A model generated the notes under the pieces. That model was not told the DNA's origin. It saw only the letters and a program-made list of their open reading frames with translations, and ran no database searches. Of a DNA stretch of 64,000 nt, positions 1-64,000 are shown piece after piece. Every line of letters starts with the position of its first letter. Positions within the stretch are counted from its first letter, which is position 1. Source of the stretch: Alloascoidea hylecoeti (taxonomy: Eukaryota). The stretch covers positions 248,001 through 312,000 of the forward strand of contig BCKZ01000004.1 of NCBI GenBank assembly GCA_001600815.1, in the 5' to 3' direction. A program made the translations under genes and the position numbers.

Positions 1-493
1 GAATGTTCTTTAACTGCAATTGGTTATACGTTTTTGATATCGCGTCACAAATTGGTATGTTGATTTTAACCGCCGGAAATTGTGCCTTCAAATATCTTAA
101 AAACAGGTTATTGGCATCATAAGCGAATAAAATCTTGAATTTGAATTTGGTTGATTTATTTTTCTCGTCCCAATAAAAATATAGCTGAAAAGATATATGA
201 TTATCGTTGTTAATATTTGAAATAGTAAGATTATTTATGTTGTCTATTATATCATATAATATCTTCATTTCATTATTCCTTGTGGAAAGGGATTTGTATA
301 ATACTTCACAATCATAATTATTAACATTGCTATTTATCGTGTTAACGTTATTGACAAAATCATGATTAGTGTTGTTGGTTAAGCTTCTGGTTATTTCAAT
401 TGGTGCTGCTTGTGTTTTATGATTAATAAGGGTAACGCTTAAATATATAGTTAATTGCAATTTGATTATATTTATGAAGTTTCTAAATCTCAT
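1..493 (-). CDS. Putative secreted protein of unknown function (partial, runs off window edge)
   Basis: ATG at 493 opens a stop-free frame of 164 codons to position 1: MRFRNFINIIKLQLTIYLSVTLINHKTQAAPIEITRS...; signal-peptide-like N-terminus ending TQA-API; Asn-rich. Absent from the ORF track because there is no in-window stop. Confidence 0.65.
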   Translation of the reverse strand, partial: MRFRNFINIIKLQLTIYLSVTLINHKTQAAPIEITRSLTNNTNHDFVNNVNTINSNVNNYDCEVLYKSLSTRNNEMKILYDIIDNINNLTISNINNDNHISFQLYFYWDEKNKSTKFKFKILFAYDANNLFLRYLKAQFPAVKINIPICDAISKTYNQLQLKNI

Positions 494-1024
494 AATTAAT
501 TATAAATAAGATATATATATCAGATAGAAATAGTTATTAATTTGAATGAATTAAATGATATAAAGTATTTAGGTCTAGAAAAAGAGTTTTCATATTTTGT
601 ATAATATAACATAGATTATCTATAGGGTTGGATAGCGCTGAATTAAACCTCAAAATGTTTAAAGATCAAAATAAGCTTTCACAGTGAAATACCCACCATA
701 TACACACCGTTTAGCATGTTTAGAAATATCTGGATCAGAATACATAGTATGCTCCTTGGTTTCCAACTTATGAAGCAATTGGAACAGAAATCTTAATCTG
801 TTAGCTTGATCCGAAGTCCGATAAGTTTGACTAATGATTATTTATCCGTTTAAACAGAATCATATCGGAGTCTTACTATTCATTCCTACTATAAATACGT
901 ATATTTTACTTTAAATTTTCTAATTTTAATAAGAAAAGTCACTTCATATTTATTATAGCAAAAAGTATTCAATTAAAGCTTGTCATAATATCATTTCAAC
1001 ATCAGCAGTCACTTAAACTTCGAC

Positions 1025-2998
1025 TTAAGGAATATAACCCATTTCCGATCCAACAATTTGTAGGGCCAATCTCTTTGAATAATATCTAGAAAGAGCTAGA
1101 TTTCCACCCATATACCAGAAATGTTCATGTCCAGATTGTCTCCAAATAACTTTTGTTTCACCTTCTTCATCGTATCCCCAAATGGGATTTAGTTTATCTG
1201 CAACTGTATCACCAAAGATCTTACGGGCTGTATCCTTCATGTTCCTATAACCGGTTGCTAAAACGACGATATCTAAATTATCAATAACTGAGCCATCTTT
1301 GAAAACAACTCCACTCTCTGTGAAATGATCAATTTCTTGGCCTCCTTTGACTTTAATATGCCCCTCAATAATTAATTTTGAGCATCCAACATCAATATAA
1401 TATCCACCTCCTCGTCTAAAATATTTACCAAATAAACCTGTGCCACCATAGCCGTAATCCAATTTAAATCCAGCTTTGGCTAAACCGTCAAGAGTTGCTT
1501 TATCTTTAACGGCAATTTGCCTAGTCTGTTGTTGGCCAATTAAGTTTGTTAAAGCTAATGGATTACCCATGTTTAGCATATCTGCAACATCAACAGGTGG
1601 TCCATCTTCTTCATAAACGCCCTTACAAATAACTCCAAGTCCGTCACCAGAAGATATAACACATGTATGAGATCTTTGAATCATCGTAACTTTTGCACCT
1701 TGTTCATAAAAGTCTTGACAAATGTCATGAGCCGAGTTACAAGATCCAACAACAATTGCATTTTTACCTTTCCAGTCAGCCCCTGTTGTATGTTGAGAAG
1801 AATGACAAATTTTCCCTTTAAAGATTTCTTGTCCTTTAAAAGTTGGTATATTTGGCTCACCTGAATGACCAGTTGCAAGAATAATATGATTTGGATGAAC
1901 AACTTTAATATCAGTAGGATCATTAACATTAGCAATTTCCACAGTCCAAGATTTTGTTTCAGGGTGATATACAGTACTTTTAACTGTTGTCTCATTCCAA
2001 ACATTCAACTCCATAGACCTTGCATAGGATTCAAACCAATCACCAAGTTTATCTTTTGGTGTGAAAATTGGCCATGTTGGCGGAAAATTAATGTAAGGTA
2101 AATGATCATACCAAACAGGATCATGAAGAACTAAGAATTTATATCTATTTCTCCAATTATCACCAATTTTTTTATTCTTTTCAATTATTAATGATCTAAT
2201 ACCAAATGATTTTAATCTAGCCGCTGTTGTTAAGCCACCCTGTCCACCACCGATAATCAAAACTACTGGTTCATTTTGTTCATTTATATTCATATCCTCT
2301 TGTCTCCTTTCTACCCATGATTTTCTATTTTTATGCTGGCCATGATTGACTCCAGGTGGTCTATTATGTCCAAGTTTTTCAATATGCTCAGCTGTTGGAT
2401 CATCAAGACCTTCTAAAAGAGTGTAAATAGATAGAGCTTTCAGACCAATTGGTGAATTATCATCATCAACAGAAACAAGTCTAACAATTCCTCTGCCAAA
2501 CCCCAATTTGGACTTAAATGTTACAAATACATGTAACCATTCAATCGGTGGATTTGATTCATTGCCTTCATGAATTGTAGTTAATTTAATACCACCTGGG
2601 AAGTTTCTGGGATCTATCAATTTATCCACTTTGAAATTTCCAACTTTTGATTCTTTAAATTTAATTACATTTTTAAGGATTCCATCATTATTATCATTTG
2701 AGAAAGTATGAAAGTCAAATTCAAATCCTAAATGATCTTTCCAAGTACTTTTAGATAAAAAAAGGTTTTTAAAAGTTTCCTGATATGATCCATTTCCTGG
2801 GTCCGAGTATAATTTATCCAACGAAGAATTAAATAAAACGATCCATGCAGAGGCTAATGCGGATAAATTCTTGGTCCTTAGTTGACTCGGATTAGGTTTA
2901 CTCGAACCATAAATTTCCGTTGCTGGAATATTTACAGAAGGAGGCTTAAAAGTTACATCTGGTAACAGTAGGTTGTTAGTCCTTTGATCCATAGACAT
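1025..2998 (-). CDS. Flavin-containing monooxygenase (class B, large YUCCA/CzcO-like type with N-terminal extension)
   Basis: GGGQGG FAD motif, WRNRY..L.LH, ATGHSG, FMO fingerprint FKGKICHSSQH, VVGSCNSAHD NADPH motif, ATGY. First ATG at 2998 (MSMDQ); the ORF track starts at an upstream TTG. Confidence 0.9.
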   Translation of the reverse strand: MSMDQRTNNLLLPDVTFKPPSVNIPATEIYGSSKPNPSQLRTKNLSALASAWIVLFNSSLDKLYSDPGNGSYQETFKNLFLSKSTWKDHLGFEFDFHTFSNDNNDGILKNVIKFKESKVGNFKVDKLIDPRNFPGGIKLTTIHEGNESNPPIEWLHVFVTFKSKLGFGRGIVRLVSVDDDNSPIGLKALSIYTLLEGLDDPTAEHIEKLGHNRPPGVNHGQHKNRKSWVERRQEDMNINEQNEPVVLIIGGGQGGLTTAARLKSFGIRSLIIEKNKKIGDNWRNRYKFLVLHDPVWYDHLPYINFPPTWPIFTPKDKLGDWFESYARSMELNVWNETTVKSTVYHPETKSWTVEIANVNDPTDIKVVHPNHIILATGHSGEPNIPTFKGQEIFKGKICHSSQHTTGADWKGKNAIVVGSCNSAHDICQDFYEQGAKVTMIQRSHTCVISSGDGLGVICKGVYEEDGPPVDVADMLNMGNPLALTNLIGQQQTRQIAVKDKATLDGLAKAGFKLDYGYGGTGLFGKYFRRGGGYYIDVGCSKLIIEGHIKVKGGQEIDHFTESGVVFKDGSVIDNLDIVVLATGYRNMKDTARKIFGDTVADKLNPIWGYDEEGETKVIWRQSGHEHFWYMGGNLALSRYYSKRLALQIVGSEMGYIP

Positions 2999-4620
2999 GT
3001 TTATGAGTACTGAATTATGTATTTTTAAAGGGATATGTTCACGATATATATATGATCTTAGGATATGGGTTGCGATTGTATATGCATGGCTACCCCACAA
3101 TTCCAAATTATTTTATATTGATAGCAGCGGGTACATATTATTCTAAAACGACATAGCCGTTAGATAAAATCGCATACGTTCAAAATATCTGATGGGTTAA
3201 GCGAGGAGACACAAAATCCTCCCCGCTTCTATAAATATATGGAACATATCCTCTCCATTTCGGATGGCTGGAAAGCCTGGAATAATATATAAAGATAAGG
3301 ATATAAATTAGTTCCATTGAATCAACCGAACCGGATAAATATTATATATATTATATTATAGTTATATTATATAGTTATATTATATTATAATTATATAACC
3401 CTCAATTTTAACCGTTAATTCTTATTAGTATGATTATTAATTTATTTGAAAGATATCTTTGTTACTAAATCTAGAACATTAAGAAATATGGTTATAATTC
3501 GTAATTTAATTTGTATTCAATAATGGTTTAGCTAAACTAATATCATTAACACTTCAGTAGTATTGACTTCCGAGTCCCGACAGTATACGTATGCATACAC
3601 ATAGTAAAAGCTGGTTCTGATTTTATATACACTTTATATGTACTTCAATTCAACCACTGGAAAAATTTTCCAGGAAGTAAAATATACATTCACCGGTCTC
3701 ATAGTTTCGGCTAACTGTTGGTTTGTCTAGGATTTAAGAGGTTAGTTACCCGTATTGTCAACTTCTATATCTTAGATAACAGATCAAACCACCTTAAATC
3801 AGCAAAGGGATCAAGTACTAATAGAAGAGAAAAAGAAAGGTTAATTATAACTAAGTTTTAGTTTCATTACTATTGATACGATCAGAAATATATATCTATT
3901 ATTTCTGAATAACAAATAAGATGGCTAGGACTGTATAATTTTTCCTTAATAGGTTATTTTATGTTTAAATTTGTCTTCAATTATGGTTTTAAATTAATTT
4001 ATAATAAAAATGTAAAGGACTATTATTGTACATCATAATTGATACGAGGCACTACTAGACTAATTATATATAAGTGTGTCCACAGAAGGATATTCCTATA
4101 GACAGAGATGTTAACGGTATCTTTATAGTTTGCAATCCGAGGTTTTGTAATATTAATAGAATCGGAAATTTTTTTTTGCTGAAGCAAAAAGCCATATGCA
4201 GATGCCTAAACACTACTGAAGTTACTTCTTCGGGCCACAACAGATATTTAAGATTTATTGTGGTATAAGCTTATATGATTACTCGAGCTATCTTCTGGTA
4301 ATATCAGTAGAACTCTTCACCTTCGATGAGCTGGTGATATGCTTGCTGTTAGTTATATATACGGTATATGAATTGAAACACTTTTGATTACAAATACAAT
4401 AAACTATAAACTGCTTTATATATAATAACAATATACATGAATTATAGGTGAAGTTCAACAGTTCACCTTTTTTTAAAAACGTGTGTAAGCTTCAAATTCA
4501 ACTTTAAACTTAAAGTAATATAAAAGTTGCAGTAGAAAAATTCTTTAGAGTAAATATAAGACGATCATATACAATTACAATTTTAACCGATAATAAAATT
4601 TTATTTGTTTATGCTTTATA

Positions 4621-6310
4621 ATCAAACATATTAACGCAAATCATGCCAGAAATCAGCTTCATGACGAAACTATGGAAAGAAACCATACTATAGAAGATAT
4701 TAAAACTTCCACGATCATTGATACTATTACCCCACGAAACCAAAATGGTAGTACGCGCATAGCTGATCCTGATGATGATTTAACAGTCATAGGGTAATTT
4801 TCGGTCGTATATCAGTGGAAGACCTGACGAACTCACTTTGTGTATCGGTATAATTGGCTTCGTAATCCGCAACTCTGGGGGAAAAAATTAATCCCATCTC
4901 ATATATACCATCTTAATACTACATGGATATCAAAAATGAGAAGGTTGAAAAGAAAGTTAAAAGTTGAGATGATTAAAAAGAGGAGTTAGATGCTGCAATT
5001 ACTTTTGAAAGAGTATATATAAGATATCACAATACTACCCCCGAACGAATGAATGTTGAAACTTTATATATAAGTCCAAAAGATTCGATGTTCCAGGAAT
5101 ATATATATAAAACAGTGTATTCAAATTTGCAATACAAACTGGCCGGAGATGCATATGATTTCTTTAAAATAAGTAATATCGATATTTAAGAAGATACCAG
5201 TAATCACGACATTAAAATTTATCCAATAAGTTTAAGTATTGGAAATTTCACGATACATCAACATCACAACTCCAAATATTCAATGAAACTTTAAATTAAA
5301 GATCGAGCATAAGCCCCAACTCATTTGATGATAGTATAAATTTTCTAATGAATGGTAGGTATTATTATGCAGCTTCCATTTTGGTAAGATCATGGAATTC
5401 GTAATAAAATCTTTCAAACTAAAACAAAAAACAAACAAAATTCTTTTACTTCATGAGTATGCTATCACTATAATTGAGCTAAAAATGGCAAATTCAAAGC
5501 TTGAAACCAACTGCGAGAGTTTCCATACTATACTTCTGATAAGAATATAAATTTAAATCGCACTTCAAAATGTATTTATTTGAGATGAATCTTTTGTCAT
5601 TCTCTATGTGGTAGCAGTATATCATGGCAATGGAAATATAGTAGTTTGTACGAACTGCGAAATTGACGTAATGTCAAGATTTTGTGTCTTGCGAGATAAG
5701 AAAATATTCGAACCCTATAATTTTCCAGATACAGCAGTAATTATAGGCCTAGATAATCCAAATGGCTATAACCTTGTCACTTTAAATCTATTGACCGGGG
5801 GAGCAGTTTTTCCTACTGGTATTTTCTCAGATCTTTATTTTTCATATGCATGTCATGGGCTCCAGATACATATATATAAGTTTGCAATTGAAGGTTACGA
5901 TGCAACTGTAGATACTAATTTTAATGTTGGAGAAGTAAACTCTTCTATACATTCAGGTATAACAGGTTCAAGCAATCAAAACATTAATTTTGTAATTGAA
6001 ATGCGATATAGTTGTCTATCTAATCCTCGCAAAAGAGAGCACAATTGATGAAATCTATAAATGGCGCACTGGGAAATTGGTAACTCGAATTATAAAGAAA
6101 TCTTCTAGCTTTTACAATCCCTTAAGGTTGGGTCATTGAAATTTTGAGAGTAATTATACATTTGCAGTTGATCGAATTTACATTCAATTTTCTTTCTCCA
6201 AAAATCGTAAACAATCGAAAAAATATCTAAGGGGTCTATACAAGATTGATTCTTCAGTTGCAATTTTCAAGGGGTTGATGGGAACTTGCAGATTAATATA
6301 TTAATATAAC
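4621..6310 (+). pseudogene. Possible decayed coding sequence of unknown family
   Basis: Several protein-like frames on the same strand broken by isolated stops (e.g. 4923-5295 MDIKNEKVEKKVKS*DD*KEELDAAITFERVYIRY...), plus the 146-codon open frame 5608-6048; no family recognised. Confidence 0.3.
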
Positions 6311-6826
6311 TATCAGTGCTGATTCTGATATCGATTATATTTATATGCGATGCCGTGTTTTATAGTCAATTGGAATATACTGAGATTGACCGTGATTGAG
6401 TTTTATTGAATGAGAATAAAATGATCAAATAAATGAATTACGGATAAATATAATACCGAAGATTAACTCACGCCTATAACCTTTCCTCCATTTCCCGAAC
6501 ATCAGCTTGCCATGTGCCGATAATTATTCAGACAAATGATAAATATTAATCATAAAATTTGCGATTCTGATTAACGGATTGCCGAAATTTAAACCCATAC
6601 TATAGTTGGGGCCCCGGGTTTCAAGCTTATAACTCGCGATGTCAGTTTTGGCGAGATCCGCCGCAATGGTTTCAGGTATGCCTGTAATATGATAAGTCTA
6701 ATTATAAGGTATATTGCAATTGTTTGAAGATTAATGAGAAACGTAAATTAATTTATGTACAACTATAATGTTATCTCAAAAAGTATTCCATATGTAAGAT
6801 CTTATATAATATTTAAAACTTATTGC

Positions 6827-7618
6827 TTACTGACTTGATTTTGATGGTTTTGAGTTAGCATATTGAATATCTAATGCTTTTCCACGGAAATCTGAACCTT
6901 TTAAAACCTCCAAGGCACTTCGTGCTATTTCAATCGATTCAAGTGTAACAAACCCAAAACCTCTAGATTTTCCAGAATAAGCAAATTGTGGGGCTCTGAC
7001 ATCACTAACTACGCCGTATGCCTTGAAAATATCCTTAAGATCATCTTTTGTAACATCTTCAGGTAAGTTGTTGATATAAAGAGTTGTGGATGGAGTAGAT
7101 GGTGCTGATTCTTTTTTAGGCTTAGAAGTCGACTTGCTGACATAAACAACACGTCCTTCTACTTCAGTGCTGTTTAAGCTACTAATTGCAGTATTGGCAT
7201 CCTCAACCTTAGCAAAAGTAACAAACCCATATCCTCTAGATGTGCCGAATTTTGGATTAATCGAAAGATGAGCTTCTTCAACTTCACCATATTTTCGTGC
7301 AGCTTCCAAAAGTTGTTCATTGGTGAATTCCGTACCTAAACCAGCAACAAAAATAGTTCTATCAGATTGAGATTGTGTCTGGTCAGATGTGGATTCTTGA
7401 TTTAAGATGATTGATGAGTGAATTGATCTTGCCATTGATAGTGCTGGGTTTGAAACAGGTGTAATAAATTTTTGAGTGGTCAAACTCATAATTCCAAATC
7501 TATTAACTATTGAGCCCATGCGAACATAAGACCTGGTAGATAAAGCATATTTCTTAGCTTGACAAACTAAGAATCTTGGTGCAGAGTTTTGACATTTTAA
7601 AATTGATAAAGCAGACAT
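6827..7618 (-). CDS. Two-RRM RNA-binding protein with predicted mitochondrial presequence
   Basis: RNP2/RNP1 pairs IFVAGL/RGYGFVTF and LYINNL/RGFGFVTL; the N-terminal ~70 aa are Arg/Ser/Leu-rich with no acidic residues and end in ARSIHSS; ATG at 7618. Confidence 0.85.
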   Translation of the reverse strand: MSALSILKCQNSAPRFLVCQAKKYALSTRSYVRMGSIVNRFGIMSLTTQKFITPVSNPALSMARSIHSSIILNQESTSDQTQSQSDRTIFVAGLGTEFTNEQLLEAARKYGEVEEAHLSINPKFGTSRGYGFVTFAKVEDANTAISSLNSTEVEGRVVYVSKSTSKPKKESAPSTPSTTLYINNLPEDVTKDDLKDIFKAYGVVSDVRAPQFAYSGKSRGFGFVTLESIEIARSALEVLKGSDFRGKALDIQYANSKPSKSSQ

Positions 7619-7805
7619 TTTTGATGGATGAATCACGAAATGGTGAACAATTGGATTAGGAGAAAATTTTAGTTAATATAGATGGTTACCCTGACTTATA
7701 CATCATATAAGTTTACTGTATTAATAATATTGAGCAAAAAAGAGTTTACTTTATTTAAATATATTATTTATTTAGTTTTTTATTTATATATTGAAGTCTT
7801 AGTAT

Positions 7806-9625
7806 TTAAGCATCGATTAAATTCTCTTCTTGATGTTCAGCTTCATCAACTTCTTCAGGTTCACGATCAACATCTCTTGCCCTTTCATAAAATTCATCTA
7901 AAATCTTTGGTGAAATACGATTTAAGAATTGTTTAGGATAAATTCTTAATAATGACCATGCTTGATCTAAACTTTCAAAAATTGTTCTGTTTTCATAAGC
8001 ACCTTGAGCAATGAAAGTCTTTTCGAATTTTTCTAAAAATTCTAATGAAAGTTTATCTTCAACTGATAAAGCTTCTTCACCAACAACTGCTTTCATTGCA
8101 GCAGCATCTCTACCAATAGCATATTTTGCATACAATTGATTAGAAACATCAGAATGATCCTTTCTTGTCATACCTTCACCAATAGCAGATTTCATTAATC
8201 TTGATAATGATGGCAAAACATTAATAGGTGGGTAAATACCACGATTATGTAATTGACGATCGATAGAGATTTGTCCTTCTGTAATATAACCAGTCAAATC
8301 AGGAATTGGATGGGTAATATCATCGTTTGGCATTGTTAAAATTGGGATTTGAGTAATGGAACCATTTCTACCTTCCACACGTCCAGCTCTCTCATAGATT
8401 GTTGATAAATCGGTATACATATAACCAGGATAACCTCTTCTACCAGGGACTTCTTCTCTTGCGGCGGAAATTTCACGCAAAGCGTCAGCATAAGAAGACA
8501 TATCAGTTAAAATAGTTAAGACGTGACGTTCAGTTTGATAAGCTAAATATTCAGCAGTTGTTAAAGCCAATCTTGGAGTAATAATTCTTTCAATTGTTGG
8601 ATCATTTGCCAAATTTAAGAATAAAGCAGTACGTTCTAAAGATCCATTCTCTTCGAAATCTTGTTTAAAGAATCTTGAAGTTTCTAAATTAACACCCATA
8701 GCAGCGAAAACAATACTGAAATTGTCCTCATGACCATCATGAACATCTTTAGTTGGTCTAACTAAACCTGCTTGACGACAAATCTGAGCAGCAATTTCAT
8801 TATGTGGTAAACCAGATGCAGAAAAAATAGGGATCTTTTGACCTCTTGCAATTGAATTCATCGTATCAATTGCTGAAATACCGGTAGAAATCATTTCTTC
8901 TGGATAAATTCTAGCATAAGGATTAATTGGAGAACCATTAATATCTAGAAAATCTTCAGCAAAAACTTTTGGACCGTTATCAATTGGACGACCGGAACCA
9001 TCGAATATACGTCCTAACGAATCTTCACTAACAGCAATTTTTAAACTTTCACCAGTAAATTCAACTTTTGTCTTTTTAACATCAATACCTGATGTACCTT
9101 CAAAGACCTGAACAATTGCTCGATCACCACGTACCTCTAACACTTTACCAGCACGGATTGTACCATCGGGAAGAGTTAAATTAACAATTTCATCGTATCT
9201 TGGGAATTTAACATTTTCTAAAATGACTAATGGACCATTTACACCACCAACAGTATTGTATCTATGTGTGAAAGAAAAAAGTTAGAAATAAAAAGGGAGA
9301 CAAAGATATAAAGTGGTATATGTAATCATTAGTGGAGACATGTATATTTTAAATAATAAAGACTTACTCAAGACGAGGTTTAATCTTAAATCCCTCGGTG
9401 ACGGCCTTTGTATTTAAATCAACTATTAACAAGTAATTAATGTTAGATATTAGAAGAAAAAATGTTGATAAAAGGATGTGATTCTGAATGTAAGATAATC
9501 AAAAAGAACAATCAATCTCCCAAATCTCCATATAACGTCAAACAATAACCGACAAAAGATAATACCATTCATAGCAAACAGTAGCCCAAAAAACACATAC
9601 AAAGCTCTTTATCAGATAAACTCAT
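7806..9625 (-). CDS. VMA2: V-type ATPase V1 subunit B
   Basis: Exons 9601-9625, 9368-9422, 7806-9261; introns GTATGT..TCTAAC..TAG and GTAAGT..TTCTAAC..TAG. Spliced N-terminus [61 protein letters not shown] and [14 protein letters not shown] motifs. Confidence 0.98.
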
Positions 9626-9740
9626 TTTTCAATTTCTTCTCCCTCTTTTGAAACAATTGGGTTCTTTTTGAACGATTGGGTACAAAACAGGGTTGGGGGA
9701 GTGTTTTAAAACAATCTTCTAAGAGAGGTCTGAATAAATC

Positions 9741-9746
9741 CACGTG
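9741..9746. promoter_or_regulatory. CACGTG E-box in the VMA2 promoter
   Basis: Palindromic bHLH site ~115 bp upstream of the VMA2 ATG, within a 200-bp intergenic gap. Confidence 0.4.
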
Positions 9747-9824
9747 CTGAAATATACACAGCCTAACTTTTGAAGGATGTAAGCCAATAAACTTAAAATA
9801 TCCATTTATTTAGTATTTAACTAT

Positions 9825-11462
9825 TTAATTAAGTATATATGGAACGTCTTTTCCATCGATATCCAAAACAACAACATTCCATTCCGTACTGCTATCATTT
9901 GATATAACTTCGGAGTCTTTGGTCTCCAACATTGATGAAAGAATAGTTTGTGTAACATCTTCTAATGTTATTTCTTTGTTTAATACTGGACCCGGTTTGG
10001 ATACTGATTCTGTATTAATTCTGTCATTTCCATTTTCATTATTGTTATTATGATTTCTATTTTTAATGGTTGATAAAGTGCCAGAATTAATTAAGTTTGC
10101 CATAACTTCATCAATTGCAACAATTTCATTGATACTATCACCTTTTAAATCTTTATTATTATCAATTATATTATTTGATAAAATTTTAAAATTAATTGCT
10201 AACATTGATAAAGCAATAGAATATGTTTTTAATAATTCATAATATGGACCTGTAACATTACCTGATGTTAAATCCTTTATACTTTTTTTAAAATTTAATG
10301 AAATGTTTTGATTATATTTTATATTTTTTGAAATTTTAAAATCTTTTGTTGATGAAATTGATGGTGATGAAGTAGAATCAAATAAAATAATTTTGTAAGG
10401 TAATTGAATATTAAAATAATAAGATATTAATATCATAAAATGGCATAATCTTTCCATGAAATAATTTAATGATTCTACTGGTATATGGTGTAATCTTGTT
10501 AAATTTGGGATTTTTGAAAAAGATATAATCATTGCTGTTGATGAATTACTATTATTGTTGTTTGATACTTCTTCAATTGAGGATATTTGGATATGTTTCT
10601 TTTTTGAAATGTTTTTCTTTTTAATACCTAATAATGAAACAATATCTTGAAAATAAACAGCTCTTAAATCATTAATATTTGATTTATTTTCATAATTTTT
10701 TTTAAAAATTTCATTAATATCATCATTTTCATTATTTAAAAATATATTATGATTATTAATTTTATTATTCATTTCCTTCAAAAATATTTTTTTTTCATTT
10801 AATTTCTTTTTTAATTCTTGAATATTTTCATTAATCTCATTAATTTTTGGTTTTATTAAACTTGATTTTTCTTTAAATTCATTAATTTCTAATTTTGATG
10901 ATTTATGCGATATTTTTGATAAACCAATTGATAAGGCTTTTATACTTTCATTATTATTATTTATGTCATTATTGTTTTCATCTAATGATGAGGATAGAAA
11001 ATCGGGGGTTACTGCTTTTGATAGAATTTCATTTACTCTATTTTTATAGTCGTTTAATTGATTCGTGGTATTTATTCTCTCAGATTGTAGTTTTGTTAAT
11101 GATTCTTTAACGCATGATGAGCATAATAAGTTGCCTACTTGATAATTTTCCCTTTTCTTATGCAAATGGTGGTTGTGAAGTTGAAGTTGATTAGAATGAG
11201 GAACCAAATGTTTCCTAGTTGATAGGGAACTTGGAGGATATCTCCTTCTGCTGGATGTGTCAGAAGGGTAAGAAAATCGTTGTTGCTTCCCTCGTAAGCG
11301 ATCTGGTATAGCATTTATTGGAGGAGAGTCTTTGGGATAAGACTTGGGGAGCCTATCTTTTGGATTCTGAGATCCCCGTGCATCCCGTAGATCCTGTGAT
11401 ACCTGGTGACCATTTAAGGAGGTGGAGAATGGAACGTTACAAAATCCACAGTGAGGGACCAT
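9825..11462 (-). CDS. ATG14: Atg14/UVRAG-like PI3-kinase complex subunit
   Basis: N-terminal CGFC...CSSC cysteine pairs, followed by a long coiled coil and then a ERLCHFMILISYYFNIQLPYKI segment typical of Atg14/Vps38-type proteins. Likely start MVPHCGFC at 11462 (alternative in-frame ATG at 11531). Confidence 0.7.
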   Translation of the reverse strand: MVPHCGFCNVPFSTSLNGHQVSQDLRDARGSQNPKDRLPKSYPKDSPPINAIPDRLRGKQQRFSYPSDTSSRRRYPPSSLSTRKHLVPHSNQLQLHNHHLHKKRENYQVGNLLCSSCVKESLTKLQSERINTTNQLNDYKNRVNEILSKAVTPDFLSSSLDENNNDINNNNESIKALSIGLSKISHKSSKLEINEFKEKSSLIKPKINEINENIQELKKKLNEKKIFLKEMNNKINNHNIFLNNENDDINEIFKKNYENKSNINDLRAVYFQDIVSLLGIKKKNISKKKHIQISSIEEVSNNNNSNSSTAMIISFSKIPNLTRLHHIPVESLNYFMERLCHFMILISYYFNIQLPYKIILFDSTSSPSISSTKDFKISKNIKYNQNISLNFKKSIKDLTSGNVTGPYYELLKTYSIALSMLAINFKILSNNIIDNNKDLKGDSINEIVAIDEVMANLINSGTLSTIKNRNHNNNNENGNDRINTESVSKPGPVLNKEITLEDVTQTILSSMLETKDSEVISNDSSTEWNVVVLDIDGKDVPYILN

Positions 11463-11637
11463 CGCAATAGATTTGAATGGTATTAAGATTGGAGGTTTCT
11501 TATATTTGTAATTCCCGGATGTTTTAAGCATGCTCTTCCGGGATTTCCATGTTTTGGAATAGACAACCTTCCAGATATTTCTGTCTTTCCCTTATTTCCA
11601 ATCTGTTTTCCTTTTTTTTTTCGTCTCGTTCAAAGAT

Positions 11638-13036
11638 ATGTGTGCCTCCGAAACCCGCAAGCCTTCCATTGTCTCTGACCTTGTGGTGCTGAAAAGCGGT
11701 TGGCTAAGCAAGCGTGGCAAGAGAAAGGTATGTTTACCCACCAAAACACAACAGAAATGTAGAGTTTGAAATCCTAACGAGCCCCTGTGCCTTGATTTTA
11801 TAGACATGGGCGAAACGATGGTTTGTTTTGAGAGCTAATCAACTCACTTATTATAAAGATGAAAAGGTACTTATATTATCCTATACTATTAATTATTTAT
11901 TGTTGTGGAAACTAATCTGCAATTAAAAGGAGTATCAAGTTCATAACATAATCCCAACCCCCGAAATAATGTCTGTTGCAATTATTCCTGATAGGCATAA
12001 AAATCATTTTGCTATATTTACAAGTAATAAAACATACCATTTAAAAGCTGCTTCAAATAATGAAGTATCTGACTGGATTAAAATTTTAAAAAGCCTTATT
12101 GATATTGATTTTGAAACAAATATTATTAATAATAATAGTATTAATAATCCGAACAGACAAAGTTTCACAGATGAATCTGATGAGATTGATAATGATGATA
12201 ATTACGATGCCTATGATGATAATGTTAATAGACAAATTTCAAGAGATAGTTATCAATCAGAATCTGTAATCAGTAAATATGCTTCAAACTCAATTTCAAT
12301 TAATGATCCATCGAAACAACGGAAAGTTTCAAGACCAAAAAGTATACCTTCTTCTCCAAATTCTGATAGTAATAGCTTATCTTTACCAGTATTAAATACA
12401 AATTTCAGAAATTCGACTTCAAGTATGAATACACAGTCGACGTCTAAGCAGTCTCGGACTCAACAGCAACAACAACCAACTTCTTCAACGGTCAATAGTA
12501 ACAAAAATCGTCGGAATAAAACAGCAAATGCAGTCACCACGCCAATTTTACGTAGTAATCCTTCAGGTGATAACTCAACATCACGAGAGAATATTAACGA
12601 AGGTTCACGGGTATTTCCACCCCCACCAAATATTTATGATTATTCAGGTGATGAAACTGGTTTTACATCAGGTGCTTCTGATTCTATTAATCCATCTCAG
12701 CCAATTTATACTTTACCGCCAATTAACGATATTACTGAAAATGAAGATGATAATAATCTTACTATTAAAGTGAACAATAACACAAAACAAAACCCGAAAG
12801 ATAATAACGAACAAAATAAAAATAAATCTTCAGAAAACACGCAAGATTCTTCACAATTACCAATTCCAAAAGTTATTAAAAGACCGGTTACTTATATTGG
12901 CACAGAACAAGTTATTGAGACTGGATGTTTATTACGACTTCGTAAAAGGTATAATCAATGGAGAAAATTTTATATTGTTTTAACTGATCAAAGATTATGT
13001 TTTTATAAATCACCATCTTCAACATCCACAGCATCA

Positions 13037-13080
<44 letters not shown>

Positions 13081-13390
13081 TAATGAAATTTTTAATGTTA
13101 ATGATATAATATTTAAAATGGTTCCAGATAAAATAATAAAAATTGGAGATTTAATTGATGCAGTTGAAATTGATTCATTATCATCAACAAAAAATTACTG
13201 TATGTTAATTATAACACCTTTAAAAAGAATTAGATTTTGTGCTTCAAATGAAGAAGATTTAACTAAATGGTTAGTTGCAATTAAAAGATGCATTTTAAAT
13301 TATTCAAAACAAAAAGATGATGAACGGAATTTAAATCAAAATAAGAGGAGGCAGAGTTCTAATAATAATAGTACTGCTATTACGGCATAA
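11638..13390 (+). CDS. OPY1: Tandem PH-domain protein (Opy1-like)
   Basis: Exons 11638-11727, 11804-11866, 11930-13390 give PH1 [37 protein letters not shown]...WIKIL and PH2 ETGCLLRLRKRYNQWRKFYIVLT...LTKWLVAIK, separated by a low-complexity linker. Confidence 0.8.
13037..13075 (+). repeat. (AAT)13 microsatellite encoding poly-Asn inside PH2
   Basis: Read directly from the sequence. Confidence 0.95.
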
Positions 13391-13771
13391 AAGATTTACT
13401 TTAAGAGTAATAAATAGAAGAAAAAATTTCTGAAGAAATATCAAGCTATATTTATTATTCTTTTTGATTGTTAATGAATTAAGTTGCAAATTTGTATGAC
13501 TTTAACTATGTTTTTGTGTTTTGTGTTTATGCTTGTTTTTTATTTCTCTATATTTGTTGTTTCCATATAAATCACATCATATTAAATATATATTTCACAT
13601 TTTACTTTCCTTTTTATACTTAAAAAATTTATTTTGCTCTATTATGTTTTATATAAGGCTACAATTAATAACTAAGAAATTTTCAACTCATTTGTAAAAA
13701 TGGTTGAACTGCAAATGAATATTCCTGCGTATTTACTGGACTGAGATGCGTAACTAGTATCACAAGAATGG

Positions 13772-13777
13772 CACGTG
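13772..13777. promoter_or_regulatory. CACGTG E-box upstream of YND1
   Basis: About 70 bp upstream of the ATG at 13845. Confidence 0.35.
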
Positions 13778-13844
13778 CATATGGATATTTCATTTATAAC
13801 AAATCATCAATATTCTAAATTTAAACCTGGTACCTGTTTATAAA

Positions 13845-14105
13845 ATGCCAAAGGAAGGCGTTGTTTATTACGATGAAGATGGTAAAGTTCCATATGATTA
13901 TATAGCTATTATCGATGCAGGATCAAGTGGTTCTCGAATCTATATCTATAATTGGCCTGAAAAAACCGTCAAACCTAAGCTATTAGGATTGCGGGATGCT
14001 CATGGTGACGATGATGATGATGATGATGATGATGACGACAACGATGATGAAGATGAAGATGAAAATGAAGATGAAGGTGAAAATCATAGTGATAGTGATG
14101 ATAAA

Positions 14106-14155
<50 letters not shown>

Positions 14156-15986
14156 TCACAATACGAAATATGATAGCAAAGAAAAAGGCGATGATAAGAA
14201 TGATGATTCAAAAGCTTCCTCAACAACAGACACAACAAAACTTCCAAAGGTGAAAACAAACAAAGAATGGCATAAAAAAATACATCCAGGAATATCATCA
14301 TTTGAGGAATCACCGAATAAAGTAGGTAAAAAACATTTAAAAAAACTTATCGAATATGCTTCAGAGATTATTCCTAAATCTCAAATCCATAGAACTCCAA
14401 TTTTTTTACATGCTACAGCTGGAATGCGATTATTAAGACCAGATAAACAGGAGAAAATTTTAAATGAAGCTTGTGAATACATTCGAGAAAAATCAAGATT
14501 TTACTTACCTGATTGTAAATCTCATGTTAATACCATTGATGGTGATTTAGAAGGAATTTATGGTTGGATATCTTTGAATTATTTACTAGGCGCTCTTGAC
14601 GAGCCTTCATTCCACCAGCATGGGAAAGATCATAATACATATGGTTTATTGGATATGGGTGGGGCATCAACTCAAGTGGTCTTTCAACCAAATTCAACTG
14701 AGTCTAAAGAACACGACGATGATTTATATCTCATAAAACTGATAACTTCTGGAGAAAAAGAACTTAGTTGGAAAACATTTTCTACAACATTTTTAGGTTA
14801 TGGAATGAATGAAGCAAGAACGAAATATGTGAAAACGTTAAAAAATGGAGATGATCCATGCCTTAATAGTGGTCAAACCATTAAATCAGGGGATCAAGAA
14901 CTTAAAGGTACTGGTAATTATACTCAGTGCGTTGAAACCATTCAGCCTTTGATAGCTGAAGAAGCAAATAGCGAAAATTGTCAATTGAATTCAAAAGAAC
15001 CCGCCTCATGTTTATTAAGTTCTTCTATGCCTTCTTTTGACTTTGATGTAGATAGATTTGTTGGTGTTAGTGGATATTGGGATATAACTAATGGCTTTTC
15101 AACCCCAAGTGATAGTAATGATGATTATGAAGCAGCATATAATGCTTATGATTACGCCTCTTTCGAAAAACAAATTAAAACATTTTGTGAAACTTCTTGG
15201 GATGATTTAAAAAAAAAGGAGAATGTTTTGAAATTTAAAAACATTAAAAAGGATGATTTGAAAGAAGCATGTTTCAGAGCAAATTGGGTAACCTCTATTT
15301 TACATAAAGGTCTAGGCTTCCCAATTTATGGACTTCATGAAGGCAATAACACAACAATTACAAGTTTAAATGATAATGATACTTTTTCAGATCCATTTCA
15401 AGCAATTGAATCTATTAATGGTTCTGATTTTTCTTGGACATTAGGTAGAGCTGTATTATATGCTTCAAGTGAAATATCTAATTCAGCAAAAGATACTGTT
15501 TCTATAACAAAAGGTGCAACAAACTATATTGGCGGTGAAATTCAAGATTATAAACGACCTATATTTACAGAAGATTACAGTAAAATAGATGATGAACATG
15601 AACGTGAACATTGGAAAGATTATCAAGAGACTCATAAGCATAGATTATATGGTTCAATTGTTTTTCTTATTATTATTAGCATAATAACTTACCTTATGCT
15701 TGGCAAAACTAAGAGATCACAAATTTGGGAAACTTTAAAAAATCCAAGATTTAGATACAACAATGTGAATCTAAATAACGGAACAACCCGAAGACAAAGT
15801 GGTATGTTTAGTAATTTAATTGGCTATTTGAGCGGAGGTAGGAATCCACAAAGATATCAACATGTTGATGAAAATGATGAATTGAACGATCTAGAGAATG
15901 GAATGGAACTCCGAACAATGAGGGGGGTTGATGCTGATCAATTTAGTATCAGCAGTGATGAAGAATCCGAAGTTATCAGGGTATAA
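13845..15986 (+). CDS. YND1: Golgi apyrase (GDA1/CD39 NTPDase family)
   Basis: Apyrase conserved regions IDAGSSGSR, ATAGMRLL, EGIYGW, DMGGASTQ and SWTLG; a single C-terminal TM plus cytosolic tail (Ynd1 topology, not Gda1). Confidence 0.92.
14007..14156 (+). repeat. (GAT)n/(GACGAT)n coding repeat producing a ~50-residue Asp/Glu tract
   Basis: Read directly from the sequence; lies within YND1. Confidence 0.9.
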
Positions 15987-18900
15987 AATTATCAAAAGTT
16001 TCTAAGTTAGTTATATTTATGGCCGTTGTGTCATATGTTATATGCATCTAAATATAGCTTCTAGTGCAGTATGAAATATACTGCGAACAGGGTAATTATT
16101 CTTCCGTACAACTAGTGGTAAAAAATTACAATTTATAAGTTGTTGTAGCCTTGAACCCAAAATCTTGTTTTAAAAATTTGTAAAATGTTAAAAGAATAGA
16201 AACAAGCAGGACCTTGCAATTGTAGTCGAAGCCTGAAACTTAAACGAGCACCTGGGTGATTACCAGTTTCATCATCTCCGGTTCTTTTATGACCCAGAAT
16301 GTGACACGGAGAAGACAATGAAGTTTTTCGGAACTAGGTACTGTATCTGATTGTTTTAATTCAGCTCGAGGCAAGAAGAACAATTTGTAATCATTTACGC
16401 CATAATTAATGCTCTCGAATTTACATAAAGTTTTATTACCAGTAGATAACTACGAGTTGAATTTTTTGCAGTTGTATGGAGTAAAGAGATCTAGAGAACC
16501 CTTGTCTTAAAACGGCCCACAATTATAATTAGTTATCCGTTTCTAACAGTTTAGAAAAAAATTGCATTATATTGTACCCTCGGTCTCAAAAACTTAATAT
16601 TAACATTAATATTATTCGATCGCGATGTGAATTTCGGATTTCTATAGATAATTAATTATACGCCGTGGAAGAATTGAAAAAAGCCAAACGTGTATTTATA
16701 TTTAATTATTCCAATTGCAATTGTGAATTACTTTTTTCTAAGCGCATTCATATTTGCAATTGGAGTCAATTTCAACAATTGTTGGGCCATTTAGCTAAAA
16801 TAGATTTATTGATATTCAAGCTATTAAAGGCGACTTTTAAAATTTTTGTAAAAAAAGGATTAATTTTTACAATTCTTTTAAACTTGCAGTTTGTAATTGC
16901 ACATTATGCAATATATATTATATTTTGAAATAATGCTGCAAAAGCCTGCAATGTGTGTTATTAAACTCCATTTATATTTATATTTATTCTCTTTACGATC
17001 GAAAAACTCTTCATCAGATCTAGCGCTGTAACTAGCTAAAGAATTCGAAGCACATTAGTATACTTTTTATCTAAAATAGAATATATAATTTACCACTTAA
17101 TACTAGTTTATTGGTTAATTTTTTAATTGATGGGGAACGTAAAGTTAAAAAACAAACGACCACGAAAACGCAAAAACGGAAGTAATAAATTTCATATCTA
17201 TATAAATACATGTTTTTATCTTATATACAATTGCAATTGCCAATTGATTTTTTTTTTGGATGTCCTGTCATTTCATTTGTGATGATCGTTCTAGACGCAA
17301 TGATATAACCTAGATAATCAGCTATATAAATATATTATAGCCTACTCATAATGCTTCTTAAGCTCAGTAATATAAATTTATATACGGGCTGACTATCATC
17401 TGCATAATAATAATATTAAGCGCACCGAATAACGCAGACTCCCGACCCTGCGGCCGCAGACATTTTCGAAAGTTTAAAAAAGTGCTTATCGTAATTATAA
17501 GTTACATGATTAGAATCGATATCCAAATAGTAAGTAACTAGAATTGCAATTGTGGCTCTTACCTAATTATAATGATTTTTTTAGTCACATTGCAATTAGC
17601 GACTCAATTTCTGTCTAGTTACAAAGAACACGTCGCGTCCATTGCAAATTCTAAAACTACTGGTAAATTTATTTGATGTATCGGAATTGAAATTGCACAT
17701 GATGCTGATACATGCTGACTCCAGCTCTAGATCACAAAATCTTATGATGGGGGTCTGCACGCCTTCACACTTTACAATGATATATGCCTACCTGTATAAT
17801 TTCTTAATCCATTGCAATTGAACCCGCCTCATCAAAAGGACTGAGGGGGATACCCACATAGTTTATATTTTTATCCTTTTTTTTTAATTTTAACCAACTC
17901 ATTTACGCGTAGGATGCAATTGACAACATGTAATACGATACGAACACCAATTTATCTTTAAGTTTTACACAGATGAAGGGCAATGGTCACTTAAGAGAAT
18001 AGAAGAGGAGCATAGACTAGAACATTACATGTCACATATGTACCCCTGAGCATATATATTTATACAATTCTTTCCATGGAGTATGATATCATGATTCATT
18101 ACTTTAATAAATTATATGGAATGAAGACGTGTACAGCTGTGTATTTGATTTCTCAGATATTACCTGTATACAACCTTTTATTAAATTTCTTTTTTTGCAA
18201 TCGGATATAAGTTATCGTTTAGCGCTGTCTAACAGTGTAGCAGTTAATCTTTAATCTTATTGGTATTAAGTAATGAGAAATTGTTGGGAACGGTTATCCT
18301 TCCTGAAGATCGAGCCATTCAAAATAGTTGTATTCAAGGCTAGCTTCGACCTTGATAAGAATTTATGTGTCATACGTTATATAATTACAGTGAGGTAGAA
18401 GACATTTAAGCGTAAAACATCGGATAACAAGAAACTGATTAAATGCAACTTATAGCAGCATATGCGGGAACTATAACTCTTTTCAGGTTGCACTTCCAGT
18501 CTTTCTTAGCAGTTGTAGTATTCTGAACCTTAATTACAAGGACGACAAAATATATCACTTCACCCTCAAAAATGGGCCATGGCCAGACTATGATTAAGCA
18601 TTGAAGGTGCTGCCTGAGTTTGTATGGCACAATTGATGAACCATGAACTACACTCCGGGTTTCAAGATGGTTGGTAGTGAGACTGAAGATATTTAATAGA
18701 ATATAAAAGAGACGGCCCTGGCTGCCAGTCACGAGGCAACTGGCCGCCATGGCCACCTACTGTGGGGCAGTATGTTCTTCATTCCAGCCACAGATGATAG
18801 GTTGTAGCTGAGTTGAGGCTCGAAAGTAATCGAAGGGACCAAAAGGCTCACAATCGTATTGGAAGCCAATCTTTGCGATCCGAATTAATCGAATATTAAT

Positions 18901-19444
18901 CGTGGGTGGGCTGTATGTTTTATCGAAAGATGTGTGACCTCCTGGACTTCTGCAGACACTGCATATGCATCTAACGTTCTTGCATCGTACCGTATCCGGT
19001 GCGCTGACGTTGCCAGTCCGGCTCCGCGCTCCGACTCCGCGGCCTCGGTAGTAAACTCCCATATTCTCGGATGCGCTGAGAGTTCGAGCGGGCGATTACG
19101 GGGATTCGGAAGTTCGCGCAAAAGGCTCGGCCCATTTAGGTTTAGGTGATGCAACCTTAAAAAGTTTTTCTGGATCAAAATTTTAATTATATTTTTTTTG
19201 CATTTTCGCAGGAAGCGTAAATTTAATTTAATTTTTAATATTAGAGTGAGTCTCAGGCTTTTTATGGATATAAACACCCTTTTGTCCTCATTTTTTTTTG
19301 CTTTCTTTTTTTCTTCCTCTTCCTCTTCTTAACTTTTTTCTTTCTATTTTACTCATTCGTCTCTGTCTTTTAAATATCCAATTCATTATATAATTTGACT
19401 CATTTACACTAAATTAGAATTGTTAGGTACCAATCAGTATTATA

Positions 19445-20701
19445 ATGTCATTTTCAACACTCAAGTCGAGTGAATTCAATTGTTTAAACCAGGAATCCTT
19501 AGCAAATTCTTTACAATCAACTTTCAAGCATAACAAGACACATAAACCAAGTAGCTCAATAATGTCAATCCCTTCACCTCCTCTATCTCCTTACCAACTT
19601 CACGAGCGGTTATACACCCCTGCTGCCTCTTGTTCCTCCGCAGCTTCTTCTCCAGCTTTGGTAGAAAACAATCGTACAAACAACTATCATGACAATTTAT
19701 ACTGCTATACACCGGCTCCATTCGAGGATAGTGATAAGGAGAGCAGCATCCCTACAATTGCAGTTGCAGAAGACAAGAATGCTAATAATAAGCGTTCTGC
19801 CTCGGTTGTCTTGGAACCTGAGACACCACAAAAAAAAATGAAGATTGATGATGCTCTTGCGCCATCAAGTCACACATCCGACTTGTGCATGAACTTTAAA
19901 AAAAATATTCAAAGCTTCCCCATTATAAACCATCGTGGTGTTTCTATGGTAATTTCTCCTTGGGCTGGTTTTAATAAGGATCCCAAAGGTTTTAAAAGAA
20001 CTCAATTTCATATTTTGGACCTTTATGTCCAGCAGCAAGGTAGTAAAAATAATGTTTGGGATCGTACAGGAAACAACAACAAGCGTGTCACCAGAAAGGC
20101 AACAAATAGAGATAAGGATTGCTTTGATTCCAATTCCAAAAATAGCACAAACAGTTTTGAAGGAAGAACACGGTCATCCAAAAAGGACAATGCCGCCAAT
20201 TCCAGTGGTTATGACACGCCTTCTGAGAACGAAAAGCCTATACGCAGAACTCCTACCAAACCTACTGTTCACAAACCTCGATCGCACACATCCACTGTTA
20301 ATGCATCTTCTAGCAACACTGGAGTCGCTAAGGTCCATGATGCTGCTTACGGTCAATTGGTAGATTATTCCCCCGCTACTTCAACACTTGCAAATAACAA
20401 ATCTCTTAAAACAGAATGGAAGGGGTGTCCAATGGATTTGTCATCAGACCCATTGGTTAATCAATTGCATCCAGCAGAAGCTTTATTAGCCTCCACTCTA
20501 CGATTACCTTGTGACGTTTACTTAGACAGTAAGAGAAGACTGTTTGCCGAAAAGGTTAGAAAATTAAAGAGTGGTCTACCATTTAGAAGAACAGATGCAC
20601 AAAAGGCTTGTCGCATTGATGTCAACAAAGCTTCCAGACTTTTTGCTTCTTTTGAAAAAGTCGGATGGTTAAAAGATGGAAATTTTACAAAGTATCTTTA
20701 A
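19445..20701 (+). CDS. FUN19: SWIRM-domain protein (Fun19/Yor338w-like)
   Basis: N-terminal PSPPLSP; C-terminal WKGCPMDLSSDPLVNQLHPAE..LASTLRLPCDVYLDSKRRLF..FRRTDAQKACRIDVNKASRLF..FEKVGWL. Confidence 0.88.
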   Translation: MSFSTLKSSEFNCLNQESLANSLQSTFKHNKTHKPSSSIMSIPSPPLSPYQLHERLYTPAASCSSAASSPALVENNRTNNYHDNLYCYTPAPFEDSDKESSIPTIAVAEDKNANNKRSASVVLEPETPQKKMKIDDALAPSSHTSDLCMNFKKNIQSFPIINHRGVSMVISPWAGFNKDPKGFKRTQFHILDLYVQQQGSKNNVWDRTGNNNKRVTRKATNRDKDCFDSNSKNSTNSFEGRTRSSKKDNAANSSGYDTPSENEKPIRRTPTKPTVHKPRSHTSTVNASSSNTGVAKVHDAAYGQLVDYSPATSTLANNKSLKTEWKGCPMDLSSDPLVNQLHPAEALLASTLRLPCDVYLDSKRRLFAEKVRKLKSGLPFRRTDAQKACRIDVNKASRLFASFEKVGWLKDGNFTKYL

Positions 20702-23700
20702 GAAATACTTGCTTTTTCGCATTGTTGGTTTTATTATTATGATTATTATTGTTTACTATTTTTATTATTATTACTAATCTTTTTTTATTAATTGTTGAGT
20801 TGGTTGGATTGTTTGTTTATTTATATCACAGGCTAATTTTTTTTTTTTTCTATCGTTGATATTGCCATTACTGATATTGTGTCTTTTATGAAAGAGGTTT
20901 ATAAAAAAAAAAAAACGAAAGAGTATTTGGAAACTATTATCAGACAACACATTTTAAGTACAGGAACGTTTCGGAAGTCATTGGGTTCATATTTTTTTGG
21001 AAAACAAAGCATTATATTATTATCGCGTTTATTCAATTCAATTGGGGAGAAAAGGTATCATTAGAAACTTGTGTTTGGGGGACTTTTTTAAATTAATATT
21101 TCATTTAATTTTTTTTTTATATATATATTTTTTATTTAATCCCTCTCCTCTTATCAAATCTTTATGAACACTGTTTATTTTTATTGCTATCATATTATAT
21201 CATTATTACGTATACCTAAATATTTGGGTTTTACTTATTTGCATTGAAAACTTATCCGTTCCTTTTTTTTTTTTATAACTTGACACAGAAGTATTACTGC
21301 TTTCGGTTATCTTTGGGATATTATAACTAATTTAATTTTGACTTTTCATAATAAAATAATAATTAATTGTTTTATTATATTAATTTTTTTCTCAATCTCT
21401 TTATTAATTTTAAATTATTGTTTTTAGCATTGTCTTTAACGTTATAACGTTATATTATCTATTTGTTTGTTTATTTGTTATAATTATTAATATTAGCTAC
21501 ACTGAATTGTATTATTAAATTTTTATTTAAAGAAGAAGCAAAAAAAAAAAAAATTGTTGGAGAATTAATTAATATACATAGCAATTGAGATTAATATGAA
21601 AAGTAAATCTTTTTAATTTAAATGTAAAACATGGGTAATAAATAGTAGTTATATTAGCTAGTAGTTATCACAATTGCAAATTTTGGGATTACAACTCACA
21701 ATTTGTAGTAACTAATTAACTAGCTTGCACTAGCAGTTTTTCTTTTGAAAAAAAGAATTTAATCAATTAATGAAGGTCATCATTTGAATATCGATGGTTT
21801 GCAATTGGATTGATCCTAACCACTAATAATCGTCTTATTTAACTGCTAGCTGCAAGAATTTCGACTTAACCCACAAACCCTCAAAATATGTGTGAATATT
21901 ATATTCCTTTTCCCCAGATTACTATTATTTCTGCGTAAAACTAATTTTTTTTTAGTTTTTATCTGCTTTGTTTTTCGATTGCGATAAAGCAGATAATTAA
22001 AATTCGATGATCGGCACTGAGCCTCAAGTTCCTCAACTATAGACAAATGATTCGCAGGAGATCATCGAATTGTAAAACGGCCAAATCTTAAAGAAGAGTA
22101 ATGTTTAATAATTTTAAAAATTGAATCCGAATCTTTTACAAAAGTGGGAATATTCGAATGTTAAATTGTTAATCATCATCAAATAAAATATGTCATATCA
22201 ATTAATTATAAGCTGTAATAGTGTTACATTCTTTCCTTTAAATTTGTTTGAAGAAATGAACGAGTATCAATTACGTCAATGATCACTCGTTTCACCAGTA
22301 CTCTTTAATGTTTTTGGGAATTGGGATAATTATAACCATTAACTAATGTTCATGATCAATATTTCAGATGATCAATTGAAAATACGCAAAAGTTATGCCA
22401 TTAGATAATACAGATTTTTAAAATTGGATATTATTTGGGCCCTCATTTCCGGTCGGATGACATAATTGCAACTACAAAGTTTACAATTGAAACTAATTAT
22501 AATAAATCGAACAAGTATAACATGTTATATTGATAAAGAAATATTCGGATATAAAATTTTCCTAAAATAGGTTATCTGTATTATGGAGGCATGGCATTAT
22601 TTAAAGGTTATAAGGCCTTATATGTTATGTATATGACCATAGAAAAAGAAAACATAATTGAGCTTGTTCAATAGTTACCAGATTATAATACCATAGGACC
22701 AATTAATATGCTTTTAGTCATCCAATTAGACTTCAGATGTTGAGTAGTGGGCCGGTGCGGAAAGGTTAAGGCGATAAGATTCATATGAATGGTTCCCTGG
22801 TTTCTTGGATATAGAATTTGCTTATAATTAGAAAAATCATCTTTTTTAAATAATTATATAATTCAGCTTTTAATTGAAAACGCCACTTCTTAAACCACGT
22901 AGTAGAGCAACAATTCACACTGTAGAAAGATCTAGAGGTTCTCTTCTTAAAATTTTTTTTACTACTCACAAATATTTCCGAATAGTGCGAATTGCAATTG
23001 CAATTGTAATCGATATCGGGAACACTGGTAAGTTTCAATCAATTTTAAAATTTGGATCATAATCCCAATTTCCGCTATAAACGAAGAGCATGACTCATAA
23101 TGATAAGTTGATTATTCCATGCATCATATATAGTCTTTTTAAGATAGATGCTAACTACAATTGCTATAAAAAAGGCCGGATATACATATTAGTCACGATC
23201 AATATATATTAAGCTTAAGTATTATAAATAGATATAAGTTATAGTAGCTAATTATAACTATCTATAATTATAAATGATATAATCTTTTTTCGGCTTACAA
23301 TTGCAAATGCTACGAGGATATTAATGTAATTGGTAAATTTAGAATTGCAATTGAAAAAAATATTGCAAACGAATAATTATGGATAGGGCTCTTTTTATTT
23401 TGTGGCATTGCAGAACCTTATTGAATTTCTCTGAGAATTAATGTTTTAAGGCAGTTATTACTGCATGATCATATATGCACATGATAAGAACAAGTTTTGT
23501 GAAAAGGTATGCCAGCCTAATTGCCTATAAGTATAATCCTATAGTGCAATTGAGCGTCTGATGTTTATTGCTTTCAATTTATGTGTCTTAATCTGCATCG
23601 CCGTCATGATACATCGCCAATTAATTATGTATCGGCTGGAGATCGCGAATAATGTTTCATTGTGGCTATTGATCGCTAAGATCGATGAGATGACCTTTAA

Positions 23701-26700
23701 ATTTGCTGCGATGACCTCTAACTTTATAACTTTATTTTTTACCATATTATATATTTGTGTGGGTTTATGTAGTAAGAGTGAAAGATAGCTTATAATGTCT
23801 ATAGTTTTCCATATCTCTTGACATCAAAATATATTTTTAACATTTGCATACATATTCATATTATTATAAGAGAATTCTCTAAATACGAATTGTGTTGCGT
23901 GAAATGTCTTAGTAAATATTGGTTATTTGTTTGAAATATTCAAGTTTGGTTTTAAGGTTAGAATAATCGAGGTTAATGGAACTCCATAAATGTTTTATTT
24001 ATACAACATATTTGTTTTGATCTCATTATTTACCAATTTAGTGTTGTAATGAGTTTTCCATAATAGTATTAGAATAGTAAAATATTAGACTATATAAAGA
24101 TTAGATATTTCCTACTTATAATAAATTAACTGAGAAGATATTGATTTTTCCAAACAGATACTTATATTACTATTACCACAAAAATGGACCTCGAGAGCTA
24201 TATTATAACAACTTTCTGAAACAAGGCAAGGACCTGTGATGAAAGGCGAAAATGTAATTCTATGTGTGATTACAAGCTAAAAGAGGAACCCCAACCCTTA
24301 AGAAAGAGCTGCCCTAACCGGGGATTATTATTATCATCACCAGCTAAATTTAAATACACACGATTATACATTTTACAATTGCAATTGCAAACTTAGGTAT
24401 ATTTAGCTGAAAATTCAAATTAAGTTTATACCTATCATATCAGCAACGAATTACACTATAATTGAGTTTATAATTAACTGAGAATTGCACCATATTATAT
24501 ATTGTTGAAAATTATACGAACATTAAAATACGAACATCTTCGTATAATGATACACCCAGCTATAATAGAGAAAGGGACTGTAAAAATGCATGTGCACATT
24601 TGAATTTACGACTTTATTTAATGAATAAATTTATGATTATTCCTCCGGTTTTATAAAGGCCTTTAAAGCTTCAATTTCTGTCTTCTATTGCTCCTGTGCC
24701 TCTCTTATTAAATTAAAGTTTTCAAATATATCGTTTGTGTTGCTTGTCCATGAGAGCAAGCGAGTCTCCGGTAGAATTATTACTTGATCTGATACGGTAC
24801 AATTTCTTTATATTGATTCTCTGTAAAATTAATATTAATCTTTATATAAAACTAAACAGAAAACAAAAAACAGCTGTCGTATAGTATTAAGTATCAGAGA
24901 TCTCTGTAACTTGTAATTGAATCCATAATATCAGATCAGATGAATTAGGATTTAGGAGAAGACACTCAATTGCAATACTAAAACATCGGATATAGATTAT
25001 CCTATCATTATCCGAAGAGTCTATTAAAATTTAGCTTTAATGAATTGAACTTATCGCTATTCTTTGTATCTGTTATCGAGATTAAATCTAATTGAAACGC
25101 TAACGATATTAATATATTGTTTCCAAAATATAAAGCAGCTCTTCTGCATTTAATACTTGTCCTCTGAATTTGTAAGTAATCTTCATGATCAAATGTAAAT
25201 ATATCTATCATTTGTGATCGAAAATTGAAATTGATACTTTTGCCATATTCGCGCTTTTCGGATATTTCGTTATCCGTATACGGAAACGTATTCTAATTTT
25301 GTTTATAATCTTAAGCTGTATAGAAACATATTTATATGAAAAGTTTAAATTGATTAATTAAAATATTAATATTTAATATTAATAATATATATAATATTAT
25401 ATTATATACCATCCATCATAACATTGCACTGCAACACCGTTAAGTAAGACACACTTTTATTCAGGATATTTTAAAAATAAAACAATTGAGAGGACCTAAT
25501 AGAGTACTATAACTATGGATGAAAATGACCGACGTGGCAGTACTAGTGGTCGTAGAAGTTTTGTAATATAATGTGATATTAGGTCTCAATTGTAATTCTT
25601 GCTAAGTTGAATTTACAAAGTTTCGATTTCTAAAAATTCAGTTAATTAACACATTAATACTAATTATATATACAATATTCTACTAACCGGAAGATATATC
25701 GATATCTTTGATTGATTAATATTACAATTGTAAGTTTGTTTATAACCATCATTTGCAGATTGACATTTGGCGGGCGAGTGGTTCTATGGTACGGTAACTA
25801 TATAGTCATCCGAACCCCAAACTGGCCTATACGCCAAGATAGGCTTATAGTAGTACACCCTATACCTAATAATATATTAATTTTTGAATAAAGCATATTA
25901 TTATTATATTTATTGGCATTTTAATTAAATTACTATACTATACCTAGGTATATAAATTTAATTATAAGGTTAATCCGGTTGAATTAATATAACTGTATAG
26001 TCTATATAGTATTTGATACTCGACTCAAGCTCGGTTATATCGGCCAGTTAAATATATATATAAGGGCCTTGTCCTTATACGTATACCATATATAGTACGT
26101 ATATAACATACTTACCAATATAGTTAGCTATAATACTTAATCTGGCCATATAGAGGGGGCATAAATATATCTTATATATATATATTTGTTAAAAATATTA
26201 TCCATTGTTTCCAAATTGTTTCACTTACTTTATAATTATAAATTTAGTTCCTTAATTTTAAATTTAAGCCACATACATCAATAAAAAAATGCAATTGCAA
26301 GAGCCAAGGTTATATAATTAAAGATTAATCAATTGCAATTAGTTATAATTATACAATCAGAAATTCAGAATTAACATTTGAATTTGACCATTCTCGAATT
26401 CATTTAATTCTAATTCGATCTTTTCGGAAATCTGCAGGTTTTTAACCGGAAAAAAAATCTGAGCAAAAATTTATGAAATATTAATATTATAATGAGACAA
26501 TTGCACACAATCAATTTAAATTTTTTTTTATCCTACAGTAATATTGTTATATAAGCTTATAAAGCTAAACTGATATTGGAGGTTGGAGCATAATTGTATA
26601 TATGTTTTAAGGGCCTTAATGTCCCGATTATATATCCTAGCCATAGGGCATCGATATTTGGTTGTAACTGTAAGCTTATAAAGTGCATGATAGATCAGGT

Positions 26701-28225
26701 TACAATTATGGATACCTGCCACGGAAATGTTGCAGTTAAAGCCTTACGAGCTTCACGTCAGCTTAGATTGAATCGTTGTAATTAGGTATAATTATTAATA
26801 TATTATTATTGGTAATTATAAAGACAATATAAAATTTTATCAAATCTATAAATCTATAGCTATTTCGTTGTAATTAATGTTAATTGACATTGACACCAAC
26901 ATTGAAATTGATTACCTTTCGGATGTAGGAACCAGTACTGGTATGAAATTTAGATCATGATATAATGCAGTGATATCTTGATGATAATATTTTATTTAGA
27001 GTACTCTTTTATAATCTTCCATCAACTAAGAATATAAAGCTTTAGACTAGACAATACAAAATAATTCCGTCGCCTGCAAAAAACGATAATCATCAATTTT
27101 GTGTTTTAATTATTGCATGTGATAAGAATCCTTTTTCAGAGAAACGCTTTTGGAGTATGAAAAATGATTAGTTTGAAATGTCAATTAGTTTCTGGGCAAA
27201 AGAAATATATCTAGAAAATAAAGATGAGTTGATTCCGCTTCATGAATCTCAGTTATTTAACATATTATTAGATATCTATATTAAATCATAAATATAGTAT
27301 TTCTACTTTGAATTCGCCATTTTGGACGAATAATTTCGTCATAGTAGTATGTGTATTTCCGACATGATAATTAAAAAAAATTAAGTCCCCTATAAACCCA
27401 TATTTCGTCTTTCTATTTGTCACATGAATAAACCTACTTTCAGCGCTGACGAGTGAAAAGTATGTTGCTTGGGTGGCAAAGAGTAGAATCTGTGGATGTT
27501 TGTTAATCATTACATACTAGAGTGAATATTAGCTTCAAAGTGATAAATATTTCGCTACAATGTTCAACATAGTTAGTCAAACAGAAGACGCATATTAGTG
27601 TCCATATGACAAAATATTTTGAAGAAAAAAACGATAGACAGTGGTTAAAATAAAATTGGTCAACCACATTTGTGACTATGAGTGATAGAAGAGTAAATTC
27701 TGGTAGAATTATATAGTAAATAATAGCTAAATGATGTTATTAATCTCAAACGGTTTGATCCTCTTAATCTCAAGCGAGTTTTCTTAAACTCCTCTGACTG
27801 ATATTTTAGTTTCTTACCGGTACGGTATTTGGTTATTTCATTTTATAATAATAGCTCTAGATATTGATCTTATATTTAAGACTATTAATACACTTAATTA
27901 CTGTTTGATAAGGCTTCCGAATTTGAAATGAAAGTAGTTTAATTCTGTCATAATTAAAAGTGTAATATGCATATAATTATAGTATTACTATCATCTTCAG
28001 CTTAAATTATTATACATGCATGTGCAAAACTAGATCTATACATGTATGTAGTGTATTGTTTAAAGGGATGTGATACTGGTGTATAATAAATTGTATAATT
28101 CAAATGATAAAACTTCTATATGCTAATTGCTAAAAGACCAACTTAATTTACGTACAGTCAACTGGTATCAGAATCTTGAGACAAAAAAACAAAAAAAGTA
28201 AAGCATCGAAAGTATTTCCTTATAG

Positions 28226-28859
28226 TTATTCGTCAATTTCTTCGTATCTTTGCATCAAAAGCCGTTTATACTCTTTTGGGTTCTCATCCCATAATTGAGC
28301 AGCTCTATAGAATAACTACCGTTAGTATAAACAACATTAGAAAAAAACAGCATGAATTTTGCGATGAACTTACTGAGCATTTAGAGGACTACTGTTATTA
28401 GCCTCTTCCAGTAAAGATTGTAAAGATAATAAGAGAGTTTGGACGTTATAAACGGCAGACCATTTGTCCTTTAAAATATCTAAGCAGATATTACCAGACA
28501 TATCAACATTAGGATGCCACATTGGACTGACGAATTTCACTGTTGGCGCTTTATATGGGTAATTATGTGGAAATGATAGTGATAGCTTAAATGTCAGACC
28601 TTCGTAATAAGTACCTTCGGGTCCTGTGATGGTGCCTGTCCACTCCAACATGTTGTCATCAGAAACTGGAAACGCGCTTACACCTGGAGAGTTTGACATC
28701 TATTGTTTGATGATTAGAATGGTTTCATTTACAAGAATATTAATGTCAGGCACTTACCATCAATTGAACCAGCTCACTTTGGAGCCTCTTAGATACAGAA
28801 TGGCTGTCTGAGCTATGGTTTGCTATAGATGGAGCGGAGTTTGTGTTTTGAGATTCCAT
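28226..28859 (-). CDS. UBC11: Ubiquitin-conjugating enzyme E2-C (UBE2C/Ubc11 type)
   Basis: Exons 28758-28859, 28374-28699, 28226-28304; both introns GTAAGT..TAG, the second with a perfect TACTAAC. Protein [25 protein letters not shown]...[25 protein letters not shown]...SPLNAQAAQLWD. Confidence 0.93.
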
Positions 28860-29085
28860 GTTGCGCTTACTTATTCAATTGTTATGTTAGTAGATAATCT
28901 TGTTAATATATATCTATCTAGATGTATACATACTTTTCAGAGGTAGAATTGTATGAATAATTAGCAAAGTATTCCAAATAATTAAGAGATGAAAAGGAAA
29001 AATTGTGTTCACACTACAATAACAGAAATACAAAAACACGTGTTACCCAGACAACCACATACGGTTAAGATCTTATCTATTCCAT

Positions 29086-29667
29086 TCATTTAGGAATTGC
29101 TCTCAATAACTTTTGAGAAAGAACAAATCCATACGAAGCCAAACTACCAAATGTGATCAGATTCACTAACATACTTCCACCATGGACTTGGCCAAAGGTC
29201 TTGTTTAGATCTTTTCTTGCTGGCGTTAAAGGTTGATTTTCAACAGGTTTGCCTTCCTTTTTATCAAGATCATGTCTCCTTTCTTTCAATTTCACTGTCC
29301 ATGGAAGCAATACCGCTAGGTTCAGTAAACTGGTGCCACTGGCAACTCCCAATGCTACTTTGGCAAAGCAAGCACCTGCTCCAAATTGTGGCAAAGTGAG
29401 GAACAAGATTGGTGATGCCACTGATTGAAGGAGAAAATAGTTTTTAAATATGTGAGATTGAAGTTCCGAAAAGCTTTCCAATGGCAGAACCTTATAGGCA
29501 ACAATACCCGCGTAGAAGGATTGATAGGTTGTGGTACCAAAACTAAAGATTTCCAATTGGTTAATGATTATACCATATAATTTAGGAGCGGGTTTTACTT
29601 ACACAAGCGAATAAAGCAAAAGATGCAGAGGTGCTGTCGACTTAAGAGTTGAGATAAGAAGAGTCAT
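29086..29667 (-). CDS. TMEM205/DUF4149-family membrane protein
   Basis: Exons 29603-29667 and 29086-29542 (intron GTAAGT..CATTAAC..TAG); HLLLYSLVFGTTTYQSFYAGIVAYKVLP..F..LQ..IF..YF, NL..L.P.T and FGQVHGGSMLVNL motifs. Confidence 0.85.
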
Positions 29668-32097
29668 AATATATCAAGTATAGTTACAATTTATATGAGA
29701 AGTTCCAATTGTCGTTCTTTATATTAATACTGCTGATAATATAAAGTTCTGAAAACTGTGGAGTGAGAAAAGCCGAAATTTAAAGTGTTATTAATCAGCT
29801 GACTCTATTCTCTTGTTAATATGTAGAACGAAGTTGTCGACACAGCTCAAACGAGACTTACGCTCGGATTTGTTAATATGAAAGGAGATGAAAAAAGATT
29901 CAGGAGATATATCTGTTACCAAGATTTGAATGAGCTGTTACAAGACTTGTAAATACTTATGGTAGTCGTCAGACGTGTCCAACTAAAGATCAGCCATAAC
30001 GTTTATTATATTAATTAATAGTAGGCTGGTAGCATATTGTAAATTACTTTTTATTTATCAGATATCAAATATTTAATGACAACAAGCCGGGTGATATATT
30101 TCGACAGATTGAAACCCAATTATTCAACAACTTTTCGCGTAGAAAACTATATATTAGGTTTAAGTGTTCCAATTAACCAACTCATGATGTTCCTAAGGGC
30201 CCAAGATCGTAGTTTGAATATGATGTAATTATAAAGCTTTTCTTTTAGTCATTTAACTGTTCTGTATGTAATAAAAAAATTTTAAGCTTCTAATCAATTA
30301 TTACATCTTTTTGTTTAATCTATAACCGAAAAGAATCGAATATAATAATAAATGTGTGTTTTAATTGAATATATTTCTTTTGTGACACCTTTAACGCTAA
30401 TGCGATTCTGATAATTACCGGTGTATTACTGTCCTCTTGACTTTTTTCTGAATTTTTAAAAAGGTAAAGATCAGTTTTCTAAAAAACTCCAGACTAATCC
30501 TAAGTATAATATAATTATAGTAACTAGAGCAAAGCATTAAATCAATTGCATGCTCAAGTATAATGTAGCCAGAATAAATATAATACAGAAAATAATCAAC
30601 TGCAAGCTTAGGTGGGAGAACTCATGATCACGAATGAAATAATATTCAATTGCAATTTCAGTGATGGCAGTTGCGCCCATATCTAACAAATGTATGAAAG
30701 AGTTCCAATATCTCTTAGCAGTGCAGTTATTAATATTTCGTAAATATCTTTTAAAATTCCTTGGAATATAAAGTCGTTCGGCTTCTGCTATTGGTAGTGT
30801 GCTGCTCATTCTTTTCTTGATCTACTGATGATTATTTTGTAAAATGAAAAAATAAAGTACTAATTATATCTTGTTATAGCTGGTGGCAGTCGCTTTATAA
30901 TAATTGATTTATCTGGTCTCTCTTGAAATCTTTAATTCAACATTTCATGTGTAGTCTATTAATAAAAAAATTTTAAATTAAAGGTTTGGCTGTAGCTAGG
31001 ATTTTTACCAGAAAAAAATTGTGCCGAAATAGTAACAACAGATAAAAAAAGAAAGTAGAAGATGAATTTTAGGTCTGAAAACATCAAATAGTGTATGTTT
31101 ACCTTTAAACAGGATCCGGAGGGTGATTTAAAGAAAAAATTTTGTCTCCCTTTTCCACAGTAATCATATTAGATAATGTTAAATTCATTATAGGATCCAT
31201 TGCAAGTTCTAATATAGCATATTTAATAGATTGTATTTACAATTTTTAGAGTTAGCTTCTCCTTATTGCAATTGCATAATCTTCAGTCCATTTTTGATAG
31301 TACATAGTAAAAATAGTTATAATGGCGTGTATTATACTTATACCTAGGCCTTATGGTAATAGATGTATAATTTATGTTATTACCAAATGTGGTGATTACC
31401 TTATATGCCGGTAGGTGATAATAATAAATGTATATTATTTTGTTATTACCAAATATAATAACGTTAACGAGTGCATCATTACATTATATAGCTCCATCAC
31501 TTTTTTTACGTAAAAAAGTTAATAAGTAAATTAAACCCATGGTTTAATAATTCATCAACCCTTTTAACCTTGTGATATAAAACTCCTTCTGCTTTCCTAA
31601 TTATAGTAACTGCATGAACATTCTCAGATTTAAGAGATTTGTGTGGATTTATTTAATCAGCTGTCTACAGCACAATTAAGTATGAGAAGTGACATTTAAA
31701 GAGTATAGTTCCTAGACTATAAACAGTCTTATATATCCTAAATAATAATTAATCAACTACTCTATCTTTTCACAAACTACAATTGACTTAATAGATCAGC
31801 GGATTGTTTTAGCGAAATGGCACTTATTGATTTATCTAGGGAACAAGAATCATAAGTTATACATCGTGATTTCACATAATACCTTAAATAAGTATAAGTT
31901 TAAGTTCATTAAACCTGGAACAGGAGTGTGTGAGTATGTAAAGATCTATTATATTCGTTGCGGCCATAGAAAGCACCGACCTCAATCTCAACAGTCTACA
32001 AACAAAATGAGAAATCATACGAAAAAGGAACAGAGAATATATTTTTAAAACATTAATTTGGTTTGATACACCGCGTACCGATGTAAAAGATTACTTA

Positions 32098-34158
32098 TTA
32101 ATGGCGCACCAATGAGCCATATACCCCTTTAAAGACTTTGGCTAATGAACGCCGACCATCCCAAAGTGGGAAAAGTCCAACAGCTATGAAAGTCATATAT
32201 ATCCAAAAGATAGAAACCGTCGTCCAACCCTCGAAAAAAGCCTTGTTCCATATCCAATTTCTATATAGGGGTAATGGCCAAACCACCCATGTTAGTAAAA
32301 GAACAAAAACCGTAAATCCATAAGCTATTTTCATCCAGTAATTGATTAGTTTCAAATTTTTTTCTTCTTCGGATAAATCATGACTTATATCACTATTGTT
32401 TTGATGATTAGAGTCCTCATCTTCATAAGAATCCACAGCTTTAATATTTCCAGTGGCTACTTCTTTTCTTTCTTTTTCCGACACTTCACTAAATACAACA
32501 AAATCTGTCTGTCGATCAGCTTTGTCTTCCTCTTCTTCTTCCTTTTGCACCAGTTTCGCTTCTTGTAACTTTGACCAGTCGAACTTACTTGGTTTAATGA
32601 AACTTATAACGAAAGTTAGTATAGCTGGCACAAATATTGCTACTAATCCCCCATATAAACATGGTAATTGTTCTCCTGTTGACACGATAGTTATCTCTCC
32701 ATAAAATCCGTGGGCTGTTCCTAGCCATGTTGCAAGTCCTAATACTAAACCTACAATTGGTGATATTAATGCTGCAGCCTCTGTTTGTCCATCCCACACG
32801 ATTGCCAAAACAAGCGGTACAACTCCGGGACAGATCAACATAGAATAAAAGTATCCCATCCAAGTCATATCAACACCAACATAATGTAACATTACAGAAA
32901 ACCCTGCAGAAAAAAGACCAAAAAAAACAACTCCAAAATGTGACACTGCAATTAATTGCTTATTGGTGGCCTCTGGCTTGATATATGTTCGATATATATC
33001 AAAAGACATGATACTACTAACAGAAATCATTTGAGCACTGACAGTTGAAGTGCAAGCAAGAAAAAGGCCAAGAAGTAGTCCACCACAAGCACCGTTTCCT
33101 AATAAAGCCTTTAACGTATATGGAAGAACATACCCACTTGAAATCTCAGAAGCAGTCATTTGCCTTGGATAAGTCGGAAAGATTGGAAGATCCTCTACTA
33201 CAATTGATGCCAAACCACATACAGTACCAAGAGGCCAAACAACAGCAAAAATACATACAGCACCAATAATGTAACCAGGAACAGTGGCTTTGACACTAGC
33301 AGAAAATGTTTTCTGCCAAAATGAGGAATCCATTACTGTCAATCCAAAATCACCAACAGAATGAATAATTCCAAAAATAATAGCTCCCTTAGATTTAAAA
33401 GTCATGACTGAACCTTGATAATTTCCGTCAATATATCGATCTCCATCATGCTTCATGACAAGATCATACAATCCAGATAAACCATTAATCTTATCAGATG
33501 CAAGAACAGCGGTTGAGAAATAGCATAGTAAAATAACTGCAATGAAAGTATGGACATAATCAGTCAAGAAAGTACTTTTTAAACCACCAACTGCCGTATA
33601 TAATATGACACCGAAAGGAATTAACATTGTGGAAGCAACAATATGAATGTTAGTTAGAGCTGTTATAGCACCTGCTGTAGCAAGAATCATTGAAGAACAG
33701 GATAACAAATTGTTGACGAGGCATAGAAATAGATATAATATATGTCCTGGCTTACCATATCTTAACTTGATGATTTCCAAGCAAGTATGTCCGTTTGCTA
33801 TTTTCTTTTTAGACTCGATTCCTACAACCGCCATAACACAGATGTGGACTGATAGACCAGCCGCATACCAATAAGCACTTGCTATTCCATAATTATAGAC
33901 CATTGTAACACACCACAAATATTCCGAAGCCCACATCCAAGATGAGAAAACAGCGGATGCCGTAAGGCCTATCCCTACTGATCTGTTTGCAACCATGAAC
34001 ATTTCAGTGGATTGTGAATTTTCATTTAAATATTTATCCATTGCTTTTGTTGCACCTATTATTCCGAGTGCAAATAAGGCAGCAACACCGATAAGGACAC
34101 CATACCCAGCACCTTGAGACAATATGAAGGGTACAGCTTCAACTGTAGAATTAGTCAT
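32098..34158 (-). CDS. DUR3: DUR3-family sodium:solute symporter (urea/polyamine transporter-like)
   Basis: LSQGAGYG, EMFMVANRSVGIGLTASAVFSSWMWA, YTAVGGLKSTFLTDYVHT, SFDIYRTYIKPEAT and WPLPLY motifs; many TM segments. May be a paralog rather than the true urea transporter. Confidence 0.88.
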   Translation of the reverse strand: MTNSTVEAVPFILSQGAGYGVLIGVAALFALGIIGATKAMDKYLNENSQSTEMFMVANRSVGIGLTASAVFSSWMWASEYLWCVTMVYNYGIASAYWYAAGLSVHICVMAVVGIESKKKIANGHTCLEIIKLRYGKPGHILYLFLCLVNNLLSCSSMILATAGAITALTNIHIVASTMLIPFGVILYTAVGGLKSTFLTDYVHTFIAVILLCYFSTAVLASDKINGLSGLYDLVMKHDGDRYIDGNYQGSVMTFKSKGAIIFGIIHSVGDFGLTVMDSSFWQKTFSASVKATVPGYIIGAVCIFAVVWPLGTVCGLASIVVEDLPIFPTYPRQMTASEISSGYVLPYTLKALLGNGACGGLLLGLFLACTSTVSAQMISVSSIMSFDIYRTYIKPEATNKQLIAVSHFGVVFFGLFSAGFSVMLHYVGVDMTWMGYFYSMLICPGVVPLVLAIVWDGQTEAAALISPIVGLVLGLATWLGTAHGFYGEITIVSTGEQLPCLYGGLVAIFVPAILTFVISFIKPSKFDWSKLQEAKLVQKEEEEEDKADRQTDFVVFSEVSEKERKEVATGNIKAVDSYEDEDSNHQNNSDISHDLSEEEKNLKLINYWMKIAYGFTVFVLLLTWVVWPLPLYRNWIWNKAFFEGWTTVSIFWIYMTFIAVGLFPLWDGRRSLAKVFKGVYGSLVRH

Positions 34159-34685
34159 TTGTCTAGTTAATTGTAAGCTTAACGATAAGTTAAAATAGTA
34201 AGCAACTAATTGCAGTCGTGATTATAAACAACATTTGTTGAAATGATCTTAGTTTATAAAGAGAACTCATATCAACTCAAGTATATTTTTGGGATTGAAA
34301 ATTAAAGTATAATTTTTCCTATTTGCATCTACAATTGTAAAATCTTTATTGATATGGCATCATCCTGATTTTCGTAAATATCAATAGATCTCACATTGTC
34401 GCATAATTTATTGTCAACCTACTAACAACGTATCTCAATGTTACAGGATTCTGATTATCAGACATGAATTCACACATTGTGTTTTCCCCGTTCTGATATA
34501 TAAATTCTTACCGGAATATGTTTGATAATCACGACATACACTCTAGAAATGACAAATTGAAACTGGCGGTAATACCCAAATTCAGCTGCAATATTGTCTT
34601 ATAATCTCATTAAAAACATATACATGCTTAACGAGGTAATATATATCGATCTGTATGTAGTACGTATTTAAGACTCAAATAATAG

Positions 34686-34883
34686 AAGAACCATCCCTTA
34701 CGTACCCCGTCATGAAGAACATTCATCAAATTTTCATATTTTCAGGAGTTGATTAAGGCATTTTAAAAAAACAGAGCAAAAGATCAATTCTCTAATACCC
34801 TGGACTCCTGGAGGATACAAGCTGCTTTGTTTCAAGAATGGAATAAATTTGCTTATGAAGAAATCGTATGCATATGTGGATAA
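34686..34883 (+). mobile_element. Possible Tc1/mariner transposase C-terminal relic
   Basis: Stop-interrupted frame ...ELIKAF*KNRAKDQFSNTLDSWRIQAALFQEWNKFAYEEI resembles the post-catalytic 'K.R...AAL.EEW.KI..E.I' helix of Tc1-type DDE transposases; no TIRs seen. Confidence 0.25.
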
Positions 34884-35625
34884 TTAACAATTTAACATAC
34901 AGGAGCTCTACATATTCCACGCATTTAAATATCTGAAAATTCAATTCGAACTCAATATTACCCGATTGATTATTGAGTCACTTTGAGTGTATAAAAATAT
35001 AAGTGAAAAAGTGTCACACAACTACATTCAACCTCAACTTAATACCTATGAATATACAATTACTTTGCTTATATAGAATGATATAAACAATACTGTAGCT
35101 ACATAATACTATACCTATAATTTATAACTAGACCTACATATCCTTTATAATATTCATTCGATTTATCACAGATGAAGTTTGTTTTCACCGATTCATTCGT
35201 TGTCACGCTAACTGCTTGTCTCCCATCAGCAGTCGTGCAACACATCGAACCAACCACTGGACAGTGGAGGTAAACATAAACAATAGTACAATACTAAACA
35301 ATGACATCCATAATACTCCATATGTTACCAATCACAGCCGCTTCATGCAATGTTGAGTGAACTGGTTTATATGTGGGTTTACGTATATGTATACGCTTAA
35401 AAATTGACATTTCTTTCGTGGGTGCTTCGTATAAGCCTACTGGTTCTTAGACATGCACAAAATAAATAGAAGTTATAAAAAACTTTACATACAACCTTCT
35501 TATTTCTGGTATAAGTTATATGAACTTATATTTATAATATAGGTATAGGATAGAGATTTATATCTCATAATATTATATTTAAACATATTTGTTGGTAACC
35601 AGTACCCCAACTAATAGCTATGTTT

Positions 35626-37199
35626 TCAATTCAATAAAGATTTCTCGAACGATTCTCGGTCAACACCAGCTTTCCATCTATATTTATGTGCATGATGAGA
35701 AGGGCTTATAAAGCTCCCTTCTGGGCCTTTAACTCCAGTAAGATTCTCTCTAAAAGTACCACCTGGCACGGCATAATCACCCCATGATAAACCTCTGCTT
35801 CTCAATTCTGGAAGCAAAAGTTCGACAATATCCTCAAATGATTTTGGTGCAACGGCATAAGTGAAATTAAAACCATCAATATTTGCAACGTCGACCCATC
35901 TTTCGAGCTGATCTGCTACAGATTTTGGTGTTCCAACAACAACTGGTCCAAGACCTCCGATTGTAATTTGTTTAGCTATGACATTCCTATTCCATTCGCC
36001 TTGTCCAGGAACAGCTTTACTCCAGTTTTCAACCGCAGCTCTCATAGAATTTGAGGAAACTTTTCCTAATGGTTCTTTTTCACCATATTTAGATAAATCG
36101 ATACCAGTCCAACCACCAAAAAGTGCCTGCGCACCTTCAAGATCTCCATACTGCTGATAATCTTCAAATTTTGCTTTTGCTTCTTCTTCAGTCTCTCCGA
36201 TAACAGTTGTAATCAATGCAACGAACTTAATTGAGTCACGTTCTCTTCCATACTTTTCAACGGCAATTTTTCTAATGGCCTCAACTTTTGGTTTCAAATC
36301 CTCAGGAGAAAAAGAGATGACAAATATAACCTCTGCATGTTTAGCACCAAAATCTTTACCGACACTAGATGTTCCTGCTTGTAGTAAAACGGGTAATCTT
36401 TGTGGGGAAGGCTCAGTAATAGCGGGGCCGGGAACGTCAAAATATTTACCTTTATGGTTGATCTCTCTAATTTTTGATGGATCCGTAAAAATTCCTCGCT
36501 CTCTGTCTAGAATTACAGCATCATCACTCCAAGATGATAGTAGAAGCTTATATACAACATCCACGAATTCATCTGCCTTAACATATCTCTCATCATGTTC
36601 CAGTAAAGGTTCTCCGTTCAATAAATTTCTTGCGGCACTGTCTTGATAAGATGTGACAATATTCCAACCAACTCTTCCCTTCGTTAGATGGTCAAGCGTT
36701 GCAATTCTCCTAGCAAGATGATATGGCTGCTCACTGATAGTACTGAAAGTGATACCAAAAGATAGAGATTTTGTAACGGCAGCCATTGCGGAAACTACTG
36801 CACTAGGTTCATTGACAGGCCATTGAGCCCCAGCTGTTGCAGCTGGTACAAGATTTCTTGGTCCCTTATAAACATCGTATCCACCTTTAAGTTTTATATG
36901 TTAATATCATTATAATTGGAATATATAGTATGAGAATGTATAGGTGAAAATGAAGAATTCATGATCAAGATCAATGTTGCAATAAAAAACTTACCTAAAA
37001 CATCAGCGAGGAAGACAGCGTTGAATTTTCCTTTTTCTAGTAGCTTGGCCAGTTCTACCCAATAATCAATATCCTTATAGTCCCTAGAATGATCATCTGG
37101 ATGTTTCCAGAGACCCGGGCATTGTAGGCCACTACATCCCATAGCGAATGCATTAATGATAAGATGTTTCTTTGGTTCAGCTTCAGTAGTAGATGCCAT
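35626..37199 (-). CDS. FMNH2-dependent luciferase-like monooxygenase, NtaA/SnaA/DszA family
   Basis: Exons 36995-37199 and 35626-36884 (intron GTAAGT..TATTAAC..AAG). GLWKHP, LAKLLEKGKFNAVFLADVLGGYDVY, PYHLARRIATLDHLTKGRVGWNIVTS, PSPQRLPVLLQAGTS, DGFN and LLPELRSRGL motifs. Confidence 0.93.
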
Positions 37200-38133
37200 T
37201 TTTGTGTGATTGAAATAATATGACGGACACAATTGATAAATACCCAGGAAATAGTGAAATTTATAATCAATAACTATAAGATGATCATTAAAAGAAGATC
37301 ATTAATATTCATTATGAGATGATTTTGAACGAAATATACATGCACACTTACTATAGTGTTGTAATTAGTTATAATAGGAATAATCATACGGTTAACATTA
37401 TAATTATTATTTAAACTTAACATTTTAATCTGCATGATTTATTAGGAAAAAAAGATATATGCAGTGCGTATGCCCCACTGCAAATTACATAATAAGCGCC
37501 AATATTTAATCTACTGTCTCATATAAAGCTGAAATTAATGTATTCACAAGTTTATATGAACTTTTCGTCATCGCATGTGGAATTACAAGCGAAACAAATC
37601 ATTTAGTCAATTATATATTGTTACCTCATACGGTATATAAAAAACCGTGGGTAATCGGAATATGTTTTTAGATAACAATTGTTAATAAGATTCAATTTAG
37701 ATTAATGATTTATTGCGAGATTATTCGATATATCCAAATATAACTGGTTAATTCAATATATTGTGTGATATATTAAAGCAAAACCCGTTAATTAATAGCT
37801 GGTTCAATATCACGAAACACAACAGGATCTTGCAATTGTAACTCTTTAGAACAAAAAAGCTATCACAATCTGGTTATGAAGAACCACATTTATAGATTTG
37901 CAACTTATTGAAACAAGTATATCAATAGGGTTCTTCAAGTTCATAAATTTAAGAAGAATATAAAGGAGATTGAGATTATCTTAAAAGTTAGGAATTATTT
38001 AAAATTTATTGGTCATCGACAGCTACCTATAAATTCAAATATTAATTTCTCTTATTGCTATAAAATATATAATATAAGCTTACTCTAATTTGATCGCATT
38101 TTCTCAACCAGTTAACTTCATCAGAAATCTACT

Positions 38134-39345
38134 ATGTCGATAGGACAAGAATCAACTGGAGATACAATAACAGAAAGTATTTCAAAGACTCATATCCTTT
38201 CCGATCTTAGCATTAAAGATGATCGAACTTGTGAACTAGTGGAAGAATTAAATTTTGTTGATTCCAGTGATGATTCCGATAATGGTGACCAGGTGCAGAC
38301 AGCTCTAATTCTAGAAAACAAATCAGGTCCTTACACTGTCGATAAGAGTTACCCAATACCCGACTTGAAACCAAATGAAATATTGATAAAAATTCAAGTG
38401 ATAGGTCTGAATCCTCTTGACTGGAAAAGTGTTCGTTATGGATTTGGAATTCATTCAACTCCTTGGATCAATGGACGAGAAGGCTCTGGGACTATCGTAA
38501 AAACTTCAGAAGGAGTCAATGGTTTGGAGGTTGGGGATAACGTTTTTATTTGCAGTACAAGTTACAGAGATATCAGAACAAGCACTTTCCAAGAGTATGT
38601 GATAGCAGATTATAGACTTGTTTGGAAAATTCCTTCTGAAATTGATTTGCTAGAAGCTGCTACTCTTGGGGTGGGCCTCGTTACAGCTGGAGTTGTGATT
38701 TTCAATAATTTCAAGTTGTTAAGTTTAGATCATGGGTCAGCTACAGTGAATGAAAATTTAAAGCCTGAAACCAAAAGTGGAGGAAATACCATTCTCATAT
38801 GGGGTGGCTCAAGTGTGGTCGGGATGTATCTAATCCAACTTATAGTGGCTTTGGGTAATAGAGTAATTACAGTTGCTGGTAGTAAGAATAAGGACTACCT
38901 CAAATCGCTCGGGGCTGATGTTGTCATTGATAGACACCAAGATTCAAAAAAAATTTTAGAAGATATAAGGCTCCATTCATCTGAAGGAATAACTCATGCT
39001 GTGGATACTGTTTCGCGTGAAACTTCAGAACTAGTTCTAGTGGCTTTGAAACAAAATAAACCTAATGTTGATAATTACAAACAGAAAGTTGCTTTTCTGG
39101 TATCAAAACCAAAACAAGTTCCTTCCGATATTGATATACAGGATGTTGCAATAAAATCATTTCATGAAGATACTTCATTTGGAACCAAACTTGTTGAGCA
39201 CACCACTGAACTTTTGAGAGAAGGAAAAGTTTATCCTGTACGCTATAAATTATTTAATGAAGGTTTGGAAGATGGAATTAATAAAGGCTTGGAATATTTA
39301 GAGACCTTTGGGGCAAGTGGTGAAAAGATCATTGTAAAGGTATAG
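38134..39345 (+). CDS. Zinc-independent MDR oxidoreductase (enoyl reductase/quinone oxidoreductase, ToxD/YNL134C-like)
   Basis: IGLNPLDWK, FQEY, ILIWGGSSVVG NADPH motif, LKSLGADVVID and SGEKIIV; no catalytic Zn cysteines. Confidence 0.88.
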   Translation: MSIGQESTGDTITESISKTHILSDLSIKDDRTCELVEELNFVDSSDDSDNGDQVQTALILENKSGPYTVDKSYPIPDLKPNEILIKIQVIGLNPLDWKSVRYGFGIHSTPWINGREGSGTIVKTSEGVNGLEVGDNVFICSTSYRDIRTSTFQEYVIADYRLVWKIPSEIDLLEAATLGVGLVTAGVVIFNNFKLLSLDHGSATVNENLKPETKSGGNTILIWGGSSVVGMYLIQLIVALGNRVITVAGSKNKDYLKSLGADVVIDRHQDSKKILEDIRLHSSEGITHAVDTVSRETSELVLVALKQNKPNVDNYKQKVAFLVSKPKQVPSDIDIQDVAIKSFHEDTSFGTKLVEHTTELLREGKVYPVRYKLFNEGLEDGINKGLEYLETFGASGEKIIVKV

Positions 39346-39504
39346 TCTATATAAAATTGAAACAGATATATCTGTATAATTTATAGTATCAAATACTAAT
39401 AAATAATATTAGAGAAGATCACTAAACGATTGATATCCATTTTGTTCGATTCAAATTATAAGCTCGTTATTATAAGATTTAAGCGCTCACATGCAACTAA
39501 CCAG

Positions 39505-39732
39505 AGTGACCATATATTAAGTGTTAAATGGCCGAATATCTATGCGTTAAGTGGTCCAATAATAAGCTGTGTGTGGTCGAACGTTTCATGCAATAAATTG
39601 TCGAACCTCTACACATGATATGGCCAAATAGTTTGTGCATATTGATACATCACGCGATTGAATTATTCATTTAAAATTTGGGTGCATATTTACTAAAAGG
39701 TGGACGAATATAGGCCAACAAGTGGTCGATAT
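39505..39732 (+). repeat. Degenerate tandem array, ~22-24 bp period, core TGGYCGAA
   Basis: Cores at 39507, 39529, 39552, 39574, 39598, 39621, then 39701 and 39723. Confidence 0.6.
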
Positions 39733-40183
39733 TAACGCAGACTGCCGTATGCAGTAACTAATTAAAAATATTTGGCGCGTGTGAAGATTATAAAAGTTGG
39801 TTGTCAGAAGTCAGATCAGATCTGAACTCTTCAACCACAATAATTATGATTAAGTAATTATTTTTATTATTATTCAATTTCAGTTAGCGCTATGATCTAA
39901 ATTAAATCGTGTTCAATATTATTTTTACCTCGATTCCGTTAAGTGTAGTTAATTTATAACTATCATGAATCAATTCTACGAATATTATACTGTAATATGT
40001 GTATTTACGGTAGGAATATATAAACTTATAAGTTATATAATTATGTTTATACCATATAGTTGAGTATATTTCAAGATCATAAAAATAAGAAGCAATGTCA
40101 ATTGCAATATTTAATATATATTTATAAATGGTATAAGTTATATGGTGAACTTGGATATCTACCACTTATAAATACCAGCTTAG

Positions 40184-41926
40184 CTATATTTTTCTGGATG
40201 CAAAAAACATCATGCTTATTTTCGATAATAAGGTGTTACTAAAATAAGTTCTATTAACATAGTCAAGTTCACCATCAATGATAGACATTTTAGCATCATT
40301 TGACCCTGAATTTAGCGCCGTTACTTTTTGCTCTGAATCTGAAAAATTCTTTTTATTAATCAACCACAATGATTCCAGTCCTTCATCTTCAATATTTGAT
40401 TCATTTGCACTTATTAAATATTGTTTCTTTTCATTCAGAATGTTTAAATGCTTATTTAATAATCTTTTGACTTTCCAAAATCTTAGAAATAATAGTGGTA
40501 TAACTCCAACAATATAAACTAATCCAACCAATACCTGTACATCACGATATTCTCTGCTGCCTGAATATTCTGGTTTCCTAATTTTCATTGCAATAACTTC
40601 TCCAAAAACTGATGGGACACCAGCAAAAACAGAAGCAACTGCAAATGCTGATGATAACAATTTCAACGGCACAGAATCTGCAATCATTGGAGGATAATTA
40701 ACAAATGTAACCCCCACCATTAAACCATTAATAAAACCATAAGCAGCCAAACTACTAAAAGTTGTTGCAGGCATCCAGAAAATAAAACAAAGAAGTCCAA
40801 TAATTGAAGTTAGAGTAACAGTTACATTTAGTCTACCGATTTTATCAGATATAAACCCAATTGAAGGGCGACCAACAATCTGTCCTGCACTTAACAAAGC
40901 TAAAATAATGGAACCTTTAGATTGAGATAAACCAATTGCAGTTGCATATGATGCCAATGAAAATTGAAAAACACAAAATCCAATCATTGTTAAAGCAACC
41001 CAAGCACAAATCATTAACACAGGGAAAATTTTTAAAACTGAGGAATCAAAAAGTTTTAATTTTTTCTTTGGTTCATTATTTTTAATCCTTAACTTTTCAT
41101 TATGATCATTTATAATTTTGCTTCTTGAACGAATAAAAGTAACACAAATTAATACCAAAACAATATTCGAGATACCCATATATCTTAAAGCCCATGGTGT
41201 ATCACCAGTTTTATTTATAATTGCTTGGGAAGCTAAATTATAAACTAATCCTCCAACCCCCATTCCACAAGCAGATATACCATTTGCTAATGACCTATGT
41301 TTTTGAAACCATTGAGGTAAAATGATAGTTGGAGGAACATAAATGAACCCCAAACCAATTGAAACGGCAAGCCCTTCACTTAAATATAACTGCCAGATCG
41401 TTTTTGCAAAACTAGCACAAATAAAACCCGTATTCTGTATTACCATACCAATTAGTAGAGTTGGGTGCATGCCAATCTTAATATGTACCATTGTAATCAA
41501 TGGTGTAATAATAAGCGCTACTCCAGTAGCTATACCGCCAATGTAAGCATAGTCTAAGGACGTTGCGTTTTCAAACTTAGATGTGATTAAATAATGATTC
41601 AGAAACACACCATATGAAGCAATACCACCCCAAGCAGCGAAACCAGCAAGAAAAGCACAAAAAGCACAAACCCATCCGTAACCGCCATCAGGAGGTATTG
41701 TTGGGTCATTTTCCAGATTTATTGAATTTGATTCTTCATCGTTAGAATCAGAATTCTGGCAAAATCCTTGATCATGATCAGAAACAGCATTATTAGGAGC
41801 AGGGCAGTTGCTAATATCCATATCTGTTTTCTCATCCTTTCTGGAAGTTACGATTACTAATGGACCATTTGTAGCAGGATCTTCGCCATTTTCACTCTTC
41901 AAATCACCGCCATTAAGTTTAACCAT
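40184..41926 (-). CDS. MFS monocarboxylate-porter homolog (Mch2/Esbp6-like)
   Basis: PPDGGYGW, ASFAKTIWQLYL, LPQWFQKHRSLANGI and GRPSIGFISDKIGRLN motifs; ~12 TM; first ATG at 41926. Confidence 0.9.
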   Translation of the reverse strand: MVKLNGGDLKSENGEDPATNGPLVIVTSRKDEKTDMDISNCPAPNNAVSDHDQGFCQNSDSNDEESNSINLENDPTIPPDGGYGWVCAFCAFLAGFAAWGGIASYGVFLNHYLITSKFENATSLDYAYIGGIATGVALIITPLITMVHIKIGMHPTLLIGMVIQNTGFICASFAKTIWQLYLSEGLAVSIGLGFIYVPPTIILPQWFQKHRSLANGISACGMGVGGLVYNLASQAIINKTGDTPWALRYMGISNIVLVLICVTFIRSRSKIINDHNEKLRIKNNEPKKKLKLFDSSVLKIFPVLMICAWVALTMIGFCVFQFSLASYATAIGLSQSKGSIILALLSAGQIVGRPSIGFISDKIGRLNVTVTLTSIIGLLCFIFWMPATTFSSLAAYGFINGLMVGVTFVNYPPMIADSVPLKLLSSAFAVASVFAGVPSVFGEVIAMKIRKPEYSGSREYRDVQVLVGLVYIVGVIPLLFLRFWKVKRLLNKHLNILNEKKQYLISANESNIEDEGLESLWLINKKNFSDSEQKVTALNSGSNDAKMSIIDGELDYVNRTYFSNTLLSKISMMFFASRKI

Positions 41927-44900
41927 TGGTCCTTTCTTTTGTGTAAATAATTTAAAATCGCTCACCAATTTATTAATATTGTTTTGAGCTGTGGAGCCAA
42001 TTATAGCTATATATATATTATGCTCGTTGATAATGTTTATTAGTCATGTGGAACCATTCGGAGGTTTACTGCATCAATACCGAGATGGAAAACCCCAATA
42101 ATTCAAGAAGTTTTCGTGAAAAAAACAAACTCAATTTCCATCACCTATGTTCAGTTATTACGAAGTAAGTTGTTAAAAACTAATAAACTAAAGAACTAGC
42201 TTATTAGACAGAAATCAATTGTAAGCTCTTCTCTCAATTAAACCCCTTTAACACAGGATTTCTTACTGGATAGTCTACATATATATGTTTCTTCTGTTTT
42301 TTTTCCTTTTATTTTCCTTGCTTCTTTAAAACTACCCAACCCAAAAGCGGAAGATTCGTTTTATATTAGGAAACCTAAATGCCTTTGCGCATAATATTCA
42401 ACACATGATGGATATCACTCTCTTAGTCCTCCACATTAATTACTTTCCGCATAATTAATATATTACCAATTCATACGATCAACACAACACACTATTCATA
42501 GAAAAGAGAGTAAATACATTTCCCTCACAATGACCACGTGAAATCTTAGTATTTTCCTTAAAGCCTCTCCGGAGAACTACGTACATCTCTTTCAACACGG
42601 TGAAAATGAATGCGAAATTGAAAGTTGCAATTGGAGTTTCTATAAGCTAAAAGCTAATACCATTATTCATTATGCACGAGTTGTCTTAATATGCACAAAC
42701 ACAAATCGTACATATTTGGCATACACCTCAGCCTCTCAGGTTGTAAATTTGTAATTAATTCCAGCCGTGAAAGGACATGTAAACCTTATAATTACGGATG
42801 GAAACTTTGATTGGAAAGACCATTTACTTGTAGGACGGGAATGGAGTCATAGACACCCTATTATAATTATTGCTATTCAACCAGTTCTACCAGAAAACAT
42901 AGTTTATCCACTCTTACTTGCCTAAAGCACAACTAATATTATAATGGATTGTCAAAATGTATGAATTGGTTACAATATTATCAAATTCTTCCGATGTCAC
43001 CACAGTCTTTGGTGGACACATTGGAAGTGGTTTTCAGTTCAAGGGGTTTGTGTCCCTGACGCCATCACTTAAAAGTTGTAGTGAGCAGGTGATCTAATTC
43101 TTTTCAAAGTGTAGTGATGGTTTTGGTGACCTTTTCTGATAACTGGTTTCTTAGAGTGTTGACACAACGAAGTTTGAGTGATTACCTCGTTATTGAGCAA
43201 GTATTTCGATTGACATCTCCTCAATTGACTTCGTATGCTCATCGTAGGAATTACTTCAATACTTCATCTAATGGAAGATGAACTTGGTCATATATATCAG
43301 GATTCTAATTCCCCTTTGAATTGGTGACTCCAAATTTTCTTTCAAGTCCGAAGGTGCGGTGTAGTCGTAAGATGGGCGCAGTATTCGCTTCCTGGAATTA
43401 CTCCTCTCTTTCACTTTATCTTGGTGGCAATGGGGTTGCAGGAACACTATAATATAGCACTAGCTACCGAGTAATTGATCTTCTTTAAAAGATTAGGAAG
43501 AATTAATTACCAAAATTACCGCGGCTAAGATTACATAAATTATCATCTAGTTTTACGTAATCTAGAACAGTCATTTCACTTAATTTCGGCCACCTTTTGA
43601 ACTAAACAATTAAATCAAATGGCCCAAACTTCTCCAACTTACTACAAGCATTGATTGGATTGGAGAGGAATTTTATAATTACTACCATCACTTTAAATCT
43701 AGATTGGAACAAAATACAACTGTGGTTGACCCATATGAGCAGTAATTAAGAATAGAGCTTAATCAATGCAACACCAAGATCATGGAGTCACAAAAGGAAA
43801 TTGGCAGTTTGTTAACTTCCAAGAATCAAACTGAAGTGGGGTAAAGATAAGATATTAAAAAGGATTAGATGTTCAAACGAACCAAATCTGTAATTAATTC
43901 GAAAAGGGGTTTTCTTTAGGATCTATTTTAGAGATATCATCCTTAGTTTTAAATTCCGTAGAATTCCGTTTACAAACATCATGAGAAAAACGGAAAGGGT
44001 GACGGCAAGGGTGATGATCACTGCCCAGTGACTACACTTATGAGTATAGTCAATGGTCATAAATATTTCCGGAATGATTCTTGACCTATAGGCCTATAAA
44101 ATGTAGGTAGTTACTAATTATCAGTTACAAGCCTTGAAACATACCCTATTTACCCACAATATATTCCGAGAAGCTCGGACTACAAGCGGATCAAAAAAAC
44201 TACACAATTAAAAGGCTGTCGACCACGGACGCTGGACCACAAGCGCTAACAGCAGTTCACAACTCTCACAAACTTCGAAATGTAACGCAACGATGAATTG
44301 ACTACCAGTCTATGAACTCCCAGGAGTATCCTTTATCTAGCTTAATGTGTACCAAAGAACAAAAACAAAAACAAAAAAAAGGTGTTAGACTAAAATATCA
44401 GATCTGTTAAAAATGTCACACCAAAGATACTAAAGAGATGACTTGTATTAATATGTAAGGGGCAATAAAACGACACTCTTACATGACCAAGAAGTATTAT
44501 AAATAGTTTACTAATCATCATTGTATGAACTTATTAAGATATACCATATGGCAACTTTGTGGGTATAAACTTATAATCACTTATATAATTTAATTTTATT
44601 CTCTGTTCGATATGTTGTTCTGCTCAAAAAAAAACCATTATAAGGCCTTATATATGTAGGTCTCATCACGAAGTGCAAAAGTATTATTTGTTTAATAAGT
44701 TAGATATTGCTAGTGTAGATTAGCCTTATTAAATTTATTGGTTTTAAATTGAACTGTTAAAATTATAATAGTTAAATAAACAAGATTATTAAAAATCTAA
44801 AATTTGAATTCACAGATTTTTAGGTTTGTTAATTATTTGGGCCTCTTAATTTTATATCATTATAATGTGTGGTAAATATGGCTAGAATGACCCATTGACC

Positions 44901-45455
44901 ATGGATCCATGATTAATGTAGTTATTCAGGCAAGAAGGCTAGTTACTGGCTGGCAGTAGCTGCCAATTACAACGTGCCAACAGGATGTTTTTGAAGGCCA
45001 TCTGCAACTAATGTAATAAGGTCTTACCTATTCATAGGGTGAGTTCCTTCTGTTGTCGATCCAACACTAGGACAACCAGAGAGGTTACTGGTAGCTTGTC
45101 CCCCCTTATTTTCTCAGTTAATTATAAATAACGATATAAGTTTTAATTAGTTATAATTATTTAGCACCGTTCTTAACAGTGACTGGTCTTTTGGCATTGG
45201 CACGTACTCTTTATTATGTCATAGCAGAAATCTAAGTGACACTGAATACTGAATTCCCCTATATACTCCATATATTTTATAAACATCCCCTCTTCGGACC
45301 CGTATAGCTATCGTTATACTTCCTCTATCTGCCATACCTCCAAACTAGCCGCCTCTTTCGTCATCTCAGCCATACTGGCCTTTGGAGCTCAATCCGACCA
45401 CTCGGAATTAAAATAAATATTATTATACATAAAAACACATAGAATTGTTTCTGTG

Positions 45456-48395
45456 ATGTCCTCTTCTATGGACTGTTTCTATGATAAAGGGAATTCGCAG
45501 TTTAGCCCTAACTCCAACGAGCTTGACAATGCTACCATCATTCAGGGGTATAACGTTCATCAGATAATCCTGGATAAGCAGAACCCAGGGCACCAAACGA
45601 CCTTTCCTAGCGGGACACAGCAAGTCATTTTAGAGTCACAATACCCAAACAACATAGGAATGGCTTTAGGAACAAGCTCAAGTATTATGGACTCAACTGA
45701 TCAATTTGATACTAATGTTTCAGAGAATGTGGAGGTTGATATGGAAATAAACAATATTAACGAATATGACACGCTGCGACCAATTTCAGCCCAACCTTAT
45801 GTAAATGCCAACATGAATTTTGTTAATAATGCGACCAATCCTACATATAATGACATGTGCTACAACGACCAAGAGGAGGTGTTTTATACCAATGAGGGTG
45901 GGACCAGCAGCTCAAACTTTACTGATACTGCCGATGGTGGGTTCCCTAGAGCACCTTCACCAAGCTCCTGGCCTCCAGTACTATATGATGAAACGCTTAA
46001 TCGAAATACTCCCCCTCCTTCTTTCCCGTCCCAACAGATGTACCAAAGACAGCTTTCGATATCAGTACCTCCAATTCCAGAGTCAATTCCAACACCACAG
46101 GAGATGATGAGTAGTAATTCCATACCAGATTCTACTTATATGTTACGTGATCCAAGTTGTGATACTCAATACGAAATGAACGAAGAAAGACCAATAATAT
46201 TCAACTATGAAAGTGGATATCCTAATGAACCTCCTAAGTTACAAACAGAATACATATCTGAAGATCGGAATTTAGAACCATCATCTCCGTTTCATCAATC
46301 ATCTTCTAAATCCTCATCTGTATTTCGGAACCCAAATTTAAATACAAACTTTAATCACACAAATACAAACTCAAGTTTTACAATGAATAGTAATAGCCTG
46401 TTTAGTTTTGGATCAAATGATGAAAATAATAATCTTTATTCTGAATCTTCAATGTCTGTTCAAATACCAGTTATGACTTCTGAATTAACAAATTATCAAC
46501 CTTTTGGGATTGCAGATCCTTCAAGTGAATCTAATATTATTATTAATGATCAAGAAGAAATAATAGATAAGATAGGAACGAATATTTCTTCTACAGAAGT
46601 TTTTCCAAATATTTCTTTGATAGTGAATCAACCACAATTGGAGTCTCAACCAGCGGAGGATATAATTATAAAGGAACCATTAACAACGGAAGAAGAGATA
46701 AAACGTACTAAATCTATTTATAGAGCAACTTCTAGTGATTCTGTTAGATCGACGGGTTTCTCAAGAATACCGCAAACTATAGAAGAACGAACAATAGAGG
46801 AAGCTATAGATGATACTCATATACATGAATCAACAAGGACAAGCAGTGAAAAAATTACAACAAAAGAATCGAGAAGTCGAAGAAATTCAAGGTCAAGTGA
46901 ACAAGCCACAGGATTACAATCAGAAAAGGGCTTTAAGAAAGATAAGCATCGAGTTAAGAAGAAAAGAAGTAGCATTTCATCAACCCCAGCTATTCCAAAA
47001 GAACAATTGCGGATATTCAGGCCTCAGAAACAAACAATTTTCATAGATAGTACTCCATCGGCATATCCGCAAACAACCAAATCAAGGTCTTCTTCTAGCA
47101 CTGTTTTATCACAATCATCTCAACAAACAGTATTTCGAACATCCAATGGATCATTATCATTTTCAGATAAACCTAATTCTAACTCCAATTCTAGTCCCAA
47201 TTCAAATATTAATTCTAACTCTGTTTATCCCAAACGTCATTCTGTGTCGACTGGACCTCCGCCTAGTATGAATCAATTCACAAGCACAATCTTTCCAAAA
47301 GAAAAATCTTTTTCTTTTATCATGGAAACAGGAAATGGTCAATCAAAGAAGCTCAATAAACGAAAATCAATGAATTTGGATTATGGTTCAAATGGAGGTG
47401 TTTCCAAACCGTTATTAAGACGAGATAAATCTTTTGATAATACCTCACGGAATATGAATTTAAGACGAATGTCTTCAGGCGGGAAGTTACTGCCAAATCA
47501 ACCACGAATGACTTTAAATCCAACCCCTCCCCAAGGGTCTCTACAATTGTCAGTCGTACCTGATCTCAATACACCAAATACAACTACTCCTCCACCATTT
47601 TCATCAGATTCACCAAATGATACTAGTTTAATCTCTCGAAGATCTTCATCACTTTCTGTCTTTTCTGCATCGACAGCTAGTCCGATGAGTACAACTGGCA
47701 TGGAAAAAGCACACCTAACACTTAATCAACAAGTTTTTTTACAAAATGGAGAAATGTTATCTGAGCCAATATCTCCAAGGCAAAAATCAGGTGGGAACAT
47801 CAGGAAGAAATCAAGTGTTGGCATAGGCAATGGTGGAGATTTACCTAGTGATAACTCCTCATCAACAAGAACCAAAAGTGTTAGTAGCATTGAAGATATG
47901 CAATCTAGGATGTTTACATTTTCAGTGAACACTCCAAATAGACAATTTATATCCTCTAACATAGGATCCGGAGCCATACCACCTACAGAAAGCTCTCAAC
48001 GTCGTCCTGAGATCCGACGTCGATCTTCAAACTTAGGCTCATCATCATCTTATACTCCTCAATCAAAATCATCCAGCTCCTCTCCATTGTTAATCACCTC
48101 TGAGAATTCAATGCTTACAGATGGTAGTTCCACATCTCTCAAAACACAATGCTTTAGAACCTCTGCCTCATCATTTCCAACTTCGGCAACAACATCAACA
48201 AAACGTATTGGTCCAATATCTATTACTAGATCATATGTTGATAATGGTATAATCTTTGTCCCACAAGAGGATATGTCACAAAAAGGAGTTACTGTGAAGA
48301 GAAAACATAATAATTTGAGACAACAATGGATTAATTATCAAGTTGATGAACGTCTTTATAAAAATGATAAAGAAAATTCAAAAGAATCAACTTAA
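45456..48395 (+). CDS. Large low-complexity Ser/Thr/Asn/Pro-rich protein of unknown function
   Basis: 979-aa uninterrupted ORF in an AT-rich genome; acidic N-terminal half, basic NLS-like KKDKHRVKKKR, many RRxS motifs; no domain recognised. Confidence 0.8.
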   Translation: MSSSMDCFYDKGNSQFSPNSNELDNATIIQGYNVHQIILDKQNPGHQTTFPSGTQQVILESQYPNNIGMALGTSSSIMDSTDQFDTNVSENVEVDMEINNINEYDTLRPISAQPYVNANMNFVNNATNPTYNDMCYNDQEEVFYTNEGGTSSSNFTDTADGGFPRAPSPSSWPPVLYDETLNRNTPPPSFPSQQMYQRQLSISVPPIPESIPTPQEMMSSNSIPDSTYMLRDPSCDTQYEMNEERPIIFNYESGYPNEPPKLQTEYISEDRNLEPSSPFHQSSSKSSSVFRNPNLNTNFNHTNTNSSFTMNSNSLFSFGSNDENNNLYSESSMSVQIPVMTSELTNYQPFGIADPSSESNIIINDQEEIIDKIGTNISSTEVFPNISLIVNQPQLESQPAEDIIIKEPLTTEEEIKRTKSIYRATSSDSVRSTGFSRIPQTIEERTIEEAIDDTHIHESTRTSSEKITTKESRSRRNSRSSEQATGLQSEKGFKKDKHRVKKKRSSISSTPAIPKEQLRIFRPQKQTIFIDSTPSAYPQTTKSRSSSSTVLSQSSQQTVFRTSNGSLSFSDKPNSNSNSSPNSNINSNSVYPKRHSVSTGPPPSMNQFTSTIFPKEKSFSFIMETGNGQSKKLNKRKSMNLDYGSNGGVSKPLLRRDKSFDNTSRNMNLRRMSSGGKLLPNQPRMTLNPTPPQGSLQLSVVPDLNTPNTTTPPPFSSDSPNDTSLISRRSSSLSVFSASTASPMSTTGMEKAHLTLNQQVFLQNGEMLSEPISPRQKSGGNIRKKSSVGIGNGGDLPSDNSSSTRTKSVSSIEDMQSRMFTFSVNTPNRQFISSNIGSGAIPPTESSQRRPEIRRRSSNLGSSSSYTPQSKSSSSSPLLITSENSMLTDGSSTSLKTQCFRTSASSFPTSATTSTKRIGPISITRSYVDNGIIFVPQEDMSQKGVTVKRKHNNLRQQWINYQVDERLYKNDKENSKEST

Positions 48396-48728
48396 ACTTA
48401 TTACAATCGTGATTGCGATTGTTATTATACACATCTATATTAATGTTTTATTTTTAATCATTTTTTTCTTTCTTTTTCATTTTTTTGTTTGTTTTTGCCT
48501 TTTATAATTAGATCTGCTTTTCAATGATCACAGTTTCTTCATTCATACATGGATTTTTATCTTCTTGACTTTAATGAGTTATCACACATCATAATGACAT
48601 TTGCAATTGACATTAACGTTATATTTGTATATCAAAAAATAGACTGCAGCATAGATATTTCATTTCATTTCTTTACATTTCTTTACATTTCTTTACATTT
48701 CTTTACCTTTTACTTTTCATTCCATGTT

Positions 48729-48818
48729 GTTTTGTTTTGTTTTGTTTTGTTTTGTTTTGTTTTGTTTTGTTTTGTTTTGTTTTGTTTTGTTTTGTTTTGT
48801 TTTGTTTTGTTTTGTTTT
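48729..48818 (+). repeat. (GTTTT)18 microsatellite
   Basis: Read directly; preceded by about three TTTCTTTACA units near 48668-48706. Confidence 0.95.
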
Positions 48819-49334
48819 ATTATAATCAAGTTACCTTTTTTGATTGTGAATGAAATTAATTTATAAAACCATTTGTTTTAATTTTTTTTATATTACATTA
48901 CATCTAAATCGCTACAAGAGTTTTATATAGCTGGTATTAATTGTTTCAGCATTTATACTCATTGGATTCATTATTATTTATCCTTTGCTTTCTTTTTATT
49001 TATATTTATTAATCAATTATTTTGGTTTCTCTATTTAATTTATCTTTTTGATGAATATTAATGTTTCTAATTAAATTTAAAGAAAATAAAAGGTTTGAAA
49101 GGATGATTTATTGGAGGGTGAAATAAGAACTAAGAACATTGTCGAAGTTTCAACTATTATATATATATTTAACTTAGAATTCATGAACATGATTATAAAA
49201 TTAATATATTTTAAATAATGCTATATTTGGAGTATAAACTCATATATTGTATATATTTCCCTCCATATAATAATAGGTTGGTTGGTTGATTCATCATTAA
49301 TATTGATATCCGTAATAGTATTGTGTTATTTACT

Positions 49335-49910
49335 TTACTGCTTCGATGCTTTCCTTTCTTCTACTATCGCTTTTAAATCTTCGGCATACTCATCTTTGTA
49401 AAGAGGTTTAGATCGGAAATTTCCAACAAAGTCGATTTTGCCCTGTAGACCAAAGGGGATTATCTAGTTAGCACAATTGAACATAACTTTAGATGAATAA
49501 AAGCAGTACATACCTGATATTTGTAACCAACATAACCAAGAGCTAATGGTGCTATAACTGCATAAAGCAGAACAGTCTTTGCGGCAGTTTTTGTGAATCT
49601 GAATAATTGGGGAAGACGAGATTGGAATGCTAGATACCAAAATTTGAATGATTAGGAACTGAAAAATCGAAAATTCAGATATTTTATGTGTCTGAAAACC
49701 TATCGATTAATAGATCTTGTATCCAGAAAACGAAGGTAGTATAAAATGTTAACTGTTGAAAGATTCACATACAATTGTAGGCCTGATATCCCTGGTCCGA
49801 TTTCAAAGCTATAAAAATTCATTAGCACATTTTCTCATTCAGATATTCCAAAGGTTGAACACCATAATCAAGGCTCTGTTCCACTCTAACATACCGTGTC
49901 CTCCTGCCAT
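49335..49910 (-). CDS. NADH:ubiquinone oxidoreductase accessory subunit B15 (NDUFB4/NB5M-like), 91 aa
   Basis: Exons 49895-49910, 49773-49808, 49514-49629, 49335-49442; three GTATGT introns with CTAAY branch sites. Protein MAGGHALKSDQGYQAYNSFQSRLPQLFRFTKTAAKTVLLYAVIAPLALGYVGYKYQGKIDFVGNFRSKPLYKDEY... has the FRFT motif, one TM and a G..DF.G..R tail. Confidence 0.8.
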
Positions 49911-50094
49911 TTTGATAGTCTGTTTCAATATTTGGTGAAGAAGGTTACAACAAATCTGCTCCAATTGGTCCAGTTCTTGGCACGTGTTTATCATGTGATC
50001 TGATGGAGATGCTCTTAATCTTAACTGCATCACGGAGTTCGGAACAAAATCTTTGTTAATCCAATTGAAAAAAATACTATCTTCACAACTAAAA

Positions 50095-50795
50095 ATGTCG
50101 TTTGAACCTTCCAAAATCTTTAGGATCGTCAATTTGGTGGTCGGTGGACTTTCCGTATGTTCTTTGCACTTGTACTTGCACTTGCACTTGCACTTGTACT
50201 TGATAATCAATATATCACTAATTCTGATGATTATTGTTTAGATTGCCGGTGGTATTTCTCAATTCTTCCCAATTTCTTTGTAAGTAATGATATTTACCTT
50301 GGAGATATAATATTGATTCAAAACACTAACAGAGTTTGTGAATATAGTCAATCTGTATGTTGTTATTTAGGGTTGTGGCGTGGTAATGCATCTCTATAGT
50401 TATTAACCCCGTAATTGTTAGGCGGTGATTGCTATTTTTGTTATTTTGTTTGGTGTGGCAATTGTTGGCTTGGAGTTTAAAAATCCATCAGCTCTGGTTT
50501 ATCCATATGCTTCGTTTCTCTACTCGTTTCTTGGAAGGGGGGTTTGTAAGTTCTTTACATTATTACATTATACAATGGAGTTGAAAATCTAAATTCTAAT
50601 CTGATTCTAATAGTCTACGTTTTCATCGGGTGCATTATCTTGCACGATCATGTTTTAAGAATCATCGTTGGTTCAATTATTGCTGGAATTGGTGTCATTT
50701 ACGTAATTATTAATTTTACACCAAGACTTGGGGATGATAAACCAGAAAGTATGAGACAAGAAAATGATTATGAACAACAGGGGGATATCGTTTAG
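50095..50795 (+). CDS. TVP15: Golgi membrane protein Tvp15 (COPI-associated family), 136 aa
   Basis: Exons 50095-50154, 50242-50279, 50348-50354, 50422-50545, 50614-50795. Protein MSFEPSKIFRIVNLVVGGLSIAGGISQFFPISFQSAVIAIFVILFG..LEF..YASFLYSFLGRGVFYVFIG..LHDHVLRII. Confidence 0.9.
50163..50202 (+). repeat. (CTTGCA/CTTGTA)n hexamer repeat in TVP15 intron 1
   Basis: Read directly, about 6 units. Confidence 0.85.
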
Positions 50796-50955
50796 GGCTA
50801 CCAATTGCAATATTATTGGAGATTATAACTATAGAATGATTGTTTTTTTAAATTTGTAATAAAATTATATTCTATCAGGTTATCACATAATTAAATGTGA
50901 TAACAATAAATTTAAATCTTTTTTATATAACTACAGTCACTATATATGTAAAATC

Positions 50956-52376
50956 CTATTCTCTGTTTCTTTTAAGAGGGCTGTTGATGTTTAGTGGGAC
51001 ATCGATTTTGTCTGCTGTAGTTGGTTTAACCATTGGTGTATTTAACACTTCAGCGTGATAATCTTCAATAATTGAATCAACATCATCAATATTCAAACTT
51101 CGTACATCTGCTAATTTTTTAATCTTAGCAGTAACTTCTTTAATTTGATCATCAGTAAGGTGTAGATTTAATTGTTCAACACGAGATTTAACTGCATTCC
51201 AGCCAGTTAATCGATGGGCAAAATGGATATATCTTGTTAAACCAAAATCTTCAGGTTTTAATATTTCATAAGTTGAAGGATTTGCCAAAATAGCTTTTGC
51301 ATGAATTCCTGCCTTATGAGTAAATGCACAAAATCCAGTAATTGGATTATTAAATGGAATATTCACTTGAACAGCTTGTGCAACCAAAATCTCCAAATCT
51401 CTTAGTTTTTTCAAGTTATATTTTTTAGTAACATAATCTCTATCAGCAGCAATCATTCTGGAAATGAGACCATTTAAAGGAGTAATACCATTTCTTTCAC
51501 CAATTCCAAGAACAGAAACATCAATTAATCTAGCACCAGCTTCCAATGCAGTATAAGCGTTTGCAATAGCACAACCTGTATCATTATGAAAATGACATTC
51601 AATATCACAAGAAACAACAGATTTCAAAGTTCTAACCAATTCATAAACTTGTCTTGGATTAGCACAACCAACAGTATCAGCAATACCAACTCTATTTACA
51701 CCAATTTTATCAACAGTTTTATAAATGTTTAATAAATCAACAAGATCACTTCTAAAAGAATCTTCTGAAGAAAATCTAATTTCAATTCCTTTACTTTTAA
51801 CAAACTCAATAACCTCAATAGCACTATTTGTAATATAAGACATATCTTTACCATGAGAATAAGTTCTTAAGAATTGAGAAGTACCAATAACAACGTCAAC
51901 ACCATCAACTCCTGTTTCAACAGCAATTCTAGCATCATCCATATGACATCTAATATGAGTTAAGATTTTAGCTTTTAATCCTAATTTACAGATAGCTTCA
52001 CAATCTAATCTTGATTGTTCAGAAGCAACTGGTGATGTTAATTCAATATAATCAACACCAAATTCATCCAAAGCTTTTGCAATTTTTATTTTTGTTTCGG
52101 TATCAAAGAAAGCATTTGCAAATTGTTCACCTTCTCGAAGAGTAGATTCAATGATTTGGAAATTTCCAACATTTGATAAGAAATCTTGTGGATTGGCAGC
52201 GTATGGATTTGTTGTAGCGATGGATTCATGGACCTCTTGAAATTCACCTATAGTAATACAAAACAAAACAAAAAAAGGGAAAAAAAGAATGAGTCACAAT
52301 TAAATTCTAATTATGATGGATATATTTATAATTTTATATTGAATGAGGTTATCTTACCAAGATTTGCTTCCGACAT
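50956..52376 (-). CDS. LYS20: Homocitrate synthase
   Basis: Exons 52358-52376 and 50956-52247 (intron GTAAGA..TAG); [32 protein letters not shown] and [12 protein letters not shown] motifs. LYS20 vs LYS21 cannot be distinguished. Confidence 0.96.
52290..52296. promoter_or_regulatory. Gcn4/AP-1 consensus TGAGTCA inside the homocitrate synthase intron
   Basis: ATGAGTCAC read directly; lysine biosynthesis genes are classic Gcn4 targets. Confidence 0.45.
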
Positions 52377-52809
52377 ATTTAAAAATTAAATATCTTGGAT
52401 GATAAATATAATTGGTGTGTTTAAATGAGGAGAAGATGTCGATGAATATTTTGGAAAGGAAATGTGTTTACATCTAATTTCAAATACATGCATTATTTCC
52501 TATCTTTTTGATGCCTTTAAATTTAATTTAAAGTTACACTATAAGCTAGGCCTCAATTACTTTTTGAAAAATGAATGAAATATAAACGGAAAACTATATG
52601 ACATAAAAAAAACAAACTAATATATTGAGCCCAATAAATACATAAACTTTTCAATGATAAACCTTATAATGATGATGATAATAATGACGAAACAATGACT
52701 CGATGTAATTATGAGTGATATAAATAAATTTTGAATCTAAAAACCAAGTCAAGAGTTGAATAATAAAATACAGGAGGATTTTTAAGAGGATAGGAAAGGG
52801 TATGGTCAA

Positions 52810-54133
52810 CTATTGAGAAACACGTTCTACTAATCTGAAAATACTAACAGTAAACGTCATTACCCACATACAAAGTACCAAAAATAAAATTCCAGCCAAA
52901 CCTCTTTGTCTGGAACAAATATTACCAATGTAAGGACTGTTTCTATCACTATTTGATGGTAAAGTGCAAACCCAGGTTTTGTCATAAAGGGTATTAAAAG
53001 TGAGAGATAGATTAGCAGACGAAAATATAATAAATAATAAATCCAGCATTATTAGTCGCATTTTTGCAGCTGGATCTCGTAAACCCAACTGTTTACTTGA
53101 GTATTCATCCGATGTTATCCACACGAGATAAACTAGCGCTATTGATTGAACACAAATAGCCATTATTGTAGAAGGTTGTTGAGGCACCGTATGACTTGAG
53201 TTTTTGGAATGTACAAAAACAGCGCCAGCAAGACCAAGAGCACATACTGTAAATATAAAAGTAATCGCCCGTAATGAAAGTGGTACATGGGGATTATTTA
53301 ACATAATTTTCATTAATTTTGGTTTCCATCTCGCTCTAGTTTCTTCAGATAACCAAAATCTTGCACTTGTAAAATTATTATCACCCTCTTTTAATTTTTC
53401 TTGTCGTAATTTAGTATTTTGTCGCACACGTTCTTTTAAAGCCGCTCTCCTACTATAACGTATGGAGTCATCATCCATTGCTTCCCTTGCTAAATCGTCA
53501 AAGGCCGTAGTTGCACCCCTCCATTCACCGTAGAGATCATTTTTAAATACTTTATGGGCGTCTTCTTCTGTTAAGACATGTTCATTTGCAAATACAGTTT
53601 TATGTTGCAAGGCTGATAAAAAACTACCCCATGAATTGATTCTTTCGTTAAATGGATCCTTGCTTGCTATAATTAAGGTTAGAACAAATAATGGGTGAAT
53701 TTTGGGAAAAAGACAATGGAGAAGATTTGAAAGAAAAAAAGGGAATATTATACATACATATTGAATCGGTGTCATCCTGTTTGAGTTTCCCATTCGCACG
53801 AGCAGTCTTACCTGAAGGATAATAGTCATTTTTCTCTAAATCTATATCCTTCTCGTTTATTTGAGCATTTGCCAGTCTATCAAGCACATATATAGGGACC
53901 GGTTGGACGGAATGTCTATATATCAGCCGATTTGCCTCTTCTTCTTCTAACCTTTGAACAACACCTTCACTAGCGGCTGAAATAGGAGGTCCCAAATCCG
54001 AGTGGTCGGTATCGTAGTTTTGGGTCGGAGAGGAGGAAATATGATTTATATCCGTAGGAGGCATATGAGAGTCCGAAACTCCCCTGATGTATATACCATC
54101 TGGTTTGGCGATCTCTGGAGAAGTGGTCTGCAT
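52810..54133 (-). CDS. SRF1: Regulator of phospholipase D Srf1
   Basis: Exons 53758-54133 and 52810-53666 (intron GTATGT..TTCTAAC..TAG); VP.YVLD, QQPSTIMAICVQ, DEYSSKQLGLRDP..KMRLIMLDLLFIIFSSANLSL and C.RQR.L motifs. Alternative upstream ATG at 54223. Confidence 0.9.
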
Positions 54134-54233
54134 TGAAGTGTAGTACAAGGCAGAACCTGTTTTGTGGTACAAAGGGGAGTATAGGGAGGTTGTAGCACGA
54201 TCAGTCAGCAACAATCGTTTCATGACATAAGCG

Positions 54234-54334
54234 TGACGTCAGCGTAGCGGAAGTACGGCCCTACCTCCATTCCGACCGATTCGTCTGCTTTGGGAAACAC
54301 AGTCACAAATGTTACATTGCGGTCTGTTACCCGG
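54234..54334. promoter_or_regulatory. SRF1/RPL41 divergent promoter: CRE (TGACGTCA 54234), Homol-E-like CCCTACC (54259), Homol-D CAGTCACA (54300), Reb1-type TTACCCGG (54327)
   Basis: Exact motif matches clustered within ~100 bp directly upstream of a ribosomal protein gene. Confidence 0.6.
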
Positions 54335-54475
54335 ACACATCTTCCTTTTTAGCATAAGAATCCGAAGAAAATCATCTTCTTCTCTTCAGAATCATCCAAT
54401 CCATTAATCAAGTATGTAACATCAACCGTTTGCCTTCGCCCCACAATTTGTTCGTATATTAACTGTTTTTTTAGG

Positions 54476-54553
54476 ATGAGAGCTAAATGGAGAAAGAAGA
54501 GAGTTAGAAGACTTAAGAGAAAGAGACGGAAGGTTAGAGCCAGATCCAAATAA
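54476..54553 (+). CDS. RPL41: 60S ribosomal protein L41 (eL41), 25 aa
   Basis: MRAKWRKKRVRRLKRKRRKVRARSK*; 5'UTR intron 54412-54474 (GTATGT..TATTAAC..TTTTTTAG) ends 1 nt before the ATG. Confidence 0.97.
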   Translation: MRAKWRKKRVRRLKRKRRKVRARSK

Positions 54554-55067
54554 GCGCATCCCTCTTCAATTAATTGATTACTGAAATATCACACTTGTTG
54601 GTCAACATTTTATTCATTCAATCGACAGTCGACCTTTTTGGAACTACACTTTTGGTTAAATTTGCATTGTGATGCCGAGAAGCGCGATACTATGGTCTTG
54701 TTCAATTATATGAGTATGGTAGATGCCAATTCCTGATCATATTTGTTATTTGTTATGTTGTTTTTTACAAGCTTTTAATATATGACGCCTTGATCTTGAT
54801 TAATTACAATTGTAGTACTGTAGATTTCTTTTAATAACTGTAGGAACATCATCGAAGAAACCCTGCTTCAGAAATACAATGATTAGACTTGGTTATGGGG
54901 GCCGATGGTTTGGTTCGTCGCGTGACTGAACATTTCCAATGATGGCCGAAATTAAGTGAAATCACAGTGTCGGATATTTCCGAGAAACTGATATGGAAGT
55001 AAAATGTCGATTACATGATAACGTTATTTTATATTGATTGGTGTCTATTTACTGAGGTGTATTGGAA

Positions 55068-55777
55068 CTAAAGCTTTGAAGTTACCTTTTGGGCTCTATC
55101 AATTGCAATATCGCACATAGCCTAGAGAAAACATATAGTTAGTAATTATAATTATCAAGTGCCAATGATCTTGAGATAGACTCAATTCCCAAAGATCTAT
55201 CCAAGGATGTAAATTCACTTACATTAAAGGCTTCTCTCTTCTCCGCTTCAATATCACCCCGCTCTATACGTCTCTTCATATCCTCCATAATAATCTCTCT
55301 GCTTCTACCATTGACGAACACAACGTATCGTAAACCAGGAAATGTCTCTTCATATAAAGCATTCAAAGTTGCTAATTTATTAGCTAATTCAACATTCCCA
55401 TCATTCAAAGACGCTTGTTCTGATTTTGAATGATCTGAAAGAGAATCAACTTGTGCTTTTGGTACCCCAAGTCTAGGATGCGCAGCGATAATTTCATTAA
55501 CTTGTTGAATCCTTTCTATTTTTTCCAATCTACTCAATGTACTTGTTTTGTGTGTAATTGCTCCCAGGAAATAAAGTAATTGTTCTCTTATACTATTAAT
55601 CAAAACAAAGTATGATTCAAAACTAGAGGCTGAAAAATCGGTAAAGAAATTATCCAAGATTAGAGATGTAAGAGTTGGACATTCTTCAAATAAACTGTTA
55701 AGAACCTCAATCTGTTGTTCTCGGGGCAATTGCTTTATTGAGCTGGAGTCAGGAAAAATTCCCAATGGAAAAGGCAT
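55068..55777 (-). CDS. OHCU decarboxylase (urate catabolism), peroxisomal PTS1
   Basis: Exons 55223-55777 and 55068-55121 (intron GTAAGT..TACTAAC..TAG); LFE, IAAHPRLG, S.SEQ, LNALYEETFPGLRYVVFVNGRSR and AMCDIAIDR motifs; ends in SKL*. Confidence 0.9.
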
Positions 55778-55837
55778 ATTTAGTTAGTGTATAAATAAGT
55801 ATCAAATTTATTAATAGTCTTTATACTCCATAAATGT

Positions 55838-56058
55838 CCGGGTAAACAAGTTCGATTTCTATTTCAATATCCCCGTTTATAATTAGTATAACTTGAGCCA
55901 CAAAACGAAGTATATTTTTCTACTCTATTATTGAATAAACATTAACTGCTTAATGTATTGCAAGAATATAGTCATTAGCATTAGGTTCAAAATAGAAAAT
56001 ATATAAAATCAGGTGTCTAAATTGTGAAGATTTTACTTTCATCCAACACACACGTGAC
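55838..56058. promoter_or_regulatory. Divergent promoter with Reb1-type CCGGGTAA (55838) and Cbf1-type CACGTGAC (56051)
   Basis: Exact consensus matches between the OHCU decarboxylase and RDI1 start codons. Confidence 0.5.
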
Positions 56059-56222
56059 GTGTCATTATTATATATTTTGACTTCCCCTGATCTCTTTTTT
56101 CTTTTACCCTTCTACTCTTTTTCTCTACCTGCTCTTCTTTTTTCCCTCTTAACCTTTGGAAATTCTCAATAAGACTCTATTAAAAGGGTGTCAACTATAT
56201 TATAAAGTAAACTGGATCAATT

Positions 56223-56895
56223 ATGTCTAATCCAAAATTAGAGATCGATGAGGAACTCGCTCCTGAAGACGCCCCAGGATACGTTGTCACTGCCAAAAAA
56301 ACCTTGGAAGAATATGCAAAATTAGATGCCGAAGATGAGTCTTTAAAGAAATGGAAGGAATCCCTTGGGATCTCCACATCCAATACCATTGGTGATCCCA
56401 ATGATAAACGAAAAGTTGTTATCTTGGAACTCGCTGTTCTTATTGAAGGGCGTGACCCAATTGTTTTCGATTTAGAAGACGCTGCTGCCTTAGAAACATT
56501 GAAAAGAAAACCAATCATTTTAAAGGAGAAATGTGTTTATAGATTGAAGATTAAGTTTCGTATTCAACATGAAATTGTTACTGGTTTGAAATATTTACAA
56601 TCTGTTAAAAAGGCGGGTATACGTGTTGATAAAACCGAAGAAAACTGTGGAAGCTTCGCCCCCAACACAACAGATAAGCCATTCTATGAACGTGAATGTA
56701 AGCAATTATATTTATTATCTCTTCCCTGATATTTTTACTAACTATGTTCCTTCCTTTTTAGTCGCTGAAGAAGAAGCGCCATCTGGTCTATTAGCAAGAG
56801 GTTCTTACCAAGCAACAACTAAGTTTGTTGATGATGATAAAGTTGTCCATTTACAATTTCCCTGGTCATTTGAAATCAAGAAAGTTTGGGCTTAA
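56223..56895 (+). CDS. RDI1: Rho GDP-dissociation inhibitor
   Basis: Exons 56223-56697 and 56762-56895 (intron GTAAGC..TACTAAC..TAG); LDAEDESLKKWKESLG, IVTGLKY, GSFAPN, EEAPSGLLARGSY and FVDDDK motifs. Confidence 0.96.
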
Positions 56896-58784
56896 ACAGG
56901 TTTATTTCATTACTTTTAACGACTTTTTCCCTCTCCTTTCTTTCATCAACTTACTGAAGAAAAAATAATATATCTAATTTACTTATAATTAACATGTACT
57001 TCCTTTGAGATTTACTAGTATATTTTGTTTATATCTGTTTTTTTTTAATTTAATTGGTTTATTAAATCGAAGAAAAAAAAAAGATTTGCGATAAAATGTG
57101 CTACCCGCAGGCGCTATAGCTATTTGTTAAGTTATAATTTATCTTTTTTTTTACTGAAGAGGAATTGAGTGTCTCTGGGTATTTCAATTATGAACTTGAT
57201 ACACATCTAACAGACAATTGACTCAATCGTGCATTAATAATTACTATTCATGACGGTTGGTGATGTTTGTGTGTCAGTATTAGATACTACGTAGTTGCCA
57301 AATTTAGAGTTTTTAGATCCACTTGCATTACATTGTGATTTCTGATTTTGTTTCATACTAAATATAACAGATCATGATGATCTGTTAGCGTGCGAATAAA
57401 AGATAATTTTCACCTTAACGTGATTTAAAAGATGTTAAGGCACGTGAAGTTCATTGTGAACCGTATCAATCGATTCAACCAAATATATATGTAAACTTTT
57501 CAACAAATTAAACTCTTCGAAATTTCAAGTGAGCATTGTTGGAAAGGTGATGTCATAAAACTGGCAGGAAAACTACAATAGATCTAATTAACAATGAAGA
57601 TCTAAGAAGTAAAAGACAGTGGGAGAATGTTGTGCATGGCGGCCAGATCTGACCGGGTTCCCTTGACACGAGTCCCACGATCGTCCCACAAGTACTGTCG
57701 ATGTAGGATTATGCAATATTTGTCATTGGAGTGAAGCCATCCCAAAAGCTTGGGGGTTGTCATACATGAATTTACTGAAGTGTTCTTTTCTGAATGTTTA
57801 GGCCTAGGGATAAGTAATAAGGTACAACAGTACTGGTGATTCAATTGCAATTGCTTATCATTATCACATTACCCACAAGGGTAAAAATATCAAAAAATTT
57901 TAAAAGAATTATTAGAAATACATGTAGGTGAATTTCAAAGATCACTGTATTCAAAGAGGCTCTGAGAGTACGGTAACCGCTTTTTTTCGAGTATACTGAA
58001 TATAATTCTCTAGGGATGATCTGTGAAGGGAGAAGTCATTTGCGATATTTCCACGGGATACTTTGGGGTTCAGCTACGCATGACACGTTCCAATCTCATA
58101 TGTCGATTGTCCTTTTCCCGCTTTAAAAGGAGGTTCTTTTTGTCATGGTGGTGACTGGTTAATTATTAAGAATATAATTACATAGACAGTTAGATATTCC
58201 TCTTTTATTATCTATTTAGTTAGATAATAGCCAATCCTATGGGTTCAACAGTACTACATCTCCAACTATGTACTATAATTGCACTTAGTACTGCGCGTTT
58301 GAATTATTGGGGTAATTGGGGGAAATCCAAAAAGGGGTTATTTATCATTATGAAAAACAAGAAGACCTTATCAGGGAAAAACGAGATATGTAAAATCCTT
58401 TATGGTTCGGGTTAATAGGAGGAAAATTTAATTATAAATAGACGAAGAAAGTTCATTTATTCAACAGCTTGGAGTTCGAGACAAATTCCTCTTTACGCTG
58501 CAATACCCTGCATTTTTTGAAACCTTATTCCAAAAAGACTTTTTTTACACCCATTATTTTACACGTCATGCAGTGCTCACGACAAAATTTGTTCAAGATT
58601 TCTTTATGGGGCTGTATGGCTCTTAGCAGCTTAACTATTGTTGATCGGACGGAGAATGGTGCTTGCTTCTAGATATACCCGTAACCAAAATTTCAACGGG
58701 CTAGTAGTTAATTTATCTCGAAATGCCTGGATATAACAATAAAAAGAAAAATAAATTTTAATAAATATGGTGGGATAATTCAAT

Positions 58785-58829
58785 AAGAAAGACAAGAAAG
58801 ACAAGAAAGACAAGAAAGACAAGAAAGAT
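58785..58829 (+). repeat. (AAGAAAGAC)x~5 short tandem repeat
   Basis: Read directly from the sequence. Confidence 0.9.
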
Positions 58830-60216
58830 GAAAGAAAGATGTATTAAGATAAAGAGGTTTTGGATTATATAAATGATTTCTTTCTTTAAATAGTTTCTAG
58901 TTAGTCATTTAATTGGAAATTATGTAAATTTAAAAAAAAAAAATGAGGTTAAAGTTTAAGAAACATTGATCAACAGTGTTTCCGGGAGAAATTTTTGGCG
59001 ATATTTCAAAGGGAGAATGTTGCTCTGCTTCTCTCATATATTCTATTAAGTATGAAGGACGAGAGCCTGAATATGTGGCGCTTAGTCTCCATTATGAGAG
59101 TACATAACAAACTCTGATAATCTCAATGAATTGAAGTTGATAAGCGGCATATTAAAAAATGGTCATTGGAAAGAAGAGGAAGTTAAATTGGTGAATATCC
59201 CTTGATTAGGCATATTTAGATTGAAATGAAATGCGATAATAATAAATCGATAAGAAAAACGAACCACAATAGTAGCTAATTGCAAAATATATTGATATTT
59301 TTCCCTTCATTTTCCGATATTTTCTCTGCTCGTTAACTGAATGATCAATTTTTTCATTGGGCAATAATTAATGTTTTGACATTTTAGAGAATAATTATCA
59401 TTAACAAAATACTATAGCTATTACCTATAGACTAATTAGCTGCTTCAGCAAACTGGCAACAAACCGTTTAGGTAGTCTGATCTACAAAGTATCGGCACTT
59501 GAATTTCAAATAGTTGTTATTCGCCTGAATAATTATTGGCGTTGGTGTGAAATATTATCGGCACTTGTTAGTTACTTAAGACTTAACCTATGAACACGTC
59601 AATTGCAAAATGAATGCTCAACTTGCAAACATTTTCTATCCACAAATCTTCCAATATAGTCCTATAGCTAACTAATTTTACCTTCTTACAATTGGGACTA
59701 CTTAGTCACTACTAGTATTTATGAGTGTAATCATATGTTCTTAGACGTACGCATCAATGACAGTAGTAATGATATTAAAAATAAGTGAAATTGCAAGTCT
59801 AAATTTAAAGTATCAAATAACTTTCTTTTCTTTATAACTGTTTAATATTATAAAACAATAAAAAATTTTAAATCTATGTTGATCAAAATTATTCATTAAG
59901 ATTAAACAGTTTATTATATATTTATATAAGACCATGAAAAAGAAAAAGGATGTAGTAAAGTTAAAGTGTTTTTAATTACAAGTCAGAATTAATTATTATA
60001 CGATAAAAATATATATATATAGTAAAACAAAATTACAAAGAGGATTATATATGATATAGTATATATATATATATATGTAAAAAAGTACAATATAGTAAAG
60101 CAAAATATTAATGGATATATATAATATAATATAATATATATGATATTAAATGCGGCAATAATATAAGAGTAAAAAAAAGAGGGAGATATAAAAGTAATAA
60201 AATATCTTATTAATTA

Positions 60217-62142
60217 TTATTGTGAAATGGCAAGAGCTTCAACTTCATTAACAATGTCATCATGAGATGGTTCAGTTTCAACAGTGGTTGTGGTTGTATT
60301 TATAGTTGTTTGTTCCGATTTGTATTTAGAAGAATTAGTTGTTATATCATGATCATCACCTGTAATAGTAATATTATTAGTAGGACTATGGGCTTGATCA
60401 TGATTAGCAGGATGATTTTTATTTCTACTCCAATTTCCTTTATAATATTTTTTACCTCTATAACCAGACTTAGAGGAATTATTTGAGCCTTGAATTCCAG
60501 GGATGGGATATTGAAACATATCACCAGTATGTTGATGACCCGGATTAGCACCGGATACCATACCAAACTGCATCAGAGGAACAGGTGATATCGGCGAAAT
60601 TGGCCCCATTGGACCCATTGACATTTGAGGAGATCCAACTGGAATATTAATTGGTACTAAGGAATGTGGGTTACCTTGTGATTGTCCTTGATTTGATGGA
60701 GATGATAATCCATTAGATACTGGTGGATAAGGATACATAATCCCTTGGGTCATTGAGGAGGTTGATGTTGGATATTGGAAAAAGGTCGGTAATACAGAAT
60801 CAACTTGATACAACATTTGAGTTGGATACATTCCAGGAGATTGAATCATTTGTACATTTGGAGGAGGATGGTTCATAACGTCATTAATATTTGATTTACC
60901 GTGACCAGTACTTACACCTGAAATTGAATGTGGTCTTGGTTGACCAAATTTAGGTCCAGAATGTCCTGGAGGTCCTGGTGATGCTGCAAATGGACTTTGC
61001 CCTCGCGGACTTATATATCCAGAAGGCATATTACTTGGTTGAGAATCCGGAGAACCAACAAGAAAATGATGACCCATTGGGGGAGATCCAAAACCTTGCA
61101 TTGGATTAGGTCCCATTGATTGGGGTGAAGGAATAAGAGCAATTGGGGAATTGGGATAACTAGTGTTTGCTGCATAAAATGGGGGACTCATCATCATTGG
61201 TTGATTTTGTTGATTTACTGAAAGTGGACTAAATGAGCGAGGAGGAATATAATAACCAGATGAAGATAAATTTGTATCAATACCATTTAAATTGTTCATT
61301 TTAGGGTGCTGTCGTTTTATATTGTTTCGTTTGGTTGCATTTCGCAAGCTACTCGGAGGATCAGCGATAGTACTAGTTATAGATGTTCCTTCAGAATTAT
61401 TTGAGGTGTCTTCATGGTCAGGTTTTGATTCATTTGTAGTATTAGAATCAGCAATACTAGTAGATCTAACTGGAGGGCCACTAATACTATGTCTAGCTTT
61501 AACATTAGATGTGGAAGAAGGTTTTGTAAAAGATGTATTATTTTTCTTCATGACTCTAAATTGAGGATTAATGCTTAGAATAGTACCACCAGCATTAAGA
61601 CCACCATTAAACATAACGTCAGCGAAATCTTCTTTTGGAACCAATTTACTTAAACCCTGGATTCGTTTCACATTTGAAGGCTTGGTTTTTGAAGTTTTGA
61701 AAAGTATAACAGTAGCGCCATTTGGACTAACAATGTGACCTAACTGATAATAATCTGAGACCTGGTGAGATAGTAGTCTATAATAAGAGTTCATAGGCTT
61801 GAGTTCTATAGAGTCATGAGTTGAGTCGAGAAAACAAGTGATGTCATGCTCAAGACGGAGTGCAAACATTCTGTCTCGAGAGTTAACTAGTGCGGAATGT
61901 AATGATGCAGGCAACATATCGGTACTAGCCTGTTGGTCTTTAGGACTATTTGAAGGAGCATTAGTAGGTGCGACCGAGGGAGGTGAGGATATATGTTCCG
62001 GGGAAGTAGTTGGAGAGGGTAATATGGGCGTACATGTTGTAGACGTTTGCTCGGAGACATTAGAAATGTCGGTGATCTCATTTGCAGGAAGAGCATGCGA
62101 AGCATTCTTCACCAATGGAGAATGCACGGGAAGAGTTGACAT
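60217..62142 (-). CDS. RBS1: R3H-domain RNA-binding protein (Rbs1-like) with low-complexity P/Q/M/S C-terminus
   Basis: AL..SRDRMFALRLE..I..F....PMNSYYRLLSHQVSDYYQLGH R3H signature, followed by FRVMKK and a prion-like tail. Confidence 0.8.
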   Translation of the reverse strand: MSTLPVHSPLVKNASHALPANEITDISNVSEQTSTTCTPILPSPTTSPEHISSPPSVAPTNAPSNSPKDQQASTDMLPASLHSALVNSRDRMFALRLEHDITCFLDSTHDSIELKPMNSYYRLLSHQVSDYYQLGHIVSPNGATVILFKTSKTKPSNVKRIQGLSKLVPKEDFADVMFNGGLNAGGTILSINPQFRVMKKNNTSFTKPSSTSNVKARHSISGPPVRSTSIADSNTTNESKPDHEDTSNNSEGTSITSTIADPPSSLRNATKRNNIKRQHPKMNNLNGIDTNLSSSGYYIPPRSFSPLSVNQQNQPMMMSPPFYAANTSYPNSPIALIPSPQSMGPNPMQGFGSPPMGHHFLVGSPDSQPSNMPSGYISPRGQSPFAASPGPPGHSGPKFGQPRPHSISGVSTGHGKSNINDVMNHPPPNVQMIQSPGMYPTQMLYQVDSVLPTFFQYPTSTSSMTQGIMYPYPPVSNGLSSPSNQGQSQGNPHSLVPINIPVGSPQMSMGPMGPISPISPVPLMQFGMVSGANPGHQHTGDMFQYPIPGIQGSNNSSKSGYRGKKYYKGNWSRNKNHPANHDQAHSPTNNITITGDDHDITTNSSKYKSEQTTINTTTTTVETEPSHDDIVNEVEALAISQ

Positions 62143-62665
62143 TATAAGACACAGCGAGACGAACGAGGTCTATGGGAACAGAGAAAGAGTCTGGTGAAGT
62201 GATTGTTTTGTGAAGAGGAAGGAAAGAAAGGAGGAGAAAAGTAAAAGCAGTCTAGAGTACCAGTGGTATTTTGACTTGGATCTTGCAATTGCAAATTCTC
62301 GTTACTAGTGATATGTATCTAATATGCAGACACAGGTTTTTTTGAGTCGCTCAACGACTTTGAAAAGAACCTAACCATATTTTATTATCATTATTTATTT
62401 ATGATTTTTATCATGTGCTCTGGTATCGCGAGGATTGTTAACGTTACAGTTGACTGTCGTAGTATTCTCGTTAGAAGTATGAGACAAATGTCGTCCATTC
62501 CAATGCATTAATATTAGTACCGGAGTGAGTCCGACTAAAATTAGCTTGAACCTCGAGGTTTCTCATCCCAAAACTCCCCCAATCCTATTACACTTGGATG
62601 AACCCGTAGAGGTCACCCATAACTGAGGGATCTACCGTCCAGTCGGTCATTCCCTTGCGTCACAT

Positions 62666-62690
62666 ATCCGGGTAGCCACATCCGGGTAGC
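62666..62690 (+). promoter_or_regulatory. Tandem ATCCGGGTAGC direct repeat (Reb1-like sites) upstream of the R3H gene
   Basis: Two identical 11-mers at 62666 and 62680. Confidence 0.4.
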
Positions 62691-62693
62691 GTT

Positions 62694-63240
62694 GTGCTGT
62701 GTAAGATATGTGGATCAGACACCCACGTGCACCATATCTATAGATCCAAGATTATTGAAAATGAAGGCCATTCAGGATTCAATTTGTTACAGATAAGGAA
62801 ACTACAATCATTTATTTACGACTATGCTACTAAAGTACTCGATCCCAGAAACAATTATCCTATCAAAAAGATATCCCTTCCAATAAAATATTTTATCGAT
62901 GATTACCCAAATTGAAAAATTCAAATACTGTACTTTCTAGATTATTTCCTCAAAACATTGTTATTTGGTGTATGTATCGCTTTAGAGAAATTAACATAAT
63001 CCAGTATGGAGAAATCGCCTTGCTTATTACTGAACTGTATGTTGCGATGCCTCAAGCTGCTGGCAAGCTGCTGACTAGAAATCTAAATCTTACATCTAAA
63101 ATTATGTTAGGAACATTCACTTGAAATTCTATAATTCGAAGCATCAGAAATTGAAGCATGTCAATTGAATCATTGGAAAATTATGTGTCTTTGGTTGGTA
63201 ATGATATAAGATTTTTTAGATGAGTCCCTTGCAAAATAAC
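62694..63240 (+). pseudogene. Possible frameshifted coding relic
   Basis: Two abutting ORFs (62694-62915, 62912-63124) without ATG starts, joined by a frameshift, with further protein-like fragments downstream. Confidence 0.25.
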
Positions 63241-64000
63241 AAGAAAGTAATTCTATTTGATTATAACTCAATTCCATAATTGCAAATCAGCCTAGTTTAC
63301 ATTGAGTAATTGAAAAGAAACAACCTCAAGCTCCTCAATAATAACAAAATGAATTTGAAAGAAGATTGCCTTCCGCAGAAGGAATGATAAAAGTTTATAA
63401 TTTCCTATGCATCTTTTGACAACGGCTGTACGCTCGACCTTTACAATACCAAAAGTTATTGATAGATTGAAAAATGATCCAATCTAACTTATTGGCTTTC
63501 TGTGCCTTCTATTATATGAATTAGATGCAGTTAATATTAATAAAATGATATTAACCAACATAACGTAGGGTTTGTATGATTTGATAGATTGAGCGTACAT
63601 ACAACTTAAATGGAGAGGGATTTATGTTCTATTAAAAGAGTTTATTTTTCCTAAAATTAAGTAAAAATATTTTTTCTAAACAGTGGAGTTTCTAACTACA
63701 TGTAATACATAACTATTTATATGTCTACGAGAATGTTGTTGTTATGTGCCATCATCAATACAAGGTTACGAATATTAACAAAATAATCATCTTTATGTTC
63801 AAGTTCTCCTCCCTCTATTTTTACCCATTAAAAGCAATTTCAATTGACTTTATATTTTTATAGGTAAGTAGCCTTATATCCATCAGTTCCATTAAATTCT
63901 CCACTATTGTTTATAATATAAACGTGATAAATCTCAAGACAGGTTAAGTATAAGATGCCATTCTTTCAGCATAAGTATTTCTCATGATCAAGACTCTTTT

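Follow-up and report, generated by a model that had tools for sequence, protein, structure and literature searches.

A conserved fungal monooxygenase-MDR gene pair with a DUR3-family permease in Alloascoidea hylecoeti, a candidate organosulfur-scavenging module

The gene content of one cluster was analyzed by ORF and domain searches within a window of 64,000 nucleotides, i.e. the whole stretch of A. hylecoeti DNA under study. The cluster lies in low-GC budding-yeast DNA, and all four consecutive genes announced by the original prediction (a DUR3-type importer, an NtaA/DszA monooxygenase, an MDR reductase and an MCH-type transporter) were found as ORFs where it had placed them. The monooxygenase and MDR genes are head-to-head, as proposed, over a spacer of 934 bp. 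The features are as follows:

32098-34158, minus strand: SSF (DUR3-family) permease, 686 aa
34159-35625: spacer from the monooxygenase stop to the permease start, i.e. the permease promoter, with AACCAGTT at 35360 and AACCAGT at 35439 and 35597
35626-36884, minus strand: monooxygenase exon 2, including the stop codon (TIGR03860, 419.3 bits)
36885-36994, minus strand: monooxygenase intron, 110 nt (GTAAGT...TATTAAC...AG)
36995-37199, minus strand: monooxygenase exon 1, ATG at 37199, its last base opening a split Gly codon
37200-38133: divergent promoter common to the monooxygenase and MDR genes, with AACCAGTT at 37742 (-) and 38106 (+)
38134-39345, plus strand: zinc-free MDR of quinone-oxidoreductase/enoyl-reductase type, 403 aa (ADH_N and ADH_zinc_N)
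40184-41926, minus strand: MCT-like MFS transporter, 580 aa (MFS_1, 91 bits)
41927-43200: region upstream of the MFS gene, with AACCAGTT at 42879 (+) and 43141 (-), TCACGTG at 42535 and ACTGTGG at 43000 (-)

Once spliced, the monooxygenase has 487 aa and no internal stop, and its junction FLADVLGGYDVYKGPRN matches the family consensus; the exon-1 peptide is 58% identical to the monooxygenase gene of metagenome locus L004, which is intronless. A second, diverged copy is visible in DNA run X3, with 90 letters against 96 in the intron region. The statement that the window lacks a flavin reductase gene also holds: neither PF01613 nor PF03358 was detected in its ATG ORFs of at least 150 aa (15 scanned plus the four cluster genes), nor in 36 further stop-to-stop ORFs of at least 75 aa (37 were listed, of which 36897-37298 overlaps exon 1 and was scanned with the cluster genes).

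The exon-2 part of the monooxygenase scores well above the TIGR03860 cut-off of 279.7 bits for the NtaA/DmoA family. The NtaA/DszA label is therefore right for the broad family, but the nearest solved enzymes are the dimethyl-sulfide monooxygenase DmoA (PDB 6ak1, 380 bits) and, second, the long-chain alkane monooxygenase LadA (3b9n, 346 bits), both matched over nearly the whole exon-2 part. DszA (5tlc, 210 bits), NtaA (3sdo, 170 bits) and EmoA (122 bits) are much weaker matches, so that the NtaA/NtaB and DszA systems share the family model as homologues and not as orthologues. Identity to named fungal homologues reaches only 64%. Since LadA is nearly as close as DmoA, C-S chemistry of the yeast enzyme is suggested but not proven.

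The permease matches PF00474 (75.8 bits) and TIGR00813 (186.3 bits, cut-off 184), and shares 53% identity with C. albicans Dur32p, the sole C. albicans group among the 120 matches listed. It is thus a DUR3-family member, as predicted, but by best match it belongs with Dur32 (clade IV) and not with Dur3 proper. Clade IV (Dur7/Dur32/Dur35) is described as uncharacterised and without known substrate; urea and polyamines are assigned to clade I Dur3 and thiamin to clade V Dur31 (PMC5997356; Donovan et al. 2018). Monocarboxylate transporters are the top matches of the MFS protein in NCBIfam and PDB, in agreement with its MCH-type label.

In sequence and fold, the MDR best matches LovC (3b6z, 76 bits; Foldseek E 1e-25, TM 0.72/0.82) and Zta1 (3qwa); with FaEO, the structures nearest to it comprise enoyl, enone and quinone reductases. 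Zeta-crystallin quinone oxidoreductases such as Zta1 and trans-acting enoyl reductases of the LovC type are likewise NADP(H)-bound zinc-free MDRs, but identity to such relatives is only 22-23%, the family has invariant motifs of its own (GLNPxDWK, PWxNGRE, STSYRDxRTSTFQ and IKxFHED), and the gene it accompanies in genomes codes for a luciferase-like monooxygenase and not for a polyketide synthase. In aldehyde/alcohol-type MDRs the motif G-H-E carries the catalytic-zinc His; at this position G-R-E is invariant in 24/24 family sequences. Residues 1 to about 51 are predicted to be disordered. In the tree, the window MDR falls inside a yeast clade (SH-aLRT 97), and the mould MDRs, monooxygenase-paired and SfnG-fused, form sister groups (100). 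Pocket-lining residues are conserved across the yeast, paired and fused forms, which fits one common substrate.

Conservation of the neighbourhood was examined by running the window proteins in tblastn against 80 metagenome loci, for which the MDR family had been the seed. These represent 59 organism groups, 42 with a family-type MDR and 17 with a generic QOR, which served as controls. A luciferase-like monooxygenase is linked to the MDR in 19/42 family-type groups versus 0/17 controls, the groups being related by descent and not independent. The predicted synteny of this pair is thereby confirmed, and its recurrence in other fungi argues for a neighbourhood beyond chance. Within the linked groups, an NtaA-type gene lies no more than 6.1 kb away in 12 and an SfnG fusion is present in 11 (4 show both); among the unlinked family groups, 7 are flanked by 3 kb or more of DNA on each side, and the other 16 do not extend far enough for a judgement. 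The head-to-head order is also found in L004, L008, L028, L040, L041 and L063. FMO-like genes occur in L004 and L041, an MsrA-like gene in L032, and in L008 a canonical Flavin_Reduct (PF01613) gene adjoins the MDR alongside the monooxygenase. Among the loci, the MDRs of L001 (45%) and L002 (43%) are the closest relatives; neither has a monooxygenase within 10 kb, both adjoin a ketoacyl synthase, and that of L002 also a GDA1/CD39 gene. The monooxygenase and MDR genes share a contig in C. metapsilosis, far apart (tags 002864 vs 003044).

Linkage of the DUR3 paralog was confirmed in part. Permease homologues are linked to the monooxygenase in L043-L045, L048 and L050, with the order permease(-), monooxygenase(+), MDR(+) in two organism groups (those of L043 and L047), and Priceomyces carsonii has consecutive tags for monooxygenase (PRCAT00003539001) and permease (PRCAT00003540001). 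Equal contig size, an indirect proxy of co-location, links monooxygenase P0076, MDR P0182 and permease P0282 (all 8,720 nt), and likewise P0017/P0171 (23,055), P0038/P0199 (23,909), P0104/P0268 (4,976), P0179/P0254 (14,600) and P0202/P0252 (28,827). In fungi, the monooxygenase-MDR pair forms a conserved module, often together with a DUR3-like permease. Of the four-gene module first proposed, importer, monooxygenase and MDR thus behave as one unit, but tblastn placed an MFS homologue beside MDR homologues in 0/80 metagenome loci. The MFS gene is not a conserved member, its place in the unit is unproven, and synteny lends nothing to the proposed export step.

Some moulds carry an in-frame fusion of the MDR with a dimethylsulfone monooxygenase of SfnG type, seen in 12/12 loci examined (11 groups). 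The reading frame is stop-free from the MDR through a linker of 37-55 residues into the SfnG-type domain (TIGR04021, 539.8 bits, cut-off 383; PDB 8t0u, 447 bits); L010:106-2748 encodes an intronless form of 880 aa, and P0363 is a full-length public representative. These fusions give indirect support to the suggestion that the MDR stands in for the missing flavin reductase and supplies FMNH2, but, given the Flavin_Reduct gene of the L008 cluster, the reductase role need not fall to the MDR. We know of no MDR-fold flavin reductase, and a literature search by title and abstract found none.

Promoter sequences were examined for regulatory motifs. The Met31/32-like near match AAACCGTGG at 37642 in the divergent promoter, earlier read as a weak hint of sulfur-starvation control, is at chance level: the window has 15 one-mismatch matches to AAACTGTGG for 13.5 expected, and TGTGGC does not occur in the three promoter regions of the cluster. 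Two CTGTGG and one CACGTG are confined, among cluster promoters, to the region upstream of the MFS gene, and we therefore only infer sulfur control in this yeast. The Met31/32 cores are enriched in a relative: the intergenic DNA of the L004 cluster (FMO, monooxygenase, MDR, MFS), 1,286 bp in all, contains 5 of 12 TGTGGC cores together with one AAACTGTGG. Of the 6 copies of the 8-mer AACCAGTT in the window, 5 fall within the three promoter regions, a concentration equalled by 2/1000 random segment triples, the 8-mer having been chosen post hoc; through it the MFS gene may be co-regulated with the other three. For GATAAG, no enrichment was seen: the cluster promoters have 1 copy in 3.7 kb, and the remaining non-coding DNA has 0.74 per kb.

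Comparable genes are known from sulfur metabolism. Sulfur starvation in Candida is reported to induce PF00296 monooxygenases and DUR3-family paralogs of the Met4/Met32 regulon: four PF00296 genes and DUR4 in C. parapsilosis starved of Cys/Met, an induction lost in met4-delta (PMC11502921), and DUR32, DUR7, DUR35 and DUR4 in sulfur-deprived C. albicans (PMC13170222). Increased urt in N. crassa is cited in a sulfur context (PMC8550094). Apart from jlp12, C. albicans deletion mutants of desulfonating oxygenases (sox1 and sox2 among them) are described as growing no differently from the parent on the tested sulfonates (PMC13170222). Clustering of such genes with an MDR is not mentioned in the pertinent sections of the two Candida papers (PMC11502921, PMC13170222), and the window promoters differ from this regulon by lacking the Met32 core. 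In bacteria, DmoA, SfnG and MsuD/SsuD are described as cleaving methyl-sulfur compounds, with formaldehyde as product for DMS and methanesulfonate (PMC13352529); the SfnFG, MsuEDC and SsuED systems of Pseudomonas and Acinetobacter are similarly described as luciferase-like, FMNH2-dependent, C-S-cleaving monooxygenases with an adjacent redox-partner gene, used under sulfur starvation (PMC13352529; PMC11588060). The window module differs from these in being fungal and in its linked NAD(P)H enzyme, an MDR (in moulds fused to SfnG) and not an SsuE/MsuE- or HpaC-type reductase. Bacterial organosulfur systems import through ABC systems, unlike the SSF permease linked here.

On balance, we consider it probable that permease, monooxygenase and MDR constitute a fungal organosulfur-scavenging module. 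The Dur32-like permease would import a sulfur compound that is small, polar and uncharged; the analogy with urea-sized solutes suggests dimethylsulfone, DMSO-like and other methyl-sulfur compounds as candidates. With FMNH2 and O2, the monooxygenase would hydroxylate the carbon beside sulfur and the C-S bond would break, judging from the chemistry of its family, releasing a sulfur species for assimilation and an aldehyde. The divergent zinc-free MDR, as the NAD(P)H-dependent enzyme conserved alongside luciferase-like monooxygenases, would most likely feed them reduced flavin, and otherwise reduce the aldehyde by-product. The original interpretation is thus partly supported.

A possible but clearly less probable version of the sulfur module has the MDR reducing the released aldehyde (formaldehyde) or an enal, FMNH2 coming from an unlinked reductase. 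The gene content of L008, the enoyl, enone and quinone reductases nearest in structure and the formaldehyde released from DMS or methanesulfonate (PMC13352529) would suit such a product handler, but the catalytic-zinc His is missing throughout the family, the pocket is conserved whatever the form, and the flexible SfnG tether would more obviously suit an unstable reduced flavin than a freely diffusing aldehyde. The original prediction had left the choice between an amine and an organosulfur substrate; organosulfur is more likely given the proximity to DmoA, the induction of Candida Dur32/Dur4-type and PF00296 genes by sulfur starvation and the Met31/32 cores of L004. Nitrogen-compound catabolism, by urea- or polyamine-like import and NtaA-like C-N cleavage, appears improbable: characterised DUR3-family members do transport urea and polyamines (PMC5997356) and the family includes C-N cleavers, NtaA and EDTA monooxygenase being among the PDB matches, but these score far below DmoA, the permease is nearest to the uncharacterised Dur32 clade (PMC5997356), GATAAG is not enriched in the promoters, and genes of SfnG, FMO and MsrA type occur in the module's relatives. 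A little less probable still is that a hydrophobic compound is catabolised for carbon, or detoxified, by LadA-like hydroxylation, an MDR redox step and MFS transport. It would suit a wood-associated yeast and the LadA score, and contigs of wood-decay metagenome run X4 contain the locus DNA (depth in 30/30 bins between 31500 and 43500, with sampled words at a share of 0.96); against it, the conserved neighbour is a permease of a family for small polar solutes, SfnG fusions and genes tied to sulfur recur as partners, and Candida family members respond to sulfur starvation (PMC11502921). That the four genes are mere neighbours without common function, as the unlinked MFS gene and the L001 and L002 MDRs could suggest, is the least likely reading in view of the monooxygenase-MDR linkage in both yeasts and moulds, the in-frame fusions and the promoter 8-mer.

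For the proposed organosulfur-scavenging module, the SfnG fusion of some moulds points to this function, and it makes the MDR a candidate redox partner of dimethylsulfone monooxygenase.

The four genes named in the original prediction are all present in the window as described, as judged from open reading frames and family models.

Genes of the cluster in the window (coordinates, strand, feature)
32098-34158, minus strand: permease, sodium:solute symporter of 686 aa (ORF and family models)
35626-36884, minus strand: monooxygenase, exon 2
36995-37199, minus strand: monooxygenase, exon 1
38134-39345, plus strand: MDR protein of 403 aa, ADH_N and ADH_zinc_N domains
40184-41926, minus strand: MFS protein of 580 aa

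The monooxygenase and MDR genes stand head-to-head, and the spacer between them, put at about 930 bp in the prediction, measures 934 bp. The monooxygenase gene is split by an intron of 110 nt bearing the signals GTAAGT, TATTAAC and AG. Once spliced it has 487 codons with no internal stop, and its exon junction FLADVLGGYDVYKGPRN agrees with the family consensus and with the intronless relative found on L004, a yeast-like metagenome contig of 43% G+C whose monooxygenase is 53% identical to that of the window. The window itself is AT-rich (G+C about 28-39% per 2 kb) and its genes are of budding-yeast type. Only 4 CTG codons occur in the 1,507 codons of the three genes checked. Three of the four fall at Leu/Ile/Val columns of homologue alignments, one of these being the column of the nearly invariant MDR residue Leu92. 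CTG therefore likely has its standard meaning, Leu, in Alloascoidea hylecoeti, which probably does not belong to the CUG-Ser yeasts.

The window sequence is also present in two sequencing runs, X3, from an isolate that bears the name of this organism, and X4, from a wood-decay metagenome. Both runs contain second contigs as well, which match parts of the permease, monooxygenase and MDR genes (33040-33076, 36241-37148 and 38433-38676) at 90-95% identity; in the second monooxygenase copy, 90 letters stand against 96 inside the intron. These contigs stem either from a second haplotype that has diverged or from a duplication of the cluster. The metatranscriptome X8, from a related study, gave no contig matching 31500-43500. 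Elsewhere in the otherwise gene-dense window, some 7.5 kb (20800-28300, 28-29% G+C) contain no stop-to-stop ORF of at least 75 aa with a Pfam match; the repeats there are weak and AT-rich, and none is a large inverted one. This stretch, bordered on its right by a ubiquitin-conjugating-enzyme exon (28373-28699, minus strand) and a DUF4149 gene (29089-29598, minus strand), could be a regional centromere or a run of small or intron-rich genes.

The monooxygenase had been labelled NtaA/DszA, a label that holds at the level of the family. The protein exceeds the cut-off of the NtaA/DmoA family model TIGR03860 (419.3 bits against 279.7 for the exon-2 part, model positions 60-422 of 422; the intronless L004 protein reaches 443.3 bits over 1-417), but NtaA and DszA are not its closest solved relatives. 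The best structure matches are DmoA, a dimethyl-sulfide monooxygenase (380 bits), and LadA, an alkane monooxygenase (346 bits), with weaker matches to DszA (210), NtaA (170) and EDTA monooxygenase (122). Among the matches listed, the best named homologues share only 57-64% identity; they come from moulds and from many yeasts, including Babjeviella, Debaryomyces, Scheffersomyces and Pachysolen, and a genome often has more than one copy. Judging from its family, the enzyme would depend on FMNH2.

The permease has an SSF fold according to PF00474 (75.8 bits over residues 54-470) and TIGR00813 (186.3 bits against a cut-off of 184). Its top homologues reach up to 65% identity among the matches listed, and among named C. 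albicans proteins Dur32p comes closest, with 53% identity in a similarity listing rather than in a tree with Dur3 proper. In the available part of Donovan et al. (PMC5997356), Dur32 is grouped with Dur7 and Dur35 in the uncharacterised clade IV, distinct from Dur3, which carries urea and polyamines, and from Dur31, which carries thiamin. The MFS protein passes the MFS_1 cut-off (91.1 bits against 33.4). It had been called MCH-type, a yeast label for proteins resembling monocarboxylate porters. Its best family and PDB matches are indeed monocarboxylate transporters (MCT10, MCT8 and MCT2, 70-83 bits), but it misses the curated cut-offs (TIGR00892, 104.1 against 586.1; NF049980, 112.7 against 320), which leaves membership of the family unproven.

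Zinc-dependent alcohol dehydrogenases bind their catalytic zinc through the Cys of the first strand-loop and the His of a G-H-E motif. At these places the MDR protein has GLNPLDW and NGREGSG, and it is not a zinc alcohol dehydrogenase by this measure; N93 and R115 do not vary among the 24 family sequences aligned, all of which have Arg in place of the zinc-binding His. The family to which it belongs is fungal and sharply defined, with invariant motifs of its own and a conserved Rossmann motif, WGGSSVVG. The top Foldseek matches of the predicted structure (pLDDT 82.4, pTM 0.82, residues 1-51 disordered) are LovC, Zta1, the enone oxidoreductase FaEO, VAT-1 and zeta-crystallin; LovC, Zta1, enone oxidoreductase and zeta-crystallin, the closest to the model, are zinc-free, NADP(H)-using MDRs. 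The two-domain fold predicted for the protein places it in the zinc-free quinone-oxidoreductase/enoyl-reductase class. A family-model scan of the MDR gave no match to flavin-reductase families.

The distribution of these genes in other fungi was analyzed by scanning metagenome contigs with the MDR-family alignment, which gave 80 loci, and by aligning the window proteins to these loci. Loci whose MDR DNA was at least 90% identical were pooled, giving 59 organism groups. In 42 of them the MDR is of the family type; in the 17 others, which served as controls, it is generic and QOR-like, the match covering only residues ~72-308 of the query (mostly 74-268).

Linkage of MDR genes to a luciferase-like monooxygenase in organism groups
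Family-type MDR: 42 groups, 19 linked
Generic QOR-like MDR: 17 groups (both flanks 3 kb or longer in 13), 0 linked

The monooxygenase and MDR genes are linked in distant genomes, as is characteristic of a conserved fungal metabolic gene cluster. An NtaA/DmoA-type gene lies at most 6.1 kb from the MDR in 12 of the 19 linked groups (at most 2 kb in 11 of those 12), a fusion of the MDR to a domain of the SfnG (dimethylsulfone monooxygenase) type is found in 11, and both are present in 4. The remaining 23 family groups comprise 7 that have no monooxygenase despite at least 3 kb on both flanks and 16 that are too short to judge. The head-to-head arrangement of the window recurs in loci L004, L008, L028, L040, L041 and L063. 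Two groups (L043-L046 and L047/L048/L050/L062) combine the three families seen in the window, ordered permease (-), monooxygenase (+), MDR (+), and in L057 a permease homologue is head-to-head with the MDR. The locus tags of the monooxygenase and permease are consecutive in Priceomyces carsonii. Contigs of equal size, an indirect proxy for co-location, were found for all three genes (8,720 nt), for monooxygenase and MDR (23,055 and 23,909 nt), for monooxygenase and permease (4,976 nt) and for MDR and permease (14,600 and 28,827 nt); in [Candida] railenensis and Pachysolen all three genes are on contigs of the same size, but these measure 0.86-1.75 Mb and say little. Of the four-gene module originally predicted, synteny upholds the monooxygenase-MDR pair and, in the cases just cited, its association with the permease, but not the MFS gene, which has a homologue beside MDR homologues in 0 of the 80 loci. 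Mould contig L041 (1229-15643) holds in less than 15 kb an MFS gene, the monooxygenase(-)/MDR(+) pair, a second MFS gene, an FMO-like gene, another MFS gene and a second NtaA/DmoA-type monooxygenase.

Some observations go against linkage. The locus tags are 180 apart in C. metapsilosis, contig sizes differ among the genes in several Scheffersomyces and Spathaspora species, and L001 and L002, which carry the closest MDR relatives among the loci, adjoin a ketoacyl synthase and have no monooxygenase within 10 kb. In a tree of 44 MDR rows (quick search, SH-aLRT support only), the window MDR branches just after Yarrowia inside a yeast clade (SH-aLRT 97), the mould MDRs paired with a monooxygenase form the sister group of those fused to SfnG (SH-aLRT 100), and the unlinked yeast MDRs nest within a Candida/Scheffersomyces subclade. 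The simplest reading would be an old monooxygenase-MDR association that some lineages of yeast have since given up. In L001 (7337-10492) and L002 (7952-13985) the MDR comes after the ketoacyl synthase; in L002 a GDA1/CD39 gene comes next, and the last gene of L001 is of the RRM type. Genes of these two kinds, GDA1/CD39 and RRM, are also present in the window (13845-15986 and 6827-7618), 22-31 kb to the left of the MDR, and may be remnants of an ancestral neighbourhood shared with L001 and L002.

The SfnG-type fusion was observed in 12 of the 12 loci examined (11 groups), where the MDR frame stays open without a stop into the luciferase-like domain, through a Ser/Pro-rich linker of 37-55 residues. 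This domain scores 539.8 bits on the SfnG equivalog model (cut-off 383) and 447 bits against PDB 8t0u. The fusion of locus L010 is intronless and 880 aa long. When 1.84 billion representatives were searched without a profile, a single full-length public counterpart turned up, P0363 (874 aa, 69% identity, aligned 1-878), along with several junction-spanning fragments. Window MDR and MDR part of the fusion are 31% identical over the whole catalytic length (E 7e-48), and the family motifs are kept. The protein atlas was uninformative on the 880-aa fusion, with scores below 0.8.

The window was said to contain no flavin reductase gene, and we likewise found neither PF01613 nor PF03358 among the window ORFs scanned. 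ORF scans of 10 monooxygenase-linked loci also showed no canonical flavin reductase in 9 of them. We infer from its pairing and fusion with FMNH2-dependent enzymes that the MDR may itself be an NAD(P)H:flavin reductase. In its make-up the fusion parallels the SfnF-SfnG pair of reductase and oxygenase in bacteria, as presented in the accessible part of PMC13352529, and a flexible tether would suit the hand-over of unstable reduced flavin. Pocket residues are conserved across the yeast, paired and fused forms of the MDR, which suggests that they share one substrate. To our knowledge there is no MDR-fold flavin reductase, and a title/abstract literature search returned none. The main alternative is that the MDR reduces the aldehyde by-product of the monooxygenase, and one locus speaks against a flavin reductase: L008, the only related locus with a canonical Flavin_Reduct gene (PF01613), has it adjoining the MDR. 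Over 7928-17476 this locus reads monooxygenase(-)/MDR(+), Flavin_Reduct, a cytosine/purine-type permease, an alpha/beta hydrolase and a Zn2Cys6 regulator. In the most likely mechanism, the substrate would be imported by the Dur32-like permease and cleaved at a C-S bond by the FMNH2-dependent monooxygenase, following the chemistry of its family, and the MDR, a conserved partner by its linkage, would react in an NAD(P)H-dependent manner.

Dimethyl sulfide is what the nearest solved enzyme cleaves, and the partner fused to the MDR in moulds is a dimethylsulfone enzyme, which suggests a link to organosulfur compounds. FMO-like genes are present inside the related clusters L004 and L041, and L032 has an MsrA-type gene; bacterial FMO-type enzymes oxidise DMS to DMSO, according to the available part of PMC13352529. 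In C. parapsilosis four PF00296 genes rise 4- to 250-fold on Cys/Met starvation, a response lost without Met4, and the DUR3 paralog DUR4 has log2 changes of 3.9 in the wild type, 0.26 in met4-delta and 4.7 in met28-delta (PMC11502921). No family-type MDR was found among the named rows of Supplementary Data 4 of that paper, in a search by name only that says little. DUR32, DUR7, DUR35 and DUR4 of C. albicans are up in all three sulfur-deprivation data sets (PMC13170222), and the N. crassa urea transporter gene urt is up in a context of sulfur starvation (PMC8550094). The window also encodes, at 1025-2998 on the minus strand and 30 kb off the cluster, a 657-aa FMO-like flavin monooxygenase (PF00743, ArsO-/trimethylamine-monooxygenase-like); in C. 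albicans, FMOs are among the genes that sulfur starvation induces. The window's FMO-like gene is not counted as part of the unit: it has only short local matches to the FMO of the L004 cluster and is not its orthologue.

Sulfur control of the window genes was examined in the three promoter regions of the permease (34159-35625), of the monooxygenase/MDR pair (37200-38133) and of the MFS gene (41927-43200). The Met31/32-like match at 37642, put forward as a hint of such control, is at chance level, being one of 15 one-mismatch matches where 13.5 are expected. The core TGTGGC is absent from all three regions, so that the window genes lack this mark of the Met4/Met31/32 regulon. The MFS upstream region, alone of the three, has two CTGTGG and one CACGTG. 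Promoter sites for Met31/32 or Cbf1 are present in the relative L004: 5 of the 12 TGTGGC cores of this contig fall within the 1,286 bp of intergenic DNA among its FMO, monooxygenase, MDR and MFS genes, where about 0.5 is expected (scaled from 7.2 for the whole contig), together with one exact AAACTGTGG. GATAAG, the nitrogen (GATA) motif, is not enriched in the cluster promoters either.

The 8-mer AACCAGTT occurs six times in the window. Five copies are in the promoter regions (35360, 37742, 38106, 42879 and 43141), the sixth, at 12655, is coding, and the other 33.9 kb of non-coding DNA have none. In a post hoc k-mer comparison, 2 of 1000 random triples of same-size segments gave an 8-mer as concentrated. 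AACCAGTT is absent from the L004 spacer, and we know of no factor that binds it. It is a candidate site, and a lead for a co-regulation that would include the MFS gene. The 3.5 kb upstream of the MFS gene (41927-45455) contain no ORF of at least 75 aa and no tRNA; TCACGTG is found there at 42535 and ACTGTGG at 43000 (-) and 43719 (+).

FMNH2-dependent monooxygenases are widespread in fungi and induced by sulfur starvation. As of a 2018 review (PMC5857272, available part), which refers to Linder 2012 on the family and its promoter motifs, the fungal enzymes were without genetic or biochemical characterisation, and a part for fungal FMN reductases in sulfur assimilation was still to be demonstrated. 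Leaving jlp12 aside, the C. albicans oxygenase deletion mutants that were tested grew like the parent on the sulfonates used, in the part of PMC13170222 at hand. Sulfur-regulated fungal PF00296 enzymes and DUR paralogs are already in print, without clustering in the texts available. A search of titles and abstract starts found no conserved monooxygenase-MDR(-permease) linkage, no MDR-SfnG fusion and no MDR as redox partner, which leaves absence in print unproven, and subscription papers may bear on it.

We tentatively put forward a reading that we regard as possible and still rather doubtful: the MDR clade would be the NAD(P)H:FMN reductase of fungal luciferase-like two-component monooxygenases, the first flavin reductase of MDR fold, acting as a divergently transcribed partner in this yeast and fused to SfnG in moulds, and the neighbouring Dur32-type permeases would import dimethylsulfone-like compounds, not urea. 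The trio of genes and the fusion offer three testable candidates: a redox partner, an importer family and a substrate class. The importer would explain why paralogs of the 'urea transporter' respond to sulfur starvation in Candida and Neurospora, and the substrate class, dimethylsulfone/DMS-type compounds, is relevant to sulfur cycling in soil and wood.
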